Shown here: piece by piece, positions 1 through 64,000 of the stretch | Layout: each line of letters begins with the position of its first letter | Numbering within the stretch: position 1 is the first letter of the stretch | Origin: Pseudogymnoascus verrucosus | Lineage: Eukaryota | Reading direction: 5' to 3' (one strand) | Assembly (NCBI GenBank): GCA_001662655.1 | Contig: KV460249.1 | Length of the DNA: 64,000 nt | Notes under the pieces: model-generated | Database searches by the model: none | Told to the model about the DNA's origin: nothing | The model's input: only the letters and a program-made list of their open reading frames with translations | Made by a program: the position numbers and the translations under genes

Positions 1-3000
1 CCGTTTAGACAAGAACCTAGGGGAGCAAATCACACCTCGAGTAAGGCCACGATGTAGTTAAAATATAAGCTTGTGGAATACGACGCGCAAGACGAACAGC
101 AGGAGAACACTTAGGGACCTAAACCCTAGGAACTACGAGCAGACTAAGCTGCTATGGACTACGAACCCACCGATAGAGACGTAGAAAGGTTACGTGTAAC
201 CATGGAGAAATCTGAGCTCACGGGCAAGACAAAGGAGGAACAGGAATTGACAAAGTTAGATGCATCAAGGATTGATCACCCCTAGCACCCATATATATTC
301 TAGGAACACTGCAAGTACGATGACTATGAGAGTCACCTACGGAAAAAGACCTAGTATCGACTATTTCTGAAAATCGCACCTTAGGTCTACTTTACGGATA
401 TAGACCAAATTCATGCCCTTAGACGAAGTCAGTCTAAAGGAGAACTACCGTTAAAGAAACAACAACAGGTATACGAGAAATACCTGCACCTACTAGATGA
501 AGCAGAAGGATGGGGAGGACAATCTTCCTAAGGACCGCCCATAGAGGATGATGAACATCACTATTACTCCTTAGACAAGTCAAAAAACTAAGAGTCCTTG
601 ACGGTAGGCCACCGGCGAGTGACAAAGAGAGGCCTAGTACGAAGTAGCTGTGCGCCACGGGAGGCAGCATGCAGCTATATGTGGTCGCTAAGATACAACA
701 GCGACACCTCCGAGCCATGATTGACTTAGGAGCAACGGGCAACTTTATGACGAAGAAAGTAGCAGACGCTTAAGGTTTCAAAACGCAAATGAAAACCGAC
801 CCTTACCCACTCATAGTCGTGGATGGAGAGCCCATCTCGACTAACAAGGGGATAGTGACCTACGAGACGGTCCCATTAGAAATGGTCATGCTACGCGGAC
901 ACAAGGAAACGATCTAATTTGACATTGTACACATAGACAACCATGCATGTATCCTTAGTGTGCCGTAGCTTAAGAAACACAACCCCTAGATCGACTAGTA
1001 GAACGAGAAAGTTGTAATGAGCCAGTGCGCGTGTAAACAACGAACGGACACGCTACAACGGGAGAAACCATCCTAGGGCCGACGCGAGGTGTGTGCGACC
1101 TCTACAGAGCCTAGTGACCTAGCCTAGGCACCCTCACTAACGAGTATACTAGTGGAGTATAAGGAATACAAGCAGCTATTCTAGGAAGGCCCTAAGAACG
1201 AGGCGCTTCCTAAGCACCAACTATAGGATCATGTGATACCCTTAGAAGAAGGAAAGAGTCCACCGTTCGGACCAATATACTAGATGTCAGCAGATGAGCT
1301 AAAACTGCTAAAGGAATACATTAACGATAACCTTAAGAAAGGATTTATTAGACCATCTAAATCTCCTACAGGAAGCCTAATGTTATGGGTTCCTAAGAAG
1401 GATGGGAGCAAACGACCCTACGTGGACTATCGAGCATTGAACAACATAACAATAAAGGATCGATACGCCTTACCGTTAATCAATGAGTTACACGATAGAT
1501 TCTAAGGAGCTAAGATCTTCACTAAGCTAGATCTGCGTGGCGCGTACAACCTAATCTAGATAGCCGACGGCGAGGAGTAGAAAACAGCATTCCGCACCCG
1601 CTATAGCCTATTCGAATATCAAGTCATGCCCTTTAGGCTAACTAACGCCCCCGCATCTATGCAACGCTTAATGAATGACGCTTTGCATGAATATCTAGAC
1701 ATATTCACCATCGTTTACTTAGACGATATACTAGTATACTTAGCAAACAAGGACGAACATGCTCGGCATGTTAAGCTCGTCCTCTAGAAGCTAAAGGAAT
1801 ACAATCTACTATTAAAGCCAGAGAAGTGCGAGTTCCATAAGAACTAAGTCGAATTCTTAGGTTACATTATCAGAACGCACGGCATCAAGATAGACTAAGC
1901 AAAGGTTACGGCAGTGTTAGAATGGCCAACACCAACCACGGTTAAAGAAGTACAAGCCTTCCTAGGCTTTACCAACTTCTACCGTCAGTTCATTACGGGA
2001 TATTCCAAGGTAGCTCAACCACTTACAGAGCTCACTAGGAAGGATCTCGTGTTCAAATGGACAGACAAAGCGGAGACTGCCTTCTAGGAACTTAAGACGA
2101 AGTTCACAGAGGCACCTATCCTTGCAACATTTAACCCTACAAAGAAGATCGTCCTTGAGACAGACGCTTCTAACTTCGCAATTAGAGCATGTCTAAATCA
2201 GCTAGGCGAGAACGGTAAGTTCAAACCAATCGCGTACTACTCTAGGAAACTGTCACCCGCGGAGCTCAACTATAACATCCACAACAAGGAGCTACTAGCT
2301 ATTGTCGTTGCCTTTGAGCAGTGGCGCGTATATCTTAAGGGATCTACCTACACTGTGCAAGTGTAGACAGATTACAAGAACCTCATATACTTCACTACGA
2401 CTAAGGTTTTGAACTGCAGACAAGTCCGCTAGGCAGAAACCCTCGCAGCCTACAACTTCACGATAACCTATCGCAAAGGCTCTGAGAATGCAAGAGCAGA
2501 CGCTCTCTCTAGAAGGACCGACTACATCGGCCTAAAGGAAGAAAGACCTAGAGTAATATTAAAGAAGACAGACGTAGGAATGCAATACAACGAACTACTA
2601 GCCACGATCGCCATCGTGGAAGACACGGAACTTGAGCAGAGACTCAAGAACGCTTACGCAACAGACGAAATAGCGAAGCGAACCCTAAACAAAGTCGAAG
2701 GAAACTTCTCCATTAACGAACAAGGGCTAATCCGATTCAAAGGATTAGTGTATGTCCTAAGTCAAATGAGACGCCTGCTAGTGCAAGAACAACACTCGTT
2801 GCTAGCACACGGTCATTAGGGAGTAACACGAACCTTCGAACGAATCGCACGACACTACTACTTCCTAGGTCTAAGGAAGTAGGTAGAAACAATTGTGTTA
2901 GGATGCGACATTTACTAGAAGTCAAAAGCAAATAGACACGCACCATATAGACTTTTAAAGTCCCTACCAACACTAAAACGAGCATAGTCCTCGATAGCAA

Positions 3001-3996
3001 TTGACTTCATTGTCAAGTTGCCATCATCAAAAGAACCAATGACAGGATTTGTTGCAGACTCCATTATGGTCTCTAACTACAGGCTTACAAAAGAAGCACA
3101 CTTCACGCCGTTTAAAGAAGCGTCAGACGTGAAGGCATTAGCATATATCTTTCTAAAAGTCATTGTCGCAGCGCATAGGCTACTAGACGAGATAATTTCA
3201 GATAGAGATAAGCTCTTCACATCTAAATTCTAGCAGACAATCATAGCGCAGCTCGGAACAAACCACAAGCTGTCCACAGCTTTTCATCCACAAACGGATG
3301 GACAAACAGAACGAACTAATTAGACGTTAGAGGCGTATCTACAAAGCTACGTTAATGCTAAATAGGACAACTAGGTCTAGTACCTACATTTAGCAGAGTT
3401 CGCATATAATTCGTCACTATTAGAGGTAACAAAAGTCTCACCATTCTTCACTAACAACGGATGGCAACTAGAGGCGTATAAGACGCCAAGACTAGATAAA
3501 TTTCGCTCTAAGGAAGGAACGTTAGAAGTATCAAAGATACTTTCCTTCTAGAAACAACTGGCGACGGACATCTAGTTCTTAAATGAACGATCCGCTACAT
3601 ACGCAAACAGGAAGCGCAGTATAGAACCTGCCTTTAAGGAGGGGGATAAAGTATACCTACTCCGGAAACACATCAAAACGAAACGACCAAGCACGAAGTT
3701 AGACTTTAAGAAGTTAGGACCATTTAAGATATTAGAGAAAGTCAGCTTAGTTAATTACAAGCTGTAGCTACCTAAGAACTCCAAACTCCATCTAGTGTTT
3801 CATGTCTCATTATTAGAACTAGTAAGAGGGGATGCCCCGATTGCGACAGATACTGAACTTCAACCCGAAAATGAGATCATTGAATATAAGGTCGAGGCGA
3901 TCCTAGACAAAAGGTTAGTAGGACGCCAAGAAGAGTTTTTGATAAAATGGAAAGGTTACGAACCTACAGACAACTCATAGGAGTCGAGGGGAAACC

Positions 3997-4551
3997 TTAG
4001 CTACCTAGAGTTGCTAGCGGAGTTCCACCGTTAACACCCTAACGATTGAAGAACCTAGGGGAAAGGGCCGACAGGTAGTCGTGCTTAGGGACGGCGCTCC
4101 TAGGGTTAGTTACGGAAGGACTAGCGAGGTGACCGTAGGCTTTAGCTTCTTACCGCTCACGTTCTTCCACCTCCTCTAGTTCGTTAAGGGTCTTTAGACC
4201 GCGGCGAAGCATCTTAGCACCTCGGGTCTTGAGGAGATCCTGCTGCTGCTTGAGGCGGTTGAGACGGGCCATAGCAGTTGCCACGGCCTCGCGAGTCATG
4301 TAAGTTTCGAGTCGAAGACAGTCCTCTTCTTTCTATAGCGACTGCTAGTCACTAGCAGAGGGACTAGAGACATCACAATTGTAGGAATTCGAACGAACAC
4401 ATTCATTACATCGTTTTGAGGATGCAGAAGCGAGGCAGCAGAGACCTCGTTTCTCGCAGCGGGAACAGGAAGGCATTTCAACCCCTTCGCGGGTTATGCG
4501 GTTAGCGAGCAGTTTACGTTCTTTGATTTTTAAGTGTTTAGAGGAAGACAT
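3997..4551 (-). pseudogene. Antisense accessory ORF of the Gypsy element: Cys6 zinc-cluster-like domain plus coiled coil (~184 codons, with RIP stops)
   Basis: ATG at 4551 gives MSSSKHLKIKERKLLANRITREGVEMPSCSRCEKRGLCCLASASSKRCNECVRSNSYNC. The same frame continues past RIP-type stops into AMARLNRLKQQQDLLKTRGAKMLRRGLKTLNELEEVEERER and ends at TAA 3999-3997. Confidence 0.75.
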
Positions 4552-4664
4552 GGTCGTGGCCTTGCCCACCCCACGAATATAGGGGACCCACTACGCTTAA
4601 GTAGGCTAGTGGATCCTTAGTTAGCAATGGCCTACGGGACTAGGCCTCGAGGGAGGGGACCTAG

Positions 4665-5126
4665 TGTTATGGCTAAAACATGCAACCCATATGCTGCAAG
4701 ATAGAATAATAAGGTAAAATAGCTTGCGGCTAATTAGCAGCAGGAAATGGACGCAGAGATTGTAGGTAGCTTAGTTAAGGAGGGCACCTTTAGGAAAAGG
4801 TACCTTTCTTAGAAGGTACCTAGCAAAGGAAAGGTGCCTATTAGGAAAGGCACCCATGCAGAGCAAGGTGCCTCCTTAGAAGGGCACCTATGGGAATCGG
4901 TACCTGCAATAAGTGTGGCACCTCTTATAGGACGCACACGTGATTGGATTAGTAGGAATAGTNNNNNNNNNNNNNNNNNNNNNNNNNNNNNNNNNNNNNN
5001 NNNNNNNNNNNNNNNNNNNNNNNNNNNNNNNNNNNNNNNNNNNNNNNNNNNNNNNNNNNNNNNNNNNNNNNNNNNNNNNNNNNNNGAAACCTCTATGAGT
5101 CTTATAGGTTAAGACCTAGCGTTACA
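4665..5126 (+). repeat. 3' LTR of copy A (interrupted by an assembly gap at 4963-5085)
   Basis: Starts TGTTATGGCTAAAAC just after the PPT and ends CCTAGCGTTACA. Matches the LTRs at 8857-9385 and 10244-10772. Confidence 0.93.
4963..5085. other. Assembly gap (N run)
   Basis: Run of N inside the LTR. The spanned LTR is ~67 bp shorter than the 529-bp intact copies, so the gap size is only an estimate. Confidence 1.
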
Positions 5127-8100
5127 AGTTGGTCCTTCTGCTAAGAGCATCTGCTCTTGCATTCTTAGAGCCCTTATAATAAGTTATTGTAAAGTTGTAG
5201 GCTATAAGGGTTTCTACCTAGTAGACTTGTCTATAGTTCAAAACTTTAGTCGTAGTAAAGTATATAAGATTCTTATGATCTGTCTACACTTGTATAGTGT
5301 AGGTAGATCCCTTAAGATATACTTGCTACTACTTAAAGGCAACGACAATAGCTAGCAGCTCCTTGTTGTAGATGTTATAATTAAGCTCTATAGGTAACAG
5401 TTTCCTAAAGTAGTATGTAATTAGTTTAAACTTACCGTTCTCGTCTAGCTAATTTAGACATGCTCTAATCGCAAAGTCTAAAGAGTCCGTCTTAAGGATA
5501 ATCTTCCTTATAGGGTTAAATGTAGTAAGGATAGGTGCTTCTGTAAACTTCGTCTTAAGCTCCTAGAAGGCAGCCTCTACTTTATCTATCCATTTAAACG
5601 CAAGGTCTTTCCTAGTAAGCTCTATAAGCAGTTAAGCTACCTTAGAATATCCTGTAATAAACTAACGGTAGAAGTTAGTAAAGCCTAGGAAGGCTTGTAC
5701 TTCTTTAACTATAGTTAGTATTAGCTATTCTAACACTACTATAACCTTTGCTTAGTCTATCTTAATGCTGTGCGTTCTAATAATGTAACCTAAGAATTCA
5801 ACTTAGTTCTTATAAAACTTGCATTTCTCTAGCTTTAATAGTAGGTTGTATTCCTTTAGCTTCTAGAGGACGAGCTTAACATGCTAAGCATGTTTGTCCT
5901 TGCTTGCTAAGTATACTAGTATATTATCTAAGTAAACGATTGTAAATATGTCTAGATATTTATACAAAGCATTATTCATTAAGCGTTGTATAGATGTAGG
6001 GGCGTTAGTTAGCCTAAAGGGCATAACTTAATATTTAAATAGACTATAGTAGGTGTAGAATGCCGTTTTCTACTCCTTGCCGTTAGCTATTTAGATTAGG
6101 TTGTACGTGCTATGTAGATCTAGCTTAGTAAAGATCTTAGCTCCTTAGAATCTATCGTGTAACTCATTAATTAACGGTAAGGCGTACTAATCCTTTATCG
6201 TTATATTGTTTAATGCTCGATAGTCTACGCATAGTCGTTTGCTCCCATCCTTCTTAGGAACCTATAACATTAGGCTTCCTATAAGGGATTTAGATAGTCT
6301 AATAAATCCCTTCTTAAGATTATCATTAATATACTCCTTTAGCAGTTTTAGTTCGTCTGCTAACATCTAGTATATTAGTCTAAACAGTAGACTCTTTCCT
6401 TCTTCTAAGGGTATTACATAATCCTATAGTTAGTGCTTAGGGAGCGCCTTGTTCTTAGGGCCTTCCTAGAATAGATGCTTGTATTCCTTATACTCTACTA
6501 GTATACTTGTTAGTAAGGGTGCCTAGGCTAGGTCACTAGGCTCTATAGAGGTCGCATACACCTTACGTTAGCCCTAAGAGGGTTTCTCCTATTATAGCGT
6601 GTCCGTTTGTTGTTTATACACGCACTAGCTCATTATAATTTTCTTATTCTACTAGTTAATCTAGGGGTTGTGTTTCCTAAGCCACAGTACACTAAGGATA
6701 CATGTATAATTGTCTATGTATATAATGTCGAATTAGATCGTTTCCTTATGTCTACGTAGCATAACCATTTCTAATGGGACCGTCTTATAGGTTACTATTC
6801 CCTTATTAGTTGAGATAGGCTCTCTATCTACAACCATTAACGGGTAGGGGTTAGTTTTCAATTGCATCTTAAAACCTTAGGTGTCTGCTACTTTCCTTGT
6901 TATAAAGTTGCCTATTGCTCCTAAGTTAATTATTGCTTAGAGGTGTTGCTATTGTACCTTAGCAACTATATATAGCTATATGCTGCCCTCTATAGCGCAT
7001 AGCTGTTCCTTACTAGGCCTCTTATTGTCGCTTGTTAGTAGCCTACCGTTAAGGACTCCTAGTTTTTTGACTTTAATTGTCTAGTGGATCGTTGCTTCGT
7101 AAGGATCCCCTTCATTAATTCCTAGTTGTAGTATACTAGTCTTTGTCTAGTAGGGAAGTAGGCATAGTCCGTCTTCTTAAGGTAGTGCTATAAGCAGTCC
7201 TAAGTATAACACTATAACTATAGTACAAATTTGTACTAGGGGTAATTAGTCCTAGATGCGTCTTGTGTCTATAGTTTGTCCCCTTCCTTGTTAGTAGTAG
7301 CTCTGTTAAAACGGTAGCTGTTTGCAGCCTAGATTTCTATAGGCTATAGACCTTTATAGTTATCCCCTAGCTCTAGCTACTCTAATACCTACAGTAGGCT
7401 TTCTTAGTGGTCTTCGTAGACCTCCTTGTTAAGGTAGTATATATTAATGATTTTTCCTCTAGCAATAGCGTCCTAGACGTTATACTTACGAAGTTTATAC
7501 TTAAGCCATCCTATAGCTTCTTGTTCTATGTAGTTTGCTCTATGTAGTTCCTACTAGGTAGGGTATCTAAGTTAGCATCTCATTTTACAGACTATAACCT
7601 CCTAGTCTTATGTAGTACCCTACTACATTGCTAGTAGCCTAGGTATAGGAATTCCTTCGTTAGTGACGTTTTAGAGCACTGTCTCTTTGTAGACTTCTAC
7701 TACTCCTGCTACTTGTTCCTTAAAGAGGGTCTTTTACACGCTTTCTTTAAAGGCGCTTATCCTACGTTCCTAAGAACTAGTAAAGACCTCTTTAACAGCT
7801 AACGAATCGTTGCTATTGTCTTCTCCATTTAATGTATCGAATTCCTCGAGGTCCTAGGTAGTAACTTCCTAGACCTCTTTTCCTTTAGACGTAGCAGCTA
7901 GTTGTCCTTACTAAGTGGCATTAATTTGCTTACTATACTTCTGTCCTCCGTTCCCTTTCTTTAACTACTTGCAATCCCTAGCTATATAGCTAGGCTTGTT
8001 ACAATTAAAGTAGAGTCGTTCCTTAAGCTGTTGCTCCTTATTAGGATTATAGGGCTAGTTGCCTTGTTTAAAGGTAGCGTTGAGTTCTATTAGCTAAGGC

Positions 8101-9385
8101 TAATAGCTTCTCTGCTTTAGTCTCTTCTAGACCTAAGTAGGTTTCTATCCTCCCTTCTTAAGTCGACGCTTGTAGTGGCGATTGTTAATTAATGTAGTAG
8201 CGAGGATTAATTTCTCTAAATCGTCTAGACAGACACTACGAGCAATCTTGTCCTTAATAGAGTCCTTTAAGCTGTTATAGTACCTTGCTTATAAGGCATC
8301 GTCGTTCTAATTAGTTCGTCCTATGTACTGCTAGAATTCGGCAGTGTAGGACGTAACTAATCCTATGTGTTAGATTTTTAGCAGGTGTCGTTCCACTGTT
8401 CTCTTAGCGTCTAAGTTGCTAAACACCTTAGTAATCTAGGTCTTAAACCCCTTCTAGGTCCTAAAGATTTCTCTAGTAGTAACTGCTATGTTAGTGTAGA
8501 GTTGTCCCTTAAGTCCTTTCTTCTCTAAGTACTTATTAACGAAGAACTTAACCTAGTTAAAGGCAGCCCCTCTTAAAAGGGCTATAGCCTAAAGGACTTA
8601 GTTAGCTTCATTCTTAAGTATATAAGCATTAAATCTAATGTATAAGTTGCACTTAAGGAGAAAAGCCTTAAGCTTGTGTCGTTCTCTACTATAGGGCTTA
8701 GGCATCTAAACCTTAACGACTTGTTTATAGGCTAGGGCTGTTTCTATAGCAGTAGAGACTACTAGGGAAGCTGTAGGTTCTAGGGACTTGCTCTTTCTAA
8801 CGGAAGACATGTTGCTTTATGTATAAGCTAGTAACTTGTAGAAGTGGTGCTTAAAGTGTAACGCTAGGTCTTAACTATAAGACTTATAGAGGTTTTATTG
8901 CGTTAGTTTACTTAATAGAGGAGGCAGGGGATTAGACACAAAGGCTTTTATAAAACACGTTATAGTATATAATAGAATACTATATTAAGTTAAGCATGAA
9001 GCTCCTATCTAAGAACTATCTATCTACTTATATAGTAGCGTCGTGCTAAAGGGAATAGTTAGAATAGCAGACTCTCTAACTATTCCTACTATTCCTACTA
9101 ATCTAATTACGTGTGTGTCCTATAAGAGGTGCTATACTTATTATAGGCACCGATTCCCATAGGTGCCTTTCTAAGGAGGCACCTTGCTCTATATAGGTAC
9201 CTTTCCTAATAGGCACCTCTCCTTTGCTAGGTACCTTCTAAGAAAGGTACCTTTCCCTAGAGGTGCCCTTATTAACTAAGCTACCTATAGTCTCTGCGTC
9301 CATTTCCTACTGCTAATTAGCCGCAAGCTATTTTACCTTATTATTCCATCTTGCGGCATATAGGTTGCATATCTTAGCTGTAACA
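5127..9385 (-). mobile_element. Ty3/Gypsy copy B of the same family: 5' LTR, gag, PR, RT, RNase H; truncated after RNase H; heavily RIP-mutated
   Basis: The reverse complement aligns with copy A from ~577 to ~2523. Gag ATG at 8810. Decayed CCHC knuckle YFNCNKPSYIARDC at ~7970-8010. Sequence stops abruptly at the copy A LTR end. Confidence 0.95.
8857..9385 (-). repeat. 5' LTR of copy B (529 bp)
   Basis: TG...CA termini. Reverse complement of 10244-10772 apart from transitions. Confidence 0.95.
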
Positions 9386-10243
9386 GCTACCTTTAAACCC
9401 CCTATGTAGGTGTCGAGGAAGGAAACTATAAAAGGGTTAATAGAAAGGTTGTGCTAAAAAGGGCGTTTAGTTGAATAAATGGCTCTGAAATTAGCATGTG
9501 TATAATGATTAAGGGAAAGGGATTAAGGGCTAAGTCTTTAAGACATACTTAATGCTCTATCTAAGGCTATGTAGGGCGTTAGAATTTATAGAGGGCCTAC
9601 AATCTAGGAGTGAGCCATTTAGCTGTTTACAACACATATAGTGCTAATATTAGCTAATGAGTTAAAAGAACTAATGCCTATAGATGTCATCATTCTTATT
9701 TCTATACATTAGTCTTGCATAGCTCTTAGCCTTACTATAGCGAATTGTTTATAAGTGTATTAAAGAGAAGTAGGCATCGTCTATACCCCTACTAGACAGT
9801 ATAAATGCAGACAGATTCCTAGCATTATATAAGTGTAACTTACATTCTCATTTAAGTTTCTTTAGATCGAAGATTGTTTTACCTTATAGCTTTTCTACAA
9901 CATAAACAAGTGTTTTTAACAAACTTAGCAGAAACTGTAGAAAACTCTCTAAGAGTGAGTCATAAAGAGGTTCTAATATCAAAATTTCAGCTAACTGTTA
10001 AAGAACTCAGTTGTGTCAACAATGTGTTAAAATCCACAACGAGCATCTTTACTTAGCTTAAATCAAGATCATTACCTACAAGAAGAGATAATATCTAACG
10101 ACAATATCGACCTTAGCGTTGTAGCGGTAAGTCTTAACAACAGTAGCACTACTAGTTTCTAAGATTAATCGTTATTAGGAAAATGCAAAATATCCTATAG
10201 TAACGCTACTACAAAGTTAGTATCTTCCTAGTTTTCGCTATAC
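9386..10243. repeat. Unidentified AT-rich, RIP-like degenerate sequence between two LTRs
   Basis: TpA-rich with stops in all frames. No recognisable motif. Confidence 0.35.
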
Positions 10244-10772
10244 TGTTACGGCTAAGACATGCAACCTATATGCTGCAAGATGGAATAATAAGGTAAAATA
10301 GCTTGTAGCTAATTAGCAGTAGGAAATGGACGTAGAGACTGTAAGTAGCTTAGTTAATGAGGGCACCTCTAGGGAAAGGTACCTTTCTTAGAAGGTACCT
10401 AGCAAAGGAGAGGTGCCTATTAGGAAAGGCACCTATGTAGAGCAAGGTGCCTCCTTAGAAAGGCACCTATGGGAATCGGTGCCTACAATAAGTGTAGTAC
10501 CTCTTATAGGACACACACGTAATTAGATTAGTAGGAATAGTAGGAATAGTTAGAGAGTCTACTATTCTAACTATTCCCTTTAGCACAACGCTACTATATA
10601 AGTAGATGGATAGTTCTTAGATAGGAGCTTCGTGCTCAACTTAATATAGTATTCTATTATATACTATAACGTGTTTTACAAAAGCCTTTGTGTCTAATCC
10701 CCTGCCTCCTCTGTTAAGTAAACTAATGCAACGAAACCTCTATGAGTCTTATAGTTAAGACCTAGCGTTACA
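10244..10772 (+). repeat. Solo LTR (529 bp) of the same Gypsy family, no target-site duplication
   Basis: TGTTACGG...GCGTTACA. Flanks TATAC and TGAGA do not match. TATATAA at 10595. Confidence 0.95.
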
Positions 10773-10773
10773 T

Positions 10774-10896
10774 GAGATTAAAGGAGCAAGGGAAAGGGGT
10801 GAACTAAAAAGGGTCAGTGTGCTTATAGAACTAGTAGTGAGGAAAGATAGTGCGACTACGGGAGGCTAGGACGAGGATAAGGAGTTCGAGTTGTAA
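10774..10896 (+). pseudogene. 3'-terminal fragment of a paralog of the 18586-20505 hypothetical gene
   Basis: Translates to EIKGARERGELKRVSVLIELVVRKDSATTGG*DEDKEFEL*, similar to EIRRAKVRGIGIGAVNVLVQPVMMEKGGSQCGGDGEEDEFEL* of the intact gene. Confidence 0.7.
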
Positions 10897-10959
10897 ATTT
10901 GTACAATAAGTGTAACACAATAGAAATACTTTCTTAGAAAAAGCTACTATGGCTTGTAA

Positions 10960-13900
10960 GTGCTACACAGGTCAGCTTTGCTCAACCCTAGATAACCGCC
11001 CCACGTTCCGATTCCGTGTGATTCCGCGTTGCCGATTAGTAGGCTTTCTTAGACATGTCTAATAGACGACCCTTTCCATTTGCTAACCCGCTTGCATTTC
11101 ACATTCCACTTAGGATATCTGCTGGTGATTCTACAGCATAGTCATGAAGAATGACAGCACCATTGTCCTCGTCATACAACCCGATACAACCGGCAACAAG
11201 TTAGGCAGTTGGGCAGATCGGACCATCATGTCATAGTCACGCTAGTCGGTAAATATATAAAAAGCAAGTGCATCATCCACAGGTTCGCGAGAGATATCAC
11301 GTGCTAAGGCTTTCTACTAGGTAGCGATGAGAGCATTTAAATAGTCATAGGCTTTGTTTAGTTGTAGACAAACTCAACAGTTTTTGCAAGATAATAATAA
11401 TTAGGAGACATTTGGAATCTCAAATATTAAAGATATAAACCGTGTCGATGGTGTGTGTGATTTAAATAACTGATTTAACTAGTTAATACTTCACTACATC
11501 CGTCACGATAGTAGTGAATTTTTACATCTAAAGCCACTAAGTTAAGATGCTGTGTTCGTACGTGCTTACGGAGGATATTAATGCGTTTAAAAACCTTATC
11601 CTTCTTTGCTAGCCTAGCCTCCTCGTTAGACTTATAGAGATCACATGTTAAATCTAGCCCTTAGATCTACTAAACACTTACAATCGTCTCGTTTTTGTAC
11701 AGCTTCTAGACATTAGAGAGATGTTCCGACTGTTTCTTCTCTAACTTTAGCCCCTTATACTTACGAGGGCATTCTTGTCGGTTGCAAATTAGCGCTAGGT
11801 TATTGACGAAAGTGATCCGCACTTTAATGACCTGATCCTCATCTAAATCATTAAGTGACATGCCTAGCATTTTAACAATTACAGCTCGCTCCTTAAGTTT
11901 GTACTTCTTTAGAGGGGAGGTAAGAGCATTAGTAGGGTAGATTCCCTACATTTGTCAATTGACCTCATTAGTGTAGACGTTTATATGAAATTCTTTAATA
12001 GTCTTCTTAAGTAATGCGTCGCTTAATTAACGTCTTAAATTGTTTATATTAGCTTAAGCCTCTTTATGCTGCTCGAATAACTTCGTTCCCTAAGCCGCCT
12101 TAATTGTAGTGTAGCCCTTTAGCTTGATCTCTTAGCTATATGTGTTACGTAACGTAGCTGCCTTAACGATGTCTAGATGATTTTTAATCTTAAGCTTCTG
12201 CTCATCTATAAGGGATGAAGGGCATCTCCTATGACGAGCTAGCTGGCTAACTCTTTGTATAAGATCGTCTCGTCGTAGTGTGCCTAGATAGATGCCTTAG
12301 CAGTCTTTGTCGACAAAGTCTAGTATGTAGTACCGCTTGTAAACATTCCTACTATTGCCTATAATATGTCTGCGTTCCTTAGGGGTTAGTGCGTCTATAA
12401 CAGCATATATTAGCAAATAGGACAGTAAATACTACTAGAAGAATAGATAAAAAGGATTAATATCATACTATTCAGCTCCTTCCTAGAACCTCGCTATAGG
12501 CTATAGAGCTTAAGCGCCTTCTTATATCCCATCACCTAACCGAGGCAAACAAAGTAATATCGATACTTTGCATACTAGAAAGATTTAGTCTTAGAAATAT
12601 AGACTCCATTAGTAGTGACCTCGACGTCGCGGAAGACAGGTCGTTCTGCCCATTCGTCGTCCCATTTAAGTGTTATGTAGTCGGCGTCTAGAGGGACAAC
12701 TAGATTGTAGATATCCCTTAAAGATTTGAATTCGTTTTTAAACGCGTTATTAGCAAGAGCAAGTGCTAGCATAAAGCTGACTGCACAGCATAATAGGTCT
12801 TCCCCTTCATAGAATGTAAACTTCTTCCTGTTTAAATCAGTAAATTGCAGAAGCAATGTAGCTTGGCTACTGCACATAGGTACCACTTACTTCTTAGATT
12901 TCCCTCTAGACCTTTTAATGTGCTTGAGGTTTAAAGTCATGACGATTATTAGCCGTTTCCCTTTAACCATAGAAGGGAAGAGATGGAATGTGATATCTAA
13001 ATAGAGTAGAGGACGCTTCCTAACAAGAGCTTTAGGCCTCGAGCTTATGCAGCCACTAAAATCTATAAGTAACGATTCTTGTACCCGGAGTCGTTCATAG
13101 GGATATAACTCTGTATCATTTACCTAGTTGCTATGTTGTAGATTGCATAGATCATCAACAAACAGCGCGTACTTCTCCTTTTCGGACGTATTAAGTTCGA
13201 GATATTGCAGGATCTACTGTTTCAAAGTCAGTATCGTCTAGCTCAGTACTAAGAGGGGCAACTTACGTTACGAATATCAAATAAAATGTCGTCAGTCATA
13301 TATCTCTGTGCTACTTGTGCATATAACATGCTTAGAGTCTTCTAGTATGTCATAATGGAGGATTCTTTCGTTATGCGTGAGTTTTCATATCGCTAGCAGA
13401 GGTATGCCTTAAAAATAGGTGCTTCGCCCTTAGCAAGGGCCTCTAATGGATTATTACTAAGTACGAAATCGAGATCTTCATCCTTAGGAGCGACTTCTTT
13501 CTCAGCCTTTAATTTCGCCCAAAACCTATTAAGCAAGGGTTAGCAAAGATGTCTAAATGCGCACAGCTAACTAGTAATGAAGACTTACAGCGCCTAAAAC
13601 TTCTCTGCCCTCGCTATTATAATCTTTGTATCGTCACCGTGATTTGATAGGTTGACACCTGCTTTACTAAAATCTGCTATCTTTCGCTAGTAGGACACGG
13701 TTTCAGATTCACTTTCAGACTGGGAATTGTAGCCAGAATCTAGGCGCAGCTCATTGCCAGCATGTAGAGATGCTAATTGCTTGCGGCGATGCATGTTTTT
13801 CTTTTTAATCCGCGGTTCATTGAGTCGCCGTTGTTCCTCCACGTTTACTGGCACTGCAGAAGGAACTCCACCTCGGCCATTATGAAGCCCCACACGTTGG

Positions 13901-14506
13901 GCGTGGCGTCGAGGAAGTTGCGGGGGTAGATTGGCCATAAAGAGAGTGTATATTGCAAAAGGTGGCAGTGTATGAGATCAACAGCTATGGTGTTCAGGCT
14001 GGGAAATTGCGCTCGACGTTGATATTCCAAGAAGCGTGTATTCCTTTGGATCTGCAATATCGCCTGTAACAACCTGATTCTCTAGCTGTGTTGGCTGTAG
14101 AATAGTTATGGATGATGAAAGAGTGAAAGGTAAAGACAGTAGAGCGAAATAAACCACAAGGCTGCTTGAAAGCACCGAGCCGACGATAGAGCGAGTGATT
14201 TAAGGACATGTAAAGAGAGTAAAGAGTGTTAGGGCGAGATGGCAGGATTATATACATTTTCTGTCCAGCAGGTCACGAAGTAGGTTGCGTGGGTTACTTT
14301 GCCTTGTTATTTTTACCTTGAAAATGGCCCTCACATTTCGGGGGGCAACCTATTTCGCGATGGTGATTGTAGTTGTCCTTAAGGCGGCAAGCCAAATTTA
14401 TGTTAGCGTGGAGTTAGCGTAGGTAACCGAGCGGAGAGGCCGCGTAAAGCAGCGGGCAAATGCTGCTATAAACAGCTGCTAAATCGCCAACATGTAGTGT
14501 ATAGTA
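10960..14506 (-). mobile_element. Candidate minimal DUF3435/Starship-like element bounded by TTAC direct repeats
   Basis: Minus-strand TTAC at 14510-14507 upstream of the captain, and TTAC-aagccat-A at 10959-10948 downstream. Short CTACA/TGTAG inverted core just inside both ends. Confidence 0.4.
11480..13938 (-). pseudogene. DUF3435 tyrosine recombinase (Starship captain-like), RIP-inactivated, intron-containing
   Basis: Motifs SGCISSRPKALV (~13040), KFTFYEGEDLLCCAVSFMLALALANNAF, LKWDDEWAERPVFR, LYSL*RG (~12495), ALTPKERRHIIGN..YKRYY..FVDKDC (~12310-12395), LICNRQE, and a C-terminal FKRINILRKHVRTQH zinc-finger-like tail. The 3' end is approximate. Confidence 0.85.
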
Positions 14507-14909
14507 GTAATGAGTATATAGAAGTTCCTTACACTATAAAAAAATTAACAAAAATGAAAGGTAATAGGCAACAGGCAGTAGATGAAGTCTTAAGAGGGTG
14601 CAAACAACAACAGGGTATACGGATCTTTTGCCCTTTATTTAATCTTACTCTTTATCCATTTATTCCCCCCATTTCCCCAATTTCCTATTCCAGCATAGTC
14701 CCATCCAATTCTCCATCATCCCAAAACGTGGCCGCAACAACAATTCCCCGATCCAACCAATAATTCCTCCCTCGCTTCTCCCAGCTTCCACAGACAGCTC
14801 TCCCCAACCACGCAACCGTAGCTCCCTTCCAACTCGAGCAGCAACGCAACGCACGCGGCGCTGTCACACTACGAATCCACGCAATTGAGGTTTCGTGAAG
14901 TTCGACATC

Positions 14910-16376
14910 ATGGCTGCTGTAATCCAAGGTCTCTTCGGAGGGTCAAAGGACGACCAGCCCAAGGTCGTGGCGGATAATGGTGCGTCTCCCAATCTCAATC
15001 CAAATCCCAATCCATTCATTCGCCCCCTTCTCCCCCCTTCTCCCTCCCCCAATCCTCACACCTCCCCAACGCCCCAATCCACCACCACCACAACCACCTC
15101 TCTAACCCCTCTCCCAGACTTCGCAGACTTCGCCTCCGCCCCCGAACCAACCCCCGCCTCCTTCGCCGCCCCCGCCGGCACCACCCCCCTCGCCGCGACC
15201 GCCACACCCGCCCTCCCCTACACAAAATGGTACAACATCCACGAGCGGCACTCCCTCTCCGAGTTCAAGGGCGAAGGCTACATCCTGCTCCTCCTCCTCG
15301 CGCTGGGTACAATCCACATCCTCGGCACACGCGCGAACCGCCGCCGTGCTCGCGGATGGGCCGTTGCGCACGCGCCAGTCTTGCATAATGAGTTTGCGCT
15401 TGTGGGGTTTGCGCCACAGCAGCCGGGGGCGGGGGATGCGGAGGGGGAGGGACTTGCGAGGGCGATTGAGAAGGCGGGGAAGGATGGGGAGGTGTTGAAG
15501 GAGGTTGGACTCAGCAATTTCCTCGGATACGCTACTGGGCGACTTAATGTTGCCTTCCTCGACATTGAAATCGACCTCCTCAAGCGGTACAACCCGGTTC
15601 TTCAGTTCATCGAGAACGCAGCGGGGTTCTTCTTCGAATCCATGCCAGCCCCTGTGGAGCGCGTGTCGGCGATCCTCTACCCCTTCGATGGGAAAGAGGC
15701 CTTGACTGTCCCCGGCCTCCCTGGTATGGCGGAGCTGAAGGGCGGGAAGAGCGGGTACGACAATTTCGTCTGGGCCGTCGTGCATAAAGATCGCATGCGC
15801 CAGCTGCGCGACGAGAGATACGACGTCAGTATCACTGTCACCAAGGACCACCCTAGACTCCCGGAGTGGGCGACTGTCATGTCCGAGAGCGCTGAGATCA
15901 CCGAGGCGATGCTTACACCCGCTCTTGTGGCTGCGGTGGAGAAGGCGGGGGAGGCGTTCGAGCATTTGATTATCACTGACCAGCCCACCGACCAGCCTCT
16001 CAGCGTTGACGAGACTGTGTCGAAGAAGCGAGTCTACCTCTCCCTCCGCCTTCCCGCCTCAGGGGATTACGAGGAGACGCTGCCGATCTTCACGTATTTC
16101 ATCCAGCTTGCTGACTTTTTGGTTGAGAAAGCGCATTTCAGACCGGAGGTTATGAAGAAGGTGAAGGGAGGGAGGGAGGATGTGGTGAAGAGGTTGGTGA
16201 AGGCGGATACGGATGGGAAGGCGGAGGAGAGGGCGCTGGAGAGGGAGAAGGCGAAGAAGGCGAAGAGGGATAAGGAACTAGCAGGCTTGGATGCGAAGGC
16301 GCAGAAGAAGTTTTTGGAGAAGGAGAAGGAGAGGGAGATGAAGAGGAGTATGAAGAAGGGGAGTCAGAAGGGTTAG
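14910..16376 (+). CDS. PAT complex subunit CCDC47-like / DUF1682 ER membrane protein
   Basis: Single TM segment, YATGRLNVAF, FVWAVVHK and a Lys/Glu-rich coiled-coil tail. In-frame 138-nt intron at 14980-15117 (GTGCGT..CTAAC..CAG). Confidence 0.88.
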   Translation: MAAVIQGLFGGSKDDQPKVVADNGASPNLNPNPNPFIRPLLPPSPSPNPHTSPTPQSTTTTTTSLTPLPDFADFASAPEPTPASFAAPAGTTPLAATATPALPYTKWYNIHERHSLSEFKGEGYILLLLLALGTIHILGTRANRRRARGWAVAHAPVLHNEFALVGFAPQQPGAGDAEGEGLARAIEKAGKDGEVLKEVGLSNFLGYATGRLNVAFLDIEIDLLKRYNPVLQFIENAAGFFFESMPAPVERVSAILYPFDGKEALTVPGLPGMAELKGGKSGYDNFVWAVVHKDRMRQLRDERYDVSITVTKDHPRLPEWATVMSESAEITEAMLTPALVAAVEKAGEAFEHLIITDQPTDQPLSVDETVSKKRVYLSLRLPASGDYEETLPIFTYFIQLADFLVEKAHFRPEVMKKVKGGREDVVKRLVKADTDGKAEERALEREKAKKAKRDKELAGLDAKAQKKFLEKEKEREMKRSMKKGSQKG

Positions 16377-16724
16377 GTGTGGGATAGGATGGGATATAAT
16401 GTGTACTTTGTAGATATTATGTGCTTTTTTGTGGCGGGGATGGGAGGTAGGGGGGTGGTGAGGTGGGGATTCGTTAAAATTATTTTATTTCGTAGCTGTA
16501 TTACATTTGTGCTTGTCTCCCAATACCTTTAAACTGACTCCGCTGCGTTGTTGGCCTGAGAAGCTCTCATGTAAAAGCAGAATCCCCCAAAAAGAGGCGC
16601 GCACGATCTCGAGCATAACTTCCCACACCCTTGATTTACTACCAAAGCATTCTAGTTGTTTGCCCAATATCCACTTTTCCTACAAAAAAAACATAAAAAA
16701 ATAAATGCCGAAGCAATCAAACAC

Positions 16725-16796
16725 TGGAGAAACGGCGAATCGAACGCCGGACCTCTTCTATGCTAAAGAAGCGTTATACCACTAAACCATATCCCC
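16725..16796 (-). tRNA. tRNA-Ala (anticodon AGC), intronless
   Basis: GGGGATATGGTTTAGTGGTATAACGCTTCTTTAGCATAGAAGAGGTCCGGCGTTCGATTCGCCGTTTCTCCA folds as a cloverleaf with the G3:U70 alanine determinant and a TTCGA T-loop. Downstream T-run. Confidence 0.96.
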
Positions 16797-18585
16797 TTTG
16801 ATGTGTTGTCACCCACCGCCCTTTTTACTATTGTTACTTACTCATTGTTACTGTTACTGTTACTTAACCGCGGTCGAAGATGGGATGTTTTGGGAAAACT
16901 ACTAATATCTCGAGAAGGAGAGTGGGAGGGAGAGGGAGACAAGTATGAAGAAGTGGGGGGGGCCGGGGGGGGGATGGCAGAAGGGGTAGGTGTGGGATGG
17001 GGATGCGATGTAATGTGTACTTTCTTTTTGGTAGATATGATGGCTTTTTTGCTATGGTGGGGGATGATGGGGAAGGCCGGGGTGGTTTAGGGGGGGATGA
17101 GCTAGAATTATTTTTATTCGTAGTTGTAATAATTACATTGTGCTTGTCTCCTTATGCGTGTGGACTGGTTCTGCTATGTGGACCTCAGAGGGCTCCCATG
17201 TGGAAGTAGAAGCACTAGGGAAGGGGGGGAGCGAGCAGGGAGCGAGAGCGTTAACTTCCCACGCCCTTTGCTATGGTGCGCTAAGCAGCACTACTATTTC
17301 GCTCGGTGGTTCAACATCATCCCGGAACCCGCGATGGAGTAGAGGAGTTTCGTACGTGGAATGGCTTGCTGGGCTACGGCGTAAGTAGAGGCTGTGATGT
17401 AGTCCTGTGGAATTCCATGGGTTGGTTTGCGCGTAGGGACGGAGGTACTCTGCAGTGGGAAGGTGCGATGGTGGTGGTGATGGGGATGATGCGGAGATAA
17501 GAGAGCTTAGAGATACACGGTATGGGTGGAGTTGTTTGCTGTGTTCCAATCCTGTGCCTTGTCGTCGTTAATACGCTGGAATCGTCGGTGTTGGAAGGTT
17601 AAGAAGTTACGCTCAGGCTTGCGAAAATGATGAGTTGGAACGGAATAAGCTACCTAGTATAATCGGCGTTGTGAGAGAGCTGGAAAAAGATGATTACGAG
17701 CTAAGAAGCTCTTGGTATGGAATTTTGATAGGAGAGGCTTCCTTCTGTAGATGATTAAACAACTAAATACTCATATATACCATATGTGATTGTTAGAGTT
17801 AAGTATGAAACTTCTTTATTTTACGAGCTGCGAAAGATGAGTAGTGCTTCGTTAGATTTGAAATGGAATTTACAGTTCGCCTCGCAAAATCGTTTTGCTT
17901 CGGGCCGCAACCTAACATCCGAAAATACAACAAAGCCGATGGGCCAGTACCCCTAATACAATAATCGTTAGGGCTTTAGATGTGGCATATACAGTACTAT
18001 CACACAGCAAGAACATTGACTTATCTAGCCGCCCATTCCTGCAATAATCTCTAAACTTTAAGCTTCTTCCGAGCTCCTATCAGTCTGCAACTACAAGTGT
18101 GAATAAAATTTGTCGTAAATATAATTTCCTAATTAGGCATAGTACATTACCTTTTCCCAAATGCGCATTGGCCTCTACATAGTAAAGTGAAAACGCCTTG
18201 CGAGTTTCGCGCTAGTGCATTTCTGGTATATATCTTGCTGCGCATCGCCCTTTAAGGCGGAATACGCGCGTACTGTTTATTGCGTGCGGAGGAGTAGTAA
18301 GCAGAGGCGAATGGAGAGGGTTTGAAATTGAAATTATCTGTAACAATCTAGGTGTAAATATACTACATATATATATATTAATAGAAGTGGGATTTTAGAG
18401 AGTGCCAATCGATTAGATAGTTGTACTTAACAAGCTTTCTAAAAGCGATATGTCCCGACCTCACAATCAAACGAGAAGTTGCATTTGCAAAAGCGACAGG
18501 TCGCCAAGACATCACATTATAGCTATACACCCTGTCACAGCTCATTTTGCTTTCTATTCCTACCCATTACTATCATATATCCCCT

Positions 18586-20505
18586 TTATAACTCAAACTC
18601 ATCCTCCTCCCCATCCCCACCGCACTGCGACCCACCCTTCTCCATCATCACTGGCTGGACCAGAACATTCACCGCTCCTATCCCTATCCCTCTCACCTTC
18701 GCCCTGCGTATCTCGTCCTTAAACGTCCCCTTCATTATCTCCCACACATCCTCGCGCCCAGCCTCAACGTCGGCATCGATTTCCAGGGGCCCTAGCCTCA
18801 GCACCAGCTTGACCATCGTGATGTCCGCTGGCCGGCACCGCAGCTTCTCCGCTAGGTCACCGAGGAACTCGTCTAGGGGCTTGGTACCGAAGCGTCCCGC
18901 TTCCCAGAAGGTCTGGCGCGTGATGCCGTCGGTGTGCTGGAGGATGTGGAAGGGGATTGGGAGGGGAGCCTTGGCGGGCGGCGCGGTTGGGGTGACTGAG
19001 TGCTTTGTTGGTGGGGGTGGGTGTTGTGCCGGAGGTAGTTGCTTTGTCGGCGGAGGCGAGGGCTTAAGTCTGGAATCCTGTGGAATTGGCACATTTAATG
19101 GAGCGGGTGACGGTGAGTGAAGTGGTGGAGATGGTGATGGGGATGGGGAAATATCCCTAGAGGCGACAAGAGGCGTGGGTAAATATGGGGACAAATATGG
19201 CGGTGCGGCAGGGGACTGGTGCTTCTGAGGATGTAGCGAATCTTTTTTGGACTGCGCTTGATCTTTATCTAGTTCCGTAGTCTTCATTATAGTTGGCGGA
19301 CCAGTTGGATGCTGCTTTTTCAGGACAACCTGTGCCCGGGATTTGCTGCTAGCATTGCTGCTCTGGGAGGTTGGGACGGGGCTCTCCGACTGATCGTCGG
19401 CAATGTACTCATTGACATTGGCGCTGGGAACGGTTCCTGAGATGACACGAGGTACAGGTTTGCGGTCGGAGACCCGACGGGGAGAGCCAAAATCGCTGCG
19501 TATGCTTTCTGAAGACTTGCCGTTAGAAATCTTTGGGCGTTTGAGGGCGCGATCATCACCTCGCATTGGTACTTTCGGTGATGAACCAGGAGTTGATTGA
19601 GAGGGGCGCTTCGAGGAGGTGCTGCGTGACGTTGTGTCTGATAACGGTTTGCTGGCTAACTTGTTTGGAGATAGGTGAGCCTCATCATAGAGGCGGTTTT
19701 TCCGCCGAGTCGCGCGTGGTGTGGTAGTGGGTTCATCGTCTTGAATGGTATAGACATCATCTCCAACCTCGGTCTCACATGTGGCGGCATACTTTGACGT
19801 GCTTTGAGGCTTGTCGGGCGTGAATTCACGCGTGCTCAGTTCCTCGTCCGATTCCTCTTCACTCTTGTGCCGATCCTTAACTTTAGGAACTATTACCATA
19901 TCTGTAGCAGGACGATTTACAGAACTTTCAATAGAGCTGCAAGTAATTTAGTAGCTTTCTTTGTATCGACGCAAGGAACTTACATGCTAGGGGCTAGATT
20001 CTCTGATGCGTCCCTTGATGATTGACGACCAACGCTATGGCGAAATGGATCTCGCGACTCATTGTTCTTAGGATATTTTGCATTGTTAAAAGCATATTTA
20101 TTCTGTTTCCAGAACAGCTGCTTTAGCAAATCAATTATTCTAGCGGTCGTTAGTTACTTCTACGCATCTGAAGAGGGGTACCTACTTCTCTTCGTCGTCA
20201 GGGAAGCACAGCCTGTCTCCTGGGTTCTCGAGGTGAGGCCAAAATTTCTCTCCAGTTCCGACCCCATGGAGAAAGGTGTTGGCCATTCTCGTTAGATCAT
20301 CTTGTGTACTTTGAAGCTTCCACTGGATCAGATCGGTGCCGGAACGGTTGTCGCTCGTCCTGTAAGTCTTACGCCATTTGTGACTGAAGTCGGTGAAAGC
20401 GTTTTGTTCTTTAGAGTTGCGAAAGCCAAGTGCATCACAGATGTCGCGCAGAGAAGGGACTTTGCTCAGCAACACTGTAGGCTTCCTATTTGCCTTCTTG
20501 CCCAT
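18586..20505 (-). CDS. Hypothetical protein (3 exons; folded N- and C-terminal regions, Ser/Pro-rich disordered middle)
   Basis: The 107-aa ORF from ATG 20505 joins the 437-aa ORF through GT-AG introns at ~20185-20141 and ~19983-19903. Confidence 0.75.
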
Positions 20506-22311
20506 AGTCGTGATGTTGTCTCGTGTGATGTGTTGGAAAATCGTTCTAACATTTACGATAGAATGGGGTAGGATGAAGGCAGCGTGGTGGTTTGGAAAGA
20601 GAAAGTATATTTTGGAATGTAGTCTCCGACAAGGTTTCTTAAAGAACCCCTTGGTAGGTGGCTACAGGGGTTGGAATCCCACGACTTTCGGCATTAATTG
20701 TGACCATGAGTTATCGCTCAGCCCCGAAAGTGAGGGAAGTGATTGGTCTATAGGAACCAACACTGCACGGTCCCTCTAGTTCCAACAAGAGATAAAAGTA
20801 GGAAGACGCACCTCATCACAAAAGTGTCAGAAGTGCAACGGCGACGACACCATCTTTTGAATCTGACAATGTCGTCGCTATTAAAGAGCAAGAACATAGA
20901 TAGCTATCGCGATTTGAGTTCTTCGCGGCTTCCTTTTCGAGTCGTTGCACCTTTCTCTAATTAAGCCTATTAATTTCGGACTAGTAGTCGTTAAGACGTA
21001 CATCAAGATGTACACGCTGGTTGAATTAGAACAAGGCTCTGAAATGCATTTTGACAGACCTCCCAAAGATGTCTGCCTTGGGGCTGTGGGAGTTGCTTTA
21101 GAAAGAAAATCCTGCATTGGCCCAATTTGTTTGAAAGTCCTGGGGTGCGAGGCGAGCTTGGTTTTCAGAGAAATATAAATACCCAGCCACTCCTGTCGAG
21201 AGTTGAGATTCTTGTTTTTTAGTAAAGATATTCTGCCTCAACCATTCTTCGCCATTCACTCTCAGGGCTACGAAATGCCCTCGACCTCTAATGCAGTGGG
21301 GACGCTGATGCAGCAGGGCCCTACCCCCCTACTTGCAAAGATTATAGGTCTACTTTTAGTGTTCATGAAAGACGGTGTCCCTCTCTTTGTCGCTGTATTA
21401 TTTTTGATATTATATTGCTTTCAATACTTTAGCCTGCCTGGGCCTGGGAGTTTTAGACGTGAGAGAACATTTCCTACACACTTCCCCAAATAGTTGGCTT
21501 CTACTGTCCTTTACTCGACATAGCTGACGGATTAAAACTAAGATGTCGCTCCACAGCGACCACCATACCTTTACAACGAACACGAAACTATCGCCTCGAA
21601 CAATTTCTACAATAACAATACACAAGCTGAACATGCCGCTCCCCGCAACAACCTCCTATTGCAATATTCTCTAGGTGGAGAGCCTACAGCCTCTGGAATT
21701 ATTGCAGCGACTGCGCCTATTGACCATTTGCTCTCTATATCAGGAACGAAAAAGGTACGTGCTTTGCGTCAAAGAAGTGTGGTGCTCTTTAAACGTCACA
21801 ATATAAAATACTAATACATGGGACTTATTAGGGTTCTTTTATAGCGAGGTCGACACCACCGAGGCGCTCAACCACAGCACGACCAGGCCCCCAACTGCAG
21901 CCGTTGTGAGAACGATCTGAGGAAATAAAGTCACGTAAGGGGACTATGCCTTTGGTACTACCGGCTTCCCCATTTTATATTCTGTTATTGCGCATGTGTT
22001 TACGGGATAGAGTCATGTGTCCCCTCACGATCGTTACGCTACTAGGTTCCCCATTTCTGATTATGTACTTGCGCATGTGTTTTGAGAGAGATAAAGTTAT
22101 GTGTTCCTCAACGGCAATTCCAGTCACTACCTCATTCAAATTTATTTAAAAGACTACCTAGAGCTATAATTAAGAGCGTAATTTTCCCTTGAATAACACT
22201 GCGGATGTGATAGTGTCCACTCATATTTAACTATAATATAGTCATAGAAGAAGAACAATATAACCCCTTGTTAAGATCGAGAGATATTTGTTAAGAGAAA
22301 TATCCCGACGT

Positions 22312-23595
22312 TCACGCCGTGTGCCCATGCTCATTGCCCATCTGTGCAGCGTTTTCCTTTACAAGCCCCATGAGACGATCGTACGCCCTCTGATCAGCAC
22401 CATCGATGAACTGCCGAACGTTCTCCTCGACATTATAATGTAACGATCCATACTTATCGCTCAAATATCCGTATCCGAACAACTTCAGCCCAGGGTTATC
22501 CTTCAACTTCCGCCGGACATCTCGAACCTTCTTGGTATCAGGCTCGTCATCATACGCAAGGAATACCTCATCACCCCCCGCAACGAACTCGGTAAGCGCG
22601 GGCTTCGCCTCGTATATGAAATCAAAGAACTGGGCCCAATATAGAGGATTATCCGCCATGCCGCCCCCGTCTCCTGCACTAAAGCATTCCTTTACGTCGA
22701 GAGATCTAAGGACCTGGGCGTGGCTATGCACAAACCAGACCAGCTCCGGGCCAACGAAGCAGTTCTCCAATTTCAGAGTCTGTAAAACCGGGAGGTCATC
22801 AGGCTTCAGCGCAAGTGCGACATAGCGATACCCATCAAGACCAAGGGGGTCCCCTGCGTTGATATGAAGGTGTTTCAGCCCGCTCATGTGGTGGAGAAAC
22901 GAGGTATCCAAGTTACGAAGAAACTCAGTATAGCCGTCTTGCGTATTTGTCATCCAACCCGCGCCGTTATCCATCCCGAGGATGTTAAAGGTAGCAGATT
23001 CGAGCTGGGAAAGAAATTGGCGGAACATCTCGGTGTCAAATGTAGATGTCCACTTGGGGATAAAGTCGTCGAGAATAAGCTCCCTCACATAATCAGCAGC
23101 TGAAAGCGACTGCCAAGTCTCCCTCATAAGCGCACGCCATTCCCATGCCTCTTCTTCCTCTCGGACGAAGTCTTCGGTCTCAATCTCCTCAAACAGATCA
23201 ATAGACCCGCCGCCATTCATATTGCTCTCCCAGTATTCACCGTCATCGAAGTCAAAATCAAATCTGAGCCGGACCGTATGTAGATTTGGTGTGAAATGGC
23301 CTTCTAGGAGGTAAGATGCGGAGTGTGGTAGAGACATTGCTGTGAGTAGATCGCCGGAGTCGGAGTGGCCTGTGAACTCAATCCGTGATGTATGGTCGCC
23401 ATGAGCTTTGACGGCCGCATGGGCAGATCTTGCTGATGCCGTACTGTTAGAGAAATATATTGTCTTAAAGATTTCTGGTATAAATTGAGTTCGATATTGT
23501 TTGCAAGTTGCGCTCAAGCGGACTTTATCAATTAGTTCGAGTTGCTTGGAAACTTGAAGGAGCAGTTCGTGAGGAAGAGCCGAAAGAGAAGCCAT
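22312..23595 (-). CDS. F-box domain protein with LRR-like C-terminus
   Basis: N-terminal LSALPHELLLQVSKQL..DKVRLSATCK F-box pattern and LxxLxL repeats. Intronless. Confidence 0.82.
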   Translation of the reverse strand: MASLSALPHELLLQVSKQLELIDKVRLSATCKQYRTQFIPEIFKTIYFSNSTASARSAHAAVKAHGDHTSRIEFTGHSDSGDLLTAMSLPHSASYLLEGHFTPNLHTVRLRFDFDFDDGEYWESNMNGGGSIDLFEEIETEDFVREEEEAWEWRALMRETWQSLSAADYVRELILDDFIPKWTSTFDTEMFRQFLSQLESATFNILGMDNGAGWMTNTQDGYTEFLRNLDTSFLHHMSGLKHLHINAGDPLGLDGYRYVALALKPDDLPVLQTLKLENCFVGPELVWFVHSHAQVLRSLDVKECFSAGDGGGMADNPLYWAQFFDFIYEAKPALTEFVAGGDEVFLAYDDEPDTKKVRDVRRKLKDNPGLKLFGYGYLSDKYGSLHYNVEENVRQFIDGADQRAYDRLMGLVKENAAQMGNEHGHTA

Positions 23596-23976
23596 TTCCA
23601 ACAGGTTCAGCAAACAAACACGACTCTAATAATTGAGAACAATCGTTACTCTGTCGTGAGGCAAAGAGGCCTCTAGTAGATAAATTAAGGCACCAGGGTA
23701 GAACTAGTACCGTTTCGACTAAACCCTACAACGAGAATGGAGATCCATTAATTCGAACGGCGGCAGTGTCCGAATACTAAGCGAATACTTGTAGGGACCC
23801 CTAGGTCGGGGCTTCCCGTCGCATTGAGCGGGCAAACACCTGTTTGGCTCTGCTGAACAGGATTCGCGGCCCTTCATTAAGCTGAGGGCCGCGAATCCAC
23901 AGATCACTATTTTGGTAGCGCGATTCTTGTCCTCTCACGTACATCAATGGTTTTGTAGCTGCCCGCCCCTCGTGCT

Positions 23977-25198
23977 ATGTCAAAGCTGCCGCTCACCGCT
24001 GGTCAGATTCTGAAAGGGAGGAATGGCCTATACGAAATTATTGAGGCACTGAAAACAAATAAGGTGTTTAAAGCCGCAATCGTTACCAGTACTTCCGAGG
24101 GAATACCTCCAGGCGCCCAAGAACTGTCTATCATGAGGGCCATTCTTCGATAGCTCGTTGACTTGTTAATAGTGCTGTGATCAAGACAGAAACAGATCAG
24201 TCCATGAAGTATGTCTTCAACCGTGAGCGAAACAATTACGAACTCCCGCACATGGCTTCATGTAGAACAATAAGAGCGCTCCGCGATGTTATTAGCTTTG
24301 ACCCCCAAAAACCATTAGAGCCGCAGTGCATGGTCTTCGAGTGGATGGATCAGGATCTTCGGACAGTGCCATACTCTAGGTTTTGTTCCAAGCCTGAGCT
24401 CCCACGTGTGATCGCAAGATCAGTCCTAGAAACACTTGCCTTCCTGAAAGAAACGTACGGTGCTTTCCATTCAGGTATTATTCCCCAAACCTTACCTACA
24501 CAGGCGCAGATTCTTACCGATTTTACAGATATCAATCCGAATAACATTCTACTATCAAATGACAACAGTGCATGCCCTGTTGTCAAAGTGGGCGATTTGG
24601 GGAACAGTAAGATAGCATTTATCTACCTACCAAACGAGACTAAAATAAATGTAGTGCTCAGAGAAGGCTACGATGATATACGGATCCAAAGCCTACCAAC
24701 CCGTGACCCCGAAGTCTGGCGTGGCCTCGGGTGCTTTCACAGCTCCGACGTCTGGTCCCTCGGCGCGACGGTAATCTCCCTACCAACCAAACCCCACCAA
24801 TAGACATGGAATCTAACAACTACCAAGTTGACATTCTGGCTTGCCCAAAGGCTCGTCTTTGGCGCCGGCGACAAGATCATAGATGATAACACTGAGGCAT
24901 GGTGTATAGCCAAAATCATCCGCCTCGTAGGGTCGATATCGCCTCCTGTGAATGAGGCTTTCCTCGATGAGTTCTCGCTGGCGCGGGCGCTGGAGAAAGA
25001 GAAGTACGATGATCCGGAGACCGGGGAGATGAGCGATTTATCACTGTAGGGACGGTGCGGCAGGAGCTTGAGAGAATTGAGGGGGTGCCGCAGGATCTGA
25101 TCGAGTTTATTGAGTACTTATTGGTTATTGATCATACGAAGAGGCCGACGGCGAGAGAAGCGCTGGGGCATCCGTACCTGGCGGACGTGGTAGCCTGA
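23977..25198 (+). pseudogene. Ser/Thr protein kinase (fungal CMGC/SRPK-like), apparently frameshifted near the 3' end
   Basis: AVIK, VFEWMDQDL, HS/DINPNNILL, VKVGDLG, TRDPE, SDVWSLG and KRPTAREALGHPYL across several introns. Frame changes at ~25033 with no intron there. Confidence 0.75.
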
Positions 25199-25510
25199 AG
25201 ATGAAACGTTTGTTACTCACAATGGCCGTGGCATTGTTACTGTAGATTAGCCTAAATTGTTACTCTGTCGTGGGGCAGAGAGCCAGAGCCTCGAGGAGAT
25301 AAAGTAAGGCAGACACGAGGAGAGGTCGTGCCGTATTGACTAAAACTACGACGAGAATAGAGCATAAAATTACTATCCATCTGTTATCCTGCAGCCATGT
25401 AATCGTTGGAGGATTAGTGATGATAAGTGGGTGCGATAAAAGTAATATCACAAGCGTAGAGACGATTAATCAAATGCGAATGCATACTAGTATCATATCT
25501 ACTACAATCA

Positions 25511-25586
25511 CTATAACTCGATTAAGAAGGCAAGATTTAGCCTTCGTTCTTTGAGGCTAAGCCTTGCCTTCTTAATCGAGTTATAG
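25511..25586. repeat. 76-bp near-perfect hairpin (micro-MITE or TIR remnant)
   Basis: CTATAACTCGATTAAGAAGGCAAG and its exact reverse complement form 24-bp perfect arms, extended by 7/9 further pairs around a 10-nt loop. Confidence 0.85.
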
Positions 25587-25868
25587 GAGTCGGGACAGCG
25601 GGGAATGCGGGGTTCCAGGATTTAAAGTTAGTTTCCTTGTCCTTGGCAGGTGCATGTCTGTGCCTAATATAGGGGTAGATCGCCTCATGACGCCACTACC
25701 TACGTTATAACTATGCTTTCTTTCCTCTCCCCTCCAGATATAATCACGTAACGTTACGTTACATATTAGACATGTCTTAACGGGCGAGCGGAGAGGGCAT
25801 GGCAGTTCTATATTACCCTCAAGTATCAGCAGACAAAATGGACAAAATCATCGCCTCCCTTACCGTCC

Positions 25869-27745
25869 ATGGCAATGTCTTTGTCTCATTGCTTCTTGCT
25901 TGTCACAGCGGTATCTCGCCTTTTGGCAGGTGCCGCTGCGACGCCTATCCTGACTGTGTCGAATGCGGCGCCAGTCGTTGATCTAGGCTATTCCCAATAC
26001 GAAGGAACAACTTTGAGCTCAGAGGTTGACCAGTACCTGGGGATGCGATTTGCAGCACCTCCGCTGGGCAACTTGAGATTCCGAGCCCCACAGGAGCCTG
26101 CTGCAACGACAGGGATACAGGAAGCCAAGACTGTAAATACCTTAAAACCATCGTCTTCCTATATAATTATCATACTAAGCAATCTATAGCTTCAAACCGT
26201 CTGCCTAGGAAATGGCGTCCAGTTACCCTCTACTTTACAATCCGAAGACTGTCTTTTCGCCAACGTTTGGACCCCTGCGTCGGCTACTATTACGTCAAAA
26301 CTCCCTGTTTGGATATACATCCAGGGAGGAGGGTATGCGAGTGATTCAAACGGGCGATACAACGGTTCAACCGTGGTTGAACAGTCAGGCCAAAATGTCG
26401 TCGTTGTCATGTTTAATTACAGGGTTGCGGCGTTTGGTTTCCTAGCTAGTGAGAAAATAAGGGCGAATGGGGATCTCAATGCGGGCTTGCTTGACCAACA
26501 ACTGCTGTTCCGCTGGGTGAAGAAGTATATCCAGCAGGTATGTTTTTTCTACACGATTTCGAGATATAATCTCCCAAATGCTAACACACTGTGGCAGTTT
26601 GGAGGTGACCCGGATCATGTAGTCATTCATGGAGCATCTGCAGGAGCTGGATCCGTAGCTTTGCATTTGCTAGCATAGTGAGTATTCTATAGGTAGTATT
26701 CCGGTTTATCCCTGCTAATATCGTGCAGTGGTGGTCGGAATGACGATCTCTTCATTGGGGCTATTGGGGAGTCCGTCTTCCTCCCTACTTCGCCCAAAGT
26801 CTCTGAACTCGAGTGGCAGTTTGACCAGTTCGTCAGTGATGCGTCATGTGCTGGTTCAGCTGATGAATTGGAATGCCTCAGATCGCAAAACACGACAACC
26901 CTGCAGGCAGCAAACAAGGGGAGGCCATATCCTGGACAATCGAAATCCCCTAATTGGTACTGGACTCCTACTATCGACGGAGATTTCCTCCAAGACTACC
27001 CTTACAAACTGCTTGAGCAAGGGAAGTTTGTTAAAGTGCCCATTATGGTTGGAGGTTTGTCTCGGTCCCTCTCGCACTGTTGTTAATGCTAACCTCTCTT
27101 CAAGATGATACTGATGAGGGCACATCATTTGCTGACAACGCCGCATCTCTAGCTGATGTTGCTACATTTATGACGAGAAACTACCCCCGTCTATCTGCCA
27201 ATGATACCGATGCCATAAACGCCCAATACCCACTCATGTCACCCCTTCCCAAACACAACCCCTATTTCCCCTCCGCATCAGCCGCCTACGGCGAGTCCAC
27301 CTTCATCTGCCCAGGAAACTTCATCTGCAACTCCTTTGCGACTCACGTCTCCCCTAACAAAGTCTGGAACTACCGATACAACGTCAACAGCACCAATTAC
27401 GACGACGCCGGGCTAGGCGTCGTGCACACCATCGAGACACAAGCTGTTTTCGGACCAGGTAACGTAGGCGAGACTCCAGCGGCTGACATCCAGTCCGGCA
27501 TCACCACCGTCAATAGAAATATCGTCCCCGTGGTCATGAACTACTGGATTAGTTTTGTGAGGGCCCTGGATCCGAATACGTACCGGTTTGCGAGCGCGCC
27601 GCGATGGGGCGAGTTTGGGGATGGGAGGGATGGAGGGAGGAGGCTGAGGTTCGAGACTAATGCTACGGAAATGGAAGTGGTGCCCCGGGACCAGGTGGAG
27701 AGGTGTGAGTTCTGGAAGGACCTGGCGGTGGTGATGGAGCAGTGA
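25869..27745 (+). CDS. Secreted type-B carboxylesterase/lipase
   Basis: Signal peptide, YLGMRFAAPPLGNLRFRAP, SEDCL, IQGGG, NAGLLDQ, FGGDPDHV, GASAG nucleophile, DEG and HTIE. About 4 introns. Confidence 0.93.
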
Positions 27746-27872
27746 TTGGACTATTTCTCCTCTTGTGGTAGAGATGGAAATGATGAGACTACACTCAATA
27801 CCCGATATATTCTCTAATAGGGGGTTAAGGATATAAAGGGGATATATAATTCATCGACGTTTTAGTTTTTAT

Positions 27873-29217
27873 CAGCTAATATCATAAATGGGGCTCTTTT
27901 TAATTCAAAAAATCATAAATAGGCCTCTTTTTATATATAATGTCATAAGTAGGCCTCTTTTTAATACAATATCAGGAATAGGCCTCTTTTTTTCTTATCG
28001 TGCACGTGGCTGATTATTCTGCCAGTTATATAACTATGCATTAGCTGACTTTGTGTTAGGGGTAATTGCGGAATACAGAGGACTTTACGCAAAATCGTAT
28101 GAGGGTCTCTAGTCACCGTAATTACTCTTCTTTAGGCAGCGGAACAGAGGCTCCACAGTAGAATATAGTATATAGGATAATATAATCAATTAAATTACTC
28201 ACTAAACTACAGGCCTACGTACGCTATTTATAGGCCTAGGGGAAACCCCTAAAACCCTAAAGGTTTAGGTTCTTACACCCTAAACCGAAGTAATACACTA
28301 GGCTAAAACCTTAGCTTAGTATATCTTCCTCCCCTTCTTCTTAGTCTTTAATAGTCTTGCATTTTAAGACAAATCTCATTAACTTTAAGGTCTTAGTCTA
28401 GTACGATTGCCCGTTGTCTTGAAGAGTAGCTATAATAGATAGCTTAGCTTCTTTCATTAAAGGGAAAACATCACCTATTACTAGAGTAGACATTATACTA
28501 GTAAGGATATAGTAATATAAGGGTAGGAATACTTAAATATATGTAAAATGTAAGTAGAGGTAGTTAGAGTTTTCACTCGCATAATATGATGTAGGCGGTG
28601 AGCGATAAGAAAAAAAGAGGCCCATTCCTGATATTGTATTAAAAAGAGGCCTACTTATGATATTATATATGTTCCGGCCCAACCACCAACTCTGCTGGTT
28701 GGCCAACTGGCCGGTCAGTTGGCCAACTGGCCGGCCGAACCACCAACTCGAGGTAGCTTCTTGGTGTAATTTCTATATAAAGTTACTTATTCTAAATTTC
28801 TTCTATACAATACTACAATAGTTAATAATTATGATTCCTACGTATATACTGTAATTGTAACTACTCCTATGCTATTTAGAAGTAAAAAAGTCATAGTTAT
28901 GACTATATTTCATTAGGTGGTAGAAGGTACTTCTAAAAGCTGCCTTTAACCTACTAATTTATGTAGAAATGAGTGTGTATAGTAAGTACCTTTGGAATAA
29001 GTAACTTTATATAGAAAGTACACCAAGAAGCTACCTCGAGTTGGTGGTTGGGCCGGCCGAACCGCCAACCTAAAAGTTGGTGGTTCGGCCGGCCAGTTGG
29101 CCAACTGACCGGCCAGTTGGCCAACCAGAATAGTTGGTGGTTCGGCCGGAACATATATAAAAAGAGGCCTATTTATGATTTTTGAATTAAAAAGAGGCCC
29201 ATTTATGATGTTAGCTG
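27873..29217. mobile_element. Non-autonomous TIR element (Mutator-like MITE), ~128-bp TIRs with four AGGCC(T)CTTTTT-like subrepeats
   Basis: 27873-28000 is the reverse complement of 28603-28670 plus 29153-29217. The 9-bp flanks AGTTTTTAT and ATTTTTTAT match at 8/9. Interior is AT-rich and RIP-like. Confidence 0.85.
28671..29152. mobile_element. 482-bp MITE/foldback element inserted in the right TIR of the outer element
   Basis: GTTCCGGCC...GGCCGGAAC ends and ~125-160-bp TIRs built from GGCCAACTGGCC and AACCACCAACT units. ATATAT is duplicated relative to the uninterrupted left TIR. Confidence 0.9.
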
Positions 29218-29376
29218 ATTTTTTATTTAAGAATGAAGCTTATATGTGTATTTCGGTTCTAAGCGTATCCTTCTATACAGATTGTATTGTACTAACACCT
29301 AGTTGCAATAGCTCCAAAGTCTATATACCGCTGCTACTTATTAAGATAAACACCTTTTTATATATATAACACACCT

Positions 29377-30624
29377 CTATACCACCCCTCTCACAATTTT
29401 AATATCCGTCCTGACCCTGATTCTCCCATCCCTAGATTCCTCCTCATCCATCCCAAGATCCTTCTCCTCCCTCTCCACCCTCTCATTCATCTTAATATAC
29501 ACCGAGTTCCCCAACTGACTCCCAGACTTCCGGCGTGTGCCCTGCGACTTCGAGCCCGTCCCGTACCCGACACCTTTTGAGCCCTGTGAGCCGAGCGTCC
29601 CTGCGCGCCACGACGAGAAGGTGAAGAGGCCGCGGATTGTCGGGAGACAGGCGCAGATCATGCCGACGGAAGGCTCGATGTGTGTCCAGAGGGTGGCTTG
29701 GTAGACGGTATCTGCGGCGGGGTTAGCACAACCATGCAAGCTGGGAATTGGAAAAGAGGAAGGGGGGGGTTACATGTAGTGTCGGCAGGTTCGATATAGA
29801 AGAGGACGACGATGCGGTAGACGCTTGCGAAGCAGACACTGGAGGTGGTTAGCTGGGTTTCGATTCTGAGTAGAGAAGGAACGCACAAGCCGCCGAGGGC
29901 GAAGACGCAGCTGAGCGCGAGCTTATCCTGCCACGAGCGCTTGAGGCGCCAGATGATGGGCAGGGGCAGGCCGAGGATGACAAAGTCCATGATGACGTTG
30001 AAGGTCTGGTTAACGATGAAGTAGGTGGTTCCGTCGATACACACGGCGGGGACAGACTTGTCCCAATAGCCCCGTAGAGGTCGGCACTGAAGTGCACATG
30101 TGAGGAAGATGGCGGCGGCCCAAAGGCCGATGAGCCAGTTTATGAGGGCGGAGATGCGGTGAAAGGTCGCGCCCGAGAAAATGCGGCGGTAGAAGCAGAT
30201 GATGGAGATTTTGAGGACGGGGCAGAGGGCGAAGTAGGTGAATTGGTTCGCGATGAAGATCTGGGGATGTGTTAGGGGCTGGAAAATTTGGGGGTAGAGG
30301 GGGGGTGTTGGACCTTGCCGAATATAATGAGAGTTTCAGGAGAGAGCTCTGAAAAATGAGTCCCGTTACCGCCGATGGCGCACCCTTTGTTTTTTATGTT
30401 AGCTGATAGCTGAGTTTGCACAGGGACATGATCTCACAGAAAATCAACTGCACAAGCATCCCATATAGTAGAAACAGCGCCGTAAAACAGAGGTAGTCAT
30501 CTATCTCAATCTTGACCCGGCGCTTGAGCCTAGCGAAAACGCGAAGGATGGTAGCGATTGTGGCAAGACCGACTAGCACCGTGACGATAATGATCATCTT
30601 CCATCCCCTCTCACTGGGCGCCAT
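29377..30624 (-). CDS. Pth11-like (fungal rhodopsin-domain) integral membrane protein
   Basis: LRVFAR..DDYL, KISIICFYRRIF, QCRPLRGYWDK, DFVILGLPLP, W.HIEPSVGMICACLP. Several introns. No CFEM domain. Confidence 0.9.
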
Positions 30625-32114
30625 TGTGGCGGGTGGTTAGGGCAAAAAAAGCGATCTGATCATCGATTTTGGCCGGACAGGGTGGAACAGCTGAGGGCGA
30701 CATGAAAGTGATGGCGGGCGGGCGCCGTGCAAAGGGATGGGAACAGTCTTGTAATACTCCATTGGGAGCCAGGATGGAGAGTGCGAGTGCGAGGGCGGCG
30801 TGGCTGGCATGGTCGGCCGCGGTCTCACAGGGGACAACAGGCAGGAAGACTGGACGGGCGGATGAGGGAACTGGTCCTAAAGGATCGGCAATCAGATTCG
30901 GGTTGATCTACCAATCAGGCTAACAGTCGGACGATAGATCGACATGGATGTACATAGTGTTTGCTGTAGATATATCGAATGCATGTGAGCTGCATCGTAG
31001 CATGTGCTGGGATTGGTGAAGCAATACGAACTTGTATAGCTAGTTGTATAGCTAGTCTCAGGGTATCATATTGGTTGGCGTCCACGTATTATTTTGGAAG
31101 GGTGTGCACGTAGCACATATTTGGACCGTAGCGGCGCGGCGATCAGCGTAACATCAGCGTAGCGAGGTACAAGCTGAGATGAAGTGTGGTTATCGGGGAA
31201 TCGGGAATCGGGCCATCGCGACACTAGGAAACGCCGTCGCTATTAGTGAACGGACGCTATTCCGTGCACAGAGCCTACCTAGGCCCTATGCTAAGAGTAT
31301 ATATTGTGGCGGCCTGCTACTACTGTATCTAGGTACAACAACTATGAAAATAAAATCTGTTAATGACTGCTGGCTGAAGCTATTATATTATGCTGTCATA
31401 TTATGAAGTTTACGAGAGACGGCAGTGTCTTCGGTGGGGTTTTAACTCTGTACCATTCAGGGGAACGAGGAGGATTTGGCAATTTCCAGCTATTTTCCTC
31501 CTTCGGCAAACTCTAAACGCCTGAGAACGGCCTTCGCGTCGATGCAACTGAGTGGATCTGGACGGCTGGGAATGCAACCTTCCATCTCGAGTCCCCTGCA
31601 TCTCCCGGGGACTCTCAGCAAGGATGATGGTCAAACGCCACTGAAGACAATGTGCCAGCATTTAGCGTGGTGTGAGTGGTGTACACGGACTCTATATGGC
31701 TTGTTGGCATGTTCCTTACTAACCAGGGACCCCAGCTGTCTCATTAGCGATCCCTTCTCTTGTCGGCGACACACTCACTGCGCCCTGTATCTGCATCGCT
31801 TCCGCGGATATCCAACAGACACGATGCACATGCGACGCCGAGACTGGCCATCCATTCTACAAGTTACAGCATGGTCGGTAGGGGTGAGAAATTAACCCCA
31901 ATCGCTACCCTAAAACCGGTCCCCCCGTGGTGTCGGTCCCCGGGCCGTCACAAGTTGAGTTGAAGCATATTCTACAAGAACCCATTCTGCGATCCTTCTA
32001 CATTCCTTCTGCTCTTTTCCTAAAAACTGTGTTACCTCGCTGTAGTACAGCTTTGATTTCTGTTTAATTGGCACATTCCTTTTTTCGTCGTTCTTTTGTC
32101 TTTACCCGGCTTCC

Positions 32115-33858
32115 ATGACAGGTGCCACCATGTCTTCTCTCACACAGGACAACGTCTCTGCGTCCGACGACAACATGCCGCCGTCGCCAGAGAAACTTCA
32201 CGCCTCCCCCGATATTATGCAGAAGAGGAGCAGCAAAAACGTCGTTCTCATCCCGCAGCCAAGCGACGATGAGGATGACCCGCTGGTAAGTGAGACACTG
32301 GGACCCACGGGCTTCCAATCGCCTGCGCGTGAAGCATTAAAAATATGTATATTGAACTCGGACACAGAACTGGCCTATACGGAAGAAGATCATTATTTTC
32401 GCATGTATCTGTCTCGCCGGCTTCGCGGGCCAAATGTCGCCGAACTCCAACCAGCTCACCTTCGTCCTCCAGATCCCGACATACGGAAAGACGCAAGCCG
32501 ACCTCCTCAACACCGTCGCCGCCGCGCTCGCCGGGTGGATGGCTGGTCCGTTCTTGTTTACGCCGTTTGCCGGTCTCATCGGCCGCAGTTCGGTCATCCT
32601 CTGGAGTCTCGTCGGCACATTCGCGTGCCAGATCTGGGCGGCGAACATGACAGGCCCTGATGACTTCATCCCATTCACCATCTCGCGCCTCATCTGTGGC
32701 TTGTTCGGCGTCATCCCCGCTATCATGGGGACGGGATACATCATGGACATGTTCTTTCTGCACCAGCGCGGGAAGGCCTTTGCCATCTTCGAGGTGCTGA
32801 TCATCTTTGCCGTCGTCGGTGGTGGCACTCTGGGTGGCTTTATCGCCGAGTCCAAGCCATGGGAATACGTCTTCTGGTGGACCCTAGGGCCTGTTGGAGG
32901 AGCCATTATCCTGGTCTTCCTCTTCGTCGAGGACACCACCTTCAGCCGCGATCCCAGCGTCCCAAGGCGCGCCCCAATGCCTAAGTCCTGGCTCCCTAAC
33001 CGCGTCGCGACCTTCTTCCCCGGCTCAGCTACCCAGCCCACCGGAAGATTCGCTGAATTCGTATGTCCCTTCCTCACTCACCCAACCCCCACATCCACTT
33101 ACAGTCCCTAGAAACGCCGCGCCATCGTCCCCCTCCAAATCACAATTGCCCCCATCACCCTTTCCGTCGGAACCTTCGTCTTCGTCGCCCTCGGCCTGCC
33201 CATCATGCAAGCCTCCACCCTCGCCATCTACCTCATGCCCCCCGTCATCGCCGGCGGCTACGGCTTCTCCTCTCTCCAACTCGCCTTCTTCACCATGACA
33301 GCTTGGATCGGCATCCTCGGCGCCCAGGCCTACGGGTACTTCTTCAACGACGCCATCCCCCTCTGGGTCGCGCGCCGCCGCGGCGGCGTCTGGCACCCGG
33401 AGTACCGCCTCGCCAACGCCCTGCTGCCGGGGCTGCTGCTCCCCATCGGTCTCGGGATCTACGGCGCGGGTTTACAGTTCCACCTGCACATCATGGTTCT
33501 CGCGCTCGCGAGCTTTATTATTTGGTTCGCTGCTCTGCTGGTCCTGCCCGTGTGTTACAACTACATTGTGGAGTGCTTCTTGCGCACACCTGTCGAGGCT
33601 AGCGTCGCGCTCAACTCGTACCGTATTGCGTTTGGGCTCATGAGCGTCTTTATCATTACACAGTGGCAGATGGCTGTGGGCGTTGGCTGGATGTGGGGTA
33701 TGGGTGCGTTTTTTGTGCTGGCGGTGGATGTGCTGATGGTCTTGGTGATCTTGAAGGGGCATGAGGTGAGGAAGCTCACGGTGCATATTAGCGAGACTAT
33801 TGCGGCGACGGAGGATGGGGAGAGGATTATCGGCGAGAAGGAGGATGGTTCTGCGTGA
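32115..33858 (+). CDS. MFS transporter (DHA1-like family)
   Basis: VLIPQPSDDEDDPL/NW, GR motif, DMFFLHQRG and WHPEYRL, with multiple TM helices. Introns at ~32286-32367 and ~33061-33111. Confidence 0.9.
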
Positions 33859-34896
33859 AGCGATGTTGGTTCTGCAGAAACAGCGACATTATAAAAATTG
33901 CTTGGGAGGTGGATCTACCAATGGTCCACGTAAAAAAGGCTGCATATACCGGATTTAGTATCTATTGTAGTAATAAACCATTTCCTTATTTGTATTTAAC
34001 GTCCGTTGCGAAAATGCAGCTCGACACAATACTATACCCACACTCGTACCTCCTCCAAGAATATACGCTGATAAATGCACCCCCCCCCCCCTTTTCGTTT
34101 CGTTATACTCCCATGCCTCCTATGTAGCTATTAGCGTTGATGTTAGTCAATCGAGCAAGGTTAAATCGATGGTGCGCTCACATCCGCTGAAGAACCCGTT
34201 CTGGGCGGTCCGATCCCAGTCTAACCCCTGTCCTGCCCCGTATCTCCTTCCTCCCCTGTCTATGTCCGTGTCCAGCGTCTAGAATAACCGTGTGACGCAG
34301 CCGATCATGTTCATCGTTTCCATAACAAGCGCCCGTGAACCAGATATTACACGCAGCGGGCATATACGACATATTAAGCACCGAACATTAGGACCGATGA
34401 GTCTGTCACTGCCGTCGGTGATTTACAGTTAATTCGTATAGATGTGGTTTGCAGATTCCGAAACAATTTAAATTATATATGCATGCATCTACAAGCACCC
34501 CTTGAAGCGTGCCATACGGCTGGGTCGAGCGAATGTATGCGTAAATTTCCCGTATTCTTGCTAAATGGCTCATAGGGGATGAAGGCCCGCACCGGCCTCG
34601 GGGCCACTCCGACCGCCAAGTACTACTCTACGTGTACCTGAGCTTTGAACCTTCTTTTTTTTCACATGACACTATGATAGCTGCGGAGACGTTACACGCA
34701 GTCTTCAATGCTACAGCTTAGCTAACCCTATGGTTTTGAAAGTGGACCTTGGTGGCACCTTGGTATCGGAGGGTGATGATGCCACTTCGAACCCAAAACA
34801 CAATACTTGAGCGCAAACCAAGGCCAGCGGGGTAACAAAAGAAGATACCAGTTCAACCTCAGACACCTACACTCTCGTGAGAACAAAACCGACGCC

Positions 34897-36598
34897 ATGC
34901 CACACACCAGCACCGACGCGGCATCAAATGACACCACCAAAGGCGATGCCCCGCCGCAAATCACCGTCCCCTCCTGGATCAACGGCATCGAAGAGACCGG
35001 CCCCTCAACCTTCGACGTAATAAGCCCCTACACCAACACCACCTGCTGGACCAGCACCTCCGCCACACCCTCCGACGCCCTCCGCGCCGTAGACGCTGCA
35101 TCCGCCGCCTTCCCCGGCTGGTCAGCGACCAAACCCACCGCGCGGCGCGACATCCTCCTCCGCGCCGCCAACCTCCTCGAGGAGCGCACCGAGGAAAATG
35201 CCGAGATCATGCGCACGGAAATGGGGGCTGACGTAGGCACCTCGCAGTTCTTCGTCGTGCCACTCGCTATCAAGATGCTTCGTGATGTCGCGGGGCGAAT
35301 TACCTCTGTCTGCGGCAGCCTGCCAACTGTGGAAGAGGAGGGCCAGAGCGCTATCGTGTATAAGGAGCCCATGGGTGTCATCCTGGGCATAGTTCCTTGG
35401 TGAGTCAGACCCCATATTCCTTTCCCCCGCTTGACGCCCCCTCGGCGCCTTGTTCGCTATCGATCCCATGCTAACCCCCCGCCTCCAGGAACGCACCCTA
35501 CGTCTTCGGCATCCGCTCCGCCGCCACCGCCCTCGCCGGCGGCAACACCACAGTCCTGAAATCGTCCGACCTCTCCCCGCGCTGCTACTGGGCCATTGGC
35601 CGCGCATTCGCCGACGCTGGCCTCCCCGCCGGCTGTCTGAATATCGTCTCTTGTCGTCCTGCCGACGCGCCCGCCGTCGTCAACGCCATGATTGCCCATC
35701 CTGCTGTGCGCAAGATCAACTTCACAGGTAGCACGTCGGTCGGGCGCCGCGTCGCACAGGAAGCGGGGATGCAGCTGAAGCCCTGCCTGATGGAGCTAGG
35801 CGGGAAGAACAGCGCGATTGTGTGCGAAGATGCTAATCTCGACGTCGCCGTGCCATCCATCATCGCAGGGGCATTCTTAAACGTACCCCCCCCCCCCCCT
35901 CTCCCTAATCAAGTGACAATGCTAACCACCGCCCCCCACAGTCCGGCCAAATCTGCATGTCCACCGACCGCATCGTCCTCCACTCCGCCATCGCCCCCGC
36001 CTTCCTTGCAGCCCTCAAATCAGCGCTCTCTTCAGCCCCGCCCTCCGACGCCCCTACCCTGGTCTCCGCAGCCTCAAAAGCACGTGTCCAGTCCCTCGTC
36101 ACGTCCTCCCTCGCCGCCGGCGCGCACCTCATCCACGGCTCCGTCGACGCCGCCGAACCGGAGGGGAAGGCATCGAGCATCCGCCTTGCACCTGTCGTCG
36201 TCGGAGGCGCAGGCGACGAGGATCCCCTCTGGTTGGAGGAGTCGTTCGCGTCGCTCGCGGCGTGCAGGGTGGTGTCGTCTGATGAGGAGGCGGTGCGGGT
36301 CGCGAATAGTGGGGGGTATGGGCTGTCGGCTGCTGTGTTCACGGAGGACTTGAGGAGGGGGTTTAAAATTGCGAAGAAGCTGGAGTCAGGGTGAGTTTTG
36401 TCCTGCGGGGGGTGTGGGTTAGTGAGTGAGTGAGTGTATACTAATGGGAATAGGGCTGTGCATATTAATAGCATGACGGTGCATGACGAGCCGGTGTTGC
36501 CGCATGGGGGTGTGAGGAATAGCGGCTGGGGGAGGTTCAATGCGAAGGAGGGGCTGGAGGAGTTTCTGGTTACTAAGACTGTGACGTGGAAGGATTAG
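34897..36598 (+). CDS. Aldehyde dehydrogenase (salicylaldehyde/vanillin dehydrogenase-like)
   Basis: GIVPW/NAP, INFTGST, MELGGKN, GQICMST (catalytic Cys), EESF, YGLSAAVFT, PHGG..SGWGRF. Three introns. Confidence 0.93.
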
Positions 36599-36795
36599 GA
36601 GTGTGGAGAACGCGTGGCGTTAGCTGGACCTTGCTAGAGCTGGCCTGGGAATATAGGAGTGGTTTGTGCGTGGACAAGACTTAGAGGTGTGGGCGGGCAT
36701 ATGCTTTATTTCATAATGCATCTAGCTTTGCAAAACATCGCGTATATAAAACCAACTCTGAATCTGTGCATCATCTCTACTTAAAAGGAGATATT

Positions 36796-38151
36796 TCAAA
36801 GCTAGCCACAATTAGTTTACCGTCCTAATAAAATTGGAATTAATGTATACATACAGAGACTCTTTGGCGTAGGTCATATTCTCCGCCTACAGATAATTGA
36901 GGGATCTGTTGATATTTCTGTGCCAAGAGTTGTCGGGTATTTTGCAGGACCTATAAAGTCATCAGATACGACATCTACTTGCCAAGGGCCATTGTATATT
37001 TCAGGAAAATAGGGCATACCTCAATATAACTCTGATTCGGATTCTCCCTCATAGTCTTGATGAATCCATACGACATGGCACCTATCCCACATTAGTATCG
37101 CTTACTAACCCGCACCAAGCCAGCCAAGACACGCCAACGTACCTGTCGCAGCCCCCGCAATGCTTGTATCAGCCGACGTCTGATTATCAGCACATCCACT
37201 AAACATCCAAATATCCTTCCCCTCATTCTTCCAATCCTCGACAAAGTTTTCCTCGCCTAGGCCATTCTCATTAGTAGGTCCTCCACCTTGATGGTGCAGG
37301 GAAGCAAAGAAAGACTGTGCGCCTCCAATGAGGGCTTGAGCGTCCTTGATCTTCGTAGCGGAGAATCCTCCATGTAGGAGATTAAAAGCTGATGTAGCAA
37401 GGCTGATACCCTGTTTCACGTTGTCGACGAGGTTTACCTGTCCTGCTGAGTTCGGGCGATAGACGAAGGGAAGCTCGATGGCGGAACCGCTGTGGCAGCA
37501 GTCGAAGAGAACTGTTAGACGGGTACGGGGGTTCATCGGCGAGACAATGGCTTTGTGGAGCTGGCATATTTGTCAGTTCTTGCTAGTGTGGCATATCCGA
37601 TCGCGCACACATACTGTGTCACTGTCTAACTGTCCATGAGATTCAAAGTCTAGGGGACAGATAGTATCATCGAAACTGCAACTTTGTCAGAACTGACTCT
37701 GCGATATATCGCATAGATTCACTCACCCAGACTCTCGGTCTCCATCAGGGTCCTTAACTTGGGCTGCGCAAAGGTTAGAACGACGAGTTCTCGCGTAGAT
37801 AGGATGAGGGTTCACCCACATCCATGTCCAGAGTAGGATAAGAAAACGGAGTCTCCTGCATTGTTACCGGAGACAAGCCATCGAAAAGCCTATAGGAGTA
37901 GTCAGAACCTAGGTAATTATCACAGCAGAAGGGAATCTCACGGCCATCATATTGGCACCGTTAGGCTCCAACGGCGTCCCCCTGTTCTCGGGCGCATCAG
38001 TCAAGATGACCATGTCGCTCTGTGCAGGCGAAAAGCCATGGTCCTGAACAAGGTATTCACGAATGTTCATAGCATCGTTGATACATCCGTTCAGTTGGTG
38101 CTTGGTACCATAGTAGTTGATACCAATCAGCAAGGCCTTCTTGCGAGGCAT
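36796..38151 (-). CDS. Metacaspase (peptidase C14) without an N-terminal prodomain
   Basis: MPRKKALLIGINY..LNGCIND, SYSGHG (His), FDCCHSG (Cys), FSGCADNQTSAD and QIPQLS. Many short introns. Confidence 0.92.
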
Positions 38152-39326
38152 GGTGTTTGCGTTACTGAGGTGGGATATTCTAGTTACTCTGATGAGCACA
38201 GCTCCCTCTCAGAGATAAGAGAATACCGGGATGGGGTAGGACACACTGGATGAGGCCGAGTTAGGATGTGCAAATCGCGTACTGATGAACTGCTGGTCGT
38301 AATATCGTAACGCAAGTCACAGGCATCGTTATGGCCGGCGACACAATACGTGGCGGCGGTGGGCGCCACTCGCTCTCTGCTTACCCCGCCCCTATCCATT
38401 CATAGGGTCGGTTCCGACGATTACGGGATTGACGCGAGTCGCGAGATTGACTCGAACACGTTGCCTCGCCTCCAGCCGCCAACCCCACTTACCCTCCCCT
38501 GATTCCGCGCTATGCCTATTGGCACGATTGAGGCTATTATCCGCATACGCAAGCTTGTGTATGGCCGAGCGGACGGGATGCCCAATTCTCTGTGAGCTGC
38601 CATCGCTTTTGCGCCAAGACCACCACCAAAACCGTTCCCCGTTGTCAGCCTTCCGCTTCCTTATTGCCGCTTCGAGACCGTCGCTGCTTTTACCTGCACT
38701 GCCTCAAGGCCCACACTTCCCACTTCGTGACCACTGAAGCGACCTAAGAGCGCTTAAAAACGCGAAACGATTGATATTACAGAGAGATGGGCAATATATT
38801 CAAGGACCGCGATGACGAGTTGCAAAAAGTCATTGCAACTTGCAAGATATAGCATAGTTAATGCCTAGTTATACGTATATTTCTAGGCATGGTAGAGAGC
38901 ATGAAATTCACAAACGATGAAAATATGATAATATGAGACAGTTGCGATAGTTATTAGTGTCACAGGCACATACAGGGGCAGATTATAGTACTCTGTCACC
39001 GCCTACAGGGCTAGTGTAGGGGCCACCGAGACCAGGGCACGGGCCCGGCCCTGTCTCTTTTATATGTAGATAGAGAGCCTCCAAGAAATAAGAGGATAGA
39101 CTTTACCACATTACATGATTCTAGCTCCGCAGTAAGCCTACTTGATAAACCCCTATTAACTATGGTCTTTTGCACTAACTTAGTGTCAATCAATTAAGTC
39201 ATTAGCTCCTTGCTCAACGCAACGTTTCTGGTTCGACCGCCAATTTGGCACCGGAATATCCTAAATCCTCTTTCTACCAGTTTTTTTAGCTAAGCTATAG
39301 TTAGTGTTTGTGGGATTTCACAAGCG

Positions 39327-39740
39327 ATGGATAATAGTGGCCAAAAGCCACTTTGTGTGCCTGGCTTTGGTGGAATGTCTCTGTATCATGAGCTAAATAT
39401 CGAGTGTCGCTTTGCCGATGCTGCAAGTGGATGGGAACAAAAGGCCTGCCCTGACTGCGCCTGAGCTCGCTATGATGCAACTCATGAACGATTTAACCGA
39501 CAAGCGGGACTGGCATATCGGAATATTCAATGACGAGATCGTTGCAAAATGGCGCGAAGAGGCGTTTGAAACCCAAGAGAAAATCGAAACGCATAAAACA
39601 CTTGGAATGCGACGGATTAGCGTGAAAACTTGGAATTGGTGTGTTATGGAGCTTCGCGATAAAGCTCTAATGGTTGAGGAGAACTAATTTATTCGCATCC
39701 TTGACGCAGGATCCTCCGTATGTAAATCAGATGCGGGGGC
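39327..39740 (+). pseudogene. Truncated DUF4246-family gene remnant
   Basis: MDNSGQKPLCVPGFG, a frameshift, then ELAMMQLMNDLTDKRDWH..FNDEIVAKWREEA..WNWCVMELRDKA, a stop, and ILDAGSSVCKSD. Similarity is lost after that. Confidence 0.72.
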
Positions 39741-39883
39741 CGATATTTACAAGAAAAGCCAACAACCTATCCCTACGCACTAGCGATTTCAGCTCGATGT
39801 TACTCCATAGCACTTTCTGTACGCGTACACTTTACCAATTATGCTACGATCATTAAATCCTTTTATTAATTAAGAATTCAAAA

Positions 39884-40852
39884 TTACTTTGCCTGGGAGT
39901 CCACTAGCTTATACTCCTCATACGATGGCCTCATTCCGAGCGCTATACTACCAATCCAATAGTTAAGACTAAGAACGACCCTAGATATAGCAAACTGGCT
40001 CCATCTCTCAAACTCTTTTACCCACTCAGGCACATTCATCCAGTAAAACTGTCGCAAAATCCAGCATGTCCCATGATCTTCACAAAAGTCATACTTATGG
40101 AAGGTCGTCCGTAGCTGGATCCAGAGAAACTTGTGTATCATCCATTCTCTAAGAGACGGAGTTCGGTTTGTGAGTACGTATAACACTCGAACCCACAAGG
40201 GCGTGGAACAGAGTGAAAAGTATACCTCGGCGTCTTCAACGGAGCTGCAAATAATGTGATAGAGTTGCCGGGTTCTCTCTGATCCTAGTAGCTTTGCCGT
40301 CGCCGGCTGTGATGAATTTACGTATTTCCCAAAACTAATCCAGGATTCTGGGAGCTGTGGGCCCCATGGCAACCCGTGCACCCAGCGTGAACCTCCAATA
40401 TACCATTGCCCACTTAGCATGTTGAAGCTGACACACATCTTTCTCGTGATATGAGTATGATGTGGACTTGCCCAGTGACTCTCCTGTGGGATCTCAATAA
40501 AGATATCTGGCTCGGCGAGTTTGAAGTCGAAGGTGACGACGTCCTTCCTAGATAGGACATAATAAACGCTTTTGTGCGCGACAAAGAACCTTGAAAGAGT
40601 GAATCGAGTTCGGTGTTGGGTGTTGGTTCGTTGTTTGCAACCCCAGAGCCTTGAGTGCACTGTATGAAGATTGAGCAACTTGCTGAGGATTGTGGCTGAA
40701 ATTGCTGCTAAGAAGAGTACGATAATCATCGCGAACCTTGGCATGTGTTGAGGTGACTCGACACTTGAGTTATTGCGTTGGTTGTCTGTGAAATCCTCGG
40801 AAGGATATGCGATTATATAAGTGGGCCTAGGAGTGTGGGTCGGTAAAGGCAT
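39884..40852 (-). CDS. Hypothetical (orphan) protein, intronless, one hydrophobic segment
   Basis: Open frame over 320 codons in ~45% GC DNA. No family recognised, start uncertain. Confidence 0.5.
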   Translation of the reverse strand: MPLPTHTPRPTYIIAYPSEDFTDNQRNNSSVESPQHMPRFAMIIVLFLAAISATILSKLLNLHTVHSRLWGCKQRTNTQHRTRFTLSRFFVAHKSVYYVLSRKDVVTFDFKLAEPDIFIEIPQESHWASPHHTHITRKMCVSFNMLSGQWYIGGSRWVHGLPWGPQLPESWISFGKYVNSSQPATAKLLGSERTRQLYHIICSSVEDAEVYFSLCSTPLWVRVLYVLTNRTPSLREWMIHKFLWIQLRTTFHKYDFCEDHGTCWILRQFYWMNVPEWVKEFERWSQFAISRVVLSLNYWIGSIALGMRPSYEEYKLVDSQAK

Positions 40853-41426
40853 GCTACGTTGCCAGAAATTATATGTCCAGCTGCTTCTTCCAATCAGCGT
40901 ATGACTTTTAATGGTTTTATCCGGTGCACCCGAGAGCAATCCACACGATTCTGATGCCTTCGCTCTCAAATGAAAATATAATCTACACTTAATCGTCGGT
41001 TCCGACGATTAGGCTAATGGAAGCATCTGCTTATGCTACCTTATGCAGTAGTTATTAGATAAAGCTCTTATCCCTCTACTATCGCCCCTAACTCCGCATG
41101 CATTAACCAAGTGGCGAAGCAAAAATATCACTCGGCTCTATTAAACTTGAGCCTTCTGTCCCTTGTGTACTGGGGGTTCCTGATTCAGGGCGTCAACGTA
41201 TTTCCATTACATGAGCTAGACAAAAGATGATGGCTGCACCATCACGCTCCTCTCACACCAGACAGTCCGCATGGAGAAAGTAGCGCTAATACAAGGATTT
41301 GGGGCTCAATACTGCAAAGTGGCTTAGCCTAACAATGGTCTAGATTATGTTGGTCTAATCAGAAGCCTCTCTGGGGTTGGATTATGTAGTAAGCCTATTA
41401 AGAGCCAAACCAACAATTACGACAGT

Positions 41427-41531
41427 ATCTAATATTGCACAAAGTTGGTCTCCGTATACGAGATGCATGCACGACCTCATCTAATATTGCACAAGTTGGT
41501 CTCTGTATACGAGATGCATGCCACGACCTCA
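41427..41531. repeat. Two-copy ~52-bp tandem duplication
   Basis: ATCTAATATTGCACA(A)AGTTGGTCTCYGTATACGAGATGCATGC(C)ACGACCTC twice. Confidence 0.9.
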
Positions 41532-42009
41532 GTAAATGACCGGGATTATAAGTTATGGCAAAGCTTCGCCTTTTATCCACTTCTAAGCCCACTCCCCGCT
41601 ACTCTAACAACACAACCTATTACAACGCACTTCTACTCAGTATACACTCTTGATTCTTGAACTTGCCTCTGTTTTCTGCCTTCTTGCCAAAACAGCCCCA
41701 AAATATACCCTTGTCGAAAGTGCAGCTTCAATTTTCATCCTTCCAACATAGCAATCTCTCAGCTGGCCGTCAGTGCCATTTATCCGTGATGGTATGTGCC
41801 AGCTCTGCATATGTTATCTTAATAATGCTACTGTATTCACATATTAGCAAGTCTCTGAAGATTAAGCATGTGCGCTTATATAATGCATACACTGAATTAA
41901 GAGTAGTATTTAAGATTGGTGGCCTCCCGTTATGTGCCTAGAAAGAACTCCGGCTGGAAAAGCTTACACATGAGACGAAAACAACAATTATACAACGTTT
42001 TTGCCCATA

Positions 42010-45000
42010 ATGGGCTCCATTATTCAGAAGCTATTGCTTTTAACAGCTATTGCTACACATGCCTATGGCTCCTCAAAAGGGCTTAAAGAAATAACGGGGG
42101 TGAAGTTCCATCAACCGTCTGCGGCAGAGATGCAGCGTGCCCACGAGGCCTTCTCTTCTCAGAGCTTCCAAAACAAGACGGCATACGAGATGTAAAGACA
42201 TCCGATCCTGAACTTGTTCAGCTTAGGGATGTTAGTACTGCAGAACTCCAACAGGCGAAGGCTCTAGTTGCCACGGCACATACTTCCCAGGCAGCGTATA
42301 ACAAGTGGAACATGGAGAACCCCAGCTTCAACAACTATCACCACAAGGGAACGGGGAATACTGCCGAACGCCGGGATACTAAGTCTCCCCCTACCTTCTC
42401 ACGGGAGACCTTAGATGCCATTAAGCTTGTCGGCACTGTAGATGCACAGAATATGCTCAAGAACGGAACCTTGCCGAACTACAATAATGCAACGTTCTGG
42501 GCCCACAAGCCAGATTCAGACACCAACTTCCGGGGCCCCAAAAATGTTAAGAGGGCCAATGATGACTCATGGCTATCTCAGATGCAGCATGGATCTCAGC
42601 CTTTTGGTGGCGACTCAAGTTATGTGGTAAGTAGGTTTTGTTGCCTTGTTGGTGAATTATGCTAATTAATAGGTCTGGCGTAACGTCATGGACTACGGCG
42701 CAGTTGGGGATGGCGTGGCGGATGATACCGCTGCCATTAACAAAGCTATGTCTGATGGAAACCGTTGTGGCGCAAACTGCGCTGGGTCGACAGTAAAGGG
42801 CGCAGTCATTTATTTTCCGTTTGGAACTTATCGAGTGAGCAGTAGTATAGTCTCCTACTATAACACCCAAATTGTTGGTGAGATAAACTCTGATGGCAAT
42901 TCTCCCGTCATCGAAGCTGCGACTACATTCACTGGCAACGGGGTTATTAGCAGTGACGTCTATCTGGCTGATGGAACGACAGAGTGGTACATTAATACGG
43001 TGAGTTTCTAATTGTTATATGTAGACGTCTCTAACTATTAGGCCAACTTCTATCGTCAAATTCGGAATTTAGATATAAATCTTCGGTTTGCAACAATGCA
43101 AAATATCAAGGGTATTCACTGGCAAGTCGGTCAAGCCACAAGTATTGAAAATGTTAGAATCTACATGACGGATAAGTCGTCGTCAACCCAAGTTGGCATT
43201 TGTAAGCTTAGGACCTCATGATAGCCTGTCCACGCCGCTTACCAAGATAGTTGCGGAAAACGGCAGTGGCGGCTGGTTTAGCGCCATCTCCATGATAGGG
43301 GGGCTGTACGGGTTTCTTGGAGGTAACCAGCAGTACTCAGTTGGCGACATTAATATTGTCGGCGCTAAGAATTGTATTGGTATCATCTGGGATTGGGCTT
43401 GGGTGAGTTTCTGGAAGTTTACAACGATAAGTACTAACTATGTAGTCCTGGTCCCGCCTAGTCCTCGAAGACTGCGACGTCGGCATAAACTTAACTCCGC
43501 CGGGCTCTAATTCAGCCTCCCCAGTTGGCTCCGTTATGATTGTTGACAGCGCATTCGTTAAATGCCCTGTCGCTATCCTGACGTACAGCTTTGCTGGGAG
43601 TACAGGAGAACAAGGGACCACGGTGCTCACTCTAAACAATGTTCACTTTGTTGGAGACACAAACTTTATTGTTTTCCCGGATGGCACTGGCCTTGTGCAA
43701 AATGTTTCGAATTCGGTCATTCAATTTTGGCAGATAGGAGATCTAGAAGCAGATGGTGCCACGCATGACGGGCTGTTTTTTGTTAATATACCTAGACCAG
43801 AAGTTCTCACTGTTACGGATGCCTTTTCTTCACCACAACAAGGCTCGTTCTATCGCCGATTGTAAGTTTGGATTGAGTAAACGTGGCCCTACTGACTATG
43901 TGTAGTAAGCCGACGTACCAAGGAATATCTGCTTCATCTATTCTTAATGCGAGGGCGTTAGCAAAGGGTATGTCATAGGCAATTTACCCACATTAGCTAA
44001 TTTGTTTTAGGTGATGGTGTTACAGATGATACAGCTGCTCTTCAAACTATGCTGTTTTACTGCGCGAAGAACAACTGTATCTTATACGTTCCTGCTGGGT
44101 CGTACATGATTTCTGCCCCTATATTAGTACGTCGTCTACACCATTTTGTTCCTAGCTGATTATGATAGATCCCTAACAACTCCGTCATCGTTGGTGAATC
44201 ATGGTCGCAGTTTGTTGCCTATGGCCAGAACTTTGCAGATGAGTTCAACCCGCAACCGATGATTACAGTCGGGCAAGGCGAATCTGGAATGGTCGAGATG
44301 CAGAATCTATTATTTACATCCCAAGGAGCTCTGCCTGGCTTGGTTCTTGTCCAGTGGAATATTAAAGCCGCAACTCAAGGCTCTGTAGGGCTGTGGGGTG
44401 AGTTGATACCCCGTTGAGAGTTAACTTATAGGCTGACCATTAGACTGCCACTTCCGAATCGGTGGTGCCAAAGGCACTAACCTGCAGAGTGCGCAATGCC
44501 CAAAGCTCACCGGCAGCATCGATCCCAATTGCATTGCGGGTTCAATCATGCTCTTAATGACACAAGATTCTAACGGGTATGTAACTCTCTAATATTAGCG
44601 AATTATCTAACAGTTCAAGCTATTTCGAGAATATGTGGGCTTGGGTTGCAGGTGTGTGCTTTTTAACCATTTATATATTTAAGCTAACGTCATAGATCAT
44701 GACATTGATAATCCTGCTTCCGACTTGTCAAACCAGATAAACGTCTACTTCGGCCGGGGTATGCTGATCCAAAGCCAAGGGCCATCATGGTTCCGTGGCA
44801 CTGCTTCAGAGCACAGTGTAATGTATCAGTATAATGCTATTAATGCAAGCAACATTTATATGAGTATAATTCAGACCGAGTCGCCATGTACGTGTATTAT
44901 TTAACAATGGTACTCTGCTAACGTCGTCTTAGATTATCAAGGAGCTGCGTACACTCAGGCTCCTGCTCCTTTTAGTCCATTATGGAATGGAGATCCATTA

Positions 45001-46509
45001 TTCAACACATGTGGCTCTGACACGATAACATGCAACGTCGCTTGGGCTATTATCATTCAGTGGTCTGAGAATGTCTTCATTGACGGCGCAGGCCTCTACT
45101 CGTGGTTTCAGAGCTACAACCAAGACTGCGTTGACTCAAACACCTGCCAGCAGAGACTTGTCAACATCTACAACGTCGGCGGGCTACTTTTTAATCATCT
45201 AGTCACTATTGGGTCTGTCGAGGTCCTAACTCCAGCTATAAGTAATCACTGGAACGGCATTAAGTACGCCGCCGACCATCTGCAAGCGACGGTGTACCCG
45301 TGGTGGACAGCAATTGCCACTTACCTAGAGAGCAGCGAAAGTGTCGACCTAACGGTTGATCCATACCCCATTACTGAAGGCTGGGTCTCTTTCGGAGACT
45401 CGTATGCTGCAGGCATTGGTGCCGGAAAGCCTTATGATAAGATTAAAAACTGCGCTCGGGGGTCAGGAGGATATCCGCCTATTCTCGATAACATTATTCA
45501 GTTTGGCCACAACGTCGAGACTGTCTTTCAACCTCTTTCCTGCTCAGGAGAAACCGCGCGGCAGTTTATCGATGGCACGGCCACGAAGCAACTCTCTCAG
45601 TGGCGTCCTAGCTCGTCTGATATCGGGACATGTTCCTTTACTGGAAATGACCTTGGCTTCGGGAACATTGTATCGCACTGCATCATGGGCTATAAGAGTA
45701 GAGACGAGTGCCAGAGCGATATTACCAAAGCGAAGAGCCTTCTCGATGCCAACAGCCTTATTGGAGAACTGGTGAACGACGTCATGGAAATGATTGTGGC
45801 CAAGGCTAAACAATACAAACCGCGCTTCGTCGTCTATTGGACTGGATACCCGAAGTTTTTTACAAGTGTTGATGGCACTTGTGATACTTGCTGGTTTCAT
45901 GAGTACTGGTATGCAGGGGAATACCTCACACAAAAACTCCGCAACCAACTCAATCAGCTATCGGTAGATGTTAATAACCAGATCGAATTCGCAATTAATA
46001 AGTATAATGCGCTTCTCCCATATCCAAAGGTTGTATTTGTCTCGCCTGACAAGCTAAAATTATATGATGGGAAACGATTCTGCGAGAAGTCAGTTAGCGA
46101 GCCGCTGAAGGGGTCGGCACAGAATGCAGTTGCCTTCTTTTATGAGAAGGGTCCTGATAATGTGCCAGCATACCCATTCGCTCTTCCGAAGCCAATAGAG
46201 GACGATGCGCCCTCCGATTGGGCGCTGTCGACGTATAACAGCGCCACTTGTAGTGATAGCATTGAGGCATCGGATGGAAACTGGGCGTCAGAGATGCTTT
46301 GTGACATGGCTATTGGGATCTCGAATGGGTCTATTACATCACAGGACTTCCTTGACAACGAGGGTGCTGGAGCAACGATTACTGCCAATTCTGATGGAAC
46401 GATAACAATTACTGATTTGGATGTGAACTATCTCAAGATGTTTCATCCGAAGACTGAGGCAAACTGGCACATCGCACAGGCAGTGACTGATGCGCTGATA
46501 AAGAATTAG
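42010..46509 (+). CDS. Secreted GH55 beta-1,3-glucanase fused to a C-terminal SGNH/GDSL (SEST-like) hydrolase
   Basis: Signal peptide, RNVMDYGAVGDGVADDTAAIN, NFYRQIRN, HWQVGQATS, ENGSGG, a second GDGVTDDTAA, GTASEH, QTESP and GAGLYSWF. The last exon (~44933-46509) runs in frame into FGDSYAAG, SCSG, GND, GYP and MFHP. Confidence 0.88.
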
Positions 46510-47547
46510 AACGACCGAGGAGAAGTAGAACCACTAAGCAAGATTGCATTAAGGAGGTGGCCGATTAAAATATGGTCGTACGAATTAGCAATGATTATCT
46601 ACAGCTTTTTCGAGCGACTTGTATCATCAGGTGGTAACCAGCAGATTGCTGCTATTTCTGAAATCGTAAGCCACTTATCTCTAAGCCCTTAACATGTGAT
46701 TTATACATTATTTAAACTCTTATATAAACCTGTGATCCTACATCGCCTAATAATGTGATTCCTCATTATTTAAGTCCTGTAACTAGTTTCTTAGGAGACT
46801 AGTGGGGGACCCTGGGTTAGAGGCTGAAGACCAGACCATAGTCCGGTCTAAGAATTTGAGACCGGACCGACCCATGGTCCGGTCTGGGGTCAGTCAACCG
46901 ATGGGGTCGGTCCCTCGTGGCGCAGCCTAGCTCTGATGCTGCAAGTGCACGGACTTAAGGATGGTGGGCCCCTAAGCCGTGCCCGAGCTGTCACCCACAT
47001 GTGTCAGCATGGAGTTGCAGCCGCGTTTGAAGGTTCTTTCTAGAGAGTACTCAAAGGGAAAGCATACTGTATAATATACCAAAGCATTTATCAGACTTAC
47101 AGCTTCCGGTCTAAATATGCAGGTATAACAGCGAGGGGGAGATGTGCTGTTAAGGTACTGGTACTAGTTACTCGGTAGGATGGGTAAATGGCGGAGGCGA
47201 CGGGGTCGTGGAGGATTTGATCTGGCTAAGCTTTCTGGGCTGGCTCACCTAAGTTAAGGGCGGTAGCTTCTAATAGTCTAGCGCCACTAGCTAACTTGTA
47301 TACTAATCAGGGGCTAGAGAATCCCACAGGAAAACCTGTTATTTTAGGTCTAAATCGCCCATATTCCTGGAGAAAGTCTGTTTCCCTAACAAAAATAGCT
47401 AACGCTCCCTGAGTAACATATATCAAGTGTATCAAGGCACCTCCAATGTGGAAATTCATGTAAGAAAAAGCGTATCTATAGTCTTCTAGTTTCTAAGAGC
47501 GGATCTATAACTATTCTAAAACTATTTATGACGCGTCAAAAGCAAAT

Positions 47548-49347
47548 CTAAGCAACGCCTTGCATTGCCGCCTTATTCTCCCCATCTCTGCTAACGCGTC
47601 TATCGATGTTGAAGTCGTCGTTGCTATCCACTCCGAGATCATACCGCCTTGCATACTCCCCAACTCCCGCATCATCAAGCATCGGTAGCTCATGCGATGC
47701 CTTAACATAGGTAATCTTTTCGATATATCCCTTAGCGAAGATGATATCAATCTCCTCCAACGAGCGTCCTTGAGTCTCGGGGTAGAAGAAGAAGATGACG
47801 GGCAGAAAGCAGGCATTGATAATGGCAAAGACGAGGTATGTCGCCCATCCAATGTTCGAAACCATGATCGGAGTAACCATGACCACGACGAAGTTGAACA
47901 ACCAGTTCGTGCAGGTCGAGATCGCATTCGCCCTTCCGCGGGTCTTGATGGGGTTGACCTCAGCGGGATACAGCCATGGCAGTGGAAGCCAGGTGGCCCC
48001 GAAAACGATGATGAACAGGAACAGACCGAATACGCCTCCCTTGGCAGCTTGCTTAGCTTCGGGGGTGGTGTCTTGATTTTTTATTCCGGAAGGGATGAGA
48101 GTCGCGAATGTGATAACCATGGCGAGGCACTGGCCAACTGTACCCCATAGGAAAAGAGCACGGCGGCCCACACGCTCGATCAGGAACCAAGATGTCGTCG
48201 AGAAGGCGGCGTAGCACGTCGCGTTTACAGCTGCTACGACGAGGGAGATATTGCGGGTCTGGCCGAGAGACTCCTCCAGTAACACGGGGAGATAGTAAAT
48301 CACCGCATTACAACCACCGATTTGCTGGAACAATTGCGCAGAAGATCCAACCAACATGCGACGCGTATGCTGTGATTTTCCACCAGTGAATAGACTGGAG
48401 AAGCTCGCGCCCTTGCCAGCTGCGCGGATCGAGTCGAGGATGACAGCCTTCTGTGCCTGGACCTCGGGGTGATGAGTGTCCTTGCCATGGAGAGAGGCGA
48501 GGACACTTTCGCCCTCCTCGTACCGCTCACGGCTGAGCAGCCATCTGGGAGATTCCGGAAGGAATACCATGACAACGGAGAGGAAGAGACCAAATACAAT
48601 CTGGAAAGCGATGGGCCATCTCCAGTGAACACTCTCGTTATCGGAGAACTGAGAGCCGTAATTGATCCAATAAGCAATCATAGTTCCGAACGCGATCGTA
48701 GCGCCCTCGATACAGATCAGGAGACCACGGTTCGATGACTTGGAGCATTCGGCCTGGTATGTGGGAATTGTCGATGTGTTGATGCCGTTTCCGACACCGG
48801 TAATCGTTCGTCCGACCATGAATTGAACAAATGGCATAGATCCAGTCATCGAGGCGACCTGGATGATGACCCCGAGAATCATAACCCATCCACCTGTGAT
48901 ACAGGCTCGGCGACGGCCCAGCCACTCGCCGAAAATGAGAATGAAGACAGCGCCAAGAAGGCAGCCGATCTCGTAAATTCCAGTCGTGATGCCTTGTACC
49001 GTAGAATTATCTTTTGTCGCTGGGAAATAATCGTTGAAGACCGGGTCTGTGATGATCCCACTCATCACACCTTGGTCGAACCCGAAGAGCAAAAATCCAT
49101 TCGTCGCAACGACGGAGATTGCAATGTTGAGTTTGCGGCCAGAAAGTCCCATGTATGTCTTCATGTGCTTTTTAGTAGTAGGTTCGGCAGACACGTCGCT
49201 GCTGTTGTCGATGGTATTGTTTTGGGTTGTGGGCTCATTGTCGGCTCTGAGAGCCTTCTCGCCGCCGTTGCCAGCGTCGACGGCATTTGCATTGCCATCG
49301 TACCGCTCTATGGCGTCTGTGTTTGACTTTCCGCTCATGAACCCCAT
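47548..49347 (-). CDS. MFS sugar porter (STL1-like polyol/sugar:H+ symporter)
   Basis: LFGFDQGVMSG, GRR, PESPRWL, QQIGGCNAVIYY, WLYPAE, PETQGRSLEEID. Intronless, 599 aa. Confidence 0.95.
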   Translation of the reverse strand: MGFMSGKSNTDAIERYDGNANAVDAGNGGEKALRADNEPTTQNNTIDNSSDVSAEPTTKKHMKTYMGLSGRKLNIAISVVATNGFLLFGFDQGVMSGIITDPVFNDYFPATKDNSTVQGITTGIYEIGCLLGAVFILIFGEWLGRRRACITGGWVMILGVIIQVASMTGSMPFVQFMVGRTITGVGNGINTSTIPTYQAECSKSSNRGLLICIEGATIAFGTMIAYWINYGSQFSDNESVHWRWPIAFQIVFGLFLSVVMVFLPESPRWLLSRERYEEGESVLASLHGKDTHHPEVQAQKAVILDSIRAAGKGASFSSLFTGGKSQHTRRMLVGSSAQLFQQIGGCNAVIYYLPVLLEESLGQTRNISLVVAAVNATCYAAFSTTSWFLIERVGRRALFLWGTVGQCLAMVITFATLIPSGIKNQDTTPEAKQAAKGGVFGLFLFIIVFGATWLPLPWLYPAEVNPIKTRGRANAISTCTNWLFNFVVVMVTPIMVSNIGWATYLVFAIINACFLPVIFFFYPETQGRSLEEIDIIFAKGYIEKITYVKASHELPMLDDAGVGEYARRYDLGVDSNDDFNIDRRVSRDGENKAAMQGVA

Positions 49348-50018
49348 TTTGATGTCTGATTTTTAAATGATCATTCTATTATGGAATGGCATACTTATAA
49401 GAAAATTTTAAGAAATGTGTGGCAAGGCGCCACATTTAGAGTCCACAAAAATGACATCAGAATGGAAATAGTTTCGTTCCTGAGTGTACGTACCAACCAA
49501 AATCTCCGAAACAGCCCTATCAACTGTCTTGTGAAAGTATCTAATCAATCAGGTGTGACAATCTGCAACTATTGTGACAGCGGGGTTTTTACAGGATGCG
49601 AACTGGGAAACGGGAGGAGGTTCGACGACCGAGCACTGGCAAGGATAGCATTGAATGCGACGGGAATGTGCGACGGGAGACGGAAGGGCTGCTAACGGCG
49701 CAATAATTTTGAACGGCAGTGTCGGACTGCCGGTGGGATACGCATTGAAAAAACCGTTGGACCCATCCGAGATCCGTTTAGGGCTGGTTTTTGAATCGTG
49801 AGAGTCTCCCATTGATAATTAATTATGGGTCTGGCGTCATCGCGCATCGCGGGTGGGGAGATCGCGGGAGATCTACACCCAAGCATCTCGGCAGATTTTT
49901 ATTGGCGATTCAATGAATCTGCCGTGAAGTTAGAGTGCATTGCGACTTTCGCTTTATATTGTAGTATAGATAATGGGTTCTTATACGACCTGATGGGATA
50001 TAGACTGAGATATATTAT

Positions 50019-50050
<32 letters not shown>

Positions 50051-52998
50051 CCGGGATGCGGGGAGGAGGATGTGGGAAGAAGTTGAGGGAGCGGGATGCT
50101 AGTTCGTGGTTGGTTGACCAAATGTTGAAAATGTGGCAACGGCGGAAGATATGACCACTAAGGATGAAGTTACGGAATCTCACTATCGCCATTCTTGCCC
50201 ATGGGCTCCCCGTGATAATGATTCAGCTATAGAGCCTAACTACCACCACTCGTAACGCCTAACCCAATGACGGCTATCAAGTGTCAGTTCCATTGTCATA
50301 TCCCGCGCTGGTCTGACGACTGCCAACTCCTAGATTGCTACTAACTGGCTGTGCGTAGTCAGTACAGATTGATAAGGGGTCAGCCCTCCGTTGGGATCGG
50401 CTTAGGAGTAACCAGAATGGAGCACAGATATCCAAAGCATATCCTGAGAACAGGCCATAGGATCAGCACAGCCGACAAGTCGCTCAAGACCCTCATGGCA
50501 ACAGTCAAGCCTAACATCGCACCTAGGGCGATTCGGGGACCCAGTTACCATCGTCTCCTCCCGAATCTACAGTAAAAGAGGTGGGAATCTACAACGCATC
50601 AAAAAATGAGAACCCATGGCCGTCGGTGAGAAACCCTAACTCCCGAAACTGAGGCCACAATGACGACAATCTGTATACCGCTAGTCCCCGGGCTCGCCAC
50701 TTGTTGACCTGTCAAGGCGTCAGCGATCTAGAAACTTCCTGACAGCTTCATAATGACCGCTGTAACCCTAGTGCATCCTCGACCTTGCTATGATCATCAT
50801 CGGGCGACGTTTGCCCAGTTGTGCGCAGCATTAAGAAAGTAAAACCCACCAGACGCTAAGGGAGGTACTGTCCCGGCGATAAACGAGTTCTACGCCTGTT
50901 ACCTTTCCCTCCTTTGCCTCCCCATCCCATCAATGAGCTCTGTCGCCATCCTCCTCACCACCTGTGGTGCTAGGGATGTCGTTAGAGTCTCGTATCTATT
51001 AAAGTCCATAGCGGCAGACGCGGAATAGCTGTGTGAGAGAGGCATCAATCAAAGTCCTGTTCTAGAGCAGTGCATATCGGCGCATCACTGTTGGTGGCTG
51101 TGGATGGATGCGTAGCCAGGATTGTGGCTGAGTCGTTGCAAGGTGTGGATGTAATTCCTGTTAACAGTGAAGTCCATAAAGTGGCATCATGGTGAGTGAA
51201 ATGGCCGTTATTTCTTTTGACGCAGTCTAAATACGCCGAGAGAGGGCAAGGGGTTCGCTCGATCTTCCTCATAGTGTGCATATAATTGACAAGCCACAGC
51301 TACACCAAGATATATATTAGCCATTTCAGCTTTACCTATCAAAATTTATCCCTCGACCTCGCTGTTGGTCTTCCAGACTTTTTAGACTCAGATGACTTTC
51401 TCCGATGCCAATCGGTCCGAACCATGTCTAGCGGCAGAGAGATATCATGGAAAGTGAAGTTGGTCCTAGAGCTGACGGACTGTTGGATTTTGAAGTAGTA
51501 CATCTTGGTGGAGCTGGCACCGGAGACCTTAAATGGACTCCATTCCTCACCAATTGTGCGGGGAATGGCGGAATTATCATATAATAAGGTAACTGGACGT
51601 CAAAATAGGGCCGGACCCCGCGTGTCACACCTGCATGGCTGTTTATCCGGAGCTGCGTGAACGGCCAAGGGGTCACAGTTCGTGCATGCGGAGTCTCGGA
51701 ATAGGGAATTTAGTCTTCCCTCAACTCCATCTGCCAAACCACATCTCTGGTATGTACCACCAAACAAGAGGATTCAACAAGGGCCCCCCAAGAATTATTT
51801 TTAATACGATAATAGTAACTTTTTTCTACAATCCCAAAAGTTAGTATTGATATTACTACTTCAGCGCATATAGAAGAACCAGTAAGTTTATATCGAGATC
51901 CCGAGGATCAAGGTTAATCCTAACATTAGAACGTTAGAATTATAAATCAAATACTGTTAGTGACCTGTATATCCAAACCTTAAAATATACCTCCACAGAA
52001 ATATCAAACGTCAAAATGAACGTGGTAGGAAGGTGTGGGGTATACAGGGTTTACTCGGCCCGACCCCCACAACCTATTCTATTTGACGCAAACTCCCACG
52101 CATGATGGTATTTGCTAGAGAATTAAAGTTTTACCAAAATGATACGGAGTGCCGATCAAACACCCTCGTAGGTAATTGCCAGCGAAATCCCTGGATGTCA
52201 TCTAATTTGGAAACCAACCAAAGGGAGTGGTCGACACGAACACCTGTTCGTCTTAATTTATCCGCAGTCGTCCTTGAGTATTTACAAACTTTAGAAGAAT
52301 TTCAAGGCTACTTTCAAAACTTTCAATATCTAGTCTTGAGACTTTTTATTACGATAATGTAGAGCATCTGAGTGCAAACATACGCAAGTTACCGCCGCAC
52401 CTGTCGAATAAGCGGGAGCTATTTAATAACCCGAAGGCCTACTCCCACTTACTTTAATCCTCCTGCGTCGGGTGGAATTCCGGAATCTCTAAACACAGTA
52501 GAAATAGAAGTGCCAAGCAACACAGACCTCGTGCCAGCCCTAGCTTCGGTGGTTTTGCTAATAGTGCCGTAGTCGCCCTTGTTGCAACAGGGTTCCCCAC
52601 ATTCTCACTTGTGCTAATCCATGACCTCCGCGAATCCGCGGACGAAAAAGGGCCGAAATGTTTAGCATCTCAAAAACACTAAAGGTATGGCAGTTGCGGT
52701 TTGGAAGGTGGTAAGTGCGCTGAAGCTATATTCTGGGGTTCTACAGTCAAGCGGCGTTTCAAAAGGGGGGCGCCAAGCAGAGTAAGTGCTCTCCGAGCAT
52801 ATTCGGTGTGTGATCGGTGAAATTAAATATACAAACGTACAAACTAAACGGCAATTGTGCTATTTAGCTACTTGGTGTATTGGAAAAGAAGCTGGGAATC
52901 ACATCGCACTGATGCGATTCCCACCGTGCAATATATATAGGATGGGTCCACCACCCCTTTAGATTCATTCCCCGTTTCTTCTCAACCCATTCTTCACC

Positions 52999-54362
52999 AT
53001 GCCGTCTTTCAATTCTGCTTTAATCGCGGCCCTCGGCCTGCCTTTGATCAAGCTGGCCCATGGCCAGATCTTCACAGTCAACTGTCAGCCGCTGACCATC
53101 CAGCGCGGCGACCCCATCATCAGCCCGGGCGGCATTTCCGCACACGTCCATGCCGTCATTGGTGGAACTGCCTTCCAACAGACCATGGGCTTGAATACGG
53201 CACTGAATGCTAAGGACACTACGTGCGACAAGAAGATTGATAAGAGCAACTACTGGCAGCCACAGCTGTACCACCAGAACTCTGATGGCAGCTTTGACTT
53301 AATCCACTTCCAAGGAAGCGTAAGTGCATGGGAGACAGAGACTTGTGCTAAACAGAGCTGATATATTTTAGGCCGTGTACTATCTAAACCGAGCGTGTGA
53401 CTACGCGGAGGGAAGAACCCAGTGTCCGCCCGGCTTCTCCCCTGCAGCTCCTCCGGCTGGGCTGCGCATGGTCACTGGAAACCCAATGCGTCGGTAAGTA
53501 AACCACTCCCTTTTATATACTATCTATATCTAGTATCAAAACTTATGTGAGGAACTTTAGGACTATCGACGAATCACTTTTCGAACACCAAGCCATGCAG
53601 CACGTATGCCTGAATGCAGCCAGCAGCGACAACACCTACGGCCTCCCCAAACAATCCTGCGATCGTATGAGAGCAGAGACATTCTTCCAGTCCTGCTGGG
53701 ATGGGAAGAACCTTGACAGTGACAACCATTCTTCTCACGTGAGTTACACTCCCTTCCTGTCCCATCCACAAATCTTCAACTTATAATATCCCATGCATCT
53801 TTATGTCTACCCCTTCCTAATAATATCTCTAGATGGCCTACCCTGCAATTGGCACCTATGATGGTGGAGTATGCCCAAAGTCCCACCCAAAGGCCATCTT
53901 CAGTCTCTTCTACGAGTTCTTCTATGACACCGCGCCCTACAAGGATTTCAACAAGTGGGTGTACGCGATGGGTGACCCAACTGGCTACGGTCTGCACGGC
54001 GACTTCATCAACGGCTGGGACCAGAACGCGCTGGAGACAGCCATTCAGACTTGCTCTGGCCCACAAGGCGCCTATTCCCCAGACTGCAGCATTAATGTAA
54101 GTGATATATCCCCCAATCTCTTCTTTCCCCACGGATATATTTTAGGATTATGAACTATAAGCCCTATTCTGTTGAAAAAGACACACAACTAACAACTGAA
54201 TAGAAGAATGCTGGCTCCGCGGTTGGCTTGAACCCAGAGATCGCCGCTCCTGCTGAAGAAGTAGGCCTCAACGGTCCTGTTGCTAAGTTGCCGGGCAACA
54301 ACCCTGTCACCATGTCGCCAATCATGAAGAGATCGAGCGTCGCAGGGAGGGTCAAGCTCTGA
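52999..54362 (+). CDS. Secreted DUF1996 domain protein
   Basis: Signal peptide, RGDPIISPG..SAHVH, DKSNYWQP, GLRMVTG, FQSCWDGKNLDS, GDPTGYGLHGDFINGW, LPGNNP. Four introns. Confidence 0.92.
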
Positions 54363-54860
54363 GCAGAGAATACTGGATCGGATATGAGAGAATTCTGAGA
54401 AAGGAACCGGAAGAATGCCCTACGATCTATGAAAGGAAAGGAACAAGGATGAAGGAGAATGAGGTGTATATAGTCAGCGAGTTCATGAGCCTGCTTACTG
54501 CTTTTTCGAAACAATTCTAAGTAGATAGTTACATACGTACAATTTCAGATAAATTGGCAAATTTTCCGAGGTAATATGAACTTTTAGGGCGACCTATATT
54601 GAAGTGGCTTATTCCCAAACGTAGGGAGGGTCACTCGTAAAAAACACATTCTCACATTTCCTCTTACAGGCATGCGCTGCATAAGCGCCCAGCCTTGCTG
54701 TTAGTGGGGCTGAGTTGTCACCAACCCCATCACACATCATCAGGTCGACTATATTTAATCCTTTCAAAGCAGACTGATAAATGTAGACCTACAAAATCGG
54801 CCCTACCAATCTTGCCAAATCCGTTGTCACCCGAACTAGGCGACATTCTAATCTCAAGCC

Positions 54861-56513
54861 ATGCGCCTCATAAATGTAGACACGTTCGAGCTCGAGGAGT
54901 TCATGGACCATAGATCCACCCGCTATGCAATCCTCTCCCACACCTGGGGTAAGGGGGAGGTGACGCTCGTCGATATGCAACGCGGCCTGCCACATGCCGA
55001 GGCTCTACCCGGCTTCGATAAAATCCGCGGCGCCTGCCGCCAGGCTGCCAGCGACGGCCTTATGTTCGTCTGGGTTGACACCTGCTGCATCGACAAGAGC
55101 AGCAGCGCCGAACTGTCCGAAGCCATCAACTCCATGTTCCGCTGGTACTCCGATGCTAAAATTTGCTATGCTTACCTATCCGACGTCGCGAAGGTTGGGG
55201 ACGGTCCTGAGGCGGAATCGCAGTTTCGAAACAGTAGGTGGTTTACGCGGGGCTGGACACTGCAGGAGCTCCTCGCCCCTAAGGAGGTTGTCTTCTACTC
55301 CCGGGAATGGATAGAGATGGGATCGAAAGAGGACTTTGCAACGACAATCTCAGAGATTACGGGTATTGACCCCGATGCGTTAGGCACTCTGGATATTACA
55401 AGATTTAGCATTGCGGAACGTATGTCTTGGGCCTCAAGTCGGGTCACTACGAGGCAGGAGGACATAGCGTATTGCCTGCTAGGCTTGTTTGCCGTCAACA
55501 TGGCATTGCTATATGGCGAAGGCGAGCGCGCATTCATCCGGCTGGAGGAGGAAATCATCAAGAACTCGGACGACCACTCTATCTTTGCATGGACATCGTT
55601 GGGCGAGGCTCCACCCACAAATAGCGGGCTCCTAGCTATGTCGCCGTTGCAGTTCAAGCACTCGCGCGGGGTTACCCTATACGAGGGTGAAAGTAGTAAG
55701 AGTAGACCCTACCGGATGACCAACAAAGGTCTGAGCATCACGATAAATGTGGTACGTGGAAATGCACCAGGGGAGCGCTTCATGACGCTCGGCTGTCGGA
55801 TTAGAGAAGGTTGGGTCCTCGCGATCTGCATTCGAGGCGTGGTAGCCAGCAGCGTAAGTGATCAGTATACCAGAGTACGGTGCGATGAGCTGTACGCAGT
55901 GCAACCCCAGACTAATGGTGGATGGACGAAATTATTCATCCGACAGGCAACGAGTCTGCTCGATCCAGTGGAGATTTTGCGTGGTGCAAACGCTTTCATG
56001 CTGAACGATATCTCCCCCTCCTTCAGACTCGATAAAGTCTACCGATATACTCCAGACAAATTTAATCGGTTTAGTAGTAAAGAAGCGAAGATAGTTTGCA
56101 CTTATGGGCGTGGCGGTGAGATTCTGGTTAATATCCCAAAGTCGGCAAACCATTGGGTGGCGACTGCTATCTTCAAAAGCACCACTACTGAGGCGGAGGT
56201 CTGGGTCATGCTAGGCTGGACGGATGAATTTGGTGTTTCGGTCCACGTTTGTCAGGATCGTGATGAGGACTCTGACGGAGAGATTGTTGAGGTGGACTTA
56301 AGGCCTCTAAGCAACTGCATAACGAAGAGGGAGATTATAAACGAATCTCAGACCCCAGAGGGCGAGGCGAAGACAGAGTTAGTCCCCGTGTCTGTGAGCG
56401 TCAATACGCATCACGAGCAGGGTATCGATGCGCTGTACAAGGTGCTATATAAGGTGACAGTTACTGATGACCGGTATGTTGCAATTCCGGCGGCATATAC
56501 TGTTTGGCCATAG
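54861..56513 (+). CDS. HET domain protein (PF06985, HET-E N-terminal type) without NACHT/WD40
   Basis: MRLIN, YAILSHTWG, WVDTCCIDKSSSAELSEAINSMFRWY, SRWFTRGWTLQELLAP, RMSWA..R.TTR.ED.AYCLLGLF, LYGEG..AF.RL. Confidence 0.95.
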   Translation: MRLINVDTFELEEFMDHRSTRYAILSHTWGKGEVTLVDMQRGLPHAEALPGFDKIRGACRQAASDGLMFVWVDTCCIDKSSSAELSEAINSMFRWYSDAKICYAYLSDVAKVGDGPEAESQFRNSRWFTRGWTLQELLAPKEVVFYSREWIEMGSKEDFATTISEITGIDPDALGTLDITRFSIAERMSWASSRVTTRQEDIAYCLLGLFAVNMALLYGEGERAFIRLEEEIIKNSDDHSIFAWTSLGEAPPTNSGLLAMSPLQFKHSRGVTLYEGESSKSRPYRMTNKGLSITINVVRGNAPGERFMTLGCRIREGWVLAICIRGVVASSVSDQYTRVRCDELYAVQPQTNGGWTKLFIRQATSLLDPVEILRGANAFMLNDISPSFRLDKVYRYTPDKFNRFSSKEAKIVCTYGRGGEILVNIPKSANHWVATAIFKSTTTEAEVWVMLGWTDEFGVSVHVCQDRDEDSDGEIVEVDLRPLSNCITKREIINESQTPEGEAKTELVPVSVSVNTHHEQGIDALYKVLYKVTVTDDRYVAIPAAYTVWP

Positions 56514-56623
56514 TGGGGCAGTTATCTGTCATAAATGAACCTAAAAACTCGTATATTTATCCGCCCTCCTGCTCATTTCTTCTTTACTTTTACTTACTAG
56601 AATAAGGAAATAAAATCCACTTA

Positions 56624-58322
56624 ATGGCATACCATAACACAGAGACAACTCGGCTGATCGACACGGACGGTACCATCCTCAATGAGACCGACTACCTCAA
56701 CCTGCTAAACCAAATCATTAGGCGCAATGACTCAGCGACGCTACATAAATATCTCGCGAAATTCCCGAGATACGCCCTTAGTACGGGAGAGACCGAGTAC
56801 TACGACCCGTTCTGGATCGCTGCGTCGGTTGGGAGCACCGAGGTCCTTCGCGTGCTGCTCGATCATTACAATTTCAACTATGAAGCCGATCCATCGCAGA
56901 TAGTAGCCCTAGACCAGCGAGAATTCCTACTACTGAACGTGGCCTGTGACCACGCCCATCTCGAAACGGCGCGGTTCCTACTAGACAGCCAGCCCCCGTT
57001 TGGGGAAGTATGCGCTAAGGACTACCACGGCGGGACGCCACTGTTGAGCGCTGCAGCGTCGCTGCAGCACCTTAGTTTCGATCTGCAGCACCTTAGTTTC
57101 GATCTCGAACTTTGTCATCATGACCGTCACGGTTGGATCCGCGACCGCCTTGCTCGCGGCGAGGAATTGATGCACCTACTCCTCGATAAGGGGGCTTGTG
57201 CTAGCGATGCCATCGTCGAAGTCAGGGACAATTGGCTAGAGCCGCGCAACACCGTTCTTGGCCGGGCCATCACCCGCGCCAGCTACGAGTTAGTTAGGCG
57301 CCTGCTAGACGAAGGGGCGGACGTCCACGCCCGGCAGCAGTACTTCAGCAACGGCGGGGAGGTCGGCTTTCCAATAGGAATGTACACTAATGATGTCACC
57401 GCGCTGCATCTGGGGAGCTTGTTCTGGAACGCGGAGGGGATCCGTGCGCTACTAGACCATCAGCGCAGCGCTAGCAATGACCATGACTATGGACGTGAAA
57501 ACGAGCATAATGACTTGTTTACCTGTCGCGACAGCACCGGCCGTCTCCCCCTCCACTGGGCGGCTGGGGGCCCCGGTTGGTATGACGAATGTCTCCTCCT
57601 AGACGATGCCATCGTCCCACGCATCGTTAACACGTTCCAGCTCCTTCTAGCCAGCAACCCCCATACCATCAACGACCTAGACCACCAGGGCGCGACACCC
57701 CTATACTACGCGGTCGGAGGCCACGCAGGCTGCGGCAGCCTACACTCTGACGTTCCCATCCGGTTCCTCTGCGCCCACGGCGCTGACGCAAGCCTAGTAG
57801 ACCGCCACGGCCGCACTGTGCTGCATGCTCTTGCCTTGCACTCTATGTACGGCGAACCAATCGCCTCTGCCCTTCTGGACCTCCTGGTCGAGCACGGCGC
57901 TGATGTCACTCACGCTGACACAGACGGCAACACTCCTCTGCACCTCATGGCGCGGAACCTACGGCAGGTCGAGGCGGCGCGGTACCTAGTCCGCCTTGGC
58001 GCGGATGTGCGCTAGAAATGCTCAGGGAGATACGCCCCTTCATAAAGCAGCAATGGGGGGGATCGGGCCTCTCCAAAACCACGAGGGGAAGATGGAGAGT
58101 GTGACGCTCGCAAGTAGGATCCGAGCGCACGACGAGATGATCGCCGCGATACTAGAAGGCGAGACCAGAGGCGACGGGAGCAGCGGTTTAATGGACCAGC
58201 AGAATGCAGTGGGGAAGACGCCACGGCAGCTGCGGGAAGAGAATCTAACTATATGGAGTAGAAGGGAGGAGTCTATAAGAAGCCTGCCCGCTACAAGGGG
58301 AAGGGGAAGGGGGCGCGGCTAG
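56624..58322 (+). pseudogene. Ankyrin repeat protein, frameshifted at ~58011
   Basis: Multiple GxTPLH/GADV ankyrin repeats. After GADVR* the next repeat ARNAQGDTPLHKAA continues in another frame to RGRGRG*. Confidence 0.85.
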
Positions 58323-58653
58323 CCATTATGAACTAGGGTTTAACTAAGTTTACTATACGTTAGATTCTTAAGGGGTTAACTAACTACATAGCTTCTGTAT
58401 TATTTACCTTATTACTAGTCCTCGCGGCATATGGGCTGCAGGTTTCGGCCGTAACACTTAGTTGTGTATCTATGATGAGACCGAGATATCTACATTTTGC
58501 ATCCTGGTCGCTGTTCCTGCCAAGCAAACCCGTTACCCCAGCAACCCCACACTACCCTCCATCCCACTTCCTCACAACCCCACCACCAAGGTAAGGTCCC
58601 ACGCAACGACGCGTGCCACACACCGACGACCTACGACGACGACGACAGATACG

Positions 58654-60489
58654 ATGGATACCCAGCGACCGCCGAAGAAACCGGCGAGGGTGTATGGGAA
58701 GAAGAAGCAAGTCTCCAAAAGCGCGGGGATATTTTTGCAGGATTCGTCGCCGGCGCCGAGGAAGGTGGGGGAGGTGGAGATAGAGAAGACGGCGGAGGAG
58801 GCGGTGGATGAGAAACTTGAGGAGGAGGGGAAGGATAGCAAAGATGCTGTAGGGATCGAGAAGCCCGCAACTGAAAGCCAGAAGATGGGCTCGCCAAAGA
58901 AGAGCGGTGATACCAGCGCAACACCTGCCCCAGAGACAGCGACGACTACGAACGCGAAATCGAAAAAACCGAAGAGCTCACGGAAGAAAAAGGAGGCAAA
59001 AGAACAAAAGACAGTGGATAATGGAGAAACCCAGCCAGCCGCCGCCGGGCACAGCGAATCCAAACCACCCAAACCGCAACCACAACCCCCGACAAAATCA
59101 AAACCCCCCTCCTCCGACACAGAAGCTCTGGCAGATCTAACACACACCCTCAACGCCCTCCAACTCACCCCCGCCTCCCCTCTCCCCCACCCCGCACCAC
59201 CAAAACACCAACGCACCCGCCGTCCCCGCCCCTCCACCACCCCCTCCCCCACCACAAAACCCCCATCAACCTCAAAACCCCCCACCAACTCCCCCCCCCC
59301 ACCCGCCTGGCTCGCCCCCCTCCCCTCCCCACTCCCCTGGTCCCACCTCCTCTCCCCCTCCTGGCCCCTAACCAAACTCACCGAGTCCTCCTACGCCGAG
59401 ATCTACACCCTCCACAACCCCTCCGGCTCCTCCATCCTCAAGATCCTCGCTCTGCGTCCTCCGCGCGGGCCGGGGAGTAGGAGGGAGACAGCTTGTAAAG
59501 TCGAGGATGTGCTTAGTGAAGTTGCGATCTTGGATTTAGTCACCGATGTCGCAGGGTTCGTGGTGTTTCGCGGTGTGTTTGTCGCCAAGGGTGGTGTGCC
59601 GAGTGGTGTTGTTAAGGCGTGGGAGGGGTGGAATGATAAACCCCCCGGTGCTGACGCTACTGCTGAGGAAAGCGAGTCCTGGGACTTAGGATACGGACGG
59701 AGTGCGTTTCCGCACCCGTCGAAGTATCATAAGGATCAGTTATTCTTGGTGCTGGAGCTGGGAGATGCGGGGAAGGATTTAGAGCACTTCAACTTGACGA
59801 CGAGGGAGGAGCTGTGGGATGTTTTTTTGGGAACGGTGGGGGCGCTGGCGACGGGGGAGGAGCTGTTTGGGTTCGAGCATAGGGATTTGCATGAGGGGAA
59901 TATATGTCTTCGTCGCGCTGGGCCTTCTTCTCGAATACCCACGGCGACTGCGACTTTGTCAACATCCGCATCTGAGCTCCGCGGCGGATTCTCGGGACTG
60001 GAAATCACTTTACTGGATTACACCCTCTCTCGCGCGATGACGGAGGAGGGAAAAACACTATTCCTCGACCTCGACGACCCCGAAAACGCCGCTCTCTTCG
60101 AGGACTGCGAACCAGGCACGAAAGAGCAGGAGCGGAAACAACGGCGCGTCTACTACGCTATGCGCGAACATGTCATCGCTCAAGAACTCCTCCTTACTGG
60201 TGCGTTACAACAACAAACGGGGAAGGGAGAAGAAAGCAGATGGGCGAAACACCACCCCTTCACGAATGTCCTTTGGCTGGCTTATGTGCTGGAATACAGT
60301 ATTTCGCATTTTGAAGGGCCGAAGGGGGAGTTGAAATTGTTTGAGGGGGAGATTAGGGATGTTAGGATGAGGTTGCGGGAGGGGAAAGGGGGGGGTGGGT
60401 GGGGGAGCGTTGCGGAGGTTAGGGAGGAGGTTTGGGGACGGGGGTGGGTGGAGTTGGAAGAGGAAGAGTGGGAGGGGGAGGGGCAGTGA
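58654..60489 (+). CDS. Haspin-family atypical protein kinase
   Basis: VYGKK N-terminus, disordered linker, KLTESSYAEIY, FEHRDLHEGNI, LLDYTLSR and FTNVLWL. Confidence 0.9.
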   Translation: MDTQRPPKKPARVYGKKKQVSKSAGIFLQDSSPAPRKVGEVEIEKTAEEAVDEKLEEEGKDSKDAVGIEKPATESQKMGSPKKSGDTSATPAPETATTTNAKSKKPKSSRKKKEAKEQKTVDNGETQPAAAGHSESKPPKPQPQPPTKSKPPSSDTEALADLTHTLNALQLTPASPLPHPAPPKHQRTRRPRPSTTPSPTTKPPSTSKPPTNSPPPPAWLAPLPSPLPWSHLLSPSWPLTKLTESSYAEIYTLHNPSGSSILKILALRPPRGPGSRRETACKVEDVLSEVAILDLVTDVAGFVVFRGVFVAKGGVPSGVVKAWEGWNDKPPGADATAEESESWDLGYGRSAFPHPSKYHKDQLFLVLELGDAGKDLEHFNLTTREELWDVFLGTVGALATGEELFGFEHRDLHEGNICLRRAGPSSRIPTATATLSTSASELRGGFSGLEITLLDYTLSRAMTEEGKTLFLDLDDPENAALFEDCEPGTKEQERKQRRVYYAMREHVIAQELLLTGALQQQTGKGEESRWAKHHPFTNVLWLAYVLEYSISHFEGPKGELKLFEGEIRDVRMRLREGKGGGGWGSVAEVREEVWGRGWVELEEEEWEGEGQ

Positions 60490-61057
60490 TGCATAGGTGG
60501 GGAGGAAATCGAAGATTAAAGTTTCTGAGATGGGAATACGCACCCCACAATGTGCTTGGCACACATACACGCTGGGTCGACGCATCTGCAGCGCGGGTAT
60601 CCCGCACAAGCCTTGCGACGTCCGTGCGGGAGATAACGACGTGCGGCGCGCGGTTAATACCCATGACGGAGTGGGAAGTCGTGACGAGCGGGGAGAAGGA
60701 TGCGGTATGCTTGGATGCAACCAGGAGAGAGAGAGTGGTTAGAAGGGATTCCAGATAGAAGAGGTGTACCAAGGGGAACCTCGAGAGACGTAGGGACGTC
60801 GGGACCAGGGGAGGAGAAGGGCGAGCGAGTATGATAGAAAGGAGGGATACAGACCTTGTGAATTGGAGTTCGGGGCATAGCATACACAGCGGGGATAGAT
60901 ACCACACCACATATACACATAAACAGCATTACAATCCTTCACTCCAACCACAATCATAAATCATAGTCACAACCAAAGCCAACATCAAAAAAAGGTTATT
61001 TCAATTCATTCGCAACCCTACACCCCCATCACCAGGGACAAACAGGTATCATCCACT

Positions 61058-62095
61058 CTAGTAGTTGCTATCATTGTTGTTGTTGTTACCCCCGCTCCTT
61101 CCCAAGAAACCAGTCGCCGTATCAACAAGCTTATCCACCGTCGACGATCCCGAGTTGTTGTTTCCCGAGCCGTAGGAATCGTTGTTGTTGTTGTTGCTGG
61201 ATCCGTAAGAATCGCTGCTGTTGTTGTTGTTGCCCGAGGAGCGGGTGTTAGACGAGCCGTAGGAATCGTCGTCGTTGGAGTTCTTGTTGGACGAGCCGTA
61301 GCTGTCGGTGTTGCCCGAGGAGCCGTAGCTGTCGGAGGAGTTCTTGTTGGAGGAGCCGTAGGAGTCGGTGTTCGAGGAGCTCTTGTTGGAGGAGCCGTAG
61401 GAGTCGTCGTTGTCGTTGGAGTTCTTGTTGGACGAGCCGTAGCTGTCGGTGTTGCCCGAGGAGCCGTAGCTGTCGGAGGAGTTCTTGTTGGAGGAGCCGT
61501 AGGTGTCGGACGAGTTCTTGTTAGACGAGCCGTAGGTGTCGTTGTCGTTAGAGGAGCTCTTGTTAGAGGAGCCGTACGAGTCGTTGTTGTCGCCGCGGCT
61601 GTTGCCAGACGAGCCGTAGCTGTCAGTGTTGCCGGAGGACTTGTTAGAGGAGCCGTACGAGTCGTCGTCGTTGGAGTTCTTGTTAGAGGAGCCGTAGCTA
61701 TCGTTGTTGTCGCTGCTGCGGGTGTTGGAGGAGCCGTAGGAGTCGTTGTTGTCGCTGCTACGGGTGTTGGACGAGCCGTAGCTGTCGTTGTTGGAGGAGT
61801 TGTTGTTGGAGGACTGGAGGAGTTAGTGGGTGGTGAAGAGGGTAATGGAGGGGATGGGGGGCTTACGCCGTAGGAGTCGTCTCCGCCACGGGTGTTGGAG
61901 GACTGGGTGGGGTGTTAGTTTGGGTTGGGGGTGGTGCAGCTGCTGAGGGGAACAGCAGCTGGATGGGGGTTGAGGAGGCTTACGCCGTAGCTCTGGGAAA
62001 GGAGTGTTAGGTCGACAGGACTAATGAGAAGAGGAGGGGGCGAGGCCAGGGAGGAGAAGACTTACGTCGTTGTTGTCGTTACCGTATCCAGACAT
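61058..62095 (-). CDS. Ser/Asn/Gly/Asp-rich DSYGSS-repeat hydrophilin-like protein (~276 aa, 4 exons)
   Basis: Exons 62095-62066, 61992-61984, 61902-61867 and 61813-61058, joined by phase-0 GTAAG..CAG introns. About 20 [S/T/G]YG repeats. C-terminus STVDKLVDTATGFLGR..NY*. Confidence 0.85.
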
Positions 62096-62239
62096 GATGA
62101 AGGATGTTTATATGAATTGGGAGGGAGTGGTTGAAGATTGGAGATTGGTATATGGAGATTGTAGAATTGAGAAAGTATCGAGGAACCAAAGAAAGGGGAC
62201 TCGAGACGGGGGAAGGAGAAGGCTTATACTTATACCTCT

Positions 62240-62510
62240 CTCCCCCTCCTCCCACCTACCTCTCACCTACCTCTAACCTCCCACCTCCCACCTCCCCCCT
62301 TCGGACCCCCAAGGTCACTCACTCACTTGTGGCTAGCTACCACCCTCGGGGCGGGGCAAGCTGAGATGACGAGTCCCTCTCCCCCCAAGCTACACAAAAC
62401 GTAGTTGCGTCATGACCTCTCCCATCCCCCCGCCGATTGAGTCGTGCTCCTGAGGGGGTTCACCATAGAGGGGTAAACTTCGTGCTCCCCCCCGTCCTCC
62501 CACCCCCTCG
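62240..62510. promoter_or_regulatory. Cluster of STRE-like CCCCT/AGGGG motifs upstream of the SYG-repeat gene
   Basis: At least five occurrences, but the region is generally C/G-run rich. Confidence 0.3.
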
Positions 62511-64000
62511 GCCTCGCCGCCACCATTGGCCAGCTAGCTGCGGATGATAGGGAGCCAGAGCAAGGCTTGTCTCAGTCGGATCCATGGGACCGTGGCGGAG
62601 GGGAGGAGCGGATCGTGAAGATGGGAGTGGATAGCTTGGAGCTTGTATGGATCGGGGGAGGGGGAGGGGGAGGGGGATGGCGTGCGTCTGGCGTGCCTTG
62701 GATCTTGGTTTTAGTTTCTGGTCTGTCTGGTCTTCAGTTGCGCAATGCGGGAGTGAGGTAGATGGATTGGATGGGTGCGTATGTAGCCTTGCTGTGGTGG
62801 TGGTCTAGTTTCGTGGTACTATGGATGGTGCTGCTCGGTAGTGTAGAGTATTGTAGAGTAGTGTAGCTTCGAATGATCCGCGGCAGGATAGGATGAGGGA
62901 CGGAGATGTGCCCGGACATGCGTCGACGTACATCATCGGCGGCCAGCCATAGGAGGGTACTGCGGGAGGACATGTGGGACGGGGCGTGTTGGTGGTGGTT
63001 GGAGGTGCAAATGCCTCATACTATCTAGGTTGTCGTCGATGTATTGTGGTTGTACCTTGTGATGTTCTTTCTCCCTCCGTGTCTCCACATGGCCAGTAAT
63101 GAAGCTTCTTTGTGGTTTTTGGTGGTTCAGTAGTTTCCGTATGTGGGGTAGATAGGCCGAGACCTGGTGGGAAGAGGTGGGATGAGGTGGAAGGGAAGGG
63201 AAGGGAAGGTACGAAGTTAGCGAGTAGTGGTAGAGGTAGAGTACCTCGATCCTGCATTCAGCTCGACAGGGCGATGGAAGTACAGGAGGGGTGATTGAGC
63301 TGTGCATGGTTAGATGATGGTGGGATGAAGCATGGTGGGATGGATTGGAGGGGAGTCGTGACTGGCCTGAATAGGCAATTGTGATGCATGGTGATGGTAG
63401 AGATGATGAGATGATGTCGTGCTATTGTATGTGAATTATATCTCTATGTTTATTTATCTGTATACACTGGGGATGAGTAGAGAGTATGGTATTATTGTTG
63501 CTATTGCTCCTACTCTCCCTTATCTAACCGACCTATTTACCCCTCCATCCTCCACCACCAAAAAAAGGTACGCGTCCTCCATACTACTGGCCCCATACTA
63601 TACTAAGTACTTTACTCAGCCACAGCCACAACAATAAACCCCCTTCCTTCCCTTTCCCATCTTTTACCCCTCCCCCTAACCATCCCATCCCATCCCATCC
63701 CGCCCCAGTAGATCCCACAAGGGAAAAAACAAGCTCAAACCCCCGAACCAGGAAATCAATATCATACGATAGTAGGACACAGTAGTCTATACTAACTACT
63801 CTAGTGGCCCCCATCTAATAGACCTGACCAGATACAGCAGCGTAGTATCCGCAACCCTGAACAGCTGCTATGTCCATCTCGCATCCATAACTCGCATCTA
63901 TGCCTGCATCCATATCTCCCCTCCATTCTCCATACGTCCATCTACATATCCCATCCATCCCACACATATCCATACATCCACATAACCAGCCATGCTAACC

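Follow-up and report, generated by a model that had tools for sequence, protein, structure and literature searches.

A brtn-family antisense gene of fungal Ty3/Gypsy chromoviruses and its inactivated copy in Pseudogymnoascus verrucosus

One group of fungal Ty3/Gypsy chromoviruses carries an extra gene backwards. This gene, a member of the brtn family, is flanked by the chromodomain end of pol on one side and by the polypurine tract and 3′ LTR on the other, and its 3′ end overlaps that of pol. A copy lies in the window, by which we mean the whole stretch of 64,000 nucleotides analysed here: positions 3997-4551 of its minus strand almost certainly represent a brtn-family copy inactivated by C>T/G>A mutation, and this copy makes no protein. 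Taken by itself, the window copy is a dead repeat of an ordinary kind. The BRTN family merits attention because it is large, under strong selection and tied to one position in Gypsy chromoviruses; if its protein binds DNA, these retrotransposons carry their own transcriptional switch.

The window copy and its carrier element

Reading the minus strand of the window from 4551 to 3997 gave a single frame of 184 codons followed by a terminal TAA (3997-3999). Four internal stops interrupt it, namely TAG at codon 69 (4345-4347), TAG at codon 73 (4333-4335), TAA at codon 134 (4150-4152) and TAG at codon 171 (4039-4041), so that the window copy fails as an open reading frame; it is a pseudogene member of its family and as such does nothing now. 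Its translation contains the cysteine string CSRC-EKRGLC-C-LASASSKR-CNEC-VRSNSYN-C, that is C-x2-C-x6-C-x8-C-x2-C-x7-C, and an additional Cys at residue 38, where the closest relatives have Arg.

The carrier was assigned to the Ty3/Gypsy chromoviruses by its pol. The intact pol of the metagenome locus L001, 78% identical to the window pol, encodes an aspartyl protease, RVT_1, RT_RNaseH, Integrase_H2C2, SH3_Tf2-1 and Chromo, in the order protease-RT-RNase H-integrase-chromo, and together with the chromodomain detected in the window this is the pol order of a Ty3/Gypsy chromovirus. The window pol frame, read through its stops, runs beyond 3997. Downstream, the 3′ LTR is 91-92% identical to two LTR copies at 10241-10540 (+) and 9385-9089 (-), which confirms its boundary, and the A of the antisense ATG at 4551 lies 114 nt from the LTR start. 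The spacer between the gene and the purine tract presumably holds the 5′ UTR or part of a putative antisense promoter. An earlier sequence-only reading of this DNA had described a minus-strand frame of about 184 codons broken by RIP-type stops, located between the chromodomain and the polypurine tract, with the pattern CSRC-x6-C-x8-CNEC-x7-C, an ATG 114 bp from the LTR and a tail overlapping the end of pol; the cysteine pattern proved exact, and the frame, its location and its overlap were all recovered here (Table 1).

Table 1. Coordinates of the features of the window, with strand and supporting evidence
Feature	Coordinates	Strand	Evidence or remark
Ty3/Gypsy chromovirus pol, riddled with stops	511..4120	+	end near 4120 inferred from intact L001
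Chromodomain	3795-3977	+	PF00385, 34.2 bits against a cut-off of 25.1
Tail-to-tail overlap of the 3′ ends of pol and antisense gene	3997..4120	.	inferred by homology in the window
brtn-family antisense accessory gene, now a pseudogene	3997..4551	-	translation; 85% identity to intact P0002
Long helix and second helix with invariant MLRRGLK (residues ~66-143)	4123..4356	-	P0002 model helices 79-130 and 135-156, pLDDT >90
Six-cysteine module with Zn2Cys6-type spacing (residues 29-59)	4375..4467	-	translation; Cys conservation in relatives
Spacer upstream of the antisense ATG	4552..4649	-	between gene and purine tract
Polypurine tract AGGGAGGGGA	4650..4659	+	same tract adjoins the LTR in L001
3′ LTR, begins TGTTATGG (TG at 4665)	4665..4962	+	cut by N run 4963-5085
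GGYRCC array, nine motifs, 16/18-nt period, inside the LTR	4783..4922	.	also in the other two LTR copies and L001
CCDC47	14889-16373		
Carboxylesterase exons	25770-27742		
Fungal rhodopsin-domain protein	29380-30335	-	
Aldehyde dehydrogenase	34780-36391		
Rhamnogalacturonase-like protein	42673-43507		
Sugar transporter	47551-49362	-	
HET domain protein	54852-56510		
Ankyrin repeats	56606-58012		
Haspin-like kinase	58462-60486		

Homology to BRTN and breadth of the family

Of 143 candidates compared with the window translation, in which stops were bridged as X, 14 proteins matched at E ≤ 0.01. The best relative, P0002, is an intact protein of 197 aa (85% identity, E 5e-92), and homology to intact proteins excludes a chance frame. 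A tblastn search of the whole window with P0002 returned this place as the sole one (83% identity over 193 residues, E 6e-95). A hypothetical protein of Pseudogymnoascus sp. 24MN13 belongs to the 90% cluster of P0002, hypothetical proteins of Pseudogymnoascus species are also its closest named relatives, and the nearest clusters in the ESM Atlas are unnamed hypothetical proteins of Ascomycota. A plasmid collection, irrelevant here, was also searched by blastn with the window DNA and gave no match.

An all-length HMMER search of 1.84 billion representatives with a profile of the family retrieved 1769 clusters at E ≤ 1e-3, of which 746 passed a threshold of E ≤ 1e-10 and 114 one of E ≤ 1e-30; lengths were 99-274 aa throughout the best 150 profile matches. 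A profile search with names gave 163 proteins at E ≤ 1e-5, and the named members are all from Leotiomycetes (Botrytis, Monilinia, Sclerotinia, Stromatinia, Rutstroemia, Hymenoscyphus and Pseudogymnoascus). In an alignment of 55 sequences reaching down to ~30% identity, each of the six cysteines is kept in 54-55 of the 55 and the MLRRGLK motif is close to invariant.

The identity of the family was revealed by P0215, recorded as 'putative BRTN [Botrytis cinerea]' (ACN56558.1, UniRef C0LE46), which matched the profile at E 2.2e-57 and to which the window protein is 38% identical over the full length by BLASTP (E 2e-27). The link to brtn put forward by the sequence-only reading is thereby backed by homology, and the gene family is one already known. 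Zhao et al. 2011 (Virology 417:248) reportedly described brtn as an additional antisense gene of Boty-like Ty3/Gypsy elements in Botrytis cinerea and Sclerotinia sclerotiorum. The brtn gene of Boty-like (BcGypsy1) elements and the gene of the window are alike in their homologous proteins and in a size of ~190 aa, and in Botrytis, too, it belongs to a chromodomain-bearing Gypsy element, in which it has the same orientation and the same place, with pol on one side and the 3′ LTR on the other; unlike Botrytis brtn, the window copy is a pseudogene and stems from a different lineage.

Excerpts of the literature mention a Boty-like element with 'brtn-106' (PMC4227169), report a Monilinia transcript resembling truncated Pol and BRTN (PMC5987419), and name Boty as one of the elements whose antisense ORFs lie between pol and the 3′ LTR; the function of these ORFs is called unknown, and in the excerpted text no clear similarities with other database proteins are described for them (PMC7264820). 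The literature searched on brtn and antisense retrotransposon ORFs yielded no functional or domain study of brtn. The width of the family beyond two species (the 746 clusters at E ≤ 1e-10), its strict placement, its Gal4-like zinc-cluster layout and the conserved overlap with pol may also be absent from the literature searched.

The UniRef label 'Zn(2)-C6 fungal-type domain-containing protein' is attached to four members from three species, and the member P0063 has the source name 'adenine-specific DNA glycosylase', which looks like a mislabel (BRTN profile E 6.8e-49). Gene callers treat brtn-type ORFs as belonging to the host and call their products 'hypothetical' or 'Zn(2)-C6' proteins; a flag marking these ORFs as transposon genes would be appropriate.

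Position, overlap with pol and selection in relatives

One scan of metagenome contigs provided 18 loci, onto which the window pol, translated in three frames with X for each stop, was mapped. In 15 of the 18, the opposite strand directly behind the gene carries the end of a Gypsy pol, and L002, L015 and L016 are untestable because the contig ends at most 34 nt from the match. Counting a second brtn-type copy with the same arrangement in L009, the gene lies tail-to-tail with Gypsy pol in 16 of 16 testable places, which supports the proposal of an antisense gene borne by the element. Identity to the window pol is only 39-78% in the pol of these loci, which indicates that the association between gene and element is old. 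As a side observation, L009 contains two tandem elements of one family whose pol sequences are 92% identical, with a brtn-type ORF in each (L009:233-829 and 6514-7119).

The overlap between the antisense ORF and pol was measured in six loci, those with a pol frame that stays open for at least 150 codons and extends to the ORF, and amounts to 125 nt in L001, 113 nt in L004, L007 and L010, 194 nt in L008 and 89 nt in L009. This convergent double-coding stretch of 89-194 nt is found at 3997-4120 in the window, at L001:818-942 and in five other loci; in it the antisense C-terminus GGTP....GS faces the pol post-chromodomain motif NL.C..LL.EFHR, and both are conserved. For the last ~40 codons, it may be the pol frame overlapping them, and not the antisense protein, that accounts for the conservation.

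The matched part of the gene is free of stops in 10 of the 18 loci and has 3-6 stops in the other eight. We calculated dN/dS by the Nei-Gojobori method for nine intact ORFs, leaving out L015, whose ORF runs off the contig, and reading L010 from the family-aligned start. The sole unsaturated pair, L004-L007, gave a dN/dS of 0.038 (dN 0.008, dS 0.204); dN/dS was 0.20-0.49 with dS >1 in 18 pairs, and dS was saturated in 17 pairs. Loss of the ORF in related elements, loss of the cysteines or a dN/dS of about 1 had been named as signs against a gene, and the relatives display the reverse of all of them.

These data bear directly on the view that there is no gene here and that the frame is an antisense ORF arisen by chance, a by-product of the coding sequence of pol, or a fragment of a host gene placed beside the element by accident. 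Such a view could draw on the broken state of the window copy, on the overlap of its ~40 last codons with pol and on excerpts of PMC8365987, according to which BcGypsy1 carries brtn and the gene is missing from the latest B05.10 genome annotation. It is refuted by the homology to P0002 and a family of hundreds of clusters, by the fact that about three quarters of the ORF lie outside pol, by the same position in all 16 testable places and by purifying selection.

The tail-to-tail overlap of 89-194 nt means that the transcripts of gene and pol must be complementary, and it could be argued that what chiefly matters is the antisense transcript, which would pair with the sense genomic RNA at its 3′ end for small-RNA silencing or regulation, with the protein being secondary. 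A dsRNA role is raised in the excerpts of PMC7264820; in those of PMC8365987, BcGypsy1 with brtn is among three Botrytis subfamilies giving significant small RNAs in culture, and the brtn-type element is a source of small RNAs linked to aggressiveness. An RNA-only role leaves the six invariant cysteines, the invariant MLRRGLK and the dN/dS of 0.04 unexplained, and we regard it as improbable that the RNA is the main product; an RNA role and a protein role can coexist.

Protein architecture and kinship with Zn(II)2Cys6 domains

An AlphaFold model of P0002, built with the 55-sequence alignment, reached a mean pLDDT of 85 and exceeded 90 over residues ~20-155. The modelled chain begins with a helix, continues through a compact Cys module that contains two short helices and through a 52-residue helix, turns at RRGL into a second helix and ends in a disordered tail. 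Comparison of the whole model by VIA-align gave only generic long-helix or coiled-coil matches (Z ≤ 6.2), which are uninformative. The median net charge over the 55 sequences is +3 for the N-helix, +4 for the Cys module, +3 for helix A, -5 for helix B and -6 for the tail, and this layout, with its basic N-half, long helix and acidic tail, suggests that the element encodes a small regulator that binds DNA.

Zn(II)2Cys6 domains, which bind two zinc ions and recognise CGG-type DNA sites, have the pattern C-x2-C-x6-C-x5-12-C-x2-C-x6-8-C. The cysteine gaps of the window copy (x2, x6, x8, x2, x7) agree with it, and the last gap is x6 in 53 of the 55 relatives. The window protein scored 9.6 bits against PF00172 (E 1.4), below the gathering cut-off of 21, and Pfam gave nothing significant for it; PF00172 matched 11 of 15 family members at E ≤ 1, with a best value of 2.1e-4. 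When the family profile was searched against the PDB, PUT3 ranked first (E 0.031), with an alignment spanning the cluster and the start of the helix.

Structural comparison pointed to the same domain. In Foldseek searches with the whole model and with an 80-residue domain model (pLDDT 88.5), the ten best matches were all Zn2Cys6 DNA-binding domains (E 0.25-6), and such domains made up 15 of the 28 matches shown for the whole model (E from 0.41) and 14 of the 16 shown for the domain model. For the latter, GAL4 was matched at E 0.25 and Pho7 at 2.2-2.6 Å over 32-33 columns. VIA-align returned PPR1 (Z 3.1), HAP1 (Z 3.0) and LAC9 (Z 2.6 at 1.9 Å over 33 residues), in a domain too small for significance.

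In Gal4-type domains the stretch from Cys2 to Cys3 is basic and a proline precedes Cys4. This basic stretch and proline were not found as a family feature in the 55 sequences: Glu directly follows Cys2 in 28 of them and K/R stands at +2 in 42, and the position three residues before Cys4 is Ser in 44 and Pro in one. The Cys2-Cys3 stretch of the family is less basic than the Gal4-type pattern.

Taken side by side, the tests are consistent with Zn2Cys6 kinship and none is significant on its own, so that they point to it weakly. The likeness to Zn(II)2Cys6 factors put forward by the sequence-only reading survives in the cysteine spacing and in the best fold and profile matches, all of which are Zn2Cys6 domains, and falls short in significance, as the PF00172 score illustrates. 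BRTN proteins share with Zn(II)2Cys6 domains (PF00172; Gal4, Put3, Ppr1, Hap1, Leu3, Pho7, AlcR) the spacing C-x2-C-x6-C-x8-C-x2-C-x6/7-C, a helix after a short linker and a basic module, in addition to the best fold and profile matches. They differ from these domains in scoring below the significance thresholds, in the Glu after Cys2 and in having no proline before Cys4, relative to the canonical pattern. Unlike Zn(II)2Cys6 factors, BRTN has only ~190 aa, is without a middle homology or regulatory region, and is encoded by a retrotransposon and not by a host locus. A search for a genuine Zn2Cys6 gene at E ≤ 1e-5 among the 93 ORFs of at least 110 aa in the window found none.

The same features leave room for a real BRTN protein that does not act on DNA, in which the zinc module and helices would bind RNA or Gag/integrase and the protein would serve the element as an accessory factor when particles assemble, when the pre-integration complex enters the nucleus or during reverse transcription. 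The Cys2-Cys3 stretch, less basic than the canonical one, the missing proline and the weakness of all Zn2Cys6 matches speak for this role, as do retroviral-accessory-like roles proposed for antisense ORFs between pol and the 3′ LTR in the excerpts of PMC7264820. Set against it are the layout of a basic zinc module, a long helix and an acidic tail, which is that of small Gal4-type activators, and the best profile match, PUT3, which spans the cluster together with the start of the helix; we consider such an accessory role unlikely.

Proposed working of the intact relatives

The sequence-only reading had suggested an element-encoded regulator or anti-silencing factor transcribed from the side of the 3′ LTR. 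We rate just short of an even chance that the intact relatives are miniature, probably dimeric Gal4-type factors acting on DNA to tune transcription of their element. The protein of ~180-200 aa would be built of four parts: a basic N-terminal helix, the six-Cys module, the long helix and an acidic tail with its conserved FW patch. The basic six-Cys module would bind two zinc ions, and the 50-residue helix ending in MLRRGLK would either pair with a second copy, giving a dimer, or fold back on the next helix. Transcription would start at a putative promoter in the spacer or on the antisense face of the 3′ LTR. The protein would then enter the nucleus and bind DNA, most plausibly the element's own LTR, whereby sense or antisense transcription of the element would be tuned.

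Such a regulator may be likened to HTLV-1 HBZ, a bZIP factor encoded on the minus strand and transcribed from the 3′ LTR. Both are small, transcription-factor-like proteins with a coiled coil, predicted in the case of BRTN, and their genes lie in antisense orientation next to the 3′ LTR of a retroelement, at its 3′ end; HBZ differs in that it has no sequence or fold relation to BRTN and is a bZIP protein instead of a zinc cluster. An HTLV antisense promoter is mentioned in the excerpts of PMC7264820. Antisense ORFs of plant Ty3/Gypsy elements (Grande gene23, RIRE2, Retand, PvRetro13 and the Tat-lineage PMD/coiled-coil ORFs) have the same position and orientation as brtn according to excerpts of PMC7264820 and PMC4408406, and in those of PMC7264820 they are, like brtn, conserved across copies, some of the plant products being nuclear. 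Unlike brtn, the plant ORFs of these excerpts encode PMD, Tr28 or SMC-like domains in another kingdom, and homology between the two groups is neither detected nor claimed.

A bolder form of the proposal, which is possible but rather doubtful, holds that BRTN-family proteins are sequence-specific Zn2Cys6 factors that a whole clade of fungal chromoviruses encodes for its own use, made from an antisense promoter at the 3′ LTR and switching transcription of the element by binding its LTR. If true, they would be a retrotransposon-borne counterpart of retroviral regulators of the HBZ/Tax type and the first known zinc-cluster factor belonging to a mobile element and not to the host, and the obligatory 3′-3′ overlap with pol would couple protein-based and dsRNA-based control.

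The LTR of the carrier contains an array of GGYRCC motifs (GGTGCC, GGCACC and GGTACC), and the same array, of 8-9 copies at a strict 16/18-nt period, recurs at 10362-10483 and 9146-9267 in the window and at L001:1-140 in the unmutated relative; the arrays within the window account for 25 of its 70 GGYRCC motifs. The array may be an enhancer-like array of putative factor binding sites. Upstream of the gene in the other 17 loci we found 0 or 1 GGYRCC motif each and no comparable array. The array was therefore rejected as a common BRTN target, being confined to this element family. Against the view of BRTN as a miniature transcription factor, this confinement leaves no common DNA target visible among brtn-bearing elements.

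Mutations and surroundings of the window copy

Intact natural relatives were used as reference in place of a de-RIPed consensus to analyse how the window copy was inactivated. Its four stops align to W, Q, Q and W of P0002 and to the L001 codons TGG, CAG, CAG and CTG, such that C>T/G>A changes alone explain all four from the P0002 residues and three of the four from L001. Between the window copy and L001 (376-942) there are 118 nucleotide differences across 555 aligned nt, of which 64 are C>T/G>A toward the window and 25 the reverse. These 64 changes lie in a CpG context in 30 cases and in a CpA context in 14. CpA is the context classically linked to RIP. 'RIP-type', as the stops had been called at the outset, is a fair description, though the context is CpG-heavy; the CpG excess possibly reflects a CpG-preferring RIP or deamination of methylated CpG. 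Contigs from four sequencing runs, two of them labelled RNA-Seq but probably DNA, and all of them carrying no strand or transcript information, contained many diverged copies of the element, in which C>T/G>A were the commonest differences and the LTR had a greater depth than the internal part.

The element forms part of a repeat nest at the left end of the window. The nest also includes an inverted second pol copy at 5127-7073 (-), which is more AT-rich (GC 0.31-0.37) and cut by the assembly gap (N run 4963-5085), and the two further LTR copies in opposite orientations. Beyond the nest, ordinary fungal genes follow, nine of which, between 14889 and 60486, are listed in Table 1.

Follow-up and report, generated by a model that had tools for sequence, protein, structure and literature searches.

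The DNA between positions 14511 and 10773 of the window, read leftwards, is very probably the 5′ head of a derelict Starship of the Serenity family (family 4), consisting of a RIP-damaged captain and the remnant of its first cargo gene. The window, i.e. the whole stretch of 64,000 nucleotides that was analysed, corresponds to C44:124001–188000 of an assembly (G000) of 30.2 Mb in 151 contigs, and its nearest named protein relatives come from Pseudogymnoascus, a Leotiomycete genus. The features concerned are, from right to left:

18586–20502, minus strand: paralogue of the first cargo gene, intact-looking and longer (42–58% identity), 4 kb outside the 5′ end
14910–16376, plus strand: host gene CCDC47 (PF07946, E 5e-112; intron joint 14978–15117 in run contigs)
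14506–14511, minus strand: 5′ direct repeat or target site ATTACT, fitting ATWHCT, from the junction alignment
13939–14505, minus strand: 5′ terminal and captain upstream region, its outer 210–376 bp common to the heads on C26, C1 and C24
11427–13938, minus strand: captain, a DUF3435 tyrosine recombinase pseudogene with introns (PF11917; tblastn of relatives)
10897–11426: spacer separating captain and first cargo gene, whose 3′ ends face each other; it is unbroken in one X4 contig and holds TTAC-N7-A at 10948–10959
10773–10896, plus strand: remnant of the first cargo gene, its last 40 codons and stop, recognized from relatives; the rest is missing from C44
10244–10772, plus strand: solo Gypsy LTR (TG...CA, high copy, about 530 bp) that cuts the cargo gene at 10772
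9387–10243: AT-rich single-copy DNA between two LTRs
1–9386 (C44:119483–133386): two nested RIP-damaged Gypsy retrotransposons with duplications AGTTG and GCTAC

A profile search of the captain region gave two PF11917 matches, one at 13159–12467 (E 2.5e-30, above cut-off, five stops inside) and one at 12386–11868 (E 1.7e-15, seven stops inside); 19 matches were obtained genome-wide. In tblastn, the alignment of 756-residue relatives begins at 13938 and ends at 11430, where a TAA follows, giving the captain its full extent of 13938–11427, and the four reading-frame blocks contain 21 stops, one inside an intron and about 20 premature. Between the captain and its copy on contig C26 there are 247 substitutions, 201 of them transitions, which is a RIP-type spectrum; A or T stands on the window side in 130 of these transitions and on the C26 side in 71, and A/T-side transitions in both copies are the pattern expected when RIP has struck both. 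The RIP-decayed DUF3435 recombinase proposed in an earlier, sequence-only reading is confirmed by the profile match, the stops and the transitions. When 13 DUF3435 loci were probed with the closest captain relative, a close match appeared at C44 and C26 only, four other loci reached 24–28% identity (one short segment 43%), and the remaining ones gave none. The captain starts 569 bp inside the 5′ boundary, at 13938, and is the first gene of the element; the Starship criterion given in PMC11162782, as far as its accessible text goes, is a captain as first gene, usually less than 2 kb from the 5′ boundary. Judged by its sequence, the element is a RIP-decayed Starship captain with its head, within a known superfamily.

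The captain is 72–84% identical to OBT38582.1, OBT54206.1, OAF60512.1 and KFY79510.1, stops being counted as differences, and the first two, at 72–80%, both carry the label fam04. Six captain relatives were looked up in Table S4 of PMC11162782, in which five are present, all five as fam04, and the 50% cluster of the relatives has fam04 in 10 of its 13 rows in the tables of that paper, three rows being unassigned. Family 4 is Serenity in Table 1 of the same source, and Hephaestus is family 2. The captain would thus belong, as its closest relatives are classed by published cluster labels, to family 4 (Serenity) and not to Hephaestus family 2. A Hephaestus-type TTAC(N7)A target, as claimed in the earlier reading, conflicts with these fam04 relatives, and TTAC is present at only one of the four junctions described in the following.

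The right end is defined by comparison within the genome. With a 4.1-kb query, similarity at three further loci (C26:49970, C1:754860 and C24:13439) stops at window position 14507, a search with a 20-base pattern from the terminus gives these four places in the genome and no others, its reversed control giving none, and the flanks of the four heads are unrelated. Since four loci share this exact end next to four different flanks, the right boundary at 14507 is real, and the position proposed from the sequence was correct to within one or two bases. The same reading had expected further copies, which exist as four heads, that on C26 still with its captain; it had placed a minus-strand TTAC about 570 bp upstream of the captain, which is present at 14507–14510 (569 bp), and the boundary in the CCDC47 upstream region, where the insertion indeed lies about 400 bp from the CCDC47 start with the element facing away. 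The C1 head is 324 bp long and the C24 head about 210 bp, up to an LTR, and a captain stands behind neither; a C1-type head of 324 bp is also present in X6, on a 39-kb contig. That the C1 head might be a small element of the non-autonomous kind found no support, the 8.4 kb downstream of it matching only a high-copy repeat of unrelated type or having no match.

Read in the direction of the element, the junctions are ATTA|CT in the window, ATAC|CT on C26, ATAT|CT on C1 and AAAG|CT on C24, such that the final CT is common to all four and the TTAC core is confined to the window. Sanctuary of Bipolaris has the repeats ATWHCT (5′) and ATACCT (3′) in the available text of PMC12506042, and ATWHCT fits three of the four junctions (ATTACT in the window, ATACCT on C26, ATATCT on C1), while AAAGCT on C24 departs from it at two places; a further junction, ACTA|CT, seen in X4 only, agrees at five of six places. 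The junction register had been set beforehand by homology, and the motif was taken from Sanctuary, not fitted, although the junctions were known before the motif; with ATWH at 0.03–0.08 per position in the four flanks, the chance of at least three fits in four is 0.0001–0.002. ATWHCT is probably one target site of Serenity-family captains across two fungal classes. As a 5′ repeat it is not an established feature of the Serenity family, and it is put forward as a candidate family-wide target motif. The TTAC noticed at first is part of ATTACT.

One may also consider that the four heads are old segmental duplications or repeat-driven rearrangements and not recombinase insertions, as the C1 and C24 heads have no captain and an LTR of the same family interrupts the latter; with the same end base in four of four, a hexamer matching the target of a related element in three of four, unrelated flanks, and a related isolate that seems to be without the insertion, such an origin is very unlikely. 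Part of the junction region was found in 20 of 23 listed runs, and contigs of four (X3, X4, X6 and X16) were compared. Contig 28 of X6 (944 bases) matches 14505–15143 apart from five differences and is preceded on the left by 280 bases of other sequence; taken by the position of the match and not by the letters on the left, it is probably an empty site that keeps ATTACT. The contigs of X16 cover CCDC47 exons only and are uninformative on the insertion. A scan of metagenomes for an empty site at CCDC47 gave 19 loci which, at 50–61% identity, are too distant, with mixed gene order. Contigs of X3 and X4 span the 14507 junction without a difference; inside the captain, each departs from the window sequence, chiefly through C>T and G>A changes, and hence neither is its source.

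On the left side, the sequence-only reading had favoured a cargo-less mini-Starship of 3.55 kb between two TTAC repeats. Such an element implies an empty site in which CTCATTAC is joined directly to AAGCCATAG, and a relative free of the insertion whose sequence on the left of CTCATTACT runs into window position 10955 and leftwards. Both TTAC motifs are there, the right one at the true end, and to the left of the captain the similarity to C26 is interrupted twice, at 11370 and near 10966. However, a unit closed at 10960 is hardly tenable, as homology in C26 and X4 crosses this point, an outcome that the sequence-only reading had itself named as its refutation, and the adjoining gene is cargo. 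Window 10773–10966 aligns with C26:42589–42778 at a score of 196.5, against 33.5–39 for control segments, and the part past the cargo gene stop, weak alone (39), is collinear. The TTAC-N7-A downstream of the captain does exist, at 10948–10959, but it is not a terminus: on the plus strand GTAA in the window corresponds to GTGG in C26, which amounts to two G-to-A changes, and TTAC is CCAC in C26. The motif occurs at 1.38 per kb on its strand in window 1–14507, and twice within the 658 bp from the LTR to the captain stop, so that on the left it is not more than chance would give. Likewise, the left boundary had rightly been placed 60 bp past the 3′ end of a gene (stop codon 10894–10896), but this gene belongs to the element as its first cargo gene. 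Of the asymmetric inverted core CTACA/TGTAG the letters are present (10963–10967 and 14493–14497), whereas the core as such is unsupported, C26 having CTACC at the CTACA site. A genome search for a second copy of the 3.55-kb unit ending at 10960 found none, and the proposed check of homology ends at 10960 and 14506 therefore gave an end at 14507 only.

The gene beyond the spacer is linked to the captain elsewhere as well, which again speaks against a cargo-less element. It is complete on C26 (41633–42712), and its relatives are 338-residue proteins of no Pfam family. The locus tags of captain and cargo gene are consecutive in P. destructans (VC83_03485/03486) and in strain 24MN13 (VE04_05671/05670), two of four named Pseudogymnoascus genomes that hold both genes; they are not consecutive in V499 and V501, where contigs are short and, in V501, the captain is more distant. 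Contig 15 of X4, which may represent the same insertion or another copy, matches window 10772–14225 without a gap, with 244 other letters, and its loose end of 72 bases reads like the C26 cargo gene and not like the LTR. This contig runs continuously from the captain into the cargo gene, from which it follows that captain, spacer and cargo gene form one unit. In X3 and X4, no more than about 1.1 kb separates the end of the cargo gene from that of the captain; X3 has no cover at window 10966–11417, a gap from which no inference is drawn.

The sister copy on C26 gives an impression of what may once have followed. To the left of the captain there are an ankyrin gene, the first cargo gene, a DUF3723 gene (31.2–33.2 kb, E 2.4e-50) and a patatin-like frame (28.4–29.9 kb, E 1.2e-4, under the Pfam cut-off), and between 27 and 51 kb TpA/ApT is close to 1 or higher. 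The available part of bioRxiv 10.64898/2026.05.30.728154 counts genes of the DUF3723 and patatin-like types among those met most often in Starships. The C26 element measures at least 21 kb. Downstream of the captain, cargo is thus represented by a remnant in the window and by DUF3723, ankyrin and patatin-like genes on C26. With a cargo gene adjoining and a sister of this size, the alternative stated in the sequence-only reading, the head of a larger decayed Starship, holds. A loss of the C26 ankyrin gene from the window was considered and dropped as unproven; by the spacing in X3 and X4, C26 may have gained it.

The window copy is cut off within this first cargo gene. The solo LTR at the cut has the flanks TATAC and TGAGA, hence no target-site duplication, and is absent at the homologous point in X4, a related isolate. 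The nested Gypsy elements have kept their duplications, and from this difference recombination between two LTRs is inferred. The AT-rich DNA at 9387–10243 presumably continues at C44 below 119483, as the GCTAC duplication flanking the inserted Gypsy element suggests; 9387–10242 has no match in the genome and, in the two of six frames scanned, no Pfam match. The nested Gypsy pair is outside the Starship's own architecture, and the suggestion of a single large Starship occupying all the DNA left of 14506 oversimplifies the locus, since nested Gypsy elements and LTRs make up most of window 1–10772.

A larger version of the same idea deserves attention, namely one long decayed Starship of about 35–75 kb with its 3′ end on C44 between about 64 and 119 kb, whose cargo would comprise the Gypsy nest, a hAT element and UstYa, ABC transporter, ankyrin and DUF7703 genes; it has somewhat less than an even chance. 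It is compatible with the preferred reading of a derelict Serenity-family head, the sole difference being the extent to which the far end has been preserved. At C44:64 kb the G+C content falls from about 57% to 41–50%, TpA/ApT exceeds 1.4 over most of C44:84–135 kb, accessory-type genes lie at C44:64–103 kb, and one of 13 metagenome loci (L106) has CCDC47 among homologues of the genes at C44:25–48 kb. On the other hand, C44 has none of the C26-type cargo (DUF3723, patatin): purine/pyrimidine dot plots and tblastn over C44:1–140 kb found none beyond a piece of 194 bp. The 18 ATACCT hexamers in C44:60–135 kb include none with a common sub-terminal sequence, and the solo LTR without duplication indicates deletion or rearrangement.

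A 3′ end, or a 3′ ATACCT common to the copies, was not found on C44, C26 or C1, and none of those 18 hexamers shares sub-terminal sequence with another copy. A search for common sub-terminal sequence among 646 candidate hexamers gave 11 LTR–LTR pairs and one other repeat as its top 12 pairs, and an inverted copy of the 14-base terminus, with up to three mismatches, gave 16 matches, none distinctive. A 284-bp repeat (C26:26318–26601) was rejected as 3′ end; it belongs to another repeat family, whose other copies run on past the point where the C26 copy stops.

For the derelict Serenity-family head the following history can be envisaged. An intact captain of the lineage would have recombined the element ends with a genomic ATWHCT, here the ATTACT upstream of CCDC47, with the crossover at the shared CT, as known Starships suggest, and possibly by way of a circular intermediate, for which there is reported Starship precedent in the accessible part of bioRxiv 10.64898/2026.09.21.753150. 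The presence of a second copy would then have drawn RIP and left the premature stops in the captain, the cargo would have received Gypsy insertions, and a recombination event joining two LTRs would have deleted what lay left of 10773, so that a solo LTR without duplication remained. As the window copy is unable to produce a recombinase of its own, and no 3′ end was found, it is most likely immobile.

Among known systems, Sanctuary of Bipolaris sorokiniana (PMC12506042, available text; family assignment PMC12257634) is similar in that a family 4 captain comes first, the 5′ repeat is ATWHCT, and copies at several loci share the head and differ in cargo, a likeness that is one of description and motif and not of sequence comparison. 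Sanctuary is, however, intact, 47–196 kb long in that text, from a Dothideomycete and with the 3′ repeat ATACCT, while the window holds the RIP-damaged stump of a Leotiomycete element. The family 4 captains of Pseudogymnoascus, Botrytis and Cadophora in Tables S3 and S4 of PMC11162782 have the same first cargo gene beside the captain in two genomes, and a TE-rich setting is noted for them as at the window; in these tables they are captain genes without boundaries, whereas the window has a 5′ end. Hephaestus of Paecilomyces variotii (family 2) shares, according to the accessible text of PMC10104507, the DUF3435 captain in first place, a short target-derived repeat and the vulnerability to RIP, and differs in family and in its target TTAC(N7)A, which is matched at one of four junctions here. 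In that source its captain is needed, excision leaves no footprint, and the repeats arise from matching terminus and target; by analogy, the mechanism of Hephaestus and of the window element is likely the same in kind. In this context it is relevant that the smallest Starship in the text of PMC11162782 measures 15,020 bp, elements below 15 kb having been removed beforehand, that clean insertion sites of Serenity are described there as hard to find, and that Serenity has too few members for a direct repeat to be expected (PMC12257634). A literature survey, with subscription journals mostly outside its scope, found no paper on the window element, and within the same scope ATACCT/ATWHCT appeared only in two Sanctuary-related papers; Table S13 of PMC11162782 may list Serenity repeats.

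As a locus, the window copy is one of many dead Starships. Its 5′ end, fixed to the base by four copies of which three carry ATWHCT, provides a testable family-wide motif and a terminus to search with, and the case illustrates that RIP and AT-rich DNA can convincingly mimic a TTAC(N7)A boundary where there is none. Apart from the cargo copies on C44 and C26, the family of the first cargo gene has a single match in the genome, the paralogue at 18586–20502. This paralogue could be the host gene from which the cargo gene came, what is left of an older element, or there by chance; at about 50% identity, any capture would be far older than the present insertion. It is unlikely, though worth stating, that, beyond an ATWHCT target shared by Serenity captains across two classes, the CCDC47 region is a repeated landing site at which this lineage captured its conserved first cargo gene from this paralogue; if true, the paralogue 4 kb away would be a visible trace of Starship cargo capture.

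At the stricter cut-off, six of 13 metagenome loci have no more than about 3 kb separating CCDC47 from the haspin-kinase gene; in the window the distance is 42 kb (16376-58462), and the intervening stretch, which begins beyond the host gene flanked by the 5' end of the Starship, is possibly an accessory island. A DUF3435 profile search gave no match inside 16376-58462. The features of this stretch are as follows.

16376-58462: intervening genes (F-box, GDSL, sugar transporter, HET, ankyrin)
16725-16796, minus strand: tRNA-Ala(AGC), between the CCDC47 3' end and a duplicate of that end
18586-20502, minus strand: paralogue of the first cargo gene, longer and intact-looking, 4 kb from the Starship insertion

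The duplicated CCDC47 3' end (16317-16582) recurs at 16912-17211 with 71% identity, and the paralogue at 18586-20502 is the only non-cargo member of the family of the first cargo gene found in the genome. The segment 27866-29219 contains short inverted repeats together with a palindromic stretch of 500 bp, MITE-like in appearance.

Elsewhere in the assembly (G000; C-numbers denote contigs), related heads and a sister element were located.

C26:28400-49970: sister Starship; carries a captain and, besides the first cargo gene, ankyrin, DUF3723 and patatin-like genes
C1:754860-755194: 324-bp head without captain, ATATCT junction perfect
C24:13229-13439 and 1073-1486: third head, interrupted by an LTR of the family whose solo copy cuts the first cargo gene in the window

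Directly to the left of the C26 Starship, at 14.6-24.3 kb, resides a reducing polyketide synthase, which may or may not belong to the cargo. The head on C1, a type also present in sequencing run X6 of another isolate, is followed by unmutated genes, among them one for a LysM protein. The continuation of the C24 head is found 12 kb away in opposite orientation, an arrangement which suggests either an inversion mediated by LTRs or a join made during assembly. A lone 131-bp fragment of the captain 5' coding region (86%), surrounded by unmutated-looking DNA, is located at C10:275897-276027. Stop-free DUF3435 matches at C46:252973-253811 and C61:5060-5518 belong to more distant captain families, and are possibly intact captains.

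Relative to the window, the captain copies of runs X3 and X4, from other isolates, carry more than 200 additional C>T and G>A changes over 11400-14200, a pattern consistent with RIP proceeding separately in each lineage.

Two further features lie on C44 to the left of the window.

C44:70-84 kb: adjacent genes for a Zn-cluster factor, an ABC transporter and two members of the UstYa family
C44:103-106 kb: RIP-damaged element with nested palindrome, adjoining a split RSN1/PHM7-like gene

The latter element resembles a hAT transposon and may be one.
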